DNA from: Eledone cirrhosa
Taxonomy: Eukaryota
Direction of reading: 5' to 3'
Assembly (NCBI GenBank): GCA_964016885.1
Contig: OZ024740.1
Coordinates: 330,026,001-330,090,000, forward strand
Length of the DNA stretch: 64,000 nucleotides
Part shown: one piece after another, positions 1 to 64,000 of the stretch
Position numbering within the stretch: position 1 is the first letter of the stretch
Layout of the letters: each line of letters begins with the position of its first letter
Translations under genes and position numbers: made by a program
The notes under the pieces: generated by a model
Database searches by the model: none
What the model was told of the DNA's origin: nothing
The model's input: only the letters and a program-made list of their open reading frames with translations

Positions 1-543
1 ATGTGTTCACTCAGTGGTATTTTCCTGTATTCCCGTATTTTAATTTAGGATCTATGGACAGTCATGCGTTGCGAAGGCTGTTGTTGGTCTGGCCTATGTA
101 TTGTTCTCGACAACCTGAGCAAGTTAATACATATATTAGATTTTCTGATGCGCATGTGAAATTGTGTTTTACTATAAAACGTTGTCCTTCTTTGAAATAG
201 AATTCAGAACCCTCTATTAGGTTGATGCAAATGCCACAGTTCGGTCTATGGCAGTTGTTTACTGTGGGTTTCGTTGTTGTGGTTGGCAGTACTTTGGCAT
301 GTGTTAGGATGTTTTTCATTGACTTAGATTGTCTTTTGCTCTTTATGATATCGTGTGTTCGTAGGATTTGGTTCATTCTATGGTCCTTTGTCAACACAGG
401 GATGTTCTGGAGGCTGGTGTCAAAGGTCTCATTGTTGGGGGGGGTTGTGTGTGGAGATGTATGGAAGAGCTTTTAGTTTCGGTTGCCTTACTTTAGGGTG
501 TCTAAGGTCCTGGGTACTGAGTTTTAGGGCACGTTGGATTCCA
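1..543 (-). pseudogene. Penelope-like element remnant: linker and GIY-YIG endonuclease, frameshifted
   Basis: Minus-strand ORFs give [19 protein letters not shown] and FTCASENLIYVLTCSGCREQYIGQTNNSLR. A shifted frame continues RMTVHRS*IKIREYRKIPLSEH. This Cys linker plus IY..YIG pattern is typical of Penelope GIY-YIG domains. Confidence 0.85.
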
Positions 544-677
544 TATATATATATATGTGTGTGTGTGTGTATGTGTGTGTATGTGTGTGTATGTGTGTGT
601 GTGTGTGTGTGCGCTCGCGCGCGTGTGTGTATGTCTATATTTATATATATATATATATATACACATTCACACACATG

Positions 678-751
<74 letters not shown>
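544..751. repeat. (TA)n/(TG)n compound microsatellite
   Basis: Visible dinucleotide runs. Confidence 0.95.
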
Positions 752-753
<2 letters not shown>

Positions 754-1100
754 CGTGGGGACATACAAATAGTCGGGCTGGATACCTGATCGTGCGGTTA
801 AACCACTGGGATTGAAGGACCCCTTGACTTTGTCAGGGCATTCTTCTAGGAGAAGGCAACTCAGGAAACTACGATAACTGCGACACAAACCTGCGGCTCA
901 GTAGTTACCCATGATGTTGATATTTTCTTCTTTCCGCGTTATAGCCATTGTCGCTTAGAGAGTGGGATTGGCTCAGTGCACAGTCTTTCTTCACTTTAAA
1001 AATGTCTTTGCGCACAGTCATTGCCCGATGGTATCAATATATATTAATAATGGTATATCGTGCAATGGTCATACTCGATAACGAGGTAGCAGCCATCAAC
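752..1100 (+). mobile_element. Short bipartite non-autonomous RTE derivative (5' UTR fused to 3' terminus)
   Basis: 752-1057 aligns with the reverse complement of 54320-54630 (RTE 5' UTR). 1058-1098 (tcgtgcaatggtcatactcgataacgaggtagcagccatc) matches the reverse complement of 50710-50750 (RTE 3' end). Confidence 0.7.
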
Positions 1101-1157
<57 letters not shown>

Positions 1158-1164
<7 letters not shown>

Positions 1165-1520
1165 GTGAGGTTTTTTTTACAAAATGAAAAATAACCGAGG
1201 TGTCCTACACGAGTGGAAGTATAAAGAAAAAGGGATGAAATCGAAAATGCAACTGAAGTCTTATTTTTTTTTAAAATATATATATTTATTTGGTTCCTTT
1301 ACCGGTTTCGCAGTTCTTCTGCTTTTCAAAAGGTGAGTTGATATGGAGGGTCTGTGGTTTTTCTCACATCTGTGAGAAAAACCACAGACCCTCCATCTCA
1401 ACTCACCTTTTGAAAAGCAGAAGAACTGCGAAACCGGTAATGGAACCAAATAAATATATATATTTTAAAATTTAAAAAAAAAATAAGACTTCAGTTGCAT
1501 TTTCGATTTCATCCCTTTTT

Positions 1521-1527
<7 letters not shown>
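1158..1527. repeat. Foldback element in (TA)n; arms 1220-1368 and 1371-1527
   Basis: Arms are reverse complements around ctcaca-tc-tgtgag. Same family as 15405-16019. Confidence 0.9.
1406..1443 (+). ncRNA. Minimal type I hammerhead-like motif, U3-A8 core (mirror copy at about 1295-1333, minus strand)
   Basis: cctt-TTGAAAA-gcag-aagaa-ctgc-GAAA-ccgg-TA-a(a/t)gg; helix III is the palindrome ACCGGT. Confidence 0.6.
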
Positions 1528-1571
<44 letters not shown>

Positions 1572-1640
1572 TCGAGCCCTCTTTGGATTTTAGTCTTCAA
1601 ATTTATTATTATTACTATATATATATATATATATATATAT

Positions 1641-1790
1641 CAGTCGCCTCTGTGTCACTTTTGAGCTGACTTTTGGGAGGCTCCCATACAGCTCTGAGTG
1701 TTTCATCCTCAGTGTATACTGATTAATGTTCAGGCCATCCTCAGCATTCTCCTGTAGCACCCATCTACGATCTGAGAGGCCTACAAGTAC
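1641..1790 (-). mobile_element. RTE-related LINE C-terminal fragment (same family as 26828-27310)
   Basis: Encodes ...LNINQYTLRMKHSELYGSLPKVSSKVTQRRL. Confidence 0.7.
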
Positions 1791-1885
1791 AAATATTTGT
1801 ATAATTATTTGTGTATGTGTGTGTATATATATATATATATATACACACATACACAAATAATTATACACATATTTGTACTTGTAGG

Positions 1886-1888
<3 letters not shown>
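1777..1888. repeat. Short inverted repeat with a (TA)n centre
   Basis: aggcctacaagtacaaatat...atatttgtacttgtaggcct. Confidence 0.85.
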
Positions 1889-1949
<61 letters not shown>

Positions 1950-2474
1950 TTACCAGGAAAAGTAATAGCAAGGAAGTATAGCTATTTAGAATATTAGCTA
2001 TTTCTCTCGCTTGTGTATTCACCTGCCTTTACATATTCTCATGGTATAATGATATGTTGCTGCTAATAATCATATAAAAAATACCAACGCAAATTTAATC
2101 TTTAATAATATGGATGAATGTAAATACAATTTCATGCGTGTGTACCCTCTTCTGTATGATAATATTTCTGCATATAGAAAGATCTATATAAAAGTTGGAG
2201 AAAAAGGTTATTAAACTTAACAGTTAGTTTCAGATATTTTCAATATACGATTAAAGCTGTGATATTGAATCCTATAAAAATTTCTGCTAGTGAGGAAAAG
2301 ATATTTGTTGATCCTGTCATGGCATTAGTCTCTTAGAAGATGGTTTAATGGTTAAAATATATGTACATGTATACATATATATATAACAATTTTTATCGCA
2401 ATACACTTATATATTTGCTCCATGCCGTATATTTCAAATCATATTATATATTAGTTATTTTTATGAATTGTATT

Positions 2475-2785
<311 letters not shown>

Positions 2786-5280
2786 ATTGGAATAAATGCT
2801 CTGAAATAGCGATATATATATGAATATAGACATAGAATATTCGAAAATATTCTGTATGTTTATAATAAACATTTTGAAGACCTAATCGCTATAGAATAGA
2901 ATACGTCACGTATTACAATTAGATTCTCGATAAAAGCAAGGGAAGTAATCTACGCGTTTCATTCTTGTTAGAATTCATCAGGACTACATATCCAGTGCTT
3001 TTATCGAGAATGACACAGCTAGAGACTTATAGAATACTTAGCTGTGTACAGGAACTGGTTTGAAAGAGCGGTTGCCGGTCCGGCAGAAATTAGAAATTGG
3101 AATAAATGCTCTGAAATAGCGATATATATATGAATATAGACATAGAATATTCGAAAATATTCTGTATGTTTATAATAAACATTTTGAAGACCTAATCGCT
3201 ATAGAATAGAATACGTCACGTATTACAATTAGATTCTCGATAAAAGCAAGGGAAGTAATCTACGCGTTTCATTCTTGTTAGAATTCATCAGGACTACATA
3301 TCCAGTGCTTTTATCGAGAATGACACAGCTAGAGACTTATAGAATACTTAGCTGTGTACAGGAACTGGTTTGAAAGAGCGGTTGCCGGTCCGGCAGAAAT
3401 TAGAAATTGGAATAAATGCTCTGAAATAGCGATATATATATGAATATAGACATAGAATATTCGAAAATATTCTGTATGTTTATAATAAACATTTTGAAGA
3501 CCTAATCGCTATAGAATAGAATACGTCACGTATTACAATTAGATTCTCGATAAAAGCAAGGGAAGTAATCTACGCGTTTCATTCTTGTTAGAATTCATCA
3601 GGACTACATATCCAGTGCTTTTATCGAGAATGACACAGCTAGAGACTTATAGAATACTTAGCTGTGTACAGGAACTGGTTTGAAAGAGCGGTTGCCGGTC
3701 CGGCAGAAATTAGAAATTGGAATAAATGCTCTGAAATAGCGATATATATATGAATATAGACATAGAATATTCGAAAATATTCTGTATGTTTATAATAAAC
3801 ATTTTGAAGACCTAATCGCTATAGAATAGAATACGTCACGTATTACAATTAGATTCTCGATAAAAGCAAGGGAAGTAATCTACGCGTTTCATTCTTGTTA
3901 GAATTCATCAGGACTACATATCCAGTGCTTTTATCGAGAATGACACAGCTAGAGACTTATAGAATACTTAGCTGTGTACAGGAACTGGTTTGAAAGAGCG
4001 GTTGCCGGTCCGGCAGAAATTAGAAATTGGAATAAATGCTCTGAAATAGCGATATATATATGAATATAGACATAGAATATTCGAAAATATTCTGTATGTT
4101 TATAATAAACATTTTGAAGACCTAATCGCTATAGAATAGAATACGTCACGTATTACAATTAGATTCTCGATAAAAGCAAGGGAAGTAATCTACGCGTTTC
4201 ATTCTTGTTAGAATTCATCAGGACTACATATCCAGTGCTTTTATCGAGAATGACACAGCTAGAGACTTATAGAATACTTAGCTGTGTACAGGAACTGGTT
4301 TGAAAGAGCGGTTGCCGGTCCGGCAGAAATTAGAAATTGGAATAAATGCTCTGAAATAGCGATATATATATGAATATAGACATAGAATATTCGAAAATAT
4401 TCTGTATGTTTATAATAAACATTTTGAAGACCTAATCGCTATAGAATAGAATACGTCACGTATTACAATTAGATTCTCGATAAAAGCAAGGGAAGTAATC
4501 TACGCGTTTCATTCTTGTTAGAATTCATCAGGACTACATATCCAGTGCTTTTATCGAGAATGACACAGCTAGAGACTTATAGAATACTTAGCTGTGTACA
4601 GGAACTGGTTTGAAAGAGCGGTTGCCGGTCCGGCAGAAATTAGAAATTGGAATAAATGCTCTGAAATAGCGATATATATATGAATATAGACATAGAATAT
4701 TCGAAAATATTCTGTATGTTTATAATAAACATTTTGAAGACCTAATCGCTATAGAATAGAATACGTCACGTATTACAATTAGATTCTCGATAAAAGCAAG
4801 GGAAGTAATCTACGCGTTTCATTCTTGTTAGAATTCATCAGGACTACATATCCAGTGCTTTTATCGAGAATGACACAGCTAGAGACTTATAGAATACTTA
4901 GCTGTGTACAGGAACTGGTTTGAAAGAGCGGTTGCCGGTCCGGCAGAAATTAGAAATTGGAATAAATGCTCTGAAATAGCGATATATATATGAATATAGA
5001 CATAGAATATTCGAAAATATTCTGTATGTTTATAATAAACATTTTGAAGACCTAATCGCTATAGAATAGAATACGTCACGTATTACAATTAGATTCTCGA
5101 TAAAAGCAAGGGAAGTAATCTACGCGTTTCATTCTTGTTAGAATTCATCAGGACTACATATCCAGTGCTTTTATCGAGAATGACACAGCTAGAGACTTAT
5201 AGAATACTTAGCTGTGTACAGGAACTGGTTTGAAAGAGCGGTTGCCGGTCCGGCAGAAATTAGAAATTGGAATAAATGCT
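2786..5280 (-). repeat. Left arm of 310-bp hammerhead tandem array (8 units; ribozyme on minus strand)
   Basis: aataaatgct recurs at 2791, 3101, 3411, 3721, 4031, 4341, 4651, 4961 and 5271. Confidence 0.97.
2945..2987 (-). ncRNA. Type I hammerhead ribozyme (first of 8 minus-strand copies, every 310 bp to 5115-5157)
   Basis: Reverse complement of GUAGUC-CUGAUGA-AUUCU-AACA-AGAAU-GAAA-CGCG-UA-GAUUAC. Confidence 0.9.
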
Positions 5281-8237
5281 GATGAATTCTAACAAGAATG
5301 AAACGCGTAGATTACTTCCCTTGCTTTTATCGAGAATCTAATTGTAATACGTGACGTATTCTATTCTATAGCGATTAGGTCTTCAAAATGTTTATTATAA
5401 ACATACAGAATATTTTCGAATATTCTATGTCTATATTCATATATATATCGCTATTTCAGAGCATTTATTCCAATTTCTAATTTCTGCCGGACCGGCAACC
5501 GCTCTTTCAAACCAGTTCCTGTACACAGCTAAGTATTCTATAAGTCTCTAGCTGTGTCATTCTCGATAAAAGCACTGGATATGTAGTCCTGATGAATTCT
5601 AACAAGAATGAAACGCGTAGATTACTTCCCTTGCTTTTATCGAGAATCTAATTGTAATACGTGACGTATTCTATTCTATAGCGATTAGGTCTTCAAAATG
5701 TTTATTATAAACATACAGAATATTTTCGAATATTCTATGTCTATATTCATATATATATCGCTATTTCAGAGCATTTATTCCAATTTCTTATTTCTGCCGG
5801 ACCGGCAACCGCTCTTTCAAACCAGTTCCTGTACACAGCTAAGTATTCTATAAGTCTCTAGCTGTGTCATTCTCGATAAAAGCACTGGATATGTAGTCCT
5901 GATGAATTCTAACAAGAATGAAACGCGTAGATTACTTCCCTTGCTTTTATCGAGAATCTAATTGTAATACGTGACGTATTCTATTCTATAGCGATTAGGT
6001 CTTCAAAATGTTTATTATAAACATACAGAATATTTTCGAATATTCTATGTCTATATTCATATATATATCGCTATTTCAGAGCATTTATTCCAATTTCTAA
6101 TTTCTGCCGGACCGGCAACCGCTCTTTCAAACCAGTTCCTGTACACAGCTAAGTATTCTATAAGTCTCTAGCTGTGTCATTCTCGATAAAAGCACTGGAT
6201 ATGTAGTCCTGATGAATTCTAACAAGAATGAAACGCGTAGATTACTTCCCTTGCTTTTATCGAGAATCTAATTGTAATACGTGACGTATTCTATTCTATA
6301 GCGATTAGGTCTTCAAAATGTTTATTATAAACATACAGAATATTTTCGAATATTCTATGTCTATATTCATATATATATCGCTATTTCAGAGCATTTATTC
6401 CAATTTCTAATTTCTGCCGGACCGGCAACCGCTCTTTCAAACCAGTTCCTGTACACAGCTAAGTATTCTATAAGTCTCTAGCTGTGTCATTCTCGATAAA
6501 AGCACTGGATATGTAGTCCTGATGAATTCTAACAAGAATGAAACGCGTAGATTACTTCCCTTGCTTTTATCGAGAATCTAATTGTAATACGTGACGTATT
6601 CTATTCTATAGCGATTAGGTCTTCAAAATGTTTATTATAAACATACAGAATATTTTCGAATATTCTATGTCTATATTCATATATATATCGCTATTTCAGA
6701 GCATTTATTCCAATTTCTAATTTCTGCCGGACCGGCAACCGCTCTTTCAAACCAGTTCCTGTACACAGCTAAGTATTCTATAAGTCTCTAGCTGTGTCAT
6801 TCTCGATAAAAGCACTGGATATGTAGTCCTGATGAATTCTAACAAGAATGAAACGCGTAGATTACTTCCCTTGCTTTTATCGAGAATCTAATTGTAATAC
6901 GTGACGTATTCTATTCTATAGCGATTAGGTCTTCAAAATGTTTATTATAAACATACAGAATATTTTCGAATATTCTATGTCTATATTCATATATATATCG
7001 CTATTTCAGAGCATTTATTCCAATTTCTAATTTCTGCCGGACCGGCAACCGCTCTTTCAAACCAGTTCCTGTACACAGCTAAGTATTCTATAAGTCTCTA
7101 GCTGTGTCATTCTCGATAAAAGCACTGGATATGTAGTCCTGATGAATTCTAACAAGAATGAAACGCGTAGATTACTTCCCTTGCTTTTATCGAGAATCTA
7201 ATTGTAATACGTGACGTATTCTATTCTATAGCGATTAGGTCTTCAAAATGTTTATTATAAACATACAGAATATTTTCGAATATTCTATGTCTATATTCAT
7301 ATATATATCGCTATTTCAGAGCATTTATTCCAATTTCTAATTTCTGCCGGACCGGCAACCGCTCTTTCAAACCAGTTCCTGTACACAGCTAAGTATTCTA
7401 TAAGTCTCTAGCTGTGTCATTCTCGATAAAAGCACTGGATATGTAGTCCTGATGAATTCTAACAAGAATGAAACGCGTAGATTACTTCCCTTGCTTTTAT
7501 CGAGAATCTAATTGTAATACGTGACGTATTCTATTCTATAGCGATTAGGTCTTCAAAATGTTTATTATAAACATACAGAATATTTTCGAATATTCTATGT
7601 CTATATTCATATATATATCGCTATTTCAGAGCATTTATTCCAATTTCTAATTTCTGCCGGACCGGCAACCGCTCTTTCAAACCAGTTCCTGTACACAGCT
7701 AAGTATTCTATAAGTCTCTAGCTGTGTCATTCTCGATAAAAGCACTGGATATGTAGTCCTGATGAATTCTAACAAGAATGAAACGCGTAGATTACTTCCC
7801 TTGCTTTTATCGAGAATCTAATTGTAATACGTGACGTATTCTATTCTATAGCGATTAGGTCTTCAAAATGTTTATTATAAACATACAGAATATTTTCGAA
7901 TATTCTATGTCTATATTCATATATATATCGCTATTTCAGAGCATTTATTCCAATTTCTAATTTCTGCCGGACCGGCAACCGCTCTTTCAAACCAGTTCCT
8001 GTACACAGCTAAGTATTCTATAAGTCTCTAGCTGTGTCATTCTCGATAAAAGCACTGGATATGTAGTCCTGATGAATTCTAACAAGAATGAAACGCGTAG
8101 ATTACTTCCCTTGCTTTTATCGAGAATCTAATTGTAATACGTGACGTATTCTATTCTATAGCGATTAGGTCTTCAAAATGTTTATTATAAACATACAGAA
8201 TATTTTCGAATATTCTACGTCTATATTCATATATATA
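5279..8237 (+). repeat. Right, inverted arm of 310-bp hammerhead tandem array (about 9.5 units)
   Basis: gatgaattct recurs at 5281, 5591, 5901, 6211, 6521, 6831, 7141, 7451, 7761 and 8071. The unit is the reverse complement of the left-arm unit. Confidence 0.97.
5583..5625 (+). ncRNA. Type I hammerhead ribozyme (first of 9 complete plus-strand copies, every 310 bp to 8063-8105)
   Basis: Helix I GUAGUC/GAUUAC, core CUGAUGA, helix II AUUCU/AGAAU, GAAA, palindromic helix III ACGCGU. Predicted GUA cleavage after 5619. Helix I is extended by a 16-bp stem (attctcgataaaagca/tgcttttatcgagaat) beyond an internal loop. Confidence 0.9.
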
Positions 8238-8260
8238 TATATATATATATAAATATATAA

Positions 8261-9044
<784 letters not shown>

Positions 9045-9176
9045 CTAAAAGTTCTATTTAAATTGTTGGGATACAGCAAGCAAACATTTTTACAACTGAT
9101 ATAAAGCACTCAACAAATGTTTGCAGTAAAAATACGATATTAACAAATGGAAACTATATTTATGAAACCATATTTC

Positions 9177-9237
9177 TTTCATTATACATATTTCAAGGAC
9201 ACCAAGTTAAATTATGGTGTGATTTCATCAGATGAAA
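9177..9237 (-). ncRNA. Hammerhead-like motif (family shared with 26437-26498)
   Basis: tttcat-CTGATGA-aatcacacca...tggtgtcctt-GAAA-tatgta-TA-atgaaa. Confidence 0.6.
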
Positions 9238-9321
9238 TATAATATAGAGCAGTTTTATAAATAAATATTGACATACCCTTAAATAATGCAACCATTACTG
9301 TTGGAAGCTCCGTTAATATCG

Positions 9322-9408
<87 letters not shown>

Positions 9409-9739
9409 CTGTGTGTGTTTATCTGCATCAATATACAATCCATAAAAATAACTAATATATAATATGATTTGAAATATACGACATAGAGCAAATATATAAG
9501 TGTATTGCGATAAAAATTGTTTTGGTTTTATTTTAATGTCAGAAAACGTAAAGAGTCGGTTACTAGACGGGAAGAATGAGGTTGGATTTAAAAACCAGTA
9601 ACAGCTTTAATTGAAGTTTTCCTAGAAGCTGTTATGTGCTGAAATAACAGATTAAAGATGGTAAGGTACGTATTCCTGTTTCTCACACAAACGAGAAAGA
9701 AAACCACAATAATATATAATGTGCTTGCCGTGGATATTA

Positions 9740-10130
9740 ATAATTGTTTCTACTTTTTGGCACAAGGTCAGCAATTGCTGGTGTATTACTGTTGCTTTAT
9801 TTTATCGACCCCGTAATGATGAAAGGCAAAGTTAACCTCGACGAGATTTGAACTCAGACCATAAAGGGCCGTAACTCTTTCCTGCAAAGCATGGCATTCA
9901 ACACTCTACAGATACCGCCAATCCACCGCTGTGGATATTAATAATAGTTTCTTATATAGGCACAATGCCAACAATTTTGGGAGAGGGGAAAGTCGATTAA
10001 ATCGAACCCAGTGCGTGACTGTTACTTTATTTGATCAAAAACCCGTAATTATGAGATGCAATGTTAACCACGGCGGGATTTGAAATCAGACCATAAAGGG
10101 CCGTAACTCTTTGCTGCAAATACTGCCAAT
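9740..10130 (-). mobile_element. Two adjacent tRNA-derived SINE copies
   Basis: Reverse complements of the family at 32538 (tctgagttcaaatc..cgaggttaactttgcctttcat..ggggtcgataaaataaag). Confidence 0.8.
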
Positions 10131-10702
10131 ACACTTGTCAGCCTTATCAGTGGTTTTAAGACGTAAACAGGATTCAGATTACAGCTTCCGGGAATATAAT
10201 TAAAATATATAAATTCAGAATGTGATTTTAGGACTGTTTCTAATCAGAAAGCTGAATCCCACACCACACTAACACAAACATCACGTGAATATTTATACTT
10301 TCAGCAACATCAACATCACGGAGCATGAATCCTGCCTGACAGAATTGCGCCACCAGCGTACCAAAGAATATGTATTGCGTATCACTAAATTGCTTCATGT
10401 TAATGGCGCACCAGGTTACAATCTTCTGCGTTGGATTACTCAATTGTCATCGCCGTGTGATCTGAACGTACGAACGAAGGCCTTTAACAACTTGAAATAA
10501 ACTTCACGTGTTGAAATTGTTGTGTTTAAGTCTTGCAAGTGTTGAAATCGAAGGAATGATTAAAACTTTTAGAAAAAAAAAGACTGCATACAATCACACA
10601 CACTTTCATACACTCAAACATATATATATATATATATATGATTATTTAATTTATTAACTTTTCATTGAGCCACAATGTGACCCGTTGCAAAACACGTATA
10701 TG

Positions 10703-10867
<165 letters not shown>

Positions 10868-13648
10868 GTATATATATATGCATATATGTATACATACACA
10901 CACGCACACATATGTATATATACGTGACTGTGTCTGCCTGTGTGTCACTGCCTGTTATGTAACAGTCACAAATAACAGAGACCATATAAATGAAGTTCGC
11001 TAAAATAAATATTAGCAGCTGAATACTAGTAAGTGGATTTGATATTTACAATTATATGTAATACCTGGAATCTAACTGGCACAAGAAATACCGTTTAATG
11101 ACAAATAATTGTATGATTAAATCTATTTTCTTAGCTATGCTAATATACATTTAAATGAAATCTTATATTTTTTACTTTACTCTTCGCTGAGAGAAAAATA
11201 AGGCTTTGATTTGTTCTTTCACGTACGAATGCATCTTATCGAGTATATTTTATACTTTAGCTAACATAATTACTCAATCAGCGAGGCTCTTGGCACCTCA
11301 AGTGTACAGCACTCATCGTTCCATCTGCAACCTATGATTGTAAGACGTGTAATGAGACCAGAAGAATCTGTAGAACTACCGATATTTGCTAAAGATATTG
11401 CCTTAGCATCATAATAATATCGTGACTTGCACATATTACTAACGAAGGACACGCAGAAAGTGCCAGGTTGAAAAATCTACGGTATACAAAGATACCAATA
11501 TCATCCTACAATTGACGAAAACTTGTGTGCACTGATGGCAAACCAAAATTGTCAGGACCAGTCAGCACTTGTTGAGGTCTGTGAATTGTTTGCTATTGTG
11601 TTGCCTGGAGACTTCCAGCCGAAAAATATGTTTTATGTGGAAGATAATCGTTACTGTGCTTAGAAGGCATTTATAAATGCAAATGAATTCTCTGCTTATT
11701 CGGCACTCGTACGTATGTGCAAATGTACAGAGTACCTCTGAACTCATACAATGTACTAGAATAAAATTATTGTATACTGAGTAATCCAACTAGTGCTCCT
11801 TGGATTGTAATATCACACGGGTATGGCATGACAGCATTCTTGTAAGAGACAGGTTGAATAAAAGCGCAATAACGACAACTATCTTGAAGTTGATTTTCAT
11901 AATAACAAGTATAACGTCTAAGCTCCTGTAACAAACTCTAAATTAGTCGGGCCACATTTCGGGTATGACTCTTGTGTACTCTTCGGCTGATATTTCTTCA
12001 CCACTTGGATATCAAAAATTTATTGCGCATTTCAATTTTATGGAGATTTTGTTGACGAAATCTCCTTTCCATTGTCAAAATTTCAAATGCATATTTAAAT
12101 GCTTTCGTGGGTTTGGAAAAATAACGCTGGTAATTTTGTCAGCGGTGAGACCTCAATGCCACCACCGCTGACAACATTACAACTATGATTCACCAAGAGC
12201 CATGGTTATATACTATATATTAATATAATACAATGTTACGGAAAAGCCAGAGACACCAGCATTAATAGGATCCCTTATCCGATCTCTTATCTGAAGGAAA
12301 CTTGGAGACTAGATCTGTGAATATAGGTTTTTCCACATTATCGTCGATATGTTATTTCTTAAATCATCTATAGTAAATAAGCCGACCAGAATCCTGTCCG
12401 TATTATCTGGTTTATCGAAAACTCTCATGCCGTAATTTATTTCAGGACTGCCAGTTTATTATATTCTTTCGAATTAATTCTATCGCTGCTTCTATTCATA
12501 AAGATATGGTTTAGACTCTCTGAAAGAGTTGGTCATCAGCTGGGCATTAATAATTTCTTTACAATGACTAGTTAAAGATGTTATGTATTTAGATAGAAAT
12601 GGGATCTTCATAGCGTCTGCTGAGTTTGAACAATCTAGAACTGTGTATAAATGGATTAGTACTCTGATCGAAACGTCGATCTATCTATATTAAGTGGTTA
12701 CTGTCTCACAGCCGTCCGGGAAATTGCACTTGCACGAAGTCAATTATTGGTTCAATGATTACGTAGAAGCGTATTACATCACGTGTCAATTTGGAATGAG
12801 AATATTTAGTCGTTACACATGATGAAACTAAAAAAATTCAAGATACAATAATTAAACTCTCGGAGATGTTGGGTAGCACAGTCTCTACAAATGAAGGGAA
12901 ATATTTACTGTAAACATTGCGTGTAAAAAGATGTGATTTTGGTGGCTTTTGATCACAGGGTTGTCCTGGAATGATCAGTTGCAATACAAACAACCAAAAT
13001 CACAAGTAATTTCATTTCAATTTTCCCCAGCTTAGTTCACGAATTTACGAAATAATTGGTTGACATGCTTAATCGGAGTGCAAGATATGATGAAAAGACA
13101 TATTAGCAAATTCATACAATCAATACCAGGTCACAGATGACGATACACTTTCTCAAATTTTAACAGTTTACATGCCGGACAAAATAGTATCCTTAACACA
13201 ATAAAACCATGTGCGATAAGCACCTATTGTAATAGATCCAGCACTCAACATATTACATTCAGGATTAATATCCCATAAAATGATACCACACATATATTTA
13301 CACAGTGGAGACACTGCAATGCAGTGAAACACATACCTACTTATTAAAGAGCAGCAAACTCAATAACGATACATAAATATTCACAAAATACATGATACTG
13401 GCGCACATAACGTCAATTACACATCCACCAACTGAAAATATCTCAATATCACTGGGAACATTAGTCTAAACACAATATCAATACAAAACCGATGCAGTAC
13501 ATTAACATAATTCTACACTCTCCGAAGAAAAATGAAAACCTACAATGCAGTTCACGGAAGTGCAATTATTCATGCAATAGAAACTCCATGAAACTATCTG
13601 GAAAAGTGTAATAATAACAATGATAATAATAAAAAAAACAATAAACAC

Positions 13649-13692
<44 letters not shown>
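13649..13692. repeat. (TAG)n microsatellite
   Basis: Visible run. Confidence 0.95.
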
Positions 13693-15404
13693 AAGAAGAC
13701 ATACAAATTCTTCTTGAAATAGTGACGCTATTAAACTTATAGTATATGATGTTATATGTGGTTTTTACGTATTATTTTATATATAATTACTTTCCAAGTT
13801 TATGATGTGTATATTTATTAGCAAAGAAAGTGTGTTCCTGAAATTTGATTTTACTCGTCTGATATCTTGATACACCCAGGTGATTCTTAAACACACACTA
13901 CTTTAAATGTATCATTGAAATGAGCAATATCATTTTGACAGAGGTAGGGAATGTATTTTCAAAGATGCAAATTCCTCTCAGCGTGCAGTTAGAATTTCTA
14001 ACAAAACTGCTTCTTCAATTTCTGAGAGAAGGAAGTGGAGTAGAGGTGACATTGGAATATCGAAACTAATTTACTTCTAATTATTAAAATTCTAATAAAG
14101 TTTGCGTCAAATTCAGATTTAATTGAAATTTATCTCCCTTACTGATTGCGTCTCATTTACAAATGCAGTGATAATTTCAATTATTTCAAAGTTGCTACCT
14201 TGACATGCTTGCAGTTATATTTTTAGATTGTTCCATAGTTAATGTTACTAAGAATGAAAAAAAAAGTCATTTTTAGGTGCATCTGTGGATTTACTATTTT
14301 TTCATTTACATTTCTTGTTGTTTGTTACTTTAATTCGCGTACATAATTTACATTGGTTCTTGCAATGTGGAATTGATTTTTATTCCCATGTATTCTAATT
14401 GTGAATATTTATTTCAAATTAAATATTTTTCTTTTCTATTTCTATTATATTATATTTGTAACGTTATTGAATCAAGCCCTGTAATATATGCACTTAGATG
14501 CATTGAAAATAAATCAGCAATGAAATATGTGACATGCAATGAAATATATGACATGCAATAATTTGCTAAAAATGCATGTGATATGCACGAACAAAGTCAT
14601 TTCGCAACAAGTTTTCATGCCAAGCATGATATACAAGCACTGTTAGCATGGTTAACTTTAAACTGCGTAGTCAACGGAGTAGAAAGTGTCATTGACACCA
14701 GTATTTAAACCGTTTTGTAATGAGTGACTTTGGCTGTTGTGATGATGATAACGCATTTGTTGGAAGCGCGATACGAGCTCAAATGAATATGATCTGGCAG
14801 AAGCCGACTTTAGTGTTTTTGTGTTTGTGTGTCGTTCAGATATGCACGAAAGGATAAATCTTGCTGATATGCATCGTTTATGTTTGCAAACCTGTGGTTT
14901 TAGTATTTGCCGACTGTGAACATTGAATTCACCAAGAATGATGACCTCAAATAGGGATCTTATGTAGTTGACAATGAGGTGGGCCAGATGGTCGAAGAGA
15001 TGATGGCAATGAGAATGGTTTAGAGAGCGATAGATGAAGCTGATATATTAGAAAATATAGGGAAAAATTATCTTGGCCAAGAATTACTACAGGTATTTGT
15101 AGTCATACTACAGGTATTTGTATTCAGTTCACAGAGATAAGTGTAAGGGACCCTGATTACTATATGTGCGCGTCCGTCATAATTCGGAAAGAATATTGTG
15201 AAAAGGTTATAATCCAAAAGTTTCATGAGCGCATATATTCATTAAAGTTATATCTGTTTAGATAAAGAATAAAGGGGATTCAGACTACGGAAATATATAT
15301 AAATTTAATACACATTATTTTAGTATATAAACATTTGCACGTTTTATGTATTTCATAGTAAATCAGTAAATTGAAAAACAGCAATTTGTATATATATATA
15401 TATA

Positions 15405-16019
15405 TTAGAAAGTGAGGGTTTTTTTACAAAATGAAAAATAACCGAAGTGTCCTACACGAGTGAAAGTATAAAGACAAAGAGATGACATTGAAAATGCAAC
15501 TGGAGTCTTATTTAAAAAAAAATATATATATTTATTTGGTTCCTTTACCGGTTTCGCAGTTCTTCTTCTTCTTTTCAAAAGTAGAGTTGAGATGGAGGGT
15601 CTGTGGTTTTCTCACACCTGGTTGGTCTTTGAATGTTACTTGTTTTATATGGAAAAAAGTGGCTCGAAACGCCAGGTTTTTAGAGAAGTAATTTGATTGG
15701 TTGGTTAATAATAATAATAAATTTCGCGCCAGTTGGCGTTACAAAGTTCTTCATAGAAGGGAGGGGGGGGGCTCAGGTTTTTTTTTTCATATATGAAGGC
15801 TTTTTTTTTAATTGCTTCTCTAAAAACCTGGCGTTTCGAGCCACGTTTTTCCATATAAAACAAGTAACATTCAAAGACCAACCAGATGTGAGAAAAACCA
15901 CAGACCCTCCATCTCAACTCTACTTTTGAAAAGAAGAAGAACTACGAAACCGGTAAAGGAACTAAATAAATATATATATTTTTAAATAAGACTTCAGTTG
16001 CATTTTCGATTTCATCTTT
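15405..16019. repeat. Foldback element in (TA)n, same family as 1158-1527, with degenerate HHR motifs in both arms
   Basis: Arms at about 15485-15690 and 15812-16019; ttttgaaaa...gaaaccggtaaagg at about 15923-15959. Confidence 0.85.
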
Positions 16020-16082
16020 TATATATATATATATAGTTTTAATATGGAAGAGTTTCTACATTCTACAGCACGAGCTTCTACA

Positions 16083-16381
16083 TTCTCACGAATGAAACAG
16101 TTCTAGTCCTGTAGAATCTCATCTATATTAAAACTTTTATACTCTGCTATGTATTGAGTACCTTACTTACTGTCGTTACCTCCGATTCAACCCGGAATAA
16201 CGTTTATATATATAGATATATTGATATATATATATATATAGGTATGTTATTCCGGGTTGAATCGGAGGTAACCACAGTAAGTAAGGTACTCAATACATAG
16301 CAGAGTATAACTGTTTTAATATAGATGATATTCTACAGGACTAGAACTGTTTCATTCTTTAGAAATCATCAGGAATCTCAT
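16083..16381. repeat. Tail-to-tail inverted pair with a (TA)n centre, carrying a hammerhead
   Basis: 16092-16201 is the reverse complement of about 16246-16357. Confidence 0.85.
16326..16381 (-). ncRNA. Type I hammerhead motif
   Basis: atgagattc-CTGATGA-tttc-taaa-gaat-GAAA-cag-ttctagtc-ctg-TA-gaat(a/c)tcat. Confidence 0.7.
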
Positions 16382-16864
16382 ATATATATATATATAATAC
16401 ACATCAGCTGCTTGAGTGATAGATTATATAATTACTTGTGTTCTTTGGATGATATACACAACTTCCAATTATGGACACTGCTAGGTTTCAAAATCAATTA
16501 AAAGTGTTGGGCATTCATTTTTGAATATCTATATATACATATACATATACACAGTGATTTACACACACTCACTCACACACACATGTTTTTCTCTATGTAT
16601 CTCTCTATACCTCTCTGTCACTCTCTCTCTACATATATACATATATACATATATGGGGGGAGGGCTTGTATGTGTATCTGTGTGTGTGAGTGTAAGAACA
16701 TTCATGACAGAAAAAATAACATGGGCTCACTATACAGTACAATGATGATAAACATTTATTTAACACTTGATATAGAAATACATCTTAGAAAATAGAATTA
16801 TGTAGGTAGAAATAATGTAAAGATTGTTAAGAAAGAAAACGGGAAAACATGTGTTTCAGGAAGA

Positions 16865-17200
16865 CATCGGCGGTATCGGCAGAATATCGGACAGCATGCT
16901 GTGCGGCGTATACCTATTGCCATTTATGTTCCGAGTTCAAATCTACCCAGAGGTTAGCTTTGCATTTCAGGCGATCGATAAAATAAAGTACCATTAACGC
17001 AGTGAGGTCAATTTCAAAATACTTAGAGTATTGCACTGGCAATATAGTCAACGTTCTGAGTCCAAAGCCCGCCACGGTTAACTTCGCTTTTATAATTACT
17101 GGGTAGATTAAATCTAATACCTGAAAGACACTCGGTCGATGTAATCGATATTCCCCTTCACTTTAAATTTCTGAACCTGTGGCAACGTAGAACCAAGTAT
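16865..17200 (+). mobile_element. Two degenerate tRNA-derived SINE copies
   Basis: ccgagttcaaatctacccagaggttagctttgc...gatcgataaaataaagtacc, plus a second copy from about 17035. Confidence 0.6.
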
Positions 17201-17665
17201 TAATGTCAAAATGACCAATTATGCTATCACATATTACTAACATTTGATAGTATATTTTCTTTTTTTTTTTACTTATATTAATAATATGAAGAGTAGCTAT
17301 CAGAAACGAAAAATAAAATTAAGTATAAGATTTTGTTTCGAACTTGCTAGTTTAGAGAAATATCACAGTGAATGTAACATTAGAAATATAGCAATCTTTA
17401 AAGGACGAATAGCTAGATATGAAATATAAGAAAAAGAGAACATAGAAAAAAAGAGGAAAAGAAGAAAGTGGGAGTAAGTTGAAATAATTCTGTCTTCTAA
17501 GAAATATGATTATTGTCAAAATATTATCAATTGTGTACATCACTATTACGTCCATTGATGTAGAGAATTGAAATATATATTGACAGGTAAATACCGGTTT
17601 TATACAGCAAAATATACCTAAGTTGCTGTCAATACACTTAATATTCTATTTTCTTGTCTAAAATG

Positions 17666-17738
<73 letters not shown>

Positions 17739-17771
17739 TACGTTTACATATGCATACATAAACACACACAC

Positions 17772-17873
<102 letters not shown>

Positions 17874-18760
17874 CTCTTTTCTGGGAAGTACCTTACCGTT
17901 TTAATAAATCATCCTTAGTTGATTTCCGATATTATACTGCCTCAGATGTCTTATACAATGATATTATAGAAACCGAATTTAGCCTCTTTTGTGTTGTTTG
18001 CGCTGTTATTATTTCATAGTTAAAGACCATTTTAATATATTATCTGAATGTTTTATATTGATATATTTCTTTTGTATAAAAAGTTATTATCAATCAATCA
18101 TTCTGAACGTCAGCTTTCACGTGTGACATTTATCTGACAAAGAATATATCATATCAATATGGAAGGGAAGGTAATTTCAATGGACATAACACTCTAAGAT
18201 ATGGGAACGTAGGGAACATAAATTATAGGGAATTATATTTACAATAGATATATTCTCAAATAATATGGAGTTCCCTACTTCAACAAAAACTGACAATAAG
18301 ACTTTTCTAAAGTTTGCATTACAGTACACCGGTTCGGGAAATTCATGTTTTTAACATTAGATGATTTCAGAAATATTGTGGGAATTTCATCAACACCAAT
18401 AAAAGTATATGAATTAATAACTACAGAATACAGGCGTTTTTGAAATGTTAGATCCCGTAAAGTGTTTTCTAAAAACATGCTTGGCTATGTCGATCATTAT
18501 GTCAGGACAATTTCCATTTTAGATGACAAATAAAGGATACATAAACATTCAAAATTTATATAAAAGCAGGAGGGATTATACTATTTGTGAATACAAAATC
18601 AGAATTACCTAAATTATCAGGTCACCGAATACACATCATATGAATTAGACCGGAAATAACATCACCAGTGAAATATTCTTCCATATGTTCGTATAACAAC
18701 TTCAAGATACACTTTGCCAAACCTGAGCATGACAATACACACACACACACAAACAAAGAA

Positions 18761-18821
<61 letters not shown>

Positions 18822-19179
18822 GCACGGGGACACCCTCACAAATACTTCCACCCCATATATATATATATAGGAAAAGAAATTGAAAATGCAACTGGAGTCC
18901 TGTAAGAGTATTCATTTATTTACTTTACAGGTATCACAGTTCTTATGATTTTCAAACGTAAATTTGAGATGCAGGATTTGTGTTTCTGTTGTGGTTTGCC
19001 TCACATTGTGTATATATTGGTGTGAGTGTATGTGTGTCTTCGTTTATTCGGGTTTAGTTCCCTACTATATCAAATGCTAGAGTAGCATATCACCATTGTA
19101 CTGTTTAGTCAACCTTCGTTTTATTTCCTTTATGCTATTTCGTAGACACCCGCGCTTGTATGTGTGTGTGTAATTCTTG

Positions 19180-19335
19180 CGATGCTTTGAGGCAAAGAGT
19201 TACGGCCCTTTATGGTCTGAGTTCATATCCCTCCGAGGTCAAATTTGCCTTTCATCCTTCCGGGGTCGATAAAATAATGCACCAGTAATACACTGCGATA
19301 ATTGCTGGTTTTGTGCCAAAAGTAGAACAATTATA
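19180..19335 (+). mobile_element. tRNA-derived SINE, 5'-truncated
   Basis: tctgagttcatatccctccgaggtcaaatttgcctttcatccttccggggtcgataaaataatgcacc. Confidence 0.8.
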
Positions 19336-19789
19336 TTCATAATGTATACAATGCTATATGCTACCATTTCTCGATAAAATGCTATATTTTTAATCAGGTG
19401 ACCATCATCTATGTATTATTTTCTCTTTGTTCTCTACATATCCGCCCTGCGTCACGTCGCATTATCTCTCCTTCTGTTTATTGTCTTATTTTCGTCTCTC
19501 TGCTTGTTTTATTCAGTACGATTCGCTCCTCTACTAACACCATCTGCATTTCAATATGAGTATTCGCATTTGTTTTTCAAGTATATATATCTACTATATA
19601 AATTGGAAGTGGTCGGATGTTTTATATGCAGGTGTAGTCGGTTAAACCTCAAAACGGCCTGGTGGAATGCAGATAAAATGTACACAGTTATGCAGAATGA
19701 ACCGAGGAGGGGTTGGGTCGACGTTCAAGCTACAAGCTTCCATAGTTACGGAGAAAATCGATGAAACAGAAATTTCCCATTCAAATTGA

Positions 19790-20010
19790 ACTGATAGTAT
19801 CTGTGAATGCAGAAGTAAATATTTCGAGAAACATTGCAACCGAAGAAAAACGGGAAGACGATATTTTGGTTCGTGAAGACGTTCCCTGGCAATGAACGAA
19901 AAAGAAGCAAGGATAATACGCCGTTATGTGGAGCGAGAGGAACAATTTCATGCAAAGACAAGACCAAGTTTATGGCATGAATGGAGTCATAAGACTAATA
20001 TTCTATTTAA
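19790..20010. repeat. Interspersed repeat related to 55005-55900
   Basis: Shared gaagacgatattttggttcgtg..cgttc.ctggcaatgaacgaaaaa..gataatacg. Confidence 0.7.
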
Positions 20011-20589
20011 AATAACAGAATGATTTCAAGCCCCGGAGTTTAAGAATGATGTAAATAAAATTGAAAACGAAAATGAAAGAGGTTATTAAAATAGTAAAAG
20101 TAAATAGTGAAGATTTAGGCCAGTACATACGTATGCCCCAACGGACCTACACATACATACGCACACACAAAGAGATACACCCCCCCCCCCCACACACACA
20201 GACACACACACACACACACACACACACACATCTCGTGCGCGCATGTATAAACCTTATGCATTTCTACAGTATTTTCACCAAACTTAAGACATAGGTTACT
20301 TATGTACTCCGGATGGTCATGGGCACTATCATTTTTCCAGATATTGATTATAGGGCCTCCCGGCAGATAACCCCCTTTAACCACTTCCTTGGAGTCGACT
20401 GAAGCACAGCAGTGCAATGCAACAAAACGTCATAACTACATTTGTCCTACAGATGAATGTGAACTCTCAGAATTGGCACATATTGAGTAGGGGACCCTGG
20501 GGGCAGGAATACCCTATTGGAAAAAGCCGATGATTTTGTAAAAGTATAGTTTTCGAAGCAGCACTGAAGTATTGACATAAAATGGTATA

Positions 20590-20636
20590 CACAACTGGTA
20601 TTTAATACCCGAGCAACGCCGGCTAACTCTGCTAAT
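20590..20636 (+). mobile_element. Possible Helitron-type 3' terminus
   Basis: GC-rich hairpin-like cccgagcaacgccggc followed by ..ctgCTAA|T, resembling the termini at 33340 and 43729. Confidence 0.4.
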
Positions 20637-21199
20637 ATATATATATGGCGTCTTTTTATATCAATATACATTTCAGCTGTTGTTTTCGGCTATTCAATCA
20701 CTTATAACAATCAACAGTGGTTACCGCTAATTTCTTTGATTGAGATTTGTAGGTTTTCTAAGAATTTCTATCTACCCACTGTGTGGTTGATTACTTTCGA
20801 AATGTTTATATTCTAGTTAGTCTACTAGCTTTCTCTTCAGGCGGTGATTGTTAACTTCCGTGGTATTAAGCGTTCAGCTGGACTTTGAGTATTATGAATA
20901 TAGATTGTTTGTACGTAGGTAGGATTATTTTACCCAAACTTTCATTTATTCTTCATAGCATTAGTCTGTATTTACAGGTAATTTCAGTGTTCGACATTTT
21001 TATATTTCTACGAATATATCTATCTATACATATAACATAGGTGACTAAGTGATGAATTGCTCATCAAAATAAACATTACATTTCATTCCTGACATTATGT
21101 TGACCTCATACCTATGAAATTTTGACATCCCACTAGAATTTAATATAATCTGATATGTAATTTCCCGTTGATGGCATATCGGCAACATCTCTAAATTGA

Positions 21200-21640
<441 letters not shown>

Positions 21641-23799
21641 GCGTCATTTATTTGCTTTGGCGCCTGTACATAATATGGTTTTGGTTTTGGTTTTGTCCTT
21701 CTTTACACAAATTTAATATCTCTCGCTGACAAACTTGCGTTCCCATCTCATAATCTTTTTTAAAAAATAATTCTACTACTTTCTCAACGTTAAAGAAAAA
21801 AACATTTCCTTAGCCTTAGCTAAAGTTTTCTCAACTTTCATGCATATTTTAATCTGCTATTTAATACTTAATTCAAACTTTACTATTTTAATGCAAACCT
21901 CATTTCGTGTAAGTAGTTTTTTTCACTATTCTCACAGTTTACATCTTTATTGAGTCTTTCGCGATGAAGAAAATACTTTAACATTTATTTCTTTAAATTA
22001 TTTACATTATTTCCACTTTTATTTAAAAATCTCCACTACTTCTTTAAATTTTCCCTTTAAAAAGTGAAGCTGCTTCGGTATATGTTTGCGTGTATATGTG
22101 TGTATGTGTCTATATGCTTGTGTGTGTTTGCAGCGCGTGTTGGAATCTATCGTATATAAAAGAGGCGATCACCACCAACTCTCCCTAAAATGCAATTATT
22201 TACGAACGACGTATGGTGCTATATTCCCTATTCAGACCCTTGTCACCCTGCTCACTCGTCGCATCGAATCAAATCATGATTAGCCTGTTTGAAAACTTTA
22301 ACCACCGAGGCAAATATTCTAAATTGTGATTAAAAAAAATGAATGGGTAAATGATTAAATAAATAAACATAAATTCTGAAAGATAGACTATTCTCGTCTT
22401 TCGATGAACATACTTTTTTTTATTTAATCAAATTTCATTAATGTATAACCCTCAGTCATGAAGCATTAATACTGTAAATGAGATATAGTAATTTCATTGG
22501 AATAACTCTCGCCCTTTTTATAAAAATGACATTTTATGTAGGATTCAGATTAATCAACTGAAATTATTCTACGTTTTTTTATCAATAGATTGGCCACATC
22601 TAAATACAGAGACACTTTATACATGAACTCACTATTGTGTTATTCGAAAGCTGAAGTATGAAGATTCTCATTAAAAACTTTCCTAGCGCTGAATGCATAA
22701 CACGACGTTTCTTCCCGTAAAATCATTAATGTCTGCCATGATTAAGTTTACTCTCTATCCACTAGACTTTGAGATATTTCAATATTTAATTGACGAAATT
22801 TCACAAAGTTTACTAAAGAAAACTTACAGATCTGTGAACAACTGTACATGTATGATCGGTTATCAAAACCATATAATTAGCTATACATTGGAGTTCGTCA
22901 TAAAAGAATCCTTATTACAGAGAATATTATGCAGACACTTTGTGTAACTTCATAGAGATTAAACATATCAAGCTGCTGTGGGATTGCAATAATTACCGCA
23001 TTACTGCATATCTGAATCTATTAGTATAATGTTTAGTATCAATTCGCCGACGTATAGTTCAAATAAGTACAAACAAATATATCTCGGAAATTTCAGGTTT
23101 GTATTAATATCAAAGAGCTGAAAAGGACAGTGTAGACTATAACCAATAGATCATTATATTAAATCGATTACACATTTAGATTGGACCTATCACTTTCCTA
23201 TTTGATTTTCAAGACTTATCATTTGCACGAAAATATTTCACGCTCAATAAAACACAAGCTATTCATATTGTCTCTTTGACTTGTTACACATGATGATTAG
23301 AAATTCCTATGAATATTATAGCATCGCTCATATTTGAAAGAGTGTCCAGTCATCCGCGTAGTGACGTCCACAAAAACGCTGTTGATATTTCCAGAGTATT
23401 GTGTAAGAAAAGTAACAAAATAGAGAATTATAGTGTGAATAACAAGTGTAGAAAAGGGAGAGATTTTCCGGATGTACCATTGTAGGAGGGCTACAAATTA
23501 ATTTACTTCAAAGGAACGCATATATTCCGATTTTGTTAGAAAACATAGATAATCTGTCATCTTCTGTTGATAACATATTTTTAAATTTTTTTAATGTTAA
23601 TCAATGGAGTTTTCCTATAAGATATGAGCTTGAATGTGTTTTTATCAATATAAATGTCTCCAAAATGTGGACTGACACGATCACACATGTGCATGTCTCC
23701 AAAAACGCTTTTTTCCGTTTAGTTCGCTTCTCACAGTCTAACTTTCGATGTCTTCATTTATACTGTGTCGTTTGCTTTAATATGTCTGTGTATGTATAG

Positions 23800-23862
23800 T
23801 CACATACACACAAACACACGCACACACACTCACAAACTCTCTCTCACACACACACACACACA

Positions 23863-23921
<59 letters not shown>

Positions 23922-23948
23922 ACTCACACACACACACACACACGCGCG

Positions 23949-24021
<73 letters not shown>
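23800..24021. repeat. (CA)n/(TA)n microsatellite
   Basis: Visible run. Confidence 0.95.
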
Positions 24022-24022
<1 letters not shown>

Positions 24023-24158
24023 AGCGATTGCCTAGCAGAGTAGGGAATGCTGTCTAAATCTTAAAGAGTATTCTTGCGAAGCTGCGTAGCTTTATCATTT
24101 TCCATTCATAGTGGTACTAGACCAGATTTTCTTTGCAACTAATTATATAAGTAGACTG

Positions 24159-24187
<29 letters not shown>

Positions 24188-24189
<2 letters not shown>

Positions 24190-25118
24190 CGAATAATGAA
24201 AAGCGAAGTAGTTTCAGATGTTCAAGTCCTTTAATAATAATGCTGTGATATATATTTCAATGACGACACTGGCCACACTGTTCTGTGTGCGAGTGTCGTG
24301 TCATCATCAGACAGCTTGTTACATAATAAGGTTATGTTTCCGAGGCAATCCAATTTTTTTACTCACTTCAATCTATATTTTTACTCAATCCGAATTATCA
24401 CTTGAAACATTTTTGAATTTCGAATTTTTTAATTGTTTAATTTTTAATCTTTGATATTTGATTTAGGATTTTAATTTTTGATTTTTATTTCCAACTCTCA
24501 CTCTTAACTTCCAATGTAAAAACATGGTACCTAGAATTAAGTTTATTTTCCCTTATGAGATGATGGTCAGTCTTGCTGTCAACGCTTAGTGAAAGGTAGT
24601 ATTATGACCTATAAAAACTAACACCCTCCCATCCCCTCTGGCTTTCGGCTGACTGCTACAGTCGTGATGTATAGCAGTAAACTTTGGTAGGGCATAAGTG
24701 GGCCATTGTTTTGGCTGAGGGGATGAACTGACAGCGAATTTCGTTGAAATCTGCGGTGGCTAATGGTCAACTTCCTTTGGACATGCGCTTGCGCAGACCG
24801 GTGGGGGTGAATTGGTACTCACAAGGGAGCGGATGAAAAACCCAAAAGCACGAACTTCATCCGTTCCCATGTCGATTCAATTTGGATTGCCTCGGAAACA
24901 TAACCTTATTATGTAACAAGCTGTCTGATGATGACACGACACTCGCACACAGAACAGTGTGGCCAGTGTTGTCATTGAAATATATATCACAGCATTATTA
25001 TTAAAGGAATTGAACATCTGAAACTACTTCGCTTTTCCTTATTCGATATTTACTCCGTCACTCCTATGTGGAAAAAGTACGTTGAGTGCTTGAATTGAAT
25101 TGCATCAATGTTTACCCT

Positions 25119-25121
<3 letters not shown>
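24188..25121. mobile_element. Head-to-head inverted element in (TA)n with HHR-like motifs (Penelope pLTR-like)
   Basis: 24188-24353 is the reverse complement of 24881-25047. Plus-strand motif at 24920-24993: gctgt-CTGATGA...acgacact/agtgt(c/t)gt...GAAA-tatata-TC-acagc. Confidence 0.7.
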
Positions 25122-25175
<54 letters not shown>

Positions 25176-25179
<4 letters not shown>

Positions 25180-26352
25180 TATTGGTCCTCTGAAATAGCG
25201 ATATATATATGAATATGTATATAGTGTATTTTGCAATACACTGTATTCTTAATTAAAAGCAGGTTCAAGACCATGCGCTATTGTTTTAAAGTAGCGACAT
25301 TGTCGCTTACATACATTGTCGGCAGGCAGGGGGAGATAAGATCACAGGCCTGTTTCGTACTAATTGGTACTTGTCAAAACTCAGTATTCTCCCGTCTGCT
25401 GAAAATTATAGAATTCCAGTAACGATCAGGAACTGATTTGCAGAGCTGTCGCCGGCCCAGAAGAAATTGAAAATTAGAATTGCTGCTCTGAAATAGCGAT
25501 ATATATATGAACGTGTATGTAGTGTATTTTGCAATACACTGTATGCTTAATTAAAAATATTTTCAAGTCCATACTCAATTGATTTAAATTAACGACATTG
25601 TCGCATGCTTACATTTTCGGCAGGCAGGGGGAGATAAGATGACAGCGCTGGTCTTGAAATTGCTTTTAATTAAGCATACAGTATATTGCAAAATACTCTC
25701 TATATACATTCATATATATATCGCTATTTCAGAGCAGCAATTCTAATTTTGAATTTCTGCTGGGCCGGCGACCGCTCTGTAAAATCTGTTCTTGATTGCT
25801 ACTGGAATTCTATAAGAATGCAAAACACATAATTTTAGGCAGACGGGGAGAGTACTGAGTTTCGACAAGTAACAATTAGTACGTAACAGCGCTGTCAACT
25901 TATCTCCCTCCTGCCTGCCAAACATTTAAGTAAGCGACAATGTCGCTACGATAAAAAAATAGCATAAGTTCTTCAAAATGCTTTTAATTAAGCATACAGT
26001 GTATTGCAAAATACACTATATGCACATTCATATATATATCGGTATTTCAGAGCAGCAATTCTAATTTTCAATTTCTGCTGGGCCGGCGACGGCTCTGTAA
26101 AATCAGTTCCTGATTGTTGCTGGAATTCTATAAGAATCAAACACACATAATTTTCGGCAGACGGGGAGAGTACTGAGCTTTGACAAGTACCAATTAGTAC
26201 GAAACAGCGCTGTCAACTTACCCCCCCCCCCCTCCTGCCGGCCGAAAATTTAAGTAAGTGACAATGTCAGTACTTTAAAACAATAGCGTATGGGCTTGAA
26301 AATTATTTTAATTAAGCATACAGTGTATTGCAAAATACACTATATATACATT

Positions 26353-26358
<6 letters not shown>
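25176..26358. repeat. Diverged inverted tandem array (about 300-325-bp units) related to the 310-bp family
   Basis: Shares ctctgaaatagcgatatatatatgaa and caggaactg..tttg..agagc.g..gccgg.cc..cagaaatt. Left arm 25176-25650, right arm 25651-26358. Confidence 0.9.
26174..26220 (+). ncRNA. Type I hammerhead with U3-A8 core (degenerate copies at about 25855-25901 plus and 25337-25383 minus)
   Basis: tgagct-TTGACAA-gtac-caatta-gtac-GAAA-cagcgctg-TC-aactta, with outer helix I ggcagacggggag/ctccccctgcctgcc. Confidence 0.75.
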
Positions 26359-26393
<35 letters not shown>

Positions 26394-26436
26394 ATATTAA
26401 ATAAATGGAAACAAACTATATTTATAAAACCATATT

Positions 26437-26498
26437 TATTCTATTATATATATTTCAAGGGTACCAAAAAGTTTGGTACGCTATCATCAGATAAAATA
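26437..26498 (-). ncRNA. Hammerhead-like motif
   Basis: tattttat-CTGATGA-tagcgtaccaaa-ctt-tttggtaccctt-GAAA-tatata-TA-atagaata. Confidence 0.65.
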
Positions 26499-26827
26499 CA
26501 GAATGTCTTATAAATATTTGACATGACCAAAGATAATATACCTTATTATAAGTTGAGCCAACTCATGCAGCTTCATATGCAAATGAGATTAATCACCTCA
26601 TTTACACAGACGAGAAAAGTATATTTTCTCGCCTGTCTTCTAGTCCAGCAGTCGCAAGCCGTGGGAGGTACCGTCCTGTCGAAAGCCAGTTAAGCCTGAA
26701 ATGCATAGACGGTTCTCCCCCTTACTTCTGCTGGACGTCACCATAGGAGGTTAGCCCCCGGTGTTTGCATAGCTAAGGCTTCCTAAAACCTTATTTCCTT
26801 GGAGATACGAAATATTTATATATATAT

Positions 26828-27310
26828 ATACTGATTAATGTTCAGAACCATCCTCAGCATAGTCGTGTAGCACCCATCCACCATTTGAATGAGTTTGTTG
26901 GTCAGTGTCCAAGTCTCAGACACGTACATCGGCACAGACTCCACTACAGCAACAAAGAGCCGGATCTTCAGGTGTTTACGAAGGTCCGACTTCCACGCCG
27001 ACCTCAAGCTGTGGCACGCCACCCAGGCTTTCGTCTTCCGCTCGACCAAACGTCAGCTCAAAAGTGACACAGAGGAGACTGAGGTTAGCTGGACGTGCTC
27101 ACCGACATCCAGAGTTGACACTGCACTCAGTGCTCCTGTGTGAACCCCTGCATGGACACACAGGAAGAGGAAGACTGAAGTTAACATATGTTGACGCCCT
27201 AAGTACAGACACTGGTCTGTTGGAGACGCAGAACATGACAGCGATAATGAGGGACAGAGACCGCTGGAGAGAACTCGTCCATGGATCTCGGGAATTTTAC
27301 CTGCCCTAGA
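26828..27310 (+). mobile_element. 5'-inverted (twin-primed) RTE-related LINE 3' fragment in (TA)n
   Basis: Minus strand 26828-27049 encodes ..ESVPMYVSETWTLT..DGCYTTMLRMVLNINQY. Plus strand 27050-27309 encodes VSSKVTQRRLRLAG..HGHTGRGR..TYVD..DTG..RDRWR. Confidence 0.85.
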
Positions 27311-28047
27311 TATATATATATATAAAATAATGTTATGAGTTATATAATTGACCAGCGGCGTTAGAGATTGTGGCTAACAAAGTATAAAATATAAATAAAT
27401 CCTCAGGAGATACAAAGATTTCAAGAAATAGGACAAGATAAGGAGTAAGAAAGGGAGGAGGAACAGGAACACACAATTTATATAGGAGTAAAACAGCCTG
27501 GAAGGGAAGAAGAGAGGTACAAATATAAAATAAATAAATAACAAAATAAAAATCTAACAGACTAACAGACAACAATATCGTGTAGACGTGTAGACTTACT
27601 TTACATAAGCTGATCACAGAGCAATGGCTCACCAGATGAAAATGAAGTGGCTATAAATTGGCAAGAAAGTGATGGTAGGATCAGAGGGGTTTGAGTTAGA
27701 GGGTGTACACATGTAGTCGTACGCACTAACTAATTTTCACCAAGTAATATGTATGTCGTGAAATTGACAATAGAAAAAGAGGAATAATAAAGAGAATGGT
27801 GAAATGAAAATAATAATAACATTTCCGATGAAAAAAATAGTCCTAATGCGAAATGAAAGAATGGAAACCGTAAAGAAAAAAATCTAGTAGTGAAAACGTT
27901 AGTCAAATACTGATTAAAAGGGTGAGAGATGACACTAGATGCAGTACGTAAACTTATAGTTGCACTAACTCACCTATGCGTCACACACACACAGACACAC
28001 ACACGCACACACACGCACACACGCACAACTATATGTATTCATACACA

Positions 28048-28102
<55 letters not shown>

Positions 28103-28889
28103 ATACTTTGGGAGGGTCATGTTGCCAATAAGAAACAGACGCACCAGTTTCTTTCACTCCAATTTATTATAAATTAAATTTATAAATGTAAGAATTTATA
28201 AATTTCTAGTTGGTTGGTTGGTTGGTTCCACAACCAGACGATTGTTTATATTGTCAAAGTTCTTACGTCAAACATTCCATGACCTCTTCAGTGAGTGGGG
28301 ATTCTGTTCTTTGTTTTTGTGCCTCTCCTTTCTTCTGTCCTACGCCATCTTGTTTTTTTTTTCTTTCTTTGTGTATATATCATATGAATATTTTGCCACT
28401 GATAACCTCGTTCTTTATTGACTAATAAGTCATATGTGTATATGGGCATGAAGATCAATATGTGTTATGTGTGGTATAGTACATTAATCATATGTACTTT
28501 TCTATATAATTAACAAAGTTTATATACATCAAATTCCAGGCATCATCCAGCAACAAATGCAAGTGTCGTCAAATTTGAAAATATCTTCTGTAATATAGAC
28601 ATTAAATTATTCCGCGATTACATTACCCAATGTATTACTAAACTAATGTCTACTACATCGGCTCTCATTCTTTCTCGGTTTCTTATTATGCGGGCATTTT
28701 CAAGTATTCCATCAATTATTAGGTTATATATTTTACATCAATTACACCTTTCTACTTTCTTTCATGTTTCGAAATTACTGCGCCTAATTTGAATTGTTGG
28801 TCTTTCAAACGCGCACACATTCTGAAGTCCGAGTGTTTTACCACATAGTAGTAATACCACCTGTTGTTTCATTAATTATGTTAAAGGTA

Positions 28890-29110
28890 GGGTGGAGGAT
28901 TGGCAGTATTGGTACAGAGTCGGACACCATGCTTTGCAGCATAGAGTTACGGCCCTTTATGATCTGAGTTCAAATCCCGCCGAGGTTAACTTTGCCTTTC
29001 ATCCTTACGGGATAAAATAAAGTACTAGCAACATACTGGGGCTGATTTAATCGACATTCCCCTTCCCAAAAATTGCTGGCCTTGTGCCTATATAAGAAAC
29101 CATTATTTGT
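28890..29110 (+). mobile_element. tRNA-derived SINE
   Basis: ggtggaggattggcagtattggta...tctgagttcaaatcccgccgaggttaactttgcctttcatcc. Confidence 0.85.
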
Positions 29111-30199
29111 GTTGAAAGTACATACTTGATGAAGCCGCAACAAAATGATATACAGTAACATTTACTTTAATCTTCTTCACGGTGGCTAATTATATTTGTT
29201 TTAATATCACATGTAAGAGACGGCCTCTCATTATCGATATTTGCAGGTGGAAAAAAGTTATTTTTTGCCTGATGTATATGGTAAGAATTATGAAATAATA
29301 TTTCTCTTCTGAATTATAAATGATGCTGAAAACATACGTGTTGATGCTATTGGTATGTTTTTAATGTTGATAGTTATTAAGCTAATGATCACCTGGGTGT
29401 GAAAGTGAAAATATTGGAAAAAAAAACTACTGAAACCTAACACACGCAAGCGAATCCATAATACGTTTACATACATATCTAAATATGCCAAATACGTAAT
29501 TTATTATTTTCTGTTTTTGTCGGGAAATTAAATTTCAACAAATTAATGAGAGGGGTGCATTGTGTCTTCGGTCTTCTATAATAAAAATAGTTGGTCAATC
29601 ACCTCTCCTTATATTAAATCCTTCGGGGTATATCCACATAACTTCTCGCACACACAAACAGACAAATGGCGACACTTACCCAAAATACAACTAATAGTGA
29701 AGCATCTTTCGAATATGTCGTTTGCGTTTACATAAAAAATAAAAAAAATATTCACTCATCAGGCTGAACCGTAAATTTGACGAAATGACGTTTTACACCA
29801 TTCTTGCTGTATTTGAAACCCTAATGGTTGACAGGAATGAACATTAATACTAAGCTAATTCCCTATAATAGACAAAGCAATGTAAGTTGCCCACTGATCA
29901 GTAATATGTACATACAAACCACGTCTCTATGGTTGTAAGTTATTGCAGATTAGTACCTGCAATTGTAGGTTACTAATTTCAATTATGTTAGGAAACAATT
30001 ACAGTTAAGAGTCGAAAATTATTTAGTTTAGATATAAATCTGCTAATGTTGCCGTAGTTGTAGGAAATAACATAAGATATAATAATTTTGCTATCAACAT
30101 CTGAATTATCCCAAATAACATGAGGGTGTTACCAATACAATATATCTATAGAGACGAAATTCGAAATGGCAGATGTATTTTTCAATATATCATGCAAAT

Positions 30200-30990
30200 T
30201 ACATCACACAATATACGAGATCTATTTCCTGATCAAACCACTTGCGGCTGTTCAGCTATTGACGCATCGTTTGACCCCATAAAAATAACCCATATTGCTA
30301 TTCCATTGACTTCCAGGTATGGGACTTACCATATGCCCTCATTTTGAACAGCATGGATTGAAAGGATCAATTTACATGAGACACACAATAAAGATAACGT
30401 AGTGTACACTGTAATAAGAGATCCATTTACAGAGACATTACTTCATGAAATAAATAACAAATACAGGAGACTCGTATCCTCTGGCAATCAGAATACGAAA
30501 GCACCATGCAAAGGGAATATTCATTACATTAAAGATAGCCATATATAATGACATAGCTGTGGTTCGTTGTCACGTTAATGTAGAAACACGTTCATTAGCC
30601 GAATATCTTATAAAATATCTTCAAATATTTACATAAATACCACAATTGTGAATCATCGAAGGTGATGCGATTAATACTCTCTGAGGGTGAATTCATGATG
30701 TAGTATAGCAATATTTGCTAGAATGATCCCAAATCAAAGTGTCGAATACTAGAATGTATCATGCAAGTCAAAACGCATTTAATTTTCAGGTTAGATGTTA
30801 ATTTGGAAAGATAAATGGATATATGTCACAGAAGGTAGTGTGACACGCGTAGTACTAGTAACTACATACACATTTCAGGGCGTAGATTGTTCTGAACATA
30901 AATGTCACGCAGATACGATGTCTGCTCTATTCATCCACGCCCAACTATTGTGATTTTGATAGGAAGACTACAATAAAGGAAGGATTAGCG
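30200..30990 (+). pseudogene. Highly degenerate Helitron Rep remnant
   Basis: 30568-30640 reads CHVNVETRS..IKY(L/F)KYLHK with a frameshift, matching Rep motif 3. Boundaries are uncertain. Confidence 0.45.
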
Positions 30991-31962
30991 GATCACTGAT
31001 CATTGTTCCAAAATAATATCTTGTCATCCCTAAAGATTCTGAACGCTTCAAACTTAAATACTGCTATGGAATGTGAAGGGTTCAATTAGATTTCAGTAGG
31101 TTAGGGTCGGTTCATGGTTTAGGAAGTGGTTTTTGAAGCGAATTTATGATATACACACACGTGTCATAATATGCCAATTCTCGTTCAGTTAGATGGAAGT
31201 TGGACTACACATCAAGAGGGGATGGTTCCAGGTTCCTGCATTTCTGCAAGAGTATCCAGGTGTGGAGGGGGGGGGGGGGGGGCATGAGTTTGTAGCTGAT
31301 TCAGGTGTTCAGGTTTGTGACGGATTAGTCTATAAATTGAAGTAACAGTATCGCAGTGTGTTCGCCGTCCTTTAAAATTGCTGGCTTTGTGCAAAATGTA
31401 GAAAAAATATTTATTCTGTATAGGTAAAGGCAATCAAAATTTTCATGTGACGTGCAAAGTTCGAATTGTATTCGATTAACATTTGATCCCAATTATTGCT
31501 ATCTATTGAAATATATACCTGACTAGAACAGTTATGAATGTTCAGTAGTTTATACATTACATATGTAATTATATAGAGGATAACAAAGCGACAGCATATA
31601 TGAAATTTGAACTGTTCTTAAACTGTTTTTATTTGAATATTTGCGCTCTAATTCTCTCACTCACTTACTCTGTCTCTATTGATGATTAATATCACGCCTG
31701 ATTCTAATGCCTGTCATTTAGACTAATAAAATCGTTTTCATTTAATTCAAATTTAATAATTTGCAATTTTTTCTTTTTTATGGCTAAGACAAACGTAGGC
31801 GTTTTCATATTGTAGCTCCTTATAATGAAGTTAAATTCTATTATATATCGATCACATTTGTAGAAAAATAAAAATATTGGTACGTTGAAAATATGTTAAT
31901 TGACATATTTTAATTACTATGTTACCCAAGTAACAATGTTGTATCCACTGCACCTAACATAA

Positions 31963-33367
31963 TATATATATTAATTTCAACAATGTCAGTATTCTGTGTG
32001 TCAACATTCTCAATTATCATTGGTTCATAGGTTTCAAACAACTCTGCCCACCTCAATGACGCCAAACTTGAATTAATATGCATAATACCAATGAGGGAGT
32101 TAGAGGGGAGAGTAAGAAACAGAGAGACAAAGTGAACGCTCTGTTGGATACAGTATGTGTATGTGTCAGTGTAGAGACATGTGTGTGATATGTTTGGAAA
32201 TAAGAGGGGAAGAAAGCAATAACTATTAACACGTGTGCGTGTGTATGTACCTGCGCGTATGTTTATGTGTGTGTGTGCGTGCAGCGTTCCACAGAAAGTA
32301 AAAACTATCAACATGTGTGAGTGTGTGCGTGTGTGTAAGTGCACGGGTGCGTGTGTAAGTTTGCGTGCGTGTGCGCGTTTTCGTGCGTGTATGTGTGTGT
32401 ACGTGCGGCGTTCCACAATCGCCACGCAGTTTATCTGTCTGTGTGCCTGTCTGTCAGTCTAAGATAAACAGAGTTGTGAAGGGAGTAAATAAGGACCTTT
32501 TTTTACATTGACGGACATATTTAATATTTATTATAAGGGCGGTGGATTGGCAGTATCGGTAGAGGGTCGGACGCCATGCTTTGTATCACTGTTACGTCCC
32601 TTTACGGACTGATTTCAAATCCCGCCGAGGTTAACTTTGCATTTCTTCCTTACGGGGTCGATAAAATAAAGTACCAGTAACACACTGGGATAATTGCTGG
32701 CCTTGTGCCAAAAAGTAGAAACAATTATTGTGACATTTGTTGACAATTGCTCGCAATGAATACTGATAATAAAAGCAATTCGACTTTATCAAGCAGTGGA
32801 CTACGGCGGGGATGACGTGCAGCCAGGAGTGAAGAAAAACGGGCCGAACAGCGCCATCGGAACGCCGAACTTCAGAGGCGAAGACGTGCCGCTATATATG
32901 AAGAGGAGCTGGCGGAACAACGCCAACGAAACACTGGAGCCAAACAGCGACGGCGTGCTGTGATAGTTCAAGACGAATTGGTTGAGCATCATCTTTTATA
33001 TTAATTATCTATATCTATATCTACATATAATATAAAAGATTGGAACTTCCATCATCCTTTTGAGAAACGTGGAACAACCACGTCTATGCAATGATACACG
33101 TTTTACAGTCAGGCAGAAGATGAACCATCTCCTAGAGGTCACTATTCAAGGTGGGAGCATCTAGAATTGTTCATATACTATGCACAAACTGTACAACGAA
33201 GAATCTTGTATATCTGGAAGGTTTTTCTTACTGTTTTTGGCATCACACAGACACCACTCACTCGCCTCCTACTGTAACCAGACAAAACATCCAATACAGT
33301 AATTTTCTCTTTAACCTGTCTTCTCTTATCATCTGTTTACCCTGGCGAAACAGGGTACGTCAGCTAG
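31963..33367 (+). mobile_element. Non-autonomous, internally deleted Helitron
   Basis: 5' region is homologous to 33370 and 49600. It retains the charged N-terminal repeat coding (EEKRAEQRHRNAELQRRRR) and ends in hairpin accctggcgaaacagggt plus CTAG (33364-33367). Confidence 0.8.
32538..32730 (+). mobile_element. tRNA-derived SINE nested in the Helitron
   Basis: A-box-like tggcagtatcggt, B-box-like gatttcaaatccc, and the conserved ggggtcgataaaataaagtacc body. Confidence 0.85.
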
Positions 33368-33785
33368 TATCTATATATTAATTTCAACAATGTCATTAAT
33401 CCGTCTGTCATAATACTCGATTATCATTGGTTCATAGGTTTCAAACGACTCCGCCCATCTCAACTACGTTAAATTTAAATTAATATGCATAATGCGAATG
33501 AGGGAGTAACAGGGGATAGTGAGAAACAGAGAGGCAAAGTGAACGCTGTAACTATTACCATGTGTGCGTGTGTATGTACGTGCGCGTATGTTTACGTGTG
33601 TGTGCGTGCGTGCAGCGTTCCACAGAACGTAAAAGCAATACGACTTTATCAAACAGTGAACTACAGCGACGACGTCGTGCAGCCAGGAATGAAGAAAAAC
33701 AGGCCGAACAGCGCCATCGGAACGCCGAACTTCAGAGGCGATGATGTGCCGCACTGGCATCAGCAGATCGCCAGAATCCAGATGG

Positions 33786-36761
33786 CCACACAGCAAAGTG
33801 GGAGTAATTCCACTGGTGGCCACAGGGAGAGCAATCTTACTCTGAGCTCTGACTGCCGAACAACATAGTGTTGAAACAGAATGTCTTTCCGGTGCCTCCT
33901 GGAGCATCTATGAAAGCACAAAGTTGCTCATTAGTAGAAATCGAGTGGAGAACGCCATCAACCAATTCTCTCTGAGATTGGGTTAACATTGGCATACGTT
34001 CATCCACAATACGTTGCTGTTTCAGTCGAACAAAATGGAATAGTTCCATCCGATCGAGTGGCAACCGTCTAAGCTGCAATCTCATGTTCAATGCTAAGAC
34101 ACATTGCCGCATTTCTTCATCAGGAATTGGCAAACTGAAATCTGTTAAACATTTGAAATGAACTTCAAGCAATTGCTCAATATTGAGCAAAAAAATAGCT
34201 TTCATCAGATTTTCATCATCGACATGAAGATGATGCCAAAAGTCATCAGCCATAATTCCCCAATAGCGTTCAAATAACTCTCTTGGATCGGCAGGATTGG
34301 AGAACCCTAGAATCGTGACAAACAACTGTGTTATTTGAGCAGGCATCTCTGTTGTTCCTGCAGCTTCCATGGCGTTATTCCATTCAGCGTCATCCTGAAG
34401 GAGTCCCAGAGGCTGACACACAGCCTGGTATGTTTCACATTCCATGCCATTGATTGTTTTCAAATCAGCGAAGCTCAGTTTACCTATCGAAAAATCATTA
34501 TGCAACAGAATTCGGAGATAAAACACATCATCAGATGCTGGATGGACATTACAAACCAATCCAATAGTCATGAATCTCAAATTTTGTTTTCTATCATTCC
34601 ATTTCTTTCCCTTCTTATCCCACGTATAGTGGGAAGGGAAATCGCAGCAGAGCTGCCTTTGATCCGGGTTCAAAGCATCTTCCCTATTATTCTTGAACCA
34701 CTCAGTCAATTCCGTCTTAGGAGGTGGTGCGTTAGCAATTCTTTCGACACCTCTTCTAGTGTCTTTAAAACAGACCAATTGCCTATTCTCTAAGTGAACC
34801 GTCAGTTTCTGAACGCTGGGTTTGCGTTTATTGAGATCAAAATCGAACAATCCCCAGCAAGCTTCGCTAGATCCAATCGAGCGAACATCCTGGAACCTGG
34901 CAACTTCATCTCCTTGGTTCGCTTCCTTATTCCTGATCATTGACCGGTCATGACCTTTGTAAACATATTTGAATAGAAATCTACAAGCCTTCACTGAGCT
35001 ACAAATTTCCACATTAATATGACAACGACATTTCATAATCAAACATGGATTGATTGGCAAACCCAATGATTTGTAATCTGTCGACCGTTTACATTTTCGA
35101 CCAAACCGCCATCTGCAGGCGACCGTCTTCTGTATGAGGGATGAACATCCCCATCGTTCCAGGAAGTGTTCGTGAGAAAAGATTTCGGAAAGTGCTTACT
35201 GCATTGGCCATTTTTCATGCAAGGCGCTCTCCGATTTACCACTCCGCATTGGTTGTGCACCATTGACTTTACCACAAAGTTGCGTAGTGCCTCATTCTCC
35301 GGCAGTTCAGCACACATAATTCTGTCGTCATCCTCAGCACATTTCAATTTGAAATCTCTATGTAAAATGATCAGCAAATGTGCATGTGGCAATCCTCTTT
35401 TTTTGAATTCAATTACGTATGTAAAAGCAACTATACCTCCAAAGATTCCCTCTTTTTCCACATCATCCATTATCTTTTTCAGATATCATTTGAATACTCT
35501 TGCCACAATATCAGGACGGTCCTTTGGCTGTCGTCCTGGCAAAAGTGCATCCTTAATATCAGTCCATTCAGGATTGCATGTAACCGTTATAAACAAATCT
35601 GGGTTTCCAAACTTTCTGACAATAGCCATTGTATCCTGATAGCGAATGTTCATATATCTCGGGCCACCGATGAACGACGACGATGGCAAAATGATGCGTC
35701 GACCAATTTGATTGTAATTGGCATCATCGGCTGTTATCGCATCCTGTATATTATTATACAATACAGCTCTGATGTGTTGCTGATCTGTAGCTATATAATT
35801 CAGCCTTTGATTTTCGATCTTTGCGAAAGCCATACAACAGTATTCCTGGAACAATCTGCTGGCTTTAAATAGCGCATTTCTCTGTGTCTATTGTCTCTAT
35901 TGCCACCTACCTGTTGATGCTGATTCTCATGATCATCTAAATGAACAAACATGTTCCATCCATTTTCACCTTTTGGGAATAAAATAACATAATGCAATGG
36001 ATTGCATGCCCTATTTGACTCATTGATAGTCTTGAGACCAATCATCTCTGCGATTGAGGAAGATATCTCTCGATCCAGGCTTATCGTCCATCAATACAGC
36101 AACTTCACGAAATCCTTCAGCGGCATTATATCGCCGTTCGTGTTGATTCCTTGGCACTGCGTCAGCCTTAATCACCAATGTTTGCGGCTGAACATTTTGC
36201 TGTTCAGCCACTAACATGAAATCCATAACATAAGGATTACACTGTCTAAACCATGATTGCAAATGACTGATCAAATCACTTAACCTTTGCCGTTCAAGTT
36301 CAGTTATATTTCCCGTCAATTTCATCCAACCGATCCTGATATCCTCCTCCGATTCACTATAATCTGGATCGTTAACGTAACTTTGAGCGAATCGCGGCCT
36401 CTCTCCTGGGGTAACTTCTAAATTACCGATACAATGATACAAACGGCCTTGAATGACTACATTCGGTTGCCATGCTCCACTCTCAAACATCTCACTAACG
36501 CTCTGCGATTCTAAAACTAATGAATTGTTAATTTGCAGCGAATATTTGCGCACTAATCTAGCTCGGTCTCCTTGATCACCCCACATACTTAGTATTTTAA
36601 ACTCTGGTGACTCCTCAACATCCGGCATTCGCAAGGGTTCTAGTTAAACTGCTCCTTTATGACAGCACATTGTGGTCCACGTCTTTTCGTGCCTCCAAAG
36701 CAATGATCCACAATGTGGACACTCTGCTCGTCCACCAATCTGAAAATGACACGGTTGCCAT
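33786..36761 (-). pseudogene. Helitron RepHel: Zn finger, HUH Rep and helicase motif I (inverted segment)
   Basis: CPHCG..CCHKG, FITVTCNPEW, YVIEFKKRGLPHAHLLI, FLFKYVYKGHDR and DAPGGTGKTF, split by frameshifts. Confidence 0.92.
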
Positions 36762-37715
36762 TCGGTGGTAAGACTATCGTTCTTGGTGTCGATTTCAGAC
36801 AGGTGTTACCAATTGTTAGGAATTCTCAAAGAGCGCAAATTGTTGATGCATGTCTGAAAAAGTCCCCGTTGTTGCGCCATTTCAGAGTTTTGCGATTACA
36901 CGGTAATATGCGACTTCGTATGTTCGGGCAAAACGAAGAGGTTGATGCAGTTAGGAAAGGATTAATTGCCACACGTTGGTTATAATCAGACTGTAAGAAT
37001 CCCAGACCATTTGGTCATGCCAGTGGACCGCCAAGCATTGATTGGCAAGGTGTTCCCTAATTTGAATGCTTTTTGGCAGAATATCTCCAGGATATCGGAA
37101 CGCGTTATTCTAACTCATACGAATGCAACGGTCGATGATATAAATTCACAAGTAACCGGAATGTTTCCTGGAGAGGAATGGTTGACTGTCAGTGTGGATG
37201 CAATGGAGCCTAATCAGCAGAACAATATGGATGTTCCGACTGAGTATCTGAATTCACTTCAAATACCCGGATTTCTCCCACATATTTTGAGGTTGAAAAA
37301 GGTTATGCCGATTATATTGCTAAGAGATATCAATAGTAAAATGGCTCTTTACAATGGTACCAGATTGATTGTTGAGAGATTCATTAACGGAAGAGTTTTA
37401 GAAGCTAAACTTCCAGGCAGAGACGAATCAGTTCTCATTGCGAGGATCATGCTGAGACCAAGTGAAGATTTACTGCCATTCATTTGGCAAAGGAGACATT
37501 TTCCCGTCAATTTGTCCTTCTCCATGATTGTCAACAAGGCACAGGGACAGACTTTCAAGCAGGTCCGTGTCTACTCGAATGATCTAGCATTCAACCATGG
37601 GCAACTGTATGTTGCTGCATTTCGAGTGTGCGATCCTGATGGTATAAAATTTGCAATTGATACCACTAACAGAGGAACAACCCTGAATATTGTCTATAAT
37701 GAAGCTTTGAGCTGA
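36759..37715 (+). pseudogene. Helitron PIF1-like helicase, C-terminal part
   Basis: [36 protein letters not shown] and HGQLYVAAFRV. Confidence 0.92.
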
Positions 37716-38948
37716 TGTCTGCATATCTTTAATGCTATCAATAAGCGACGTAAATGATTCCCACATTGGTGTCCCTTGATAAGTATTGTGAACTTTGACA
37801 GAGTTACCATTTATGTTCAATGTCATTTAATGTCGTTATTAGCAATACAAACAAACAAGTATTGGTAAAAATTGCTTTCACTGCTATGTTGCGCAATAAA
37901 TACCAACAAGTATTGGTAGAAATTGCCTTCACTGCTATGGATATTTGACGTAAATGAATCAGACATTGGTGTCCTTTGATCATTATTGTGAGCTTTGACA
38001 GAGTTATTTTTTCTGTTCAATGTCGTTTATTATCAATAATGAGCAATAAAAACCAACAAGTATTGGTAGAAATTGCCTTAAAATGTATCGCTTCTGATAG
38101 CGGTGGTAATATAACCTCATCATATGCTCAGTGTGGCAAAAGCTTTGGTGCCTATGGCCGGCCAGGGCTAGAGTAATATTGAAAAACGATTCTATTTTCG
38201 AAGTAGAAGGATCCGCCATTTGGAGTTCAAACCAGGCCACCTCCCCGAGTTTAACTCTGGGCTATAGTGACTGTCTATTACTCAGTGGTTAAGAGCCTGA
38301 ACATTACTGAATACATTTTTGTGTCATATAATTTGTTGTTTTATTATTATAGCTCACACTCATAGATAAGCATATTATCCATATCCATATTAATTTGGCA
38401 TTTGTATAAACCATTCCAAGTAAATATGGACCTTTTTTACATTGACGACATATTTTATATTAATTATCTATATCTATATCTACATATATTATAAAAGATT
38501 GAAACATCCATCATCCTATTGAGAAACGTGGAACAACCACGTCTATGCAATGAGACACGTTTTACAGTCAGGCAGAAGATGAACCATCTCCTAGAGGTCA
38601 TTTTCTCTTTTACCTGTCTTCTCCTATCATCTGTTTATCAGGGCGAAGCTGGGTACATCAGCTGGTAACAATAATGTTAATATAATTATAAAAACAAATT
38701 CTTTATAAGCCTATAGGGCCGAGAGATGTAATTGTCATAACACAAGAAGAAGACAAAAGAGTTTTATCATTACCGTATCGGTCATAGACCTCTCCGCTGT
38801 TTGTCAATGCTGTTTACAATACGACTTCTAAGGTTACCGAGGTTAATTTGCCTTTCATACCGTAGGGTGTCAAAAAGAGAAAGGAAATTATAAGAGTCGT
38901 TTCTTTATCTATCGCCTTTAACTATCTCTTTAATCCTTGTATCTCACC

Positions 38949-39016
<68 letters not shown>

Positions 39017-42000
39017 CACTCGGTCACTCGGTTCTTGTGCACTCACCCTGAAAATGATAGAATGATACGTTAGATGCGCCTGGGTGGTTCCCTTGTTTCT
39101 GAAAGGGGATGGTTAGTTCTTGACTTAATGAAATACATCACAAAGAACTCTGAAGAGGCAATCACTCACTAAAACAGATAATCATGATAATATTAAATCT
39201 TAGAACTAGTCAAGACATTGGTGAAGTAAACGAATCGTGAAAGTACCAGGCAAAGTTATGTCTACACCCAGTCATGTCTACTTCCTGAGATGCCATCTGA
39301 AGTGAGGAAAGGTAATAACACATGTGCTAATTAAGTATAGTGGTGGAGTTCCTAATGCAGAAGACTATCTAATCCTGATTAGCTCTAGGGCTGGTGGAAA
39401 GTGAATATGTTGTATACTAGTCTGGGCTAACAGAATGCATTTTAATACAACACGCAATATCACCCGTGTCTACTACTTTCTTCAAGATCAAATCAATTTC
39501 TAATGATTTTCATCTGAAATATTTTTACACCTGCTACAATATCACGCCAAATATGTTTTTGCAACAGCGTATTCTTTTATTTAATATTAATGGAAGATGT
39601 ATGTTGTTGAATCAGAAATGTTTGTATTAATCAAATACAATCTAAAGCATGAAAATTAAATTTTGAACGCAGTCTCGCTGAATGATAAAGGCGATTTTGC
39701 TTTCTATTATATTATCTCAACATTCGCCTTTTAATTGATGTCGTAATTCAATTTGAAGCTAAATGAAATCATTATTCATCAAATAAACGTACAACAAGCT
39801 CGTATTCATTTTTTTATTAATTTATTTATAGTATGTGCATTACGAAATTTATTCTAGTTACGCAAAAACTAATTTTATAAATAATTTTCCTGTTGTATTC
39901 CGTTAAAGCACATGAAACATTGAATATTAACGTAGTATTTCACATTTTAACATGTACGTCTACTTAGGGTCAATAAAGGGGTTAACGAATCAGTTACAAA
40001 CATAGATTGAAATGTAATGCATTTTACATACATAATTATTATAAACTGATGTATTGCAACAATGTTTAACATAACAGAACGGTGACTTTCCTTCTAGATG
40101 TTTCTTTAAATTTCCTTTTAACCCAGACAAACTTCGGGGAACATAAAATGTTTCGCTTCGCAGTAAGCATGGTGAAAGGAAATTGTTGAAAAGGGAACGT
40201 ACATGCATTTTACTATAAAAGGTATGCATTTTACACAAAAATATATGTATATTGGGTATTTCTTTATTTAGGGTAGTGTAACACACTATCCTAAATTTAA
40301 TACTGGCTTGTATGTGATGTCTAAAATAATTTAAGTATTTTGGAAGCACTTCAAATATATACATTTTTATTTTTACATATTTTTGAAGTATAATGTTATT
40401 ATATCCATGGTGCAACTAGCCGTATATTTGGGCACACTTCTCGGCCCATACTTACTATCTCTGAAAATGCAGTGTAACCTATAACTTGATCTATTTTCTT
40501 ACGATTAAAACTCGTACAATATATTTTGATTATTATTCCAGCTCCGAATAAAAGAAAAATTGAAATGTTAAAGGAAATATACCAAGATTCAATGAAATGC
40601 ATGGACATTCCTCAAAGATAATTATATCAAAGCTGAATGGGTTAGTAAACACAGCAATATATTATAGTATTTTCTCTGAAACCTTAAAATCACACACTTC
40701 ATTTCTATAGATATAACATTGATATAGAGGTTTAACGCAGTTAATTACAAATTACTACCTCATCAGTTTATAGTTTGAATCACACATCAATAGTGGATCA
40801 TTCTGCATCGCCACAATCGACATCTTATCGCTTTATATTTCTATCACGATGTGGAATGAAACATGCATATTTGAGCAGCTGTTACTTGCGCATAACTGCT
40901 TCAAATTTCTATTATCTATTCTGTTACATGCGAGACGACAACAGCTGCTTCAGTATATTTGGCAGATATGTAATCCTCTATAATAACTTATGTGTTGAAA
41001 CATAAGTTTAAAAGAAAAAAAAAACCGTCTATTTTATTTGCAGTAATGTAGATTTTGAAGAGTAGTTAATGCGTAGAAAACAGCATAATAATTAAAATAT
41101 ATTTATAATTTATCTTGTGGGATGAAATGTTGAAATTGGACAAATGGTTTGATGTATGAGCAAAGTGTATGGGGCAGATTTATTGCATCTCATGGTTTAT
41201 TATAACACTCTTATCTTTTGGATACATTAGGTGAAGTACAATATGTTGCAAATCTGCAGATCTGGGATTTTGTCATATATCATATTCTTTGTAGACGCAA
41301 TTGTCAATTAATGATACTTTTCCATTTCTTTCTGCTAAAATTTGTGCTCTCTTCTCAACTTCATATAGTGATTGTGCGGCGTACCTATGACCGTTAAAAG
41401 AGGATATGTAATGGGAGAGTTCTTGTTTTGTTTATTATACATCCTAAATCTATTCTATGAAAGATTTCTACGTATCTCAGGAAGTTTGTATAGAGTTTGT
41501 GGCTCGTGGTTTATTTAGGAATTGCTCGCATCTCATAGTATATCAAACACTATCGGTTCCTGAGGGAATTATGTTTTTCATTTGTTGAAGAATCTCATTT
41601 TGATTTTGTTATTTGTTATATATATTAAAGACAAATAGCCATATTTGCCTGAAAGTTTTAAAATTTATATAAAAGTTATTTTCAGTATTATCAAGCCCGT
41701 TATTCTTTAAGGATTAAAACTAGAAAACATTTTAAGCAAATGATTTTCTGCTTTATCTTGAAATGAGCAGTAACACAACAATATATGAAAATATTATAAT
41801 GAATCCATTAGCAGCATGAAATAGTCTAATCTACCGTTTAGCTCTAACTATTACTTATCTGCAAACGAAGATAAGTGATATATAACCAATTTCTGAATCA
41901 ATGACCTCAAAACCACAAATTCTCCGAGCACTGCACACAAGTACTATAATAATCTATCACATTAGCCATAATTTATCTATAACCAGCGAAGCGAGTATAT

Positions 42001-42229
42001 AAAAATTTAAAACAAATATAATAACCAAAATGTATTTAACATTAGTAATATTAATACCAATAAATGTCTAATTATGACACCATATTATGGATTAACATGC
42101 GATATTATAATAACTAGGGGAAAAGCCGCCCTCGTGCGGTTTTCTGCTAGCATATGTAGTGTGGATATTGGGATTATACACAAAGATATATGCATATAGA
42201 TATATGTGAATTGAAAAGTAAATTGACAA

Positions 42230-42905
42230 TATCTTCTTCTTCATCCACTTATTTCTGAGAGGGTTGTGGATGCAGATTCCTTCTCAAACACTCCGTCCAG
42301 CCAGTTTGTTAGTAGCAAACATCTCTAACTGATCCAGCTGGATCCCAAAGCGTGACCAGCCAAGCTCATGGATGTTATCCAAACATCTAGCTCAGGGTCT
42401 ACCTCTGGGTCTCTTGCCGGTTGGTTTTACCTGTAAAATGTGTACAGCGATTCTTTACTGACACATTCTAACCAGTTGCTCATAATATAAGAGTTGTGAT
42501 CTCTCAATTCGGAGAATTAGCGGCTCTACATAGGAGTGACTCACTGCTCTCGTAGTTATGCACTTTATCGAGTAACATTACTCCAACGACGCTTCGGAGG
42601 AATCCCATTTCTGCCACTTTTATTTGCAATTGTATTCTTCTGGTCATTACTCAAGATTCATGATCCTCGCTAAGAGTTGTCAGGAATACCAGGAAGACAG
42701 TGAGTTTGGCTTTTACACCTACCCCCGTTCATCTGATTGATGAATGCTGATGCTGGCGCATTACTGCATCAGGTTTTGCAATTCTTGCACTTAATTCAGC
42801 CGCCTGCATTCCATCACTCATGAAAACGGCTCCAAGATACTTGAACTTCTCTAACTTCTTCAGTAGAACTCCATTCACATGTATATAAATTTGAGGGACT
42901 TCTGC
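42230..42905 (-). mobile_element. RTE-like LINE 3' fragment
   Basis: VNGVLLKKLEKFKYLGAVFMSDG..ELSARIAK, and downstream GKRPRGRP; (GAA)-like tail. Confidence 0.75.
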
Positions 42906-43114
42906 CACTCGCCCATCACGCAATGTGTATGTATGTTTGTGTGAATGTATGTGTGTGTAAAAGTAAGAAAAGGGATACACACATATATATGTCTAACTTA
43001 AAAACCGTGACACACACACACACGTGTCTCTAATTTCAGAACGCCGACAAACCTACGCGCGCGCACATACACACACTTTCCTATTACCACTCAGGAACTT
43101 TGTCCGGAGCAAAC

Positions 43115-43520
43115 ATCCCCTCAAACATCCCCTCAATTTTGGAACCGTCTGCGTTGTCCTGAATTGATGGGAAAAGACTCGACGGTCTTACTCTGTGCTC
43201 CTGGTCAAGAGGCAGGTGCCTTATTTGGGACGTCACAGTTAGTGACTCTTTTGCTTCTTTCCACATTCTGGATGCAGCTGAACGGAGCAAAATCCTAAAA
43301 TATCGTGTTCTCTCAGCTAACTACATTATCCAGCCCGTGGCGTTCGAGACGTTTGGGGGAGTCGGCTACTGACAGCGAGGTTCTTATCTTCACTGGCGGC
43401 TCGCCAAACAGAGGTAACTGGGGATGCTCATGGGGGCACTCTGTTGTTCCAGCACCTCAGCCTCGATATCAGCCCTGGTAACGCTGCGAGCGTGCAGGCT
43501 TGTCTCAAAAATTATTAGAG
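43115..43520 (+). pseudogene. Restriction-like endonuclease fragment of a CRE-like non-LTR retrotransposon
   Basis: ILEPSALS*IDGKRLDGLTLCSWSRGRCLIWDVTVSDSFA..KILKY..YIIQPVAFETFG..GNAASV. Confidence 0.75.
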
Positions 43521-43728
43521 AGGTTTCCCAGTGCTCCTCGCTATATTGGTTTCTTTTTCTCTGGTAGCGGCTCGTTTGCCTACTGTTTCGCGCGCATTTT
43601 ATTCTATGAGGTATAAGATGTGTGTATTACCTGCTTGTGTATTTTTTTCTCTTTCATTTTTTTCCTTTCCCTTTCCTTTGTATATATTATACTTGTTAGT
43701 GTTTTCGTTATGCAACCTTTATATTAAA

Positions 43729-46700
43729 CTAGCTGACGTACCCAGCTTCGCCCGGGTAAACAGATGATAAGAGAAGACAGGTAAAAGAGAAACTGACTGT
43801 ATTGGATGTCTGTCTGATTACAGTATGAGGCGAGTCCGTGGTGTCTGTGTGATACCAAAAACAGTAAAAACATCTTCCACATATACAATATTCTTCGTTG
43901 TACCGTTTGTGCATAGTATATGAATAATTCTAGATGCTCCCACCTAGAATATTGACCTCTAGGAGATGGTTCATCTTCTGCCTGACTGTAAAACGTGTAT
44001 CATTGCATAGACGTGGTTGTTCCACGTTTCTCAAAAGGATGCTGGAAGTTCCAATATTTTCTATTATATGTAGATATAGATATAGATAATTAATATAAAA
44101 GATGTCCGTCAATGTAAAAAAGGTCCCTATTTACTTGAAACGGTTTATACAAATGCGAAATTAATATGGATATGGATAGCATGCTTATCTATAAGTGGTC
44201 AGCTATAATAATAAAACAACAAATTATATGACACACAAAATTATTCAGTAATTTCCAATCAGTATTGCCAAAATTAAACTCGGGGAGGTGGCCTGGTTAG
44301 AACTCCAAATGGCGGATCCTTCTACTTCGAAAATAGAATCGTTTTTCAATATTACTCTAGCCTTGGCCGGCCATAGGCACCAAAGCTTTTTCCAGACTCA
44401 GCAGATGATGATGTTTTATTACCGCCGCTATCAGAAGCGATACATTTGAAGGCAATTTCTACCAATACTTGTTGGTTTTTATTGCTCATTATCGACAATA
44501 AAAGACATTGAACAGATTTGGTAACTCTGTCAAAGCTCACAATACTGATCAAAGGACACCAATGTCTGAATCATTTACGTCGAATATTCATAGCAGTGAA
44601 GGCAATGTCTACCAATACTTATTGTATCTATTGCGCAACATAGCTGTGAAAGCAAGTTTTTACCAATACTTGTTTGGGTTTATTGTTCATAACGACATTA
44701 AATGACATTGAACATGAATGATAACTCTGTCAAAGTTCACAATACTGATCAAAGGACACCAATGTGGGAATCATTTACGTCGCTTATTGATAGCATTAAA
44801 GATATGCAGACATCAGCTCAAAGCTTCATTATAGACAATATTCAGTGTTGTTCTTCTGTTAGTGGTATCAATTGCAAATGTTATACCATCAGGATCGCAC
44901 ACTCGAAATGCAGCAACATACAGGTGCCCATGGTTGAATGCTGGATCATTCAAGTAGACACGGCTTCGCTTGAAAGTCTGTCCCTGTGCCTTGTTGACAG
45001 TCAAGGAGAAGGTCAGATCGACGGGAAAATGTCTCCTTTGCCAAATGAATGGCAGCAGATCTTCACTTGGTCTCAGCATGATCCTCTCAATGAGAACCGA
45101 TTCCTCTCTGCCTGGGAGTTTAGCTTCTAAAACTCTTCCCCTCATCAATCTCTCAACATTAAATCTGGTACCATTGCAAATATCCATATTATGATTGATT
45201 TTTCTAAGCAATATAATCGGCATACCCTTTTTCAACCTCAAAATATGTGGGGAAAATCCGGGTATTTGAAGTGAATTCAGATACTCAGTCGGAACATCCA
45301 TATTGTTCTGCTGATTAGGCTTCATTGAATCCGCAATGACGGTCGACCATGCCTCTCCAGGAAACATTCCAGATACTTGTGAATTTATTTCATCGAACGT
45401 TGCATACGTATGAGTTAGAATAACGCGTTCCGATATCCAGGAGATATTCTGCCAAAAAGCATTCAAATTAGGGAACACCCAGTCAATCAATGCTTGGCGG
45501 TCCAGTGGCATGACCAAATGGTCTGGGATTCTTACAGTCTGATTATCACCAACGTGTGGCAATTCATCGTTTCCCAACTGCATCAACTATCAGCCGTATA
45601 TCTCAGTCTCTACGTTTTGCCCGAACATACGAAGTCGCATATTATCGTGTAATAGCAAAACTCTGAATTGGCGCCACAACGGAGACTTTTTCAGACAAGT
45701 ATCGAAAATTTGCGCTCTTTCAGCATTCCTAACAATTGGTAGCACCTGTCTGAAATCGCCACCAAGTACGATAGTCTTACCACCGAATGACAGATCACTA
45801 CCGCAGATATCTCTCAAAGTTCTGTCCAATACCTCCCGCAAATATATGTGTGCCATTGGAGCCTCATCCCAAACAATACGAGACGTATTGCGTATAAGGT
45901 CCGCGATTTCACTTTGTCCTGTAATGTTACAGACACTCAACTCATCCGGAGCCAATGGAGGCTTGAAGCATGAGTGGAAGGTCCTTCCACCACTCAGCAA
46001 AGTGGTAGTGATCCCACTGGTGGCCACAGGGAGAGCAATCTTCCTCTGAGCTCTGACTGCCGATAACATAGTGTTGAAACAGAATGTCTTTGCGGTGCCT
46101 CCTGGAGCATCTACGGAAGCACAAAGTTGCTCATTAGTGGAAATCGAGTGGAGAACGCCATCGACCAATCTCTCTGAGATTGGGACAACATTGGCATACG
46201 TTCCTCCACAATACGTAGCTGTTTCAGTTGATCAAACTGGAATAGTTCCATCCGATCGAGTGGCAACCGTCTAAGCTGCAATCTCATGTTCAATGCTAAG
46301 AGACGTTGCCGCACTTCTTCATCAGGAATTGGCAAATTGAAATATGTTAAACATTTGAAATGAACTTCAAGCAGTTGCTCAATATTGAGCAAAACAATAG
46401 CTTTCATCAAATTTTCTTCATCGACCTGAAAGTGATGCCTAAAATCATCAGCCATAATTCCCCAATGGCGTTTAAATAACTCTCTTGGATCGGCAGGATT
46501 GCAGAACCCTAGAATCGTGACAAACAACTGCCTTATTTGCGCTGGCATCTGTGTTGTTCCTGCAGCTTCCATGGCGTTCTTCCATTCAGCGTCATCCTGA
46601 AGGAGTCCCAGATGCTTACACACAGCCTGGTATGTTCCATATTCCACGCCATTGATTGTTTTCAAATCAGCGAAGCTCAGTTTACCTATCGAAAAATCAT

Positions 46701-49602
46701 TATGCAACAGAATTCGGAGATAAAACACATCACCAGATGCTGGATGGACATTACAAACCCGTCCAATAGTCATGAATCTGAACGTTTGTTTTCTATCATT
46801 CCATTTCTTTCCCTTCTTATCCCACGTATAGTGCGAAGGGAAATCGCAGTAGAGTTGCCTTTGATGCGGGTTCAAAGCATGTTCCGTATTATTCTTGAAC
46901 CACTCAGTCAATTCCGTCTTAGGAGGTGGTGTGTTAGCAATTCTTTCGACACCTCTTCTAGTGTCCTTAAAACAGACCAATTGCCTATTCTCTAAGTGAA
47001 CCGTCAGTTTCTGAACGCTGGGTTTGCGTTCATTGAGATCAAAATCGAACAATCCCGAGGAAGCTTCGCTAGATCCAATCGAACGAACAACCTGGAACCT
47101 GGCAACTTCATCTCCTTGGTTCGCGTCCTTATTCCTGACATTGATCATTGCCCGATCATGATATTTGTAAACATATTTGAATAGAAATCTGCAAGTTTTC
47201 ACTGAACTACAAATTTCCTCATTAATATGCCAACAATATTTCATAATCAAATATTGTATGGCACAACCCAATGATTTGTAACCTGTCGACCGTTTACATT
47301 TTCGACCAAACCGCCATCTGCAGGCGAAGGTCTTCTGTATGAGGGATGAGCATCCCCATCGTTCCAGGAAGTGTTCGTGACAAAAGATTTCGGAAAGTGC
47401 TTACTGCATTGGCAATTTTTCATGCAAGGCGCTTTCCAATTTGCCACTCCGCATTGGTTGTGCTCCATTGACTTTGCCACCAAGTTGCGTAGTGCCTCAT
47501 TCTCCGGCAGTTCAGCACACATAATTCTGTCGTCATCCTCAGCACATTTCAATTTGAAATCTCTATGTAAAATTATCAGCAAATATGCATGTGGCAATCC
47601 TCTTTTTTGGAATTCAATTACGTATGTAAAAGCAACTATACCTCCAAAGATTCCCTCTTTTTCCACATCATCCATTATCTTTTTCAGATTTCCTTTGAAT
47701 ACTCTTGCCACAATATCAGGACGGTCATTTGGCAATTGTCCTGGCAAATGTGCATCCTTAATATCAATCCATTCAGGATTGCATGTAACCGTTATAAACA
47801 AATCTGGGTTTCCAAACTTTCTGACAATAGCCATTGCATCCTGATAGCGAATGCTCATATATCTCGGGCCGCCGATGAACAACGATGGCAACATGATTCG
47901 TCGACCAATTTGCTTGTAATTGGCATCATCGGCTGTTATCGCATCCTGTATATTATTATATAATTTAGCTCTGATATGTTGCTGATGTGTAGCTATATAA
48001 TTTAGCCTTTGATTCTCGATCTTGCGAATGCCATACAACAGTATTCCTGGAAGAATCTGCTGGCTTGAAATAGCGCATTTCTCTGTTGATTCCTCTCGTT
48101 CAAATGGAACGCGTAAAAGTAGCGAATCGAATTATTGTGACTATTGCCACCTCCCTGTTGATGCTGATTCTCATGATCATCTAAATGAACAGACATGTTC
48201 CATCCATTTTCACCTTTTTAAAATAAAAGAACATAATGCAATGGATCGTATGCTCTATTAGACTCATTGATAGTCTTGAGACCATCATCTCTGCGATTGA
48301 GGACGATATCTCTCGATCCAGCCTTATCGTCCATCAACACTGCAACTTCACGAAATCCTTCAGGGGCATTATATCGCCGTTCGTGATGATTCCTTGGCAC
48401 TGCGTCAGCCTTAATCACCAATGTTTGCTGCTGAACCTTTTGTAGTTCAGTCACCAACAGGAATTCAATAACATAAGGATTACATGATTGCAAATCACGG
48501 ATCAAATCACTTAACCTTTGCCGTTCAAGTTCAGTTATATTTCTCGGCATCTTCATCCAACCGATCCTGATATCCTCCTTCGATTCTCTATAATCTGGAT
48601 CTTTAACGTAAATTTGAGCGAATCGCGGCCTCTCTCCTGGGGTAACTTCTAAATTACCGATACAATGATACATACGGCCTTGAATGACTACATTCGGTTG
48701 CCATGCTCCACTCTCAAACGTCTCATTAACTCTCTGCGATGCTAGAACTAATGTATTGTTAATTTGCCGCGAATATTTGCGCAGTAATCTACCTCAGCCT
48801 CCTTGATCACACCACATACTTAGTATTTCTAACTCCGGTGACTCCTCACCATCCGGCATTCGCAAGGGTTCTAGTTGACCTGCTCCTTTATGATAACACA
48901 TTGTGGTCCACGTCTTTTCGTGCCTCCAAAGCAATGCTCCACAATGTGGACACTCTGCTCGTCCAAACAATCCTTAAATGACACGGTTGCCATGATCCAT
49001 TTTTAATATCATTATTTCGCCTTCTAGCCTATTTACTGGAATGAGGAGCACTTTGGCGACACATTCTCTTATTTCCACACACATCACACACATGTCTCTA
49101 AACTGACACATATACATAGTGTATAAACAATGACACAATAATAAACATAAAAAAGTGTCCGTCAATGTAAAGAAAGGTCCCTATTTACTCCCTTTACAAC
49201 TCTGTGTATTTTAGACTAACAGACCGGCACACAGACAGATAAACTGCGTGGCGATTGTGAAACGCCGCACGTACATACACATACACGCATGGAAACGCGC
49301 ACACGCACACACACTTACACACTCACACATGTTGATAGTTTTTACTTCCTGTGGAACGCTGCACGCACGCACGCACACATAAACATACGCGCACGTACAT
49401 AGACACTCACACATGGTTATAGTTACAGCGTTCACTTTGACTCTCTGTTTCTTACTCTCCCCTCTCACTCCCTCATTGGCATTATGCGTATTAATTTCAG
49501 TTTGGCGTCGTTGAGGTGGGCGGAGTCGTTTCAAACCTATGAACCAATGATAATCGAGAATTATGACACACGGAATAGTGACGTTGTTGATATTAATATA
49601 TA
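43729..49602 (-). mobile_element. Helitron copy 2, near full length, decayed
   Basis: 3' hairpin acccgggcgaagctgggt plus CTAG at 43729-43732 followed by T. 5' region is homologous to 33370. Confidence 0.92.
44813..49000 (-). pseudogene. Helitron RepHel (Rep HUH endonuclease plus PIF1-like helicase), with stops and frameshifts
   Basis: Collinear ORFs: CPHCG Zn finger, FITVTCNPEW, EFQKRGLPHAY, FLFKYVYK, APGGTAKT, WDEAPM, GGDFRQVLP, TVNKAQGQT and HGHLYVAAFRV. Confidence 0.95.
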
Positions 49603-50061
49603 TATGAGTTTTCAAAAAAGAGTTAATAAATAAAGAGTTAATAAATAAATAAAACGTTATACTTGTTTACCCTCCCATTTACACTTCACCGAACGCTATC
49701 ATTACTGTATGTGTGTGTTTGTGTAAATGTATATGTTTGAATATATGTATGTTTGTGTGAAAGTATGTCTGAATTATATCCGTGAGCGTCTAGTTTTATA
49801 AGTTTGTGCTTGCGCGATTATAGTTATATACTCATACATATAGATCTATGTACATGCACACTCATACGCGTCAGCGTGTAGAAAATCGTAATCTCTCTAT
49901 CTCTGTCATCACACACTCTCTCTTTCTATATATATGGTAGTTGAAGTGGTGGTGGTGGCGACGATATAGCGGAAGTGCAACTTTGAAAAGAAGTCAATTT
50001 TATTTATGTTTACGAAATGTACTACATAAATTATGTAATATGCATTCATTATTTATTCAAA

Positions 50062-50160
50062 GTAACTTTGCCTCTCATCCTTACGGGGCCGATAAGATAA
50101 AGTACCAGTAATGTACTTGGTAATTGCTGGCCTTGTGCCTAAAGTATAAACAATTATTTA
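50062..50160 (+). mobile_element. SINE 3' fragment
   Basis: taactttgcctctcatccttacggggccgataagataaagtacc..ttgctggccttgtgcc. Confidence 0.7.
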
Positions 50161-50704
50161 TTCAAAGTAATCCTATTTATTTTACAAACTGGATTAAAAT
50201 AAATAAACTGTACGCAGCCCCGCAGACCTTCCTTTCTCATAGTTTAGATATGGAGATACGAAACAGAAAAGTCACGAGAAAAATCTATATTATTCAGTTT
50301 TTCTGGTATTAATGTATCATACCTATTTGGAGCCTAGATTTGAAATATTTAATTGCCTGCATTTAACATCAAGCACCTACTAAATATGGTTTATATACTT
50401 CAAACATTACGTAAATAAAAATAACATCCTTCCCTTTTACGGATAATTTGAAATACTACAGTCGACAATCAGATTTAGATGAGCCTCTGACAAGATTTAC
50501 ATATATAAATTAGTTTTACATACAAACGATTATTCGAAATAATATACTCACATGACAGGTCTTGATAAATTCATGATTTAACAATATAGGTAATTCCACA
50601 TATATGCGAAGTGTATATATATTAGTGAGGCATATATAGATATATAGATCCTTAGTAAAATGATCACTAACAATTTTCCAGAATTCATTTCCTTAACATA
50701 TATA

Positions 50705-53700
50705 TTTATGATGGCTGCCGCCGCGTTATCGAGTATGGTCATTGCACGAAACAAAAAACAAAACGAAACATATATATGAATAATTAACCTTGCTGCGATC
50801 GAATGTAGATTTTTAGCCCAACCAATGATGTAAAATGTCTTGCACACAGTTAGAAAACATGTTAAAAACATTCACTGGCAATAGGCGGCTGTGGCTGGAT
50901 TTCATGTACGTTTGCATGTCGTTTGAGCCCTCCTGCTGATATACAATCTCTTCCACATGCTTGAGAGATATGATGAGCAGCTACTCCGACGGCAGCCTGG
51001 TAGTAGTCAACCACTGGTCTCACTTTATGATTACGAAGATGACTTTCGAGTCCAGCTTTGCTGAGGCAGAGTAGTGCACAGACGCGGCATGTCTACGCCA
51101 TAGGAGGACTTTTGCTCTCTGGAAATGCCTTTCCTGACATCACTTTTTACTTTCTTGTATGCTATTCGAGATGCTTCAAAAGCAATTTTCCCATCATATG
51201 CAGTCTTTCTCCGTGTATTACGATCATAAGCTACGCTTTCGCATGTATCAGCAGAGACGTTAGCATTTTTAAAGTGGGCTGTCACCGAATCTTTATACCT
51301 CATTTTTTCGTTTATGTGGAGGTCATTTTCCTTTAACTAACTCTCCATAAAAGAGTTGTTTTGGTATTCTAGAATCCTTATCCTGGAAAGGTGACCACCC
51401 CATCGAAGTCTTTGCTTAAGCACAAGAGTTTCTATGTTTTACACGGAGAGCTTTCCAAAATCTCGACATCACTGATGTTGTCCTTCCGGTGAACACCATG
51501 GATCTGTCTGAGACACCTCTGATAGATACGTTCCAACTGTTTAAGGTGGTGTCGATATGTGACCGAGATCTCGCAGGCATAAAGAAGAGAAGAGAGCACA
51601 CATGCTTTGTACACCTTTACCTTTGTATTCTTTCATATGTATCGCCGACCGTAGAGGCGCCTTTCTAGGTTACTTGCTTTCGGAATTCTGAGTGGAATTT
51701 CCTCATTAAGATTGCTGTATCAATTGACGGTTCTTCCCAGGTAGACAAACTGACTAACCACTCCAAGTTGTTTACCATACACATAGATATTTGGGTCACT
51801 GTACTGCTTATCAGGGGCAGGTTTTTTCATGACGCTGGTTTTCTTGAGGATGACAGTCAATCCAAGGGCAGGGCAAGCATCGGAAAATGCATTCAAAGAG
51901 TGCTGCATATCAATCTCTGTTTGTGCTACAAGCATGCAATAGGTCTCTTATGATGAAGGTAAATACTTTTGTTTTTGAAGCAAAGCGCCTGATCTTAAAT
52001 AGCCTGCTAGTAGATGTAACAAGTATGCTTGCAATTCCTGAATGCAATATAGAAAGGCATCGCAAAATCTATGGAAAATAGGGTCGGTGCTTTAATATTC
52101 CCGTGTTTCTGTCCATTTTTTCCCTGAGATAGACTCCGACATGCTACCTCTGACATTTAACCAAGCCTTCATGTTATTATGGAAAGACCTAACCAAAGCA
52201 AGGAACTTATCAAGGCAACCAGATTTCTGCAGAATCTGCCACAATTCATTTCTGTTAACAGTATCGAAAGCTTTTGTCAGATCGACAAAAAGCTGATACA
52301 GGTCTAAACCCTGTTACATGCACTTCTCCTGGAGCTATCTAGCCGAGATGATCACATCAGTATTGCCGCGTCCAGCAGCTCGAAGTACAGGTTGACTTTC
52401 TGGAAGAACATAATCTGCAATGTGTGTCAGCAGATGGTCCAGAGGCACCCTACAAAAAATGTTTCATACGACAGAAGCAGTGATATACGCCTATAGTTTC
52501 CACAATCATTGTTGTTACCCTGTCCGTGTACATGACTACCATTACTGCATCTCTCCAGTCCTCAGGTACGGATTCACAAAGCCATATCCTGCCAAACAAA
52601 GAGTGAAGATGTCGTAGAAGTCTCTCACCACCGCATTGTAAAAGCTCTGCATGTATGCCATCCATACATGGAGACATTCCACTGTTCAGCTTCGAGACAG
52701 CTTCTTCACCATCCTTTAAGATCCGTAGTGTGCGAGAATTACTTTCGCAGGTTTTTCAGGAATGAGATTGAGGAAATTTTCATTGGCGAATGACAGATGA
52801 TTCAAAAGTTCATCAAAGTGCTCTCGCCAACTTCGCAGAATTGCCCATGAGTCAGGAATAAGTTCCTTGCCATCCCTGCTGCGAAGCTGTGTCACCAGAG
52901 AAGAAGATGGTCCATAAACTTCACGGAAGAGATTGTACAACAGCTTTCTGTTCTTGAAATCTGATGTAGCTTGTATCTCATCTGCCTTCTCACTCCACCA
53001 CTTATTCTTCATCTCAGAAAGCCTCCGCCTCACACGGGATTTCACATCCTTGAGTTCCTTATGCGACATTTTCTTCTCCTGTGGCTTTGCTGCCAAGTAG
53101 CCTGACAGATCACGTCTCTTATCAGCCAATAATACATCTATATGTTCGTCATTTTCTTTAAACCAGTCTTGATGCTTTCTTTCTACCAATCCCAGAACAT
53201 CATAAACCAGGTTTTTAGGGGTCGGCCAATCCTCATCAATATTTGCAACATTCATTTCTTCTCGCAATGTCCGCTTCACACTATTATCCCTAAGACAATC
53301 AACATTCAGTCTTTTAGGCAGAGTAACATCAGCAGCCCGCACTTTACGTTTTGTTGTTAATTTTACTTTTGCACGTACCAGGTGGTGGGCCGTCTAACAC
53401 CCACGAGGAACACGAACACACTGCACATCCCATCACATCCCCTAACAAGGATGTAGTCCAGAAGATACCATTCTTTAGATGCAGGGTGCAACCATATGGT
53501 CTTAAACCTATTCTCTTGCTGAAACATGGTGTTGGTAACACACAGAGACAGCTCCACAAACATTTGCAGCAGGAGTATACCACTCCTGTTACACTTTCCC
53601 ACCGCATGCTTTCCGATTACAGTCAATGTGATAAAATCCCTACTCATTCTAGCATTAAGATCACCCAGCACGATAACCTTGTCTGCCTGAGGGATATTTC

Positions 53701-54630
53701 TTATAACACCTTTCAAAGTATTGTAGATAGATACTTTTTCTTCAAAAACAGAATTCATAGTGGGAGCATACATAGTCACCAGGGTCGCATACCTTCCTTT
53801 GCCCAACGGAATTATTATGGAATTATTATGGACATTTATCAGGTGGATAAATTCTTCCAATTTATCCCCATGAGCAGTCTTAACAGAAAATGCTACCCCA
53901 GTATTTCTTCTAATTCCTTCATCTCTCTCTTTCCAAAGAATGTATATTTTCCACAAAATCCCGCAAGATGACGATCTGAAGCTCACCTCGTCTCGGATAA
54001 AGCAACGATGTCAAAATCAGGACAACGAAGATCGTTTGCAGCAAGCGAGGTCCTTCGCTCAGGACGTTCTGAGCAATCACTATTAAGCAGTGTCCGTACG
54101 TTCCAACAGCCAATATTCAGTGATTTGTTTCATTCTATCACAATGGCACGATGAAGGCCGGGCCTAGGCTGTAATGCCCTGGGGCCACTGCCGGGCCAGA
54201 GCCTTTCACCTGGTGTGGTTCCATAGTCCTTATTGCCAATTATCTTTCAATACAGTTTTGGGACAACATTGAATTGGTTGCTTTTTAAGGCTGAACTAGC
54301 CATTCAATTGAAAAAAAAAAGTATAATATTATTAATAATTATAATTAATGCTATCATGCAATGCCTATGCGTGGCGATTTTTTTTTAAGTGAGGAAAGAC
54401 TGTGCACTGAACCAAACCCACGCTCTGAGTGACAATAGTTATAACCCGAAAAGAAGAAAGGATCAACATCATCTGTAACTCCGGAACCGCAGGTTTTATG
54501 TCGGAATTATGCCAGTTTCCTGAGTTGCCATCTCCAGAAGGATCCCTGACAAATGTAAGGGGTCTTTCACTCCCATTAGTTTAACAGTGCGATCGGGTAT
54601 ACAGTCCGATTATTTCTATGTCCCCGCACA
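50705..54630 (-). mobile_element. RTE-clade LINE, near full length, decayed (APE endonuclease, RT, C-terminal Zn fingers)
   Basis: IGCWNVRTL, ALSETR, YAPT, VLGDLNAR and LDYILVR (endonuclease). FVDLTKAFDTVNR and FVYLG (RT). VLSSLLYACE. Many frameshifts. Confidence 0.92.
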
Positions 54631-54678
54631 TGAAAAAAAAGTGACAAACACAAGGCCGGAAACATCGGAGTATAAATA

Positions 54679-54725
54679 TACTCCGATGAATCTGGTCTTG
54701 TGATTGGATGAAACGATCGTTAGTA
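54679..54725 (+). ncRNA. Degenerate hammerhead-like motif with a short upstream foldback
   Basis: tact-CCGATGA-atctggtc-ttgt-gattggat-GAAA-cgatcg-TT-agta. Preceded by catcggagtata-aa-tatactccgatg. Confidence 0.5.
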
Positions 54726-54968
54726 ATTAAATGTTATCAAGCGCTCTTTGATTGTTATTTATAAATTGTTTAGGCTCTGTATTATATTTGTTATTTTACA
54801 TCGAGCTACTCTCATACTGGTAATTGGATAATATTAATATTATTAATATTATCGATATTATTGATATGTATGTACACACACACACACACACACACATACA
54901 CATATATATATATATATGGACTTTAAGAAGGCCCGTATAAAGGAAAGCAGAAATCTATACTACTGCTA

Positions 54969-55004
<36 letters not shown>

Positions 55005-55009
<5 letters not shown>

Positions 55010-55436
55010 TAAAATAACAAATTAAAGTTTAAGCAAAGAATCGCTGCTTTCACCCTTAACGGGATCTTCTGAAACTAACAAACTCAATCTGTGAACGAAG
55101 AAGTAAATATTTCAAAAAACGTTGCAACCTGGGAAAGACAGGAAGACGATACTTTGGTTCGTGGAAACGTTCGCTGGCAAAGAACGGGAAAACACGAATA
55201 TAATACGTCATTAATAGGAGCGGTGAAAAACAATTACGCGAAAAAACAGAACCACGTTTATGATATAAAATAAGTTGTAGACTAATGTTCTCTTAGGTGG
55301 TTCATAGAGACGTTCTCTGGCAATGAACGAAAAAAACGCAGATAATACGTCATATGCTCTACGGATCTTATATTTTTGATATATATTTATCCTTATCGAG
55401 CCCTCTTTGGATTTTAGTCTTCAAATTTATTATTAT

Positions 55437-55476
<40 letters not shown>

Positions 55477-55900
55477 TAAAATAACAGATTAAAGTTTAAG
55501 CAAAGAATCGCTGCTTTCACCCTTAACGGGATCTTCTGAAACTAACAAAGTCAATCTGTAAACGCAGAACTGGATATTTCAAAAAATGTTGCAACCGGAG
55601 GAAGACATGAAGACGATACTTTGGTTCGTGGAAACGTTCGCTGGCAAAGAACGGGAAAAAACGAATATTATACGTCATTAATAGGAGCGGTGAAAAACAA
55701 TTACGCGCAAAGACAGAACCACATTCATGGTATAAAAGAGGTCGTAGCCTGATGTTCTCTTAGGTGGTGCACAGAGACGTTCTCTGGCAATGAACGAAAA
55801 AAACGAAGATAATACGTCATATGTGGAGCGTGGAGAACAATAGCACGCAAAGACAAAACCACGTAAATGGTATAGCAGAAGTAGTAGACTAAGTTCTAAC
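55005..55900 (-). repeat. Tandem pair of about 467-bp units, each ending in (TA)n and carrying an HHR-like motif (55026-55076, 55493-55543)
   Basis: Unit starts repeat at about 55005 and 55472. Minus strand: agttt-CAGAAGA-tccc-gttaa-gggt-GAAA-gcag..ttgc-TT-aaact. Confidence 0.65.
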
Positions 55901-56300
55901 TAGGAGACAGAATGAATCTCCGCTACGGTGTTAAGAACAAAGTAAATAAATACAATACAGATGTAATAGAAATAAATAAATACATACACGCAAACAAATA
56001 CGTACATACACAAGCATACGCAAAAACTTACCATAGGAAACAAAACCACCCACATATAAATATGTGTGTGTGTGTAAGCGTGTATACAAATAAATAAATA
56101 ATTATATAAACATATAAATAAATAAATACGTATATAACAAGCGCACACACATACCTACATGTAAATACCCAAATGTTCGGAGACGTAAGTCAACCAAAAC
56201 ATGAAGTACACATATACCCACGCCCTACATACGTACGAACCTGCATACTCACACAGACGCAAAACTCCCGTATACACATAGCCGAACCATATGTACCAGA

Positions 56301-56331
<31 letters not shown>

Positions 56332-56479
56332 CATATATATACATATTTTGAGCGTAAGATTATACATTCGTCATGCATGCACTACCTTAGGTTTCAGGAA
56401 GCAGCTTGGTATTCAACACTATAATGGAGTCATTATCAGCACCATGTTCCCTTCATCCCTTTCGGGTATATTGGGACAC

Positions 56480-57060
56480 TGCGGAGTTGAACGGTGCACT
56501 ACCTGCCATCTCTGGTGATCATGGACGTGAGTTGGGTTGTGTCAAAATGTCTTTCCCCTCCACTCACGTACGTTGTCTGCTCACTGCTTCCTCTATCTGC
56601 CCTGCCCTCTCTTTCCGCGCACTGTTTCTTTGAGAATATTTTTGGAACATCCATCGGATCTTGTTACATGCCCATACCACTTCTGCTTACCCTTCTTCTC
56701 CTTAGTCAGCATATTTTCAAAGTGCCTCAGATACTGGGTGATTTTTGTGGACCCCCTCGCTCTATGTAGAAGATTCTCAGGTTTCTTCAATAGCATCTCA
56801 TCTCTACTCGTCGGATCTTTAATATTATTCCGGGTCATGGTCTATACCTCGCATGCGTACAGAACGATGGATAGAACGCAGGGTTTTATGTTGCATCTGA
56901 GAGTGATGTTTTTGCTCTCCAGCGAGGTTTCAGCTTAGCATGTGATCTGGCTGTTACAGCACTCCTTGGATGGACAAACGGTTTGACACCACTTGTCTGA
57001 TGATGACCCTATGTTACTTGAACAGCGTCACAATCTCCAGCTCTTGATCACTGACTCTAA
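56480..57060 (-). mobile_element. RTE-like LINE 3' fragment
   Basis: KWYGHVTRSDGCSKNILKETVRGKRGQGR. Confidence 0.7.
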
Positions 57061-57264
57061 TCGTTTTATAAATAATAAGATGCTGATATCAGTCATTTAA
57101 CATGACATACGCTTTTTCACTGATTATCTATTTATAAGATTTGCTTTTCCATTAACAGTTTAATTCTAGGCTAATTGTATTAAGAAAGGAACGATCGACT
57201 TTTGTCAAATCGGACCGAGGGAACAATGTTTCCGTTGGTCTTTCCAATTGCTAATACTATCTAT

Positions 57265-57385
57265 CGGTCGCAACGTGAAATAAAGTGTCTTGCTCAAGGA
57301 GATAACGCATCGCCTGGTCCAGGAATCGAACTCACAACCTTACGATTGCGAATTCAATTCCCTGACAACTCCGCCACACACCTTC
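57265..57385 (-). mobile_element. tRNA-derived SINE, second family
   Basis: Minus strand: tggcggagttg..gagttcgattcctgg..tccttgagcaagacacttt. Confidence 0.75.
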
Positions 57386-58362
57386 ACAATTGTAATAAAG
57401 GTGACATTTTATCAAACATTGTCAAGCCATAGGCTTCTTGCAATGTAAGTTTTGAAACACCGGATTTATATTTTTGTTATTGAGTTTGGGTGCGATTAGG
57501 GGAACATTAGCTGATTTTGTAAATTACTGGACAAGTGTTTTAAATTCCACATAAGCACATGAAGAATTTCCTGAGAGAATGCAATCTGAAATATTAAACA
57601 TTTTAAAAGAAATGTTGTGCAACATCCATATTTCTAGTGTCATCAATAATTCGATGAGTCTGCATCATATATTATATATTTGTCATTCAAATAATAATAC
57701 AGTGTTACTGGCTACGTGTGGCTATATTTCAAACTACTCTACTTCAAAGGAGATTAATTAAGGTTTTAGAAATCAATTTCTCATATACCATCCAGCTTTT
57801 GTGTAAATTTACGGAAGTTAATTTATCACAGGAAATATCACAATTGAGATTTACTGATTTAAAATTACAATGGCAAACGTAACCATATAAAATTCGAATA
57901 TTTCATATTCTCTTTACAGCCACCACGATATTGACGTCGGTGATATTTTTTAATTCAGTAAACTGATTTTCGTTATTCCTGCTATGGCCAACTTTGAACT
58001 ATATTTCATTTGTTCATTTTATTAGCAATAAGTACCAACGATAAAGGAGTCATTATTTTATATATGCTTTCATCTATTTCCGTTTGTTTACGACCGGATA
58101 AATCGATGTTTAGTCTATTTTATGTGAACCATACAACTGATATATCGATTTTGCTATATAGGTAGTAGTCCTTTTTAATAAGATTAGGTTTCTCTGCTAC
58201 TATTTACACGACTCACTTGATATCTTTAATCTACATTAATATGATATGATTGTTCTTTTAATACAAAACAAAGCAAAGAGATGCAATACACCTATGTGTT
58301 CCACATATCTTTTTGTCCTAAAAGTGGTAAATAAATAACAACACACACAAAACACACACACG

Positions 58363-58374
<12 letters not shown>

Positions 58375-58455
<81 letters not shown>
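58375..58455. repeat. (TA)n microsatellite
   Basis: Visible run. Confidence 0.95.
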
Positions 58456-58457
<2 letters not shown>

Positions 58458-58949
58458 TAGTATACAAAAAATTGTATATATGTGTATTCTTGTTTATGGG
58501 AATGCGACTGAGTATATGTAGTTTGTGCGTGCTTATAATTACATGCTTCTTGTAGGGCACGTGATTTTAAAGAAATAGCATGGTAATCGGCAAACCTAGG
58601 TGTATTAAAATTGTTAGACACTAAAACAAACAGATTGTATATTGGCTTCTCTGTTCCGTATTCCTTGTGGTTGATTACATGTTATACATATCTTCTGGTG
58701 AAAAACTAAATTGCGTTCGCAAATTGATTAAAGATATTTATCATTCTTGTCTTGTGTTTAAATTTAGTGGGAATTATATAGGTTTTTGACATGTTTACAC
58801 ATGTATATAGTCAATGTGTGAATTAGTGTACATTTACCTATTTATAACCACCATTCTACGTTATAAATATACACATAGGAATTTATCATAGATATATAAG
58901 ATACAGTCCTTTTTCAGCTTTTGTTTATAAACAGCGGAGAATATAAAAT

Positions 58950-59160
58950 TAGATAATGAAAATAGGGCCTCTGTTGTATTATTGACTAAGTAAATGGTCC
59001 TAATATTTTGGAGTTATAAAAACCCACAGAAATAAAAAAAGGAATGAGCATTGACGTACATGAGACACGAACCCACATCTCTGGCTACCATTCTATTGTG
59101 TTACCATTACACCAATACGCCACTCACACCTTTTTCATTAAATTTGAAGCTATATAATTA
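58950..59160 (-). mobile_element. tRNA-headed repeat (family of 60457-60925)
   Basis: Homologous to 60480-60680. Confidence 0.7.
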
Positions 59161-59199
59161 TAGCGTTCTTGTGACGCTAAACTCCGCCAGTTGCATACT

Positions 59200-59590
59200 G
59201 CGCATTAATTTGAGATATCTCTCTCTCTACAAAGTTCGATCACCAGCAGCAGATTTCAAACAGCAAAGATCAAGTCCAGTCCATAAGTTGACATTGTCAA
59301 GCCATTGTTTTGGCCTCTGCTTCTCTTACCAGTCAACCTTCCTTCTAGGCATAACCTACTCACACCACCAGTTAATCGTTTTATATGACCGGATAGTTTG
59401 AGTACTCTTGACTTGACAATATATGTAATTGGTCTAAGTTTGGTAATGTTGAGCAACTCACAGATACAGATACGGTTGCTGAGTCGCTTGCCAGTCAAAA
59501 GTCTATGATGTGGTTCTGGAATGTAGAGAGCTTCTGATGTTACCTTGTCGTCCAATTAACACAGTGAAGACCATATAACACATCTGGTAG
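59200..59590 (-). mobile_element. RTE-like LINE 3' fragment
   Basis: SRVLKLSGHIKR..LEGRLTGKRSRGQ. Confidence 0.6.
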
Positions 59591-60456
59591 GATTTAAGTA
59601 TCAAAGATCTAAGCCTTCAAATCATAGCGTTTCCATTGATTTTTATAACTCCCAATCATTAGGCTAATGTACTTAGTCAATCATACAACGGAGGCACTAT
59701 TTTCACTATCTAATTTCAAATTCTCCGCTTTTTGTTAACAAAAGCTTAAAAAACTTTGTATCTTATATATATATATATAGATATATATACTATATCCAAA
59801 ATTAAGATAAATTAAATGAATTTAATCCAAATCGAAATTGTGGGTGTCATGCCATAACGGCGTGCGCCATATAGCCTGGAAATAAGCTCAAAGATATATC
59901 CGAGCATTTTATAATAACTAGAAATTGATTAACATATAAATATACATGAATAATCACAGGAGATAATTTTTACAAGCGTGTAACCACGCATAGCTAGTTT
60001 GGGTAATAATTAAGTTTATACCTTTAAGTATGATTAACCTTCCTTCTATATATCCCATTAAAGAAATATATTTCACCAATTAATCAGATCGTAGGTCACG
60101 GAAAGTGGATATTATAGGATTGTCAACAAGGAAGAATTTATGTCCAGCTATCCATGCTCACACAACGAGTTCAAATCCTCATCTGGCCGCTACCACGTGT
60201 TGTGTCTACACATCACAGCAGCTTCGTTTCAGTGGCCTGAATAGTTATTCGACAACTAGAAATAGCAGTCAAATTCCCTTCAACAGAAATAGCTCTACAA
60301 TTAAGGATCCGTATATATATATCTATATCCAAAATGAAGATAAATTAAATGAATTTAATCCAAATCGAAATTGTGGGTGTCACGCCATATCGCCTGGAAT
60401 TATCTCCTGTGATTATTCATGTATATTTATTTGTTAATCAATTTCTAGTTATATAT

Positions 60457-60925
60457 ATAGATATAGATATGTATTAGATAGTGAAAATAGTGCCTCCGCT
60501 GTATTATTGACTAAGTAAATTAGCCTAATAATTTGGAGTTATAAAACACCACAGATATTGGAAAGATGAATGAGCTTTGACGTACATGGGTCACGAACCC
60601 ACATCCCTGGCTACTGTGGCCATTTTGCTGCCATTACACCAATACGACACTCACACATATTTCCATTAAATTTGAATTATATATATATATATATTCATAC
60701 GTTATAATTCAAATTTAATGGAAACATGTGAGTGGCGTATTGGTGTAATGGCAACAAAATGGCCATAGTAGCAAGAGATGTGGGTTCGCGTCCCATGTGC
60801 GTCAATGCTCATTCATTTTTCCATTTCTGTGGTGTTTTATAACTCCAAATTATTAGGCTAATTTACTTAGTAAATGATACAACGGAAGCACACTTTTCAC
60901 TATCTAATACATATCTATCTCTCTA
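60457..60925. mobile_element. Head-to-head inverted dimer of a tRNA-headed repeat, with (TA)n at the centre and both ends
   Basis: Arms 60457-60680 and 60702-60925. tRNA-like head at 60734-60804 (TGGTGTAATGG, GGGTTCG..CCC, ggcgtat/gtgcgtc stem). Confidence 0.75.
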
Positions 60926-62986
60926 TATATATATACATATATATATATATAATTACAAATAATGAGAGAGCGGAAGTATGTGGTGCTGGATTAGAGGAGT
61001 CCACTATTCATGAGAGTAGCATGAAATAGCACGAAAAATATATTTTAGGGTCTGTTTTTCTTTTTTGTTTCCCTTACTTTGTATCGTCAAAGTAACATTA
61101 CTGAAAACATGAGAGGGAGAATTCTTTTAAAAAGGAATTTGATAATGTATATAAAGCATTACCGGTGTCGATGTGTTAGTAAAATTAATCTTATCAAATG
61201 TTGAGTATTACAATTAAAAAGAATTAATAAGAATTAAAAACCAAACATAACGATTTAAAATTAAGAGGTAAGTTATTTTCATCTTTTCTTGTTTATCATC
61301 CGTGTTGACTCTTTATTTATTTTTTTTATTAATATGCAAATATTACAATAATCGAATGAAATTATGAAATTTAAATCGAATTTACGCTTGGTTGATAGTT
61401 ACGTTATATAGCTTTTTTTGTGAGTATTTCTGATGATAGTATACTTGTCAAAATATTTATAAAGGTGTCTTTGGTTCATGATATTGATAACTTCTATATA
61501 AGCAAACGTTTGTGTCAAACGCCCCTGCCTCTATTATAAATCTTATATATTTTCCGAATATATTTTTAATATTACTAGTTCAGATTTATAATTAGTTTGT
61601 GTTTAGGCATACACTCAGGGTGGATACATTTGCTTCATCACCAACTCCGTTAGTTATATATTATATGTTAGAAACTACCCCAGTAAATACTGCTTAGACT
61701 ATTGCGTATATAGCAACATGATGTATTTTAAATATTCCATTTCGACGAACTACTGACAGAGAAAATACTAGTAAGTTTATAAAATATTATTTCTTCTTTT
61801 AAATTGAATATTTTTTATGCAATTCTATCCAGGTTTCAGTAAATTACAACATGTAAAACTAAAATCCCGAATGGGAAATAAATAGAGACATGAATATTTC
61901 ATTTAAATTTCCTTAATATACTCAACGACATAAATGAACTGGAGTTTAAAAACTAGCATCAAGCAGGCATGTAAAAACTATCATCGAGAAATAAATAAAA
62001 TTCCAAGTAATATTCATTCACTAAAATATTGCAAAACCTAAATATATATATATTTTTTTCATTTTGACCAAATTTCCTATAAATCAAAATCTATATTGAT
62101 TGCAATAGAAATGTTCATGTAATATATAAAAGTATAATTAAAATATTGACAGGTATGACAAGAAAACAGTAATGGACTTTGGGCAATATTTTGCTTGAAA
62201 TTTCATCTGTTTCCATTATGTTACAACGTACTTTCCTTACAATGCATAAAATTGGGCATGTATAAAAAGAATATTTGATATCCATTGTAAAACAATATAC
62301 AATATTAAAAAACCAGCATGTAATGTTCTTAAAAGATACAAGGACGTATAAAATTTGACAGCCAGAGGAAATGCTTTAAAACATTGAAGAAATAACTAAA
62401 GTAAAAACTTATTTCAATTATGAGAAATTCTATGTTACAAGTTATGAAAGCAAATACAAACGTTTCATGTATATATATAAATAATATATATATATAGATA
62501 AAATATAAATATTCGTTTGAATCTACCAATTTTCGAAATCTTTATGTAAATTTGAAATGAAGTTATTGTGCAAATGTATATATGTATATTGAAAGAGTCA
62601 AAAAGCAATTTTGAATACTGTTTGAGTTTACACACATTCACTTGTAAAAAGAAAGACAGGATATATATATTTTCAAAGAAATCTAGAAACAAAGAATGTT
62701 CTGGGTGTAGAAAGAATCATTACACAAATGGGCAGAAAACATATGTTGCTTTATACTGAGTCAATAACAAATGGAAATTAAAAATGATTTCGACTTGCAA
62801 TTAAATTTCTTCATTCTTTATTGGATACCCATGGAATTAAAAATTGAATGTCCAGATAAAGGGCAAGTTTCTTGTTGTATTTAACAAACGTCTATGGTTA
62901 TTACGGGGATTCAGTCATTTAAGTACCAGTATACATATTTATATCTCTATATATCTCTATATATCTATTGATCTATCAATCTCTCA

Positions 62987-63021
<35 letters not shown>

Positions 63022-64000
63022 ATTCAAGAAAGAAGAGTGACATTGTTCACTATGCAAGAAGGGCTTTATTTCACATTGCTGATAATTGTTTCTTTGATCT
63101 GGTAGGTCTAGAGTTCGCTCCCCGCCTGATTTTGCGTCAATTGATCTCCAATAGTTTGTTTTTTAACCAGTCGTTTTCATCAGAGCACGCGAAAGTGAAG
63201 AAGATACACAAGGCATGTCTTTTATATAGGAGTGGTATTAAACCAGAACAATAATATCAATAATAACATAAAATAACTAGATAGTACATTGTTAAAATAA
63301 TAACATCAATATAAGTAAGAAATAGAGTATAATGATGAATCTAGCATGTTAAACGAAATGATATAATGCACAGATGTATGAAATTGACATGTGAAAACTG
63401 CTATAGGGTACATTAGAGATAGTGTTAAGGTGGCGAAGAGGTAACAGTAACAACTAAAATGTACTTGGAGTCAGGATTAATGAGGTATCTGCTTTACCTT
63501 AGGTATGCTGGCAATAAACTGGAGATTTACTTATTTTTTGACAGATAAACATTTTCGTTGTATTAATTTAGTGAGAATGATAGTTTTTATGTGGTGTTAA
63601 GTGGAGTTGTAGATTCCTCATTTAAGTGGTCTATACTAAAGGTAGGGATTGTTAGTTCGGATCATGGGGGTTTAGTTTTCACAGCGTCAGTAACAAATCG
63701 TGTATAAATAAGGCAATAATAACAACAATAATAGAGACAATAAAGGTAATAAAATAGTAAAATATGCATGGTATATATAGAGAACATGATAAATAATATT
63801 ATTGATACATTGAGATGTTCATAATAATAATAAGAGGAAAAGAAGATTTCAAGGAGTGTAGGAGTAATAAGATAATGTACTTAGAATTAAGTTCATCTGT
63901 TAGAGATCATGAGTGTTAATGTGAGATATAATTGTTTGGTCCGAGGTGTGAGCAACAGCAAAGATGGGATTGATTTATGGGCTGATACGATAGTTGTAGA

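Follow-up and report, generated by a model that had tools for sequence, protein, structure and literature searches.

Head-to-head arrays of a 310-bp hammerhead repeat in (TA)n tracts of Eledone cirrhosa share the insertion geometry of Penelope-like elements

The inverted array described here, which lies in a 64,000-nt stretch of the Eledone cirrhosa genome (contig OZ024740.1; hereafter the window), belongs to a set of at least about 1,500 insertions of a hammerhead repeat without coding capacity. Chance does not explain its head-to-head arrangement in (TA)n, which was found again at 74 of 84 distinct ends traced in chromosome order and which is the already known insertion geometry of Penelope-like elements (PLEs), a precedent that the preliminary description left unnamed. 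We consider one-step twin priming by a PLE-type enzyme very probable as the origin of these arrays, and we favor, with less assurance, the joint reading in which a monomer circle is also the usual template.

Repeat detection in the window gave a period of 310 in both arms (Table 1). In RNA sense, the left arm begins at unit position 182 and ends at 196, abutting (TA)n at window position 2786, where CCAAT is followed by ATAT; the right arm runs from unit position 1 to 170, with the unit's internal AT tract passing into (TA)n at 8238, and carries two single changes (5789 A>T and 8218 T>C). The preliminary description had both 3′ ends pointing outward into (TA)n in ribozyme sense and the arms meeting through a 2-nt CT overlap, and both observations are confirmed, the overlap being exact. 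It had also placed the joint at the first bases of CUGAUGA: the right arm does start there, but the 5′ end of the left arm does not. That position is attributable to chance, as one of 210 inner arm ends, the window's own, falls at positions 1–2 with 1.4 expected, and we dropped any meaning for it. No stop-to-stop frame of at least 120 aa was found inside 2882–8438. Lacking an ORF, the array is not an autonomous PLE with an RT and GIY-YIG ORF; being non-coding and without an LTR, it conforms to the animal non-LTR retrozymes. Beyond the right (TA)n remnant lies a second small head-to-head element (~8261–8456), and the window also holds a 135-aa PLE fragment, for which a Pfam search returned zero matches.

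Table 1. Positions of array features and of the sister-family locus
Feature	Position	Strand	Basis
Left (TA)n target tract	2476..2785		TRF array 2476–2787 and sequence
Tail-type (left) arm	2786..5280	-	8.05 units, zero mismatches to unit
CT microhomology, 2 nt, joining both arms	5279..5280		Arm alignments
Short-type (right) arm	5279..8238	+	9.55 units
Minimal type I hammerhead, one example of every full unit's	5869..5957	+	Rfam HH9 match and listed pairs
Priming module (unit 154–203), one example	6052..6101	+	End mapping and sister-family conservation
Right (TA)n target remnant	8239..8259		Sequence and repeat detection
Older sister family (locus L076)	25175..26363		Sequence comparison

The 310-bp unit has a GC content of 0.33–0.35, within the 150–450 bp and low GC of retrozymes, and its sequence suggests a hammerhead retrozyme-like repeat for which self-cleavage and circular RNA are predicted. 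Each unit has a type I hammerhead whose core (5899–5929 in the example unit) and helices occur on one strand only; helix I has 5 bp, helix II has 4 bp, and helix III consists of one pair with a palindromic tetraloop, next to a flanking helix of 16 bp. From the hammerhead consensus, the cut is predicted after 5929 (unit 31/32). The Rfam HH9 match at 5884–5949 reached 23 bits (E 0.00055), under the gathering score of 52, and a scan of the window at gathering level returned zero ribozymes. The catalytic core is free of all 43 whole-array variants. The priming module, which combines the AT tract of the short arm with the 194–203 window of the tail arm, is conserved with an older sister family.

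Across the genome, we counted at least 1,464 insertion ends and at least 15,268 units, which together occupy at least 4.7 Mb. Single-armed insertions account for 10 of the 84 traced ends, and (TA)n flanks were present at nearly all loci. Arms have a median length of 3.7 units (range 1–45), the longest reaching ~45 units or 14 kb. The proposed geometry of head-to-head arms in (TA)n thus holds family-wide (74/84 ends), and the other loci, with their head-to-head arms, (TA)n flanks, and recurrent outer ends, are not plain unidirectional arrays with random flanks; on this refuting condition, set by the preliminary description, the outcome favors its reading. The sister family has a 318-bp unit that is 76–79% identical to the 310-bp unit over unit positions 90–243, and at L076 it likewise forms head-to-head arms within (TA)n, which end at the counterparts of 196 and 170. 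In contigs from an independent public run, loose TA ends follow unit position 170 (10 contigs) or 201 (1 contig). Unit matches occur in public runs under 17 organism codes, with one near-identical unit contig each in two of the three examined, for which relatives, diet, contamination, or transfer are possible sources.

The outer ends fall into two classes, a short end at ~170 and a tail end at 194–203, the tail being the 24–33 nt beyond 170 that are found in one arm only. In a pairing scan of 100 short and 75 tail ends (C1, 0–186 Mb), all 50 outward pairs within 20 kb combined a short with a tail end (p = 9e-16 against a 50:50 mix). Our follow-up of unpaired ends, which left out 15 of the 50 unpaired short ends and the 25 unpaired tail ends, identified 24 further two-armed loci among 34 unpaired short ends, with a tail-type partner in 24 of 24; none of the 50 pattern-paired and 24 further loci had two short ends. 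This pairing, seen also at 8 of 9 loci of the older sister family, leaves the preliminary description's idea of two equivalent primers unsupported. The asymmetric second end is a Penelope-like "tail", which we count as such (30–40 bp at a single end) with its length slightly under the textbook range. Other features of the PLE machinery are present as well, namely a head-to-head 5′-truncated arm (74/84) and an AT-rich or (TA)n target with a target site duplication (TSD); direct duplications of 10–14 bp were found in 7 loci with informative flanks and are unreadable in pure (TA)n, the window included. Of 107 arms with C at position 162 of their inner units, 76 carry T there in the terminal unit, which we take as evidence of target-derived letters in the short end. 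We rejected a dominant tail end at 200 (23 genome-wide matches versus 1,071 for 196) and a clustering of stops and of A>T changes at unit positions 200–203 (3 of 144 unbiased inner ends at 199–205), which had appeared in the first 39 loci because the search query bore a rare T201 unit that selected such loci. Inheritance of the tail end from the donor's junction is disfavored because the rare 200-type end was found on many haplotypes.

Inner ends, by contrast with these fixed positions, are uniformly spread round the unit (KS p 0.16). If the templates were linear monomers, stops at the hammerhead cut would be expected, but such ends were not enriched (4 of 210 inner ends versus 3.4 expected), and termination there was rejected. 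At 76 direct joints, the arms overlapped by a mean of 2.2 nt against 0.76 under the null (0 of 20,000 simulations), an excess that supports the suggested central joining by microhomology. Joint scoring tolerated single mismatches, and a few of the 29 joints scored as "inserts" (e.g., L005 and L007) are alignment artefacts.

Haplotypes and variants bear on how the units were copied; the counts that follow, like those of joints, omit L049 (gap), L050 and L052 (error-rich small contigs), L202 (duplicate of L156 across a gap), L196 (overlapping a second locus), L138 (diverged single arm), and L226 (second piece of L225). Two different uniform arms were found at 0 of 71 testable loci, while cross-locus arm pairs matched in 567 of 4,970 cases (11%), which supports multi-round copying of one template sequence. 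We detected 36 uniform haplotypes among 97 loci, with rare ones in arms of 10–27 units. In ~1,100 units there were 166 single-unit changes versus 23 variants common to a subset of units, and changes acquired after insertion are few. Whole-array variants, read in ribozyme sense, comprise 15 A>G versus 3 T>C, against 6 versus 21 among single changes (Fisher p 7e-5). The A>G variants repeat at stem positions 51, 290, and 307 on 3–4 backgrounds and never occur there as a single change, and the pair is retained in 9 of 10 helix-located whole-array variants; the bias could instead reflect selection for G-U wobble pairs, without editing. Given one haplotype per locus, mostly single-unit changes, and the whole-array A>G bias, the arrays look as if they were inserted ready-made through monomer RNA. 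The idea first put forward, insertion in a single step with both strands of a (TA)n target as primers, is in turn supported by the head-to-head form, the (TA)n flanks, the joints, and the single haplotype. Three loci depart from this picture: at L162, L174, and L216, a variant occupies the matching outer unit or units of the two arms and is absent further in, a pattern that is impossible from a single monomer circle and that fits a longer template in register, a template switch, or fold-back. These loci point to longer templates.

In the mechanism that we propose, arrays would be transcribed, cut by the hammerhead, and circularized. A PLE protein, probably a dimer, would cut the target in stagger to leave 3′ overhangs of ~10–14 nt; one overhang would anneal to the AU tract at 154–170, overwriting template mismatches, while the other would begin 24–33 nt to the 3′ side and pair little, if at all. 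Both RTs would then go round the template a varying number of times, after which the two cDNA 3′ ends would be joined by microhomology-mediated repair and filled in. The enzyme would be a Penelope-like RT/GIY-YIG protein with two fixed internal start sites and probably a circular monomer RNA as template. In its most specific version, which we offer tentatively and regard as somewhat likelier to be wrong than right, a PLE dimer would sit on one 310-nt circle with both starts 24–33 nt apart, primed from the two strands of the staggered cut, and would make up to 45 turns; with one RNA circle shared by both RTs, even A-to-I edits of that single molecule would enter every unit and be fixed in all of them. 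Counting against the proposed mechanism are the single-armed insertions (10/84), the sub-threshold Rfam match, the three in-register loci, the block-duplicated variants of some long arms, the use of uncut RNA in vitro without need of the hammerhead (PMC11167929), and the lack of similarity between the unit and the one autonomous PLE family compared.

The in-register variants at L162, L174, and L216 favor a different template for PLE twin priming, a long uncut linear transcript of the donor array with both primers in the same unit, the circle being at most an occasional bottleneck. Uncut RNA was also the dominant substrate in vitro (PMC11167929), and a minimal hammerhead may cleave poorly as a monomer (PMC7229834, in the portion considered here). 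We nonetheless regard a linear template as unlikely, because linear copying can neither lengthen arrays nor spread a new variant through every unit, and still there are 36 uniform haplotypes among 97 loci, the rare ones filling arms of 10–27 units. Moreover, the three in-register loci stand against 89 single changes for which the same-register cell of the opposite arm is unchanged, where our rough expectation of in-register sharing from donors of average load is ~20; none of the three variants is A>G, and one arm extends for ~45 units. Self-priming by fold-back, proposed for PLEs (PMC3846280), would have the second arm copied as DNA from the first and resolved at the opposite end of the target, and would thereby yield head-to-head arms of one haplotype; the lengths of the two arms do correlate (rho 0.34–0.38), and the tail arm is at least as long as the short arm at all three in-register loci. 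A copy cannot exceed its template in length. Of 105 loci, however, 48 have the longer arm on the short-type side and the rest have it on the tail side, with roles fixed. Nor are the inner ends mirrored (mean circular distance from mirror 71.5 versus ~77.5 at random; 11 of 105 within 10 nt of the mirror position, 7 expected), and in vitro it is RNA that templates extension of both strands (PMC11167929), all of which renders fold-back improbable.

Later growth has been suggested for vertebrate retrozymes (bioRxiv 10.64898/2026.07.22.740005, Discussion), and here it would mean short PLE-type insertions of 1–2 units per arm enlarged into satellites by unequal exchange or slippage. Block-duplicated variants in the long arms of L036, L151, L152, L220, and L225 indicate that some local amplification occurs; periodic shared variants mark the longest arms (these five and L197), and a complete PLE insertion is tandemly repeated at L101/L102. 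As the main route, later growth is very unlikely: single-unit changes far outnumber subset-shared ones, arrays of 12–18 units already exist with none or two changes (L032 and the window), change density is independent of array length (rho −0.07, n = 78), and in old long arrays most units diverge by 6–18% without homogenization. Perfect palindromes are a familiar long-read artefact, and the window is known from the assembly alone, so palindromic chimeric reads, or else later inversion of a plain satellite, were also considered. We find this hardly credible, given arms of unequal length with different fixed ends, flanks that differ and carry target duplications, haplotypes specific to each locus, the same form in old copies of 80–90% identity and in a coding PLE, and the loose TA ends at 170 and 201 in contigs of the independent run. 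Twin priming by a PLE-type enzyme remains our preferred reading.

The PLE transposition cycle and the origin of retrozyme arrays are both described as open questions (PMC8557442; PMC11167929; bioRxiv 10.64898/2026.07.22.740005). The very young insertions of this one short unit, some 1,500 in number, provide a natural experiment on both: they assign each of the two known RT start sites to one target strand, give the cut stagger, speak against a chief role for fold-back or local amplification, and carry a signature that connects a hammerhead retrozyme with PLE machinery. If the circle is true, circular RNA would be copied into kilobase palindromic satellites by single events, which would offer a route to new satellite DNA and fragile palindromes as well as a defined 310-nt substrate for in vitro work.

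Animal non-LTR retrozymes, as PMC7229834 and bioRxiv 10.64898/2026.07.22.740005 present them, are non-coding tandem units of 150–450 bp with ~34% GC and a type I hammerhead per unit, found alongside PLEs; rolling-circle copying of their circRNA by PLE RT is proposed there, and circRNA expression is demonstrated. The 310-bp array shares their unit size, low GC, hammerhead per unit, non-coding nature, and co-occurrence with PLEs. Retrozymes are described there as plain tandem repeats, whereas the Eledone arrays are head-to-head, and local amplification is suggested in the 2026 preprint (bioRxiv 10.64898/2026.07.22.740005), whereas the present arrays seem ready-made. The term "head-to-head" was absent from the retrozyme literature searched, as were inverted forms, microsatellite targets, and tails from the passages searched in PMC7229834 and bioRxiv 10.64898/2026.07.22.740005. 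Within that coverage, we found no earlier description of head-to-head retrozyme insertions, the geometry itself being known for PLEs.

In LINE-1 twin priming, both target strands prime cDNA and leave an inverted arm, a TSD, and a microhomology joint; this is a minority outcome, primed at the 3′ poly(A) and a variable internal site. The arrays resemble LINE-1 in all four of these features and differ in that the two-armed form is the rule (74/84), the two priming sites have fixed internal positions, and both arms traverse the same sequence many times. Their ends are internal unit positions without poly(A), unlike L1-type priming.

Closest are the EN+ PLEs, which have a head-to-head inverted 5′-truncated copy, a 30–40-bp tail at one end, an 8–10-bp TSD, and (TA)n or AT-rich targets (PMC3846280, PMC8557442, PMC11167929). 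Within the Eledone genome, an abundant RT+GIY-YIG PLE has the short and tail pairing in 9 of 9 two-armed loci with a 33-nt tail, and L096, of a family other than that of the arrays, carries a 784-aa ORF with RT and GIY-YIG endonuclease. The one autonomous PLE family compared, pLTR included, showed no sequence similarity to the 310-bp unit, nor did it yield a hammerhead core with a hammerhead-like end after it. The arrays share with EN+ PLEs the inverted arm, the one-sided tail, the TSD, the (TA)n or AT-rich target, and two internal RT starts; they differ in having no ORF, in a tail of 24–33 nt rather than 30–40 bp, and in arms of 1–45 identical short units rather than partial tandems of a long element. 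As a biochemical precedent, a PLE protein cleaves both strands in vitro and extends them from two internal sites that bound the tail, using uncut RNA with the hammerhead dispensable and with no strand difference in start site seen (PMC11167929), whereas the genomic arrays assign one start site to each target strand.

We conclude that the array of 310-bp units in the window is a non-autonomous hammerhead retrozyme, very likely inserted by twin priming of the Penelope-like element (PLE) type at two unequal sites. Arm coordinates confirmed the layout given in the preliminary description: both arms point outward in ribozyme sense, share a CT overlap and run into (TA)n on both flanks. No open reading frame was found inside the array. 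The hammerhead core lies on one strand only of the unit, numbered here in ribozyme sense from the start of CUGAUGA, with helix I of 5 bp, helix II of 4 bp and helix III of one pair with a palindromic tetraloop, accompanied by a further 16-bp helix. Against the Rfam model HH9 the unit scored 23 bits (E 0.00055), short of the curated cut-off of 52.

Coordinates of the repeat arms and related features in the window
Feature	Position	Strand	Description
Left arm	2786-5280	minus	8.05 units of the 310-bp unit, 0 mismatches; outer end at unit 196, inner end at 182
Right arm	5279-8238	plus	9.55 units of the 310-bp unit, two single changes; outer end at unit 170, inner end at 1
Older sister family copy	25175-26363		318-bp unit
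GIY-YIG-region fragment of a very abundant PLE family	62-472	minus	Family has 13,186 candidates, many with an intact 784-aa RT+EN frame

Exact-pattern searches of the 3.0-Gb genome returned at least 1,464 short ends (outer 3' ends near unit 170), at least 1,071 tail ends at unit 196 and 23 at unit 200, and at least 15,268 inner units; these are lower bounds, and reversed-pattern controls gave 0 matches. Because our initial 39 loci were skewed by the query toward the rare 200-type end, a second sample was drawn in chromosome order, with pairing scored among 100 short and 75 tail ends, the first met along one assembly sequence, C1. All 50 outward pairs within 20 kb joined a short to a tail end. 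Of the 50 short ends left without a partner, 35 were retrieved, and one of these proved to duplicate another locus across a gap; 24 of the remaining 34 were two-armed with a tail-type partner (one tail arm being only ~12 nt), and 10 were single-armed. Tail ends ranged over unit 194-203, with 50 of 75 exactly at 196. The recurrence sought at other loci in the preliminary description was thus borne out, with 74 of 84 insertions head-to-head and ends recurring at ~170 and 194-203, but its two equivalent primers were not: among the 84 chromosome-order loci, every two-armed one pairs a short with a tail end, and none carries two short ends.

The same priming module is common to the older 318-bp family (~3,092 candidates; seen in the window copy and loci L076-L095), whose two ends are equivalent to those of the young family at 8 of the 9 two-armed loci where both could be seen. 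Alignment with the unit revealed no intact hammerhead core in the window copy. In the short arm's terminal unit, position 162 is T in 76 of 107 arms whose inner units have C, and target letters extend to unit 153-160 in some short arms, which indicates that the target strand overlay the AU tract, mismatches included. At the tail end, pairing with the target is slight or absent (L036, L145). Direct target duplications of 10-14 bp were found in seven loci with non-TA marks near both joints (L033, L036, L038, L053, L056, L145 and L204; L038 and L145 scored by eye) and, together with the strand continuing into each arm, would mean that the target cut left 3' overhangs. The window's own duplication is unreadable in its (TA)n.

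Direct joints make up 76 of the 105 central ones, their overlaps averaging 2.2 nt versus 0.76 in random pairs. The 29 scored as inserts range from one letter up to additional pieces of the unit, and two of them hold foreign sequence captured between the arms (55 nt in L030, 272 nt in L197). The proposed tie between the CT joint and CUGAUGA did not hold, since inner ends show an even distribution around the unit, with 1 of 210 at CUGAUGA and 4 of 210 near the predicted hammerhead cut. Fold-back, in which the second arm is copied from the first by self-priming, is disfavoured because either arm can be longer (the short-type arm in 48 of 105 loci), arm lengths correlate only weakly (rho 0.34-0.38) and the two inner ends do not lie at mirror positions in the 105 joints.

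The template was examined in 123 loci with ~1,100 inner units, leaving out L049, L050, L052, L138, L196, L202 and L226. Arrays are nearly uniform, with 166 single-unit changes (0.05%) versus 23 subset-shared variants, and this excess of single changes says that arrays would have been born near full length. It also argues against local amplification as the main route, although block duplications in some long arms show that it does occur. We found 36 haplotypes among 97 fully covered loci; where both arms were testable, 66 of 71 loci matched outright, four differed by one single change or joint misalignment only, and one (L174) changed haplotype two units in, in both arms alike. Arm pairs drawn across loci were identical in 11%, and rare variants were present in both arms at 22 loci. 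The main rival to copying from a monomer is an uncut multimer RNA with the same twin priming. In L162, L174 and L216, variants occur only in matching outer units of the two arms, suggesting that the two primers began within one and the same unit of a single molecule, and that this molecule was longer than a monomer or else both arms switched template together; this speaks against a pure monomer circle. A new variant filling every unit must have passed through a monomer and then been multiplied, the only route by which it could do so. We regard rolling-circle reverse transcription of one monomer RNA as most likely; it would yield multi-unit arms in a twin-primed insertion. Twin priming in (TA)n with multi-round copying, as first proposed, is upheld by the recurrent form and single haplotype, equivalent primers excepted.

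Whole-array variants show ribozyme-sense A>G in 15 cases versus T>C in 3, against 6 versus 21 in single changes (p 7e-5). In the helices the A>G change is found repeatedly, on more than one background, and leaves pairing intact as G-U. The bias marks an RNA step, through either structural selection or A-to-I editing. The opposite bias of single-unit changes (p 0.012, all loci) is suggestive only, and may reflect reverse transcriptase misincorporating G opposite U.

We also observed several other elements. At 8261-8456, in the same (TA)n tract, lies a second small non-coding head-to-head element with 63-bp palindrome arms and a one-sided extension, near-identical at L096 and beside L037 and related beside L007; it looks like a PLE-type insertion of a different family. 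A further head-to-head element in (TA)n, also abundant and non-coding (L096:7430-8297, L109, L125, L128, L129), has a hammerhead core and helix II nearly as in the 310-bp unit, with other sequence unrelated, and adds to a set of 29,433 matches. The inverted repeat at 24183-25052 (174-nt arms, 97%, around 522 nt) adjoins a (TA)n run and is either MITE-like or another inverted insertion. Decayed, oppositely oriented frames at ~33,000-49,600 were recognised by eye as resembling Helitron Rep/helicase, and a weak tRNA-like Rfam match at 59052-59121 (minus, 31.4 bits) is probably a SINE head or pseudogene. In 20 public sequencing runs (X1-X20; 17 organism codes, 16 studies), 58-88% of sampled words of the 310-bp unit were present, with one near-identical single-unit contig each in X4 and X5; relatives, diet, contamination or horizontal transfer could each account for this.

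The two-armed form of the 310-bp family is the PLE geometry. A PLE that is abundant in the same genome, where many of its 784-aa RT+GIY-YIG frames are intact, has two-armed insertions that in 9 of 9 cases combine a full end with one lacking 33 nt. It is only a candidate partner, because no sequence similarity was found between it and the unit. The label Neptune-like for this PLE rests on an endonuclease at the C terminus with a cysteine motif upstream of it, features described in PMC8557442. In full copies (L098, L103), an extra frame (327-455 aa) lies upstream and overlaps the RT-frame start. At L101 and L102 (C2:359513000-359537999), half of a head-to-head PLE insertion including the central joint is tandemly repeated with a ~3.9-kb period, either because the segment was amplified later or as an effect of the assembly.

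In the main texts consulted, mostly outside subscription journals, we did not find the combination of retrozyme and PLE geometry, the one-site-per-strand rule or the haplotype evidence; supplements such as Fig. S9 of PMC7229834 and Fig. S2 of PMC11167929 may hold related models or examples. PLE pLTRs are described as head-to-head, one of them bearing a 31-bp tail, with TSDs (target duplications) of 8-10 bp and self-priming proposed (PMC3846280), and the PLE cycle is termed undefined (PMC8557442). A PLE protein cuts and extends both strands from two internal sites bounding the tail, with no strand difference observed and hammerhead cleavage not needed (PMC11167929). The element class is known from retrozymes (PMC7229834 and bioRxiv 10.64898/2026.07.22.740005), and the insertion geometry is known from PLEs, which share the one-ended tail and (TA)n targets (PMC8557442).

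Follow-up and report, generated by a model that had tools for sequence, protein, structure and literature searches.

The array at positions 25,175-26,363 of the window, the 64,000-nt stretch of DNA analysed here, raised the question of where its hammerhead motif comes from. The textbook hammerhead core has a C-G at pair 3-8, and the array carries a U-A there. We consider it probable, at roughly 0.78, that the array is a copy of a non-coding ~317-bp repeat with a U3-A8 hammerhead motif that was inserted long ago and has since decayed, likely a non-LTR retrozyme brought in by a Penelope-like enzyme, and that its ribozyme and the one of the 310-bp family in the window (Y) likely share an ancestor, from which they diverged by gradual compensatory change.

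The array and its hammerhead motif

Five pieces of one ~317-bp unit, named S1, three full and two partial, were mapped between flanking (TA)n runs (Table 1). Two minus-strand units (25175-25650) and three plus-strand units (25649-26363) met centrally with their ribozyme-sense 5′ ends, which confirmed the head-to-head arms in (TA)n described in the original prediction. The array had also been called older than its 310-bp sister, and the window S1 units indeed showed 92-94% identity to the family consensus, as against 99-100% among the units of the 310 array. U5 was the only one of the three full units with every core nucleotide kept; its predicted cut lies after 26214, and its helix I has one C-A mismatch. 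No reading frame of at least 150 aa was found in the array region, nor an open frame with RT plus GIY-YIG. The S1 array in the window is an old, decayed and dead copy. Separate DNA contigs covered part of U4 with 3 differences, and none of them spanned the whole array. In an Rfam scan of the window, none of the 150 of 157 matches listed fell on the S1 array, and those on the 310 array were HH9 matches below threshold.

Table 1. Coordinates of the S1 array, its flanks and the 310-bp sister array in the window
Feature	Position	Strand	Remarks
Young sister array, 310-bp family Y	2786-8238		C3-G8 core; two-arm layout with one tail
Left (TA)n target run	25123-25174
3′ tail, ~26 nt	25175-25200	-	only at left end of insertion; left end = unit position 317, right end = 291
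Unit U1, full length	25175-25472	-	17-nt deletion
U1 hammerhead slot	25316-25405	-	U3 25377, A8 25372, GAAA 25356-25353
U1 helix III and site	25345-25343 (site)	-	helix III private CAGGCCUG; site decayed to GUG
Unit U2, 5′-truncated	25473-25650	-	unit positions 140-317; helix III and site, without core
Inverted-arm junction	25649-25650		2-nt overlap
Unit U3 of the array, 5′-truncated	25649-25747	+	unit positions 219-317; without ribozyme
Unit U4, full length	25748-26065	+	decayed core: U4C 25863, A13U 25884, helix II mismatch
Unit U5	26066-26363	+	unit positions 1-291; ends in internal (AT)5 run merging with target repeat
U5 hammerhead slot	26151-26248	+	U3 26180, A8 26185, helix II 26187-26190/26197-26200, GAAA 26201-26204, palindrome 26205-26212, GUC 26212-26214
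Scaffold hairpin	26323-26340	+	GCAA loop; 310 unit at same place: compensated stem, UUCG loop
Right (TA)n run	26353-26388

Other features of the window were recorded. Long inverted arms of another repeat lie just left of the S1 array (24190-24350 and 24880-25050), and a near-perfect palindrome at 8263-8390 is built from two ends of one repeat in inverted orientation; this repeat was also found beside several of the loci retrieved from the genome. Helitron-like Rep/helicase regions, both of them broken and with Helitron_like_N and PIF1 matches, were seen at 33840-37715 and 44813-48793. Frames at 52716-54010 resembled a LINE endonuclease region by eye, the scanned frame having no Pfam match, and a tRNA-like match at 59052-59121 was marginally above the Rfam cut-off.

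In every full S1 unit of the window the type I slot had U3 and A8 in its core, helix II was 4 bp long, helix III was palindromic and the outer helix I was long; the GUAC/GUAC helix II that had been proposed was present. Two variants of helix III had been claimed, but CAGGCCTG proved to be a private change of one decayed unit (1/44 units). The GUC site held for U5 and failed for the unit with CAGGCCTG, which has GUG. Across 44 S1 units the core was kept as U3 in 42, A8 in 44, G5 in 43, A6 in 42, GAAA in 41-44, U16.1 in 43 and C17 in 43. Three helices with covariation and an open end in helix I were found, and by core and helices the S1 unit is a type I hammerhead for which self-cleavage is predicted. 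Within S1, the sites that differed between subfamilies were position 7, loop II, the internal loop of helix I, position 143 in helix III and three positions of the outer helix.

Covariation was measured in 47 real copies (48 minus one with an internal deletion). In these, 91.6% of cells were paired compared to 80.8% in shuffles (0/500 as high) and 35-52% in slid controls; Y rows were misaligned by MAFFT near helix III and were scored unpaired there. Pair 3-8 was UA in 25 copies, CG in 20 and other in 2. Two-sided changes were found in 16/28 pairs, which is not clearly above chance (shuffle mean 13.7, 45/500 as high), and kinship among the copies inflates the other measures. Helix III showed no two-sided change in this alignment, yet it was palindromic across S1, S2 and Y.

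The circular S1 consensus folded with a z of -7.7 and the 310 unit with -4.7, and the isolated slots of window units folded weakly to moderately (z -0.2, -2.9 and -2.4). The predicted helix III hairpin was absent or barely formed (0 to -1.8 kcal/mol), and the predicted dimer duplex reached -16.9 kcal/mol in S1 and -20.1 kcal/mol in S2. Metazoan type I motifs are described, in the accessible text of PMC4209133, as having a helix III that is poor as a hairpin and good as a dimer duplex.

Subfamilies in the genome and their insertion layout

The 3.0-Gb animal assembly was searched by sequence patterns, either core plus helix II or scaffold-anchored. The core plus helix II pattern, with either 3-8 state allowed, gave 1013 exact matches and its reversed control 0. 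Listed matches were dispersed on many contigs, and the first 100 of the 1013 listed comprised 99 with U3-A8, 1 with U3-G8 and 0 with C3. Position 7 among the first 100 listed was U in 97, C in 2 and A in 1, so that the proposed UUGACAA core stood as to its U3-A8 pair but is a minority form.

Several subfamilies were distinguished. S2 (consensus from 29 units) has U3-A8 and a longer palindrome, M (1167 matches) has C3-G8, and T (674 matches, including some S copies) has U3-A8 with an M-like helix II. Y gave 2528 exact matches of one variant and made up 97 of the first 100 listed from a second pattern with 15077 matches. In distinct units the 3-8 pair was U3-A8 in 44/46 (S1) and 43/48 (S2), and C3-G8 in 36/38 (M) and 6/6 (Y). 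T copies were gathered with a pattern demanding U3-A8, and no T-like C3-G8 copies were seen by eye among 100 C3-G8 matches listed. A search for U3-G8 copies turned up no established family with that core: the 49 U3-G8 matches were scattered over several subfamilies and were partly spurious. Median nearest-neighbour identity, which varies with sample size, was 88% for T, 92% for M, 96% for S and 99% for Y in the sampled copies, and as it was lowest in T, the U3-A8 T copies look oldest. The possibility that U3-A8 requires a G10.1-C11.1 pair (present in S1 42/46 and S2 43/48) was refuted by T, with C-A or A-A there in 33/36. In one M unit (L135:1896-2144) the segment with the ribozyme core lay in reverse orientation at its usual place, flanked by the two strands of helix I.

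The features of non-LTR retrozymes that can be read from DNA were found: tandem non-coding units in the range of 150-400 bp, one type I hammerhead in each and many dispersed copies. We then compared 70 S loci, the window being one of them; 40 were chosen via the core pattern, with a bias to intact cores, and 30 via overall similarity. Diverging arms were seen in 48, one arm in 21, three arms in 1 and converging arms in 0. In 32 of the 48 diverging loci a single end carried the tail and the other was a TA end, a TA flank lay on at least one side in 46/48, and junctions overlapped by 1-4 nt in 30/63. We looked for clustering of arm ends at the cleavage site and saw none: 2/126 arm 5′ ends lay within 3 nt of the cut, with 2.8 expected. 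The two arms in the window shared private alleles, C226G in 4/5 units (0/41 others) and C307G in 3 units (0/24 elsewhere). The arms span several unit lengths and pass the cleavage site, and the shared private alleles together with the arm ends that ignore the cut site point to one circle or uncut multimer as the template.

The inverted 5′-truncated arm, the one-ended tail and the AT-rich target are those of a Penelope-like passenger. Inverted arms with a one-ended tail have been described for EN+ Penelope-like elements (PMC8557442), and in-vitro work accounts for the layout: each of the two strands is nicked and extended, and there are two internal start sites (PMC11167929). The genome had 150 scored GIY-YIG matches and 10596 first-look candidates for autonomous elements. 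One such element has a 938-aa frame with RT and GIY-YIG and a C-x4-C-xx-C linker, a kind assigned to Neptune in the available text of PMC8557442. U3-A8 hammerheads were carried by this 938-aa-frame family and by one other family. A terminal repeat homologous to the retrozyme scaffold was found in none of 55 element loci, a small sample of the 10596 candidates. Judging from insertion anatomy, these repeats are likely non-autonomous passengers of Penelope-like elements.

Penelope-like ends were also seen elsewhere in the window. An inverted pair of 3′ ends of PLE-A, an autonomous Penelope-like family with a full frame in L111 and its own U3-A8 hammerhead, lies at 1158-1527 and also at ~15900-16020; the one-ended tail of PLE-A is longer than the S tail, and the last 7 nt are identical in both. 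Inverted 3′ ends of PLE-Z, likewise an autonomous Penelope-like element, lie at ~16085-16380, and the PLE-Z hammerhead resembles the Y one. Many PLE-Z copies in the genome have two arms that stop shortly before the core, on its upstream side, in pairs separated by 4-50 nt.

The mechanism that we propose for S1 starts with hammerheads that would cut a multimeric transcript, helix III being completed in dimers via the palindrome, and would yield monomers and circles. As the insertion anatomy suggests, an autonomous Penelope-like RT/GIY-YIG protein would nick a (TA)n run on each strand, and reverse transcription from two internal sites ~26 nt apart would give arms with their 3′ ends outward, one of them tailed. 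Inserted copies then decay.

Kinship with the 310-bp family and history of pair 3-8

The scaffold had been predicted to be shared with the 310-bp unit beyond shuffled controls, and this was borne out. The S1 consensus and the 310 unit were collinear, with 210/321 columns identical (65%) and a z of 17.6 (1000 dinucleotide shuffles), and two actual window S1 units scored 237 and 225 against the 310 unit with a shuffle maximum of 110 (1000 dinucleotide shuffles each). Scaffold hairpins were compensated between S1 and Y as well, with a GCAA and a UUCG loop, respectively. The ribozyme slot had been described as unrelated sequence. The slot alone aligned collinearly with that of the 310 unit and beat 2000/2000 shuffles, and the subfamilies T, M and S2 provide intermediates, which shows that it is not unrelated. 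The listed 310-bp arrays mostly had diverging arms, and within each array a single, array-specific variant ran through every unit of the two arms, which fits copying from one circular template. At the helix II base, U-U is found in most Y variants and A-U in the Y array of the window.

Slot-only and scaffold-only trees of 22 copies agreed on (S1,S2) versus (M,Y), with a branch to S that was ~3.6x longer in the slot tree. The graded subfamilies, these congruent trees and the 16/28 two-sided pairs favour deep structure-conserving divergence in one retrozyme lineage, as had been suggested. Bridging copies point the same way: between L290 and its C3-G8 relative L231, positions 3 and 8 have changed and the flanks have not, which points to two transitions.

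An enlarged tree, with T and more M added (78 rows, columns 3 and 8 removed, 23/89 candidate loci skipped as too short), gave the order Y (C-G), T (U-A), M (C-G), S (U-A). This implies three changes, forced by the starred branches and also obtained per partition. With 78 rows, the AU test rejected a single change for the whole unit (p 0.010), and for the scaffold only it rejected nothing (p 0.53 and 0.83; the free search was stuck). A cleaned set of 60 rows was obtained by dropping 18 with poor scaffold cover, with 1-3 tree searches per constraint. Here one change was rejected for the whole unit (p 0.001), the scaffold (0.028) and the slot (0.030). Placing T on one side was rejected for the whole unit (0.006) and the slot (0.017) but not for the scaffold (0.30), and M as one clade, which requires two changes, was rejected nowhere (0.21, 0.30 and 0.42). 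The groups in these trees were defined only once the first tree had been seen, Y sat on a long branch and no outgroup root was used. The 3-8 pair of the master lineage thus likely switched between U-A and C-G at least twice, and three switches fit best.

The direction of switching was read from two things only, the age of T and the nesting of Y among T in the whole-unit and slot trees. On these, U3-A8 is the state of the oldest-looking copies and the canonical C3-G8 core of the 310-bp family is probably derived. The polarity implied by the original prediction is therefore probably reversed, and an imported core, if there is one, would be that of the 310-bp family. A more specific history, which we hold tentatively and at somewhat less than even odds, has three flips: M went from U-A to C-G, S returned to U-A, and Y acquired C-G, the last possibly by capture of a core from a helper retrotransposon. 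The inactive single-mutant state would have been crossed by hitch-hiking since insertion needs no cleavage, and the stages would be kept as dated fossils. This builds on the report that insertion by a purified Penelope-like protein in vitro was unaffected by hammerhead mutants (PMC11167929), from which we infer that a single-mutant core could ride through an insertion round.

That Y acquired its core and helix II by recombination with the PLE-Z terminal repeat is possible but doubtful, and would be compatible with the preferred reading. From helix I to GAAAC, Y and PLE-Z were identical at 27/31 positions and Y and its T relatives at 22/31, and other retrozyme-element pairs reached at most 22/31 or 24/37, except a second Y copy with 25/31. 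Both Y and PLE-Z have a GUA site, and PLE-Z is abundant (8362 exact matches, with open frames ending in an endonuclease-like domain by eye). However, the core constrains 11 of the compared positions and the two strands of a helix do not vary independently, Y has the 6-nt loop II and the helix I of T where PLE-Z has a 4-nt loop, and AT-biased drift could converge.

It is improbable that the U3-A8 motif no longer cleaves usefully and is kept as a folded RNA handle, spread from uncut multimers. Such a role would suit the in-vitro insertion result cited above, the arm ends that ignore the cut site and the T subfamilies with A-A or C-A at the helix II base, and 8/9 Xenopus retrozyme dimers were without cleavage in vitro (bioRxiv 10.64898/2026.07.22.740005). 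On the other hand, G5, A6, A9, GAAA and the UH site are kept in 41-44/44 while position 7 and loop II vary by subfamily, no mixed-state family was seen (49 U3-G8 versus 1167 C3-G8 matches, with the separate look at C3-A8 covering S), and a U3-A8 hammerhead was reported active in vitro (PMC3088659).

We regard as very improbable that a whole U3-A8 ribozyme was swapped into the S1 family from an unrelated source, even though U3-A8 autonomous elements exist as possible donors. The slot was less conserved than the scaffold between S1 and Y (51% versus 67-72%), in line with the long S branch in the slot tree, but the slot was faster in every pair, S1 versus S2 included (78% versus 91-94%). Nor does the module exchange into S1 that had been considered agree with the congruent trees, the bridging copies or the lack of a matching donor: against the hammerheads of six autonomous elements the S1 core reached at best 21/31, or 24/37 with gaps, and none beat its own relatives. 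A small patch of ~7 nt may have passed from a T copy into S. An ordinary satellite spread by DNA-level duplication would account for the tandem units, but is hardly credible given the dispersed short insertions, the fixed inverted layout, the one-ended tail, the (TA)n targeting and the RNA covariation.

Comparison with known systems and meaning

A non-LTR retrozyme moved by a Penelope-like enzyme, as we propose for S1, shares much with published systems. Dimeric, Penelope-linked hammerhead variants are said to have been described by Lunse et al. in 2017. The metazoan non-LTR retrozymes of Cervera and de la Pena 2020 (PMC7229834) have, like S1, ~300-350-bp non-coding tandem units of low GC, a type I hammerhead whose palindromic helix III is weak, and a circle predicted to fold well. 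For axolotl, that paper describes sister families whose hammerheads differ within a single genome, including a U-U mismatch at the helix II base, likewise as here. In contrast, the U3-A8 core and a resolved series with repeated switches are found here; expression and circles were demonstrated there, and the present repeats are known from DNA alone. The word 'inverted' occurs 0 times in the available text of that paper, and inverted arms plus a tail were seen here.

The dependence that we propose was also put forward by Li, Clavereau and Pollet (bioRxiv 10.64898/2026.07.22.740005), who treat Xenopus retrozymes as non-autonomous Penelope-like sequences. Their basis is co-occurrence and terminal-repeat homology, whereas ours is insertion anatomy, with no homologous terminal repeat in 55 loci; 'tail' and 'core' are absent from the preprint text as available. 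EN+ Penelope-like elements (PMC8557442, PMC11167929) resemble S1 in partial tandems, an inverted 5′-truncated copy, a one-ended tail and (TA)n or AT-rich targets, with their hammerhead near the 3′ end, but S1 is without an open reading frame, its whole unit is 317 bp and its tail is ~26 nt versus 30-40. In freely accessible main texts, the signature of tail plus inverted arms was not found reported for retrozymes.

The U3-A8 covariation of S and T is known from the natural variants of Perreault 2011 (PMC3088659) and from the Schistosoma Cercyon elements (PMC4209133), which had ~1300 hits in one genome and a Penelope-like link. The warning that searches for CUGANGA would miss such motifs is correct, but U3-A8 descriptors had already been published (PMC4209133). 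As far as their accessible texts go, these published motifs are minimal and mostly single, while here full type I hammerheads stand in tandem retrozyme units with a traceable history. Retrozymes and U3-A8 hammerheads are already published, and what appears new here is the probable repeated core switching in one lineage, for which the same freely accessible literature held no report.

The interest lies in the history of the lineage, as the locus in the window is itself a dead copy. Searches for the canonical core overlook the S and T subfamilies, which amount to at least ~1700 motif matches in the genome. The recent proposal that Penelope-like enzymes mobilise animal retrozymes is supported directly, at the level of the insertions, by the tail and the inverted arms. 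With thousands of copies in age-graded subfamilies, in which the catalytic pair flips repeatedly without an established mixed state, the compensatory-change route in a ribozyme core becomes testable with natural sequences. If the three-flip reading is true, the family would document, in nature, how the active site of a ribozyme crossed a fitness valley.
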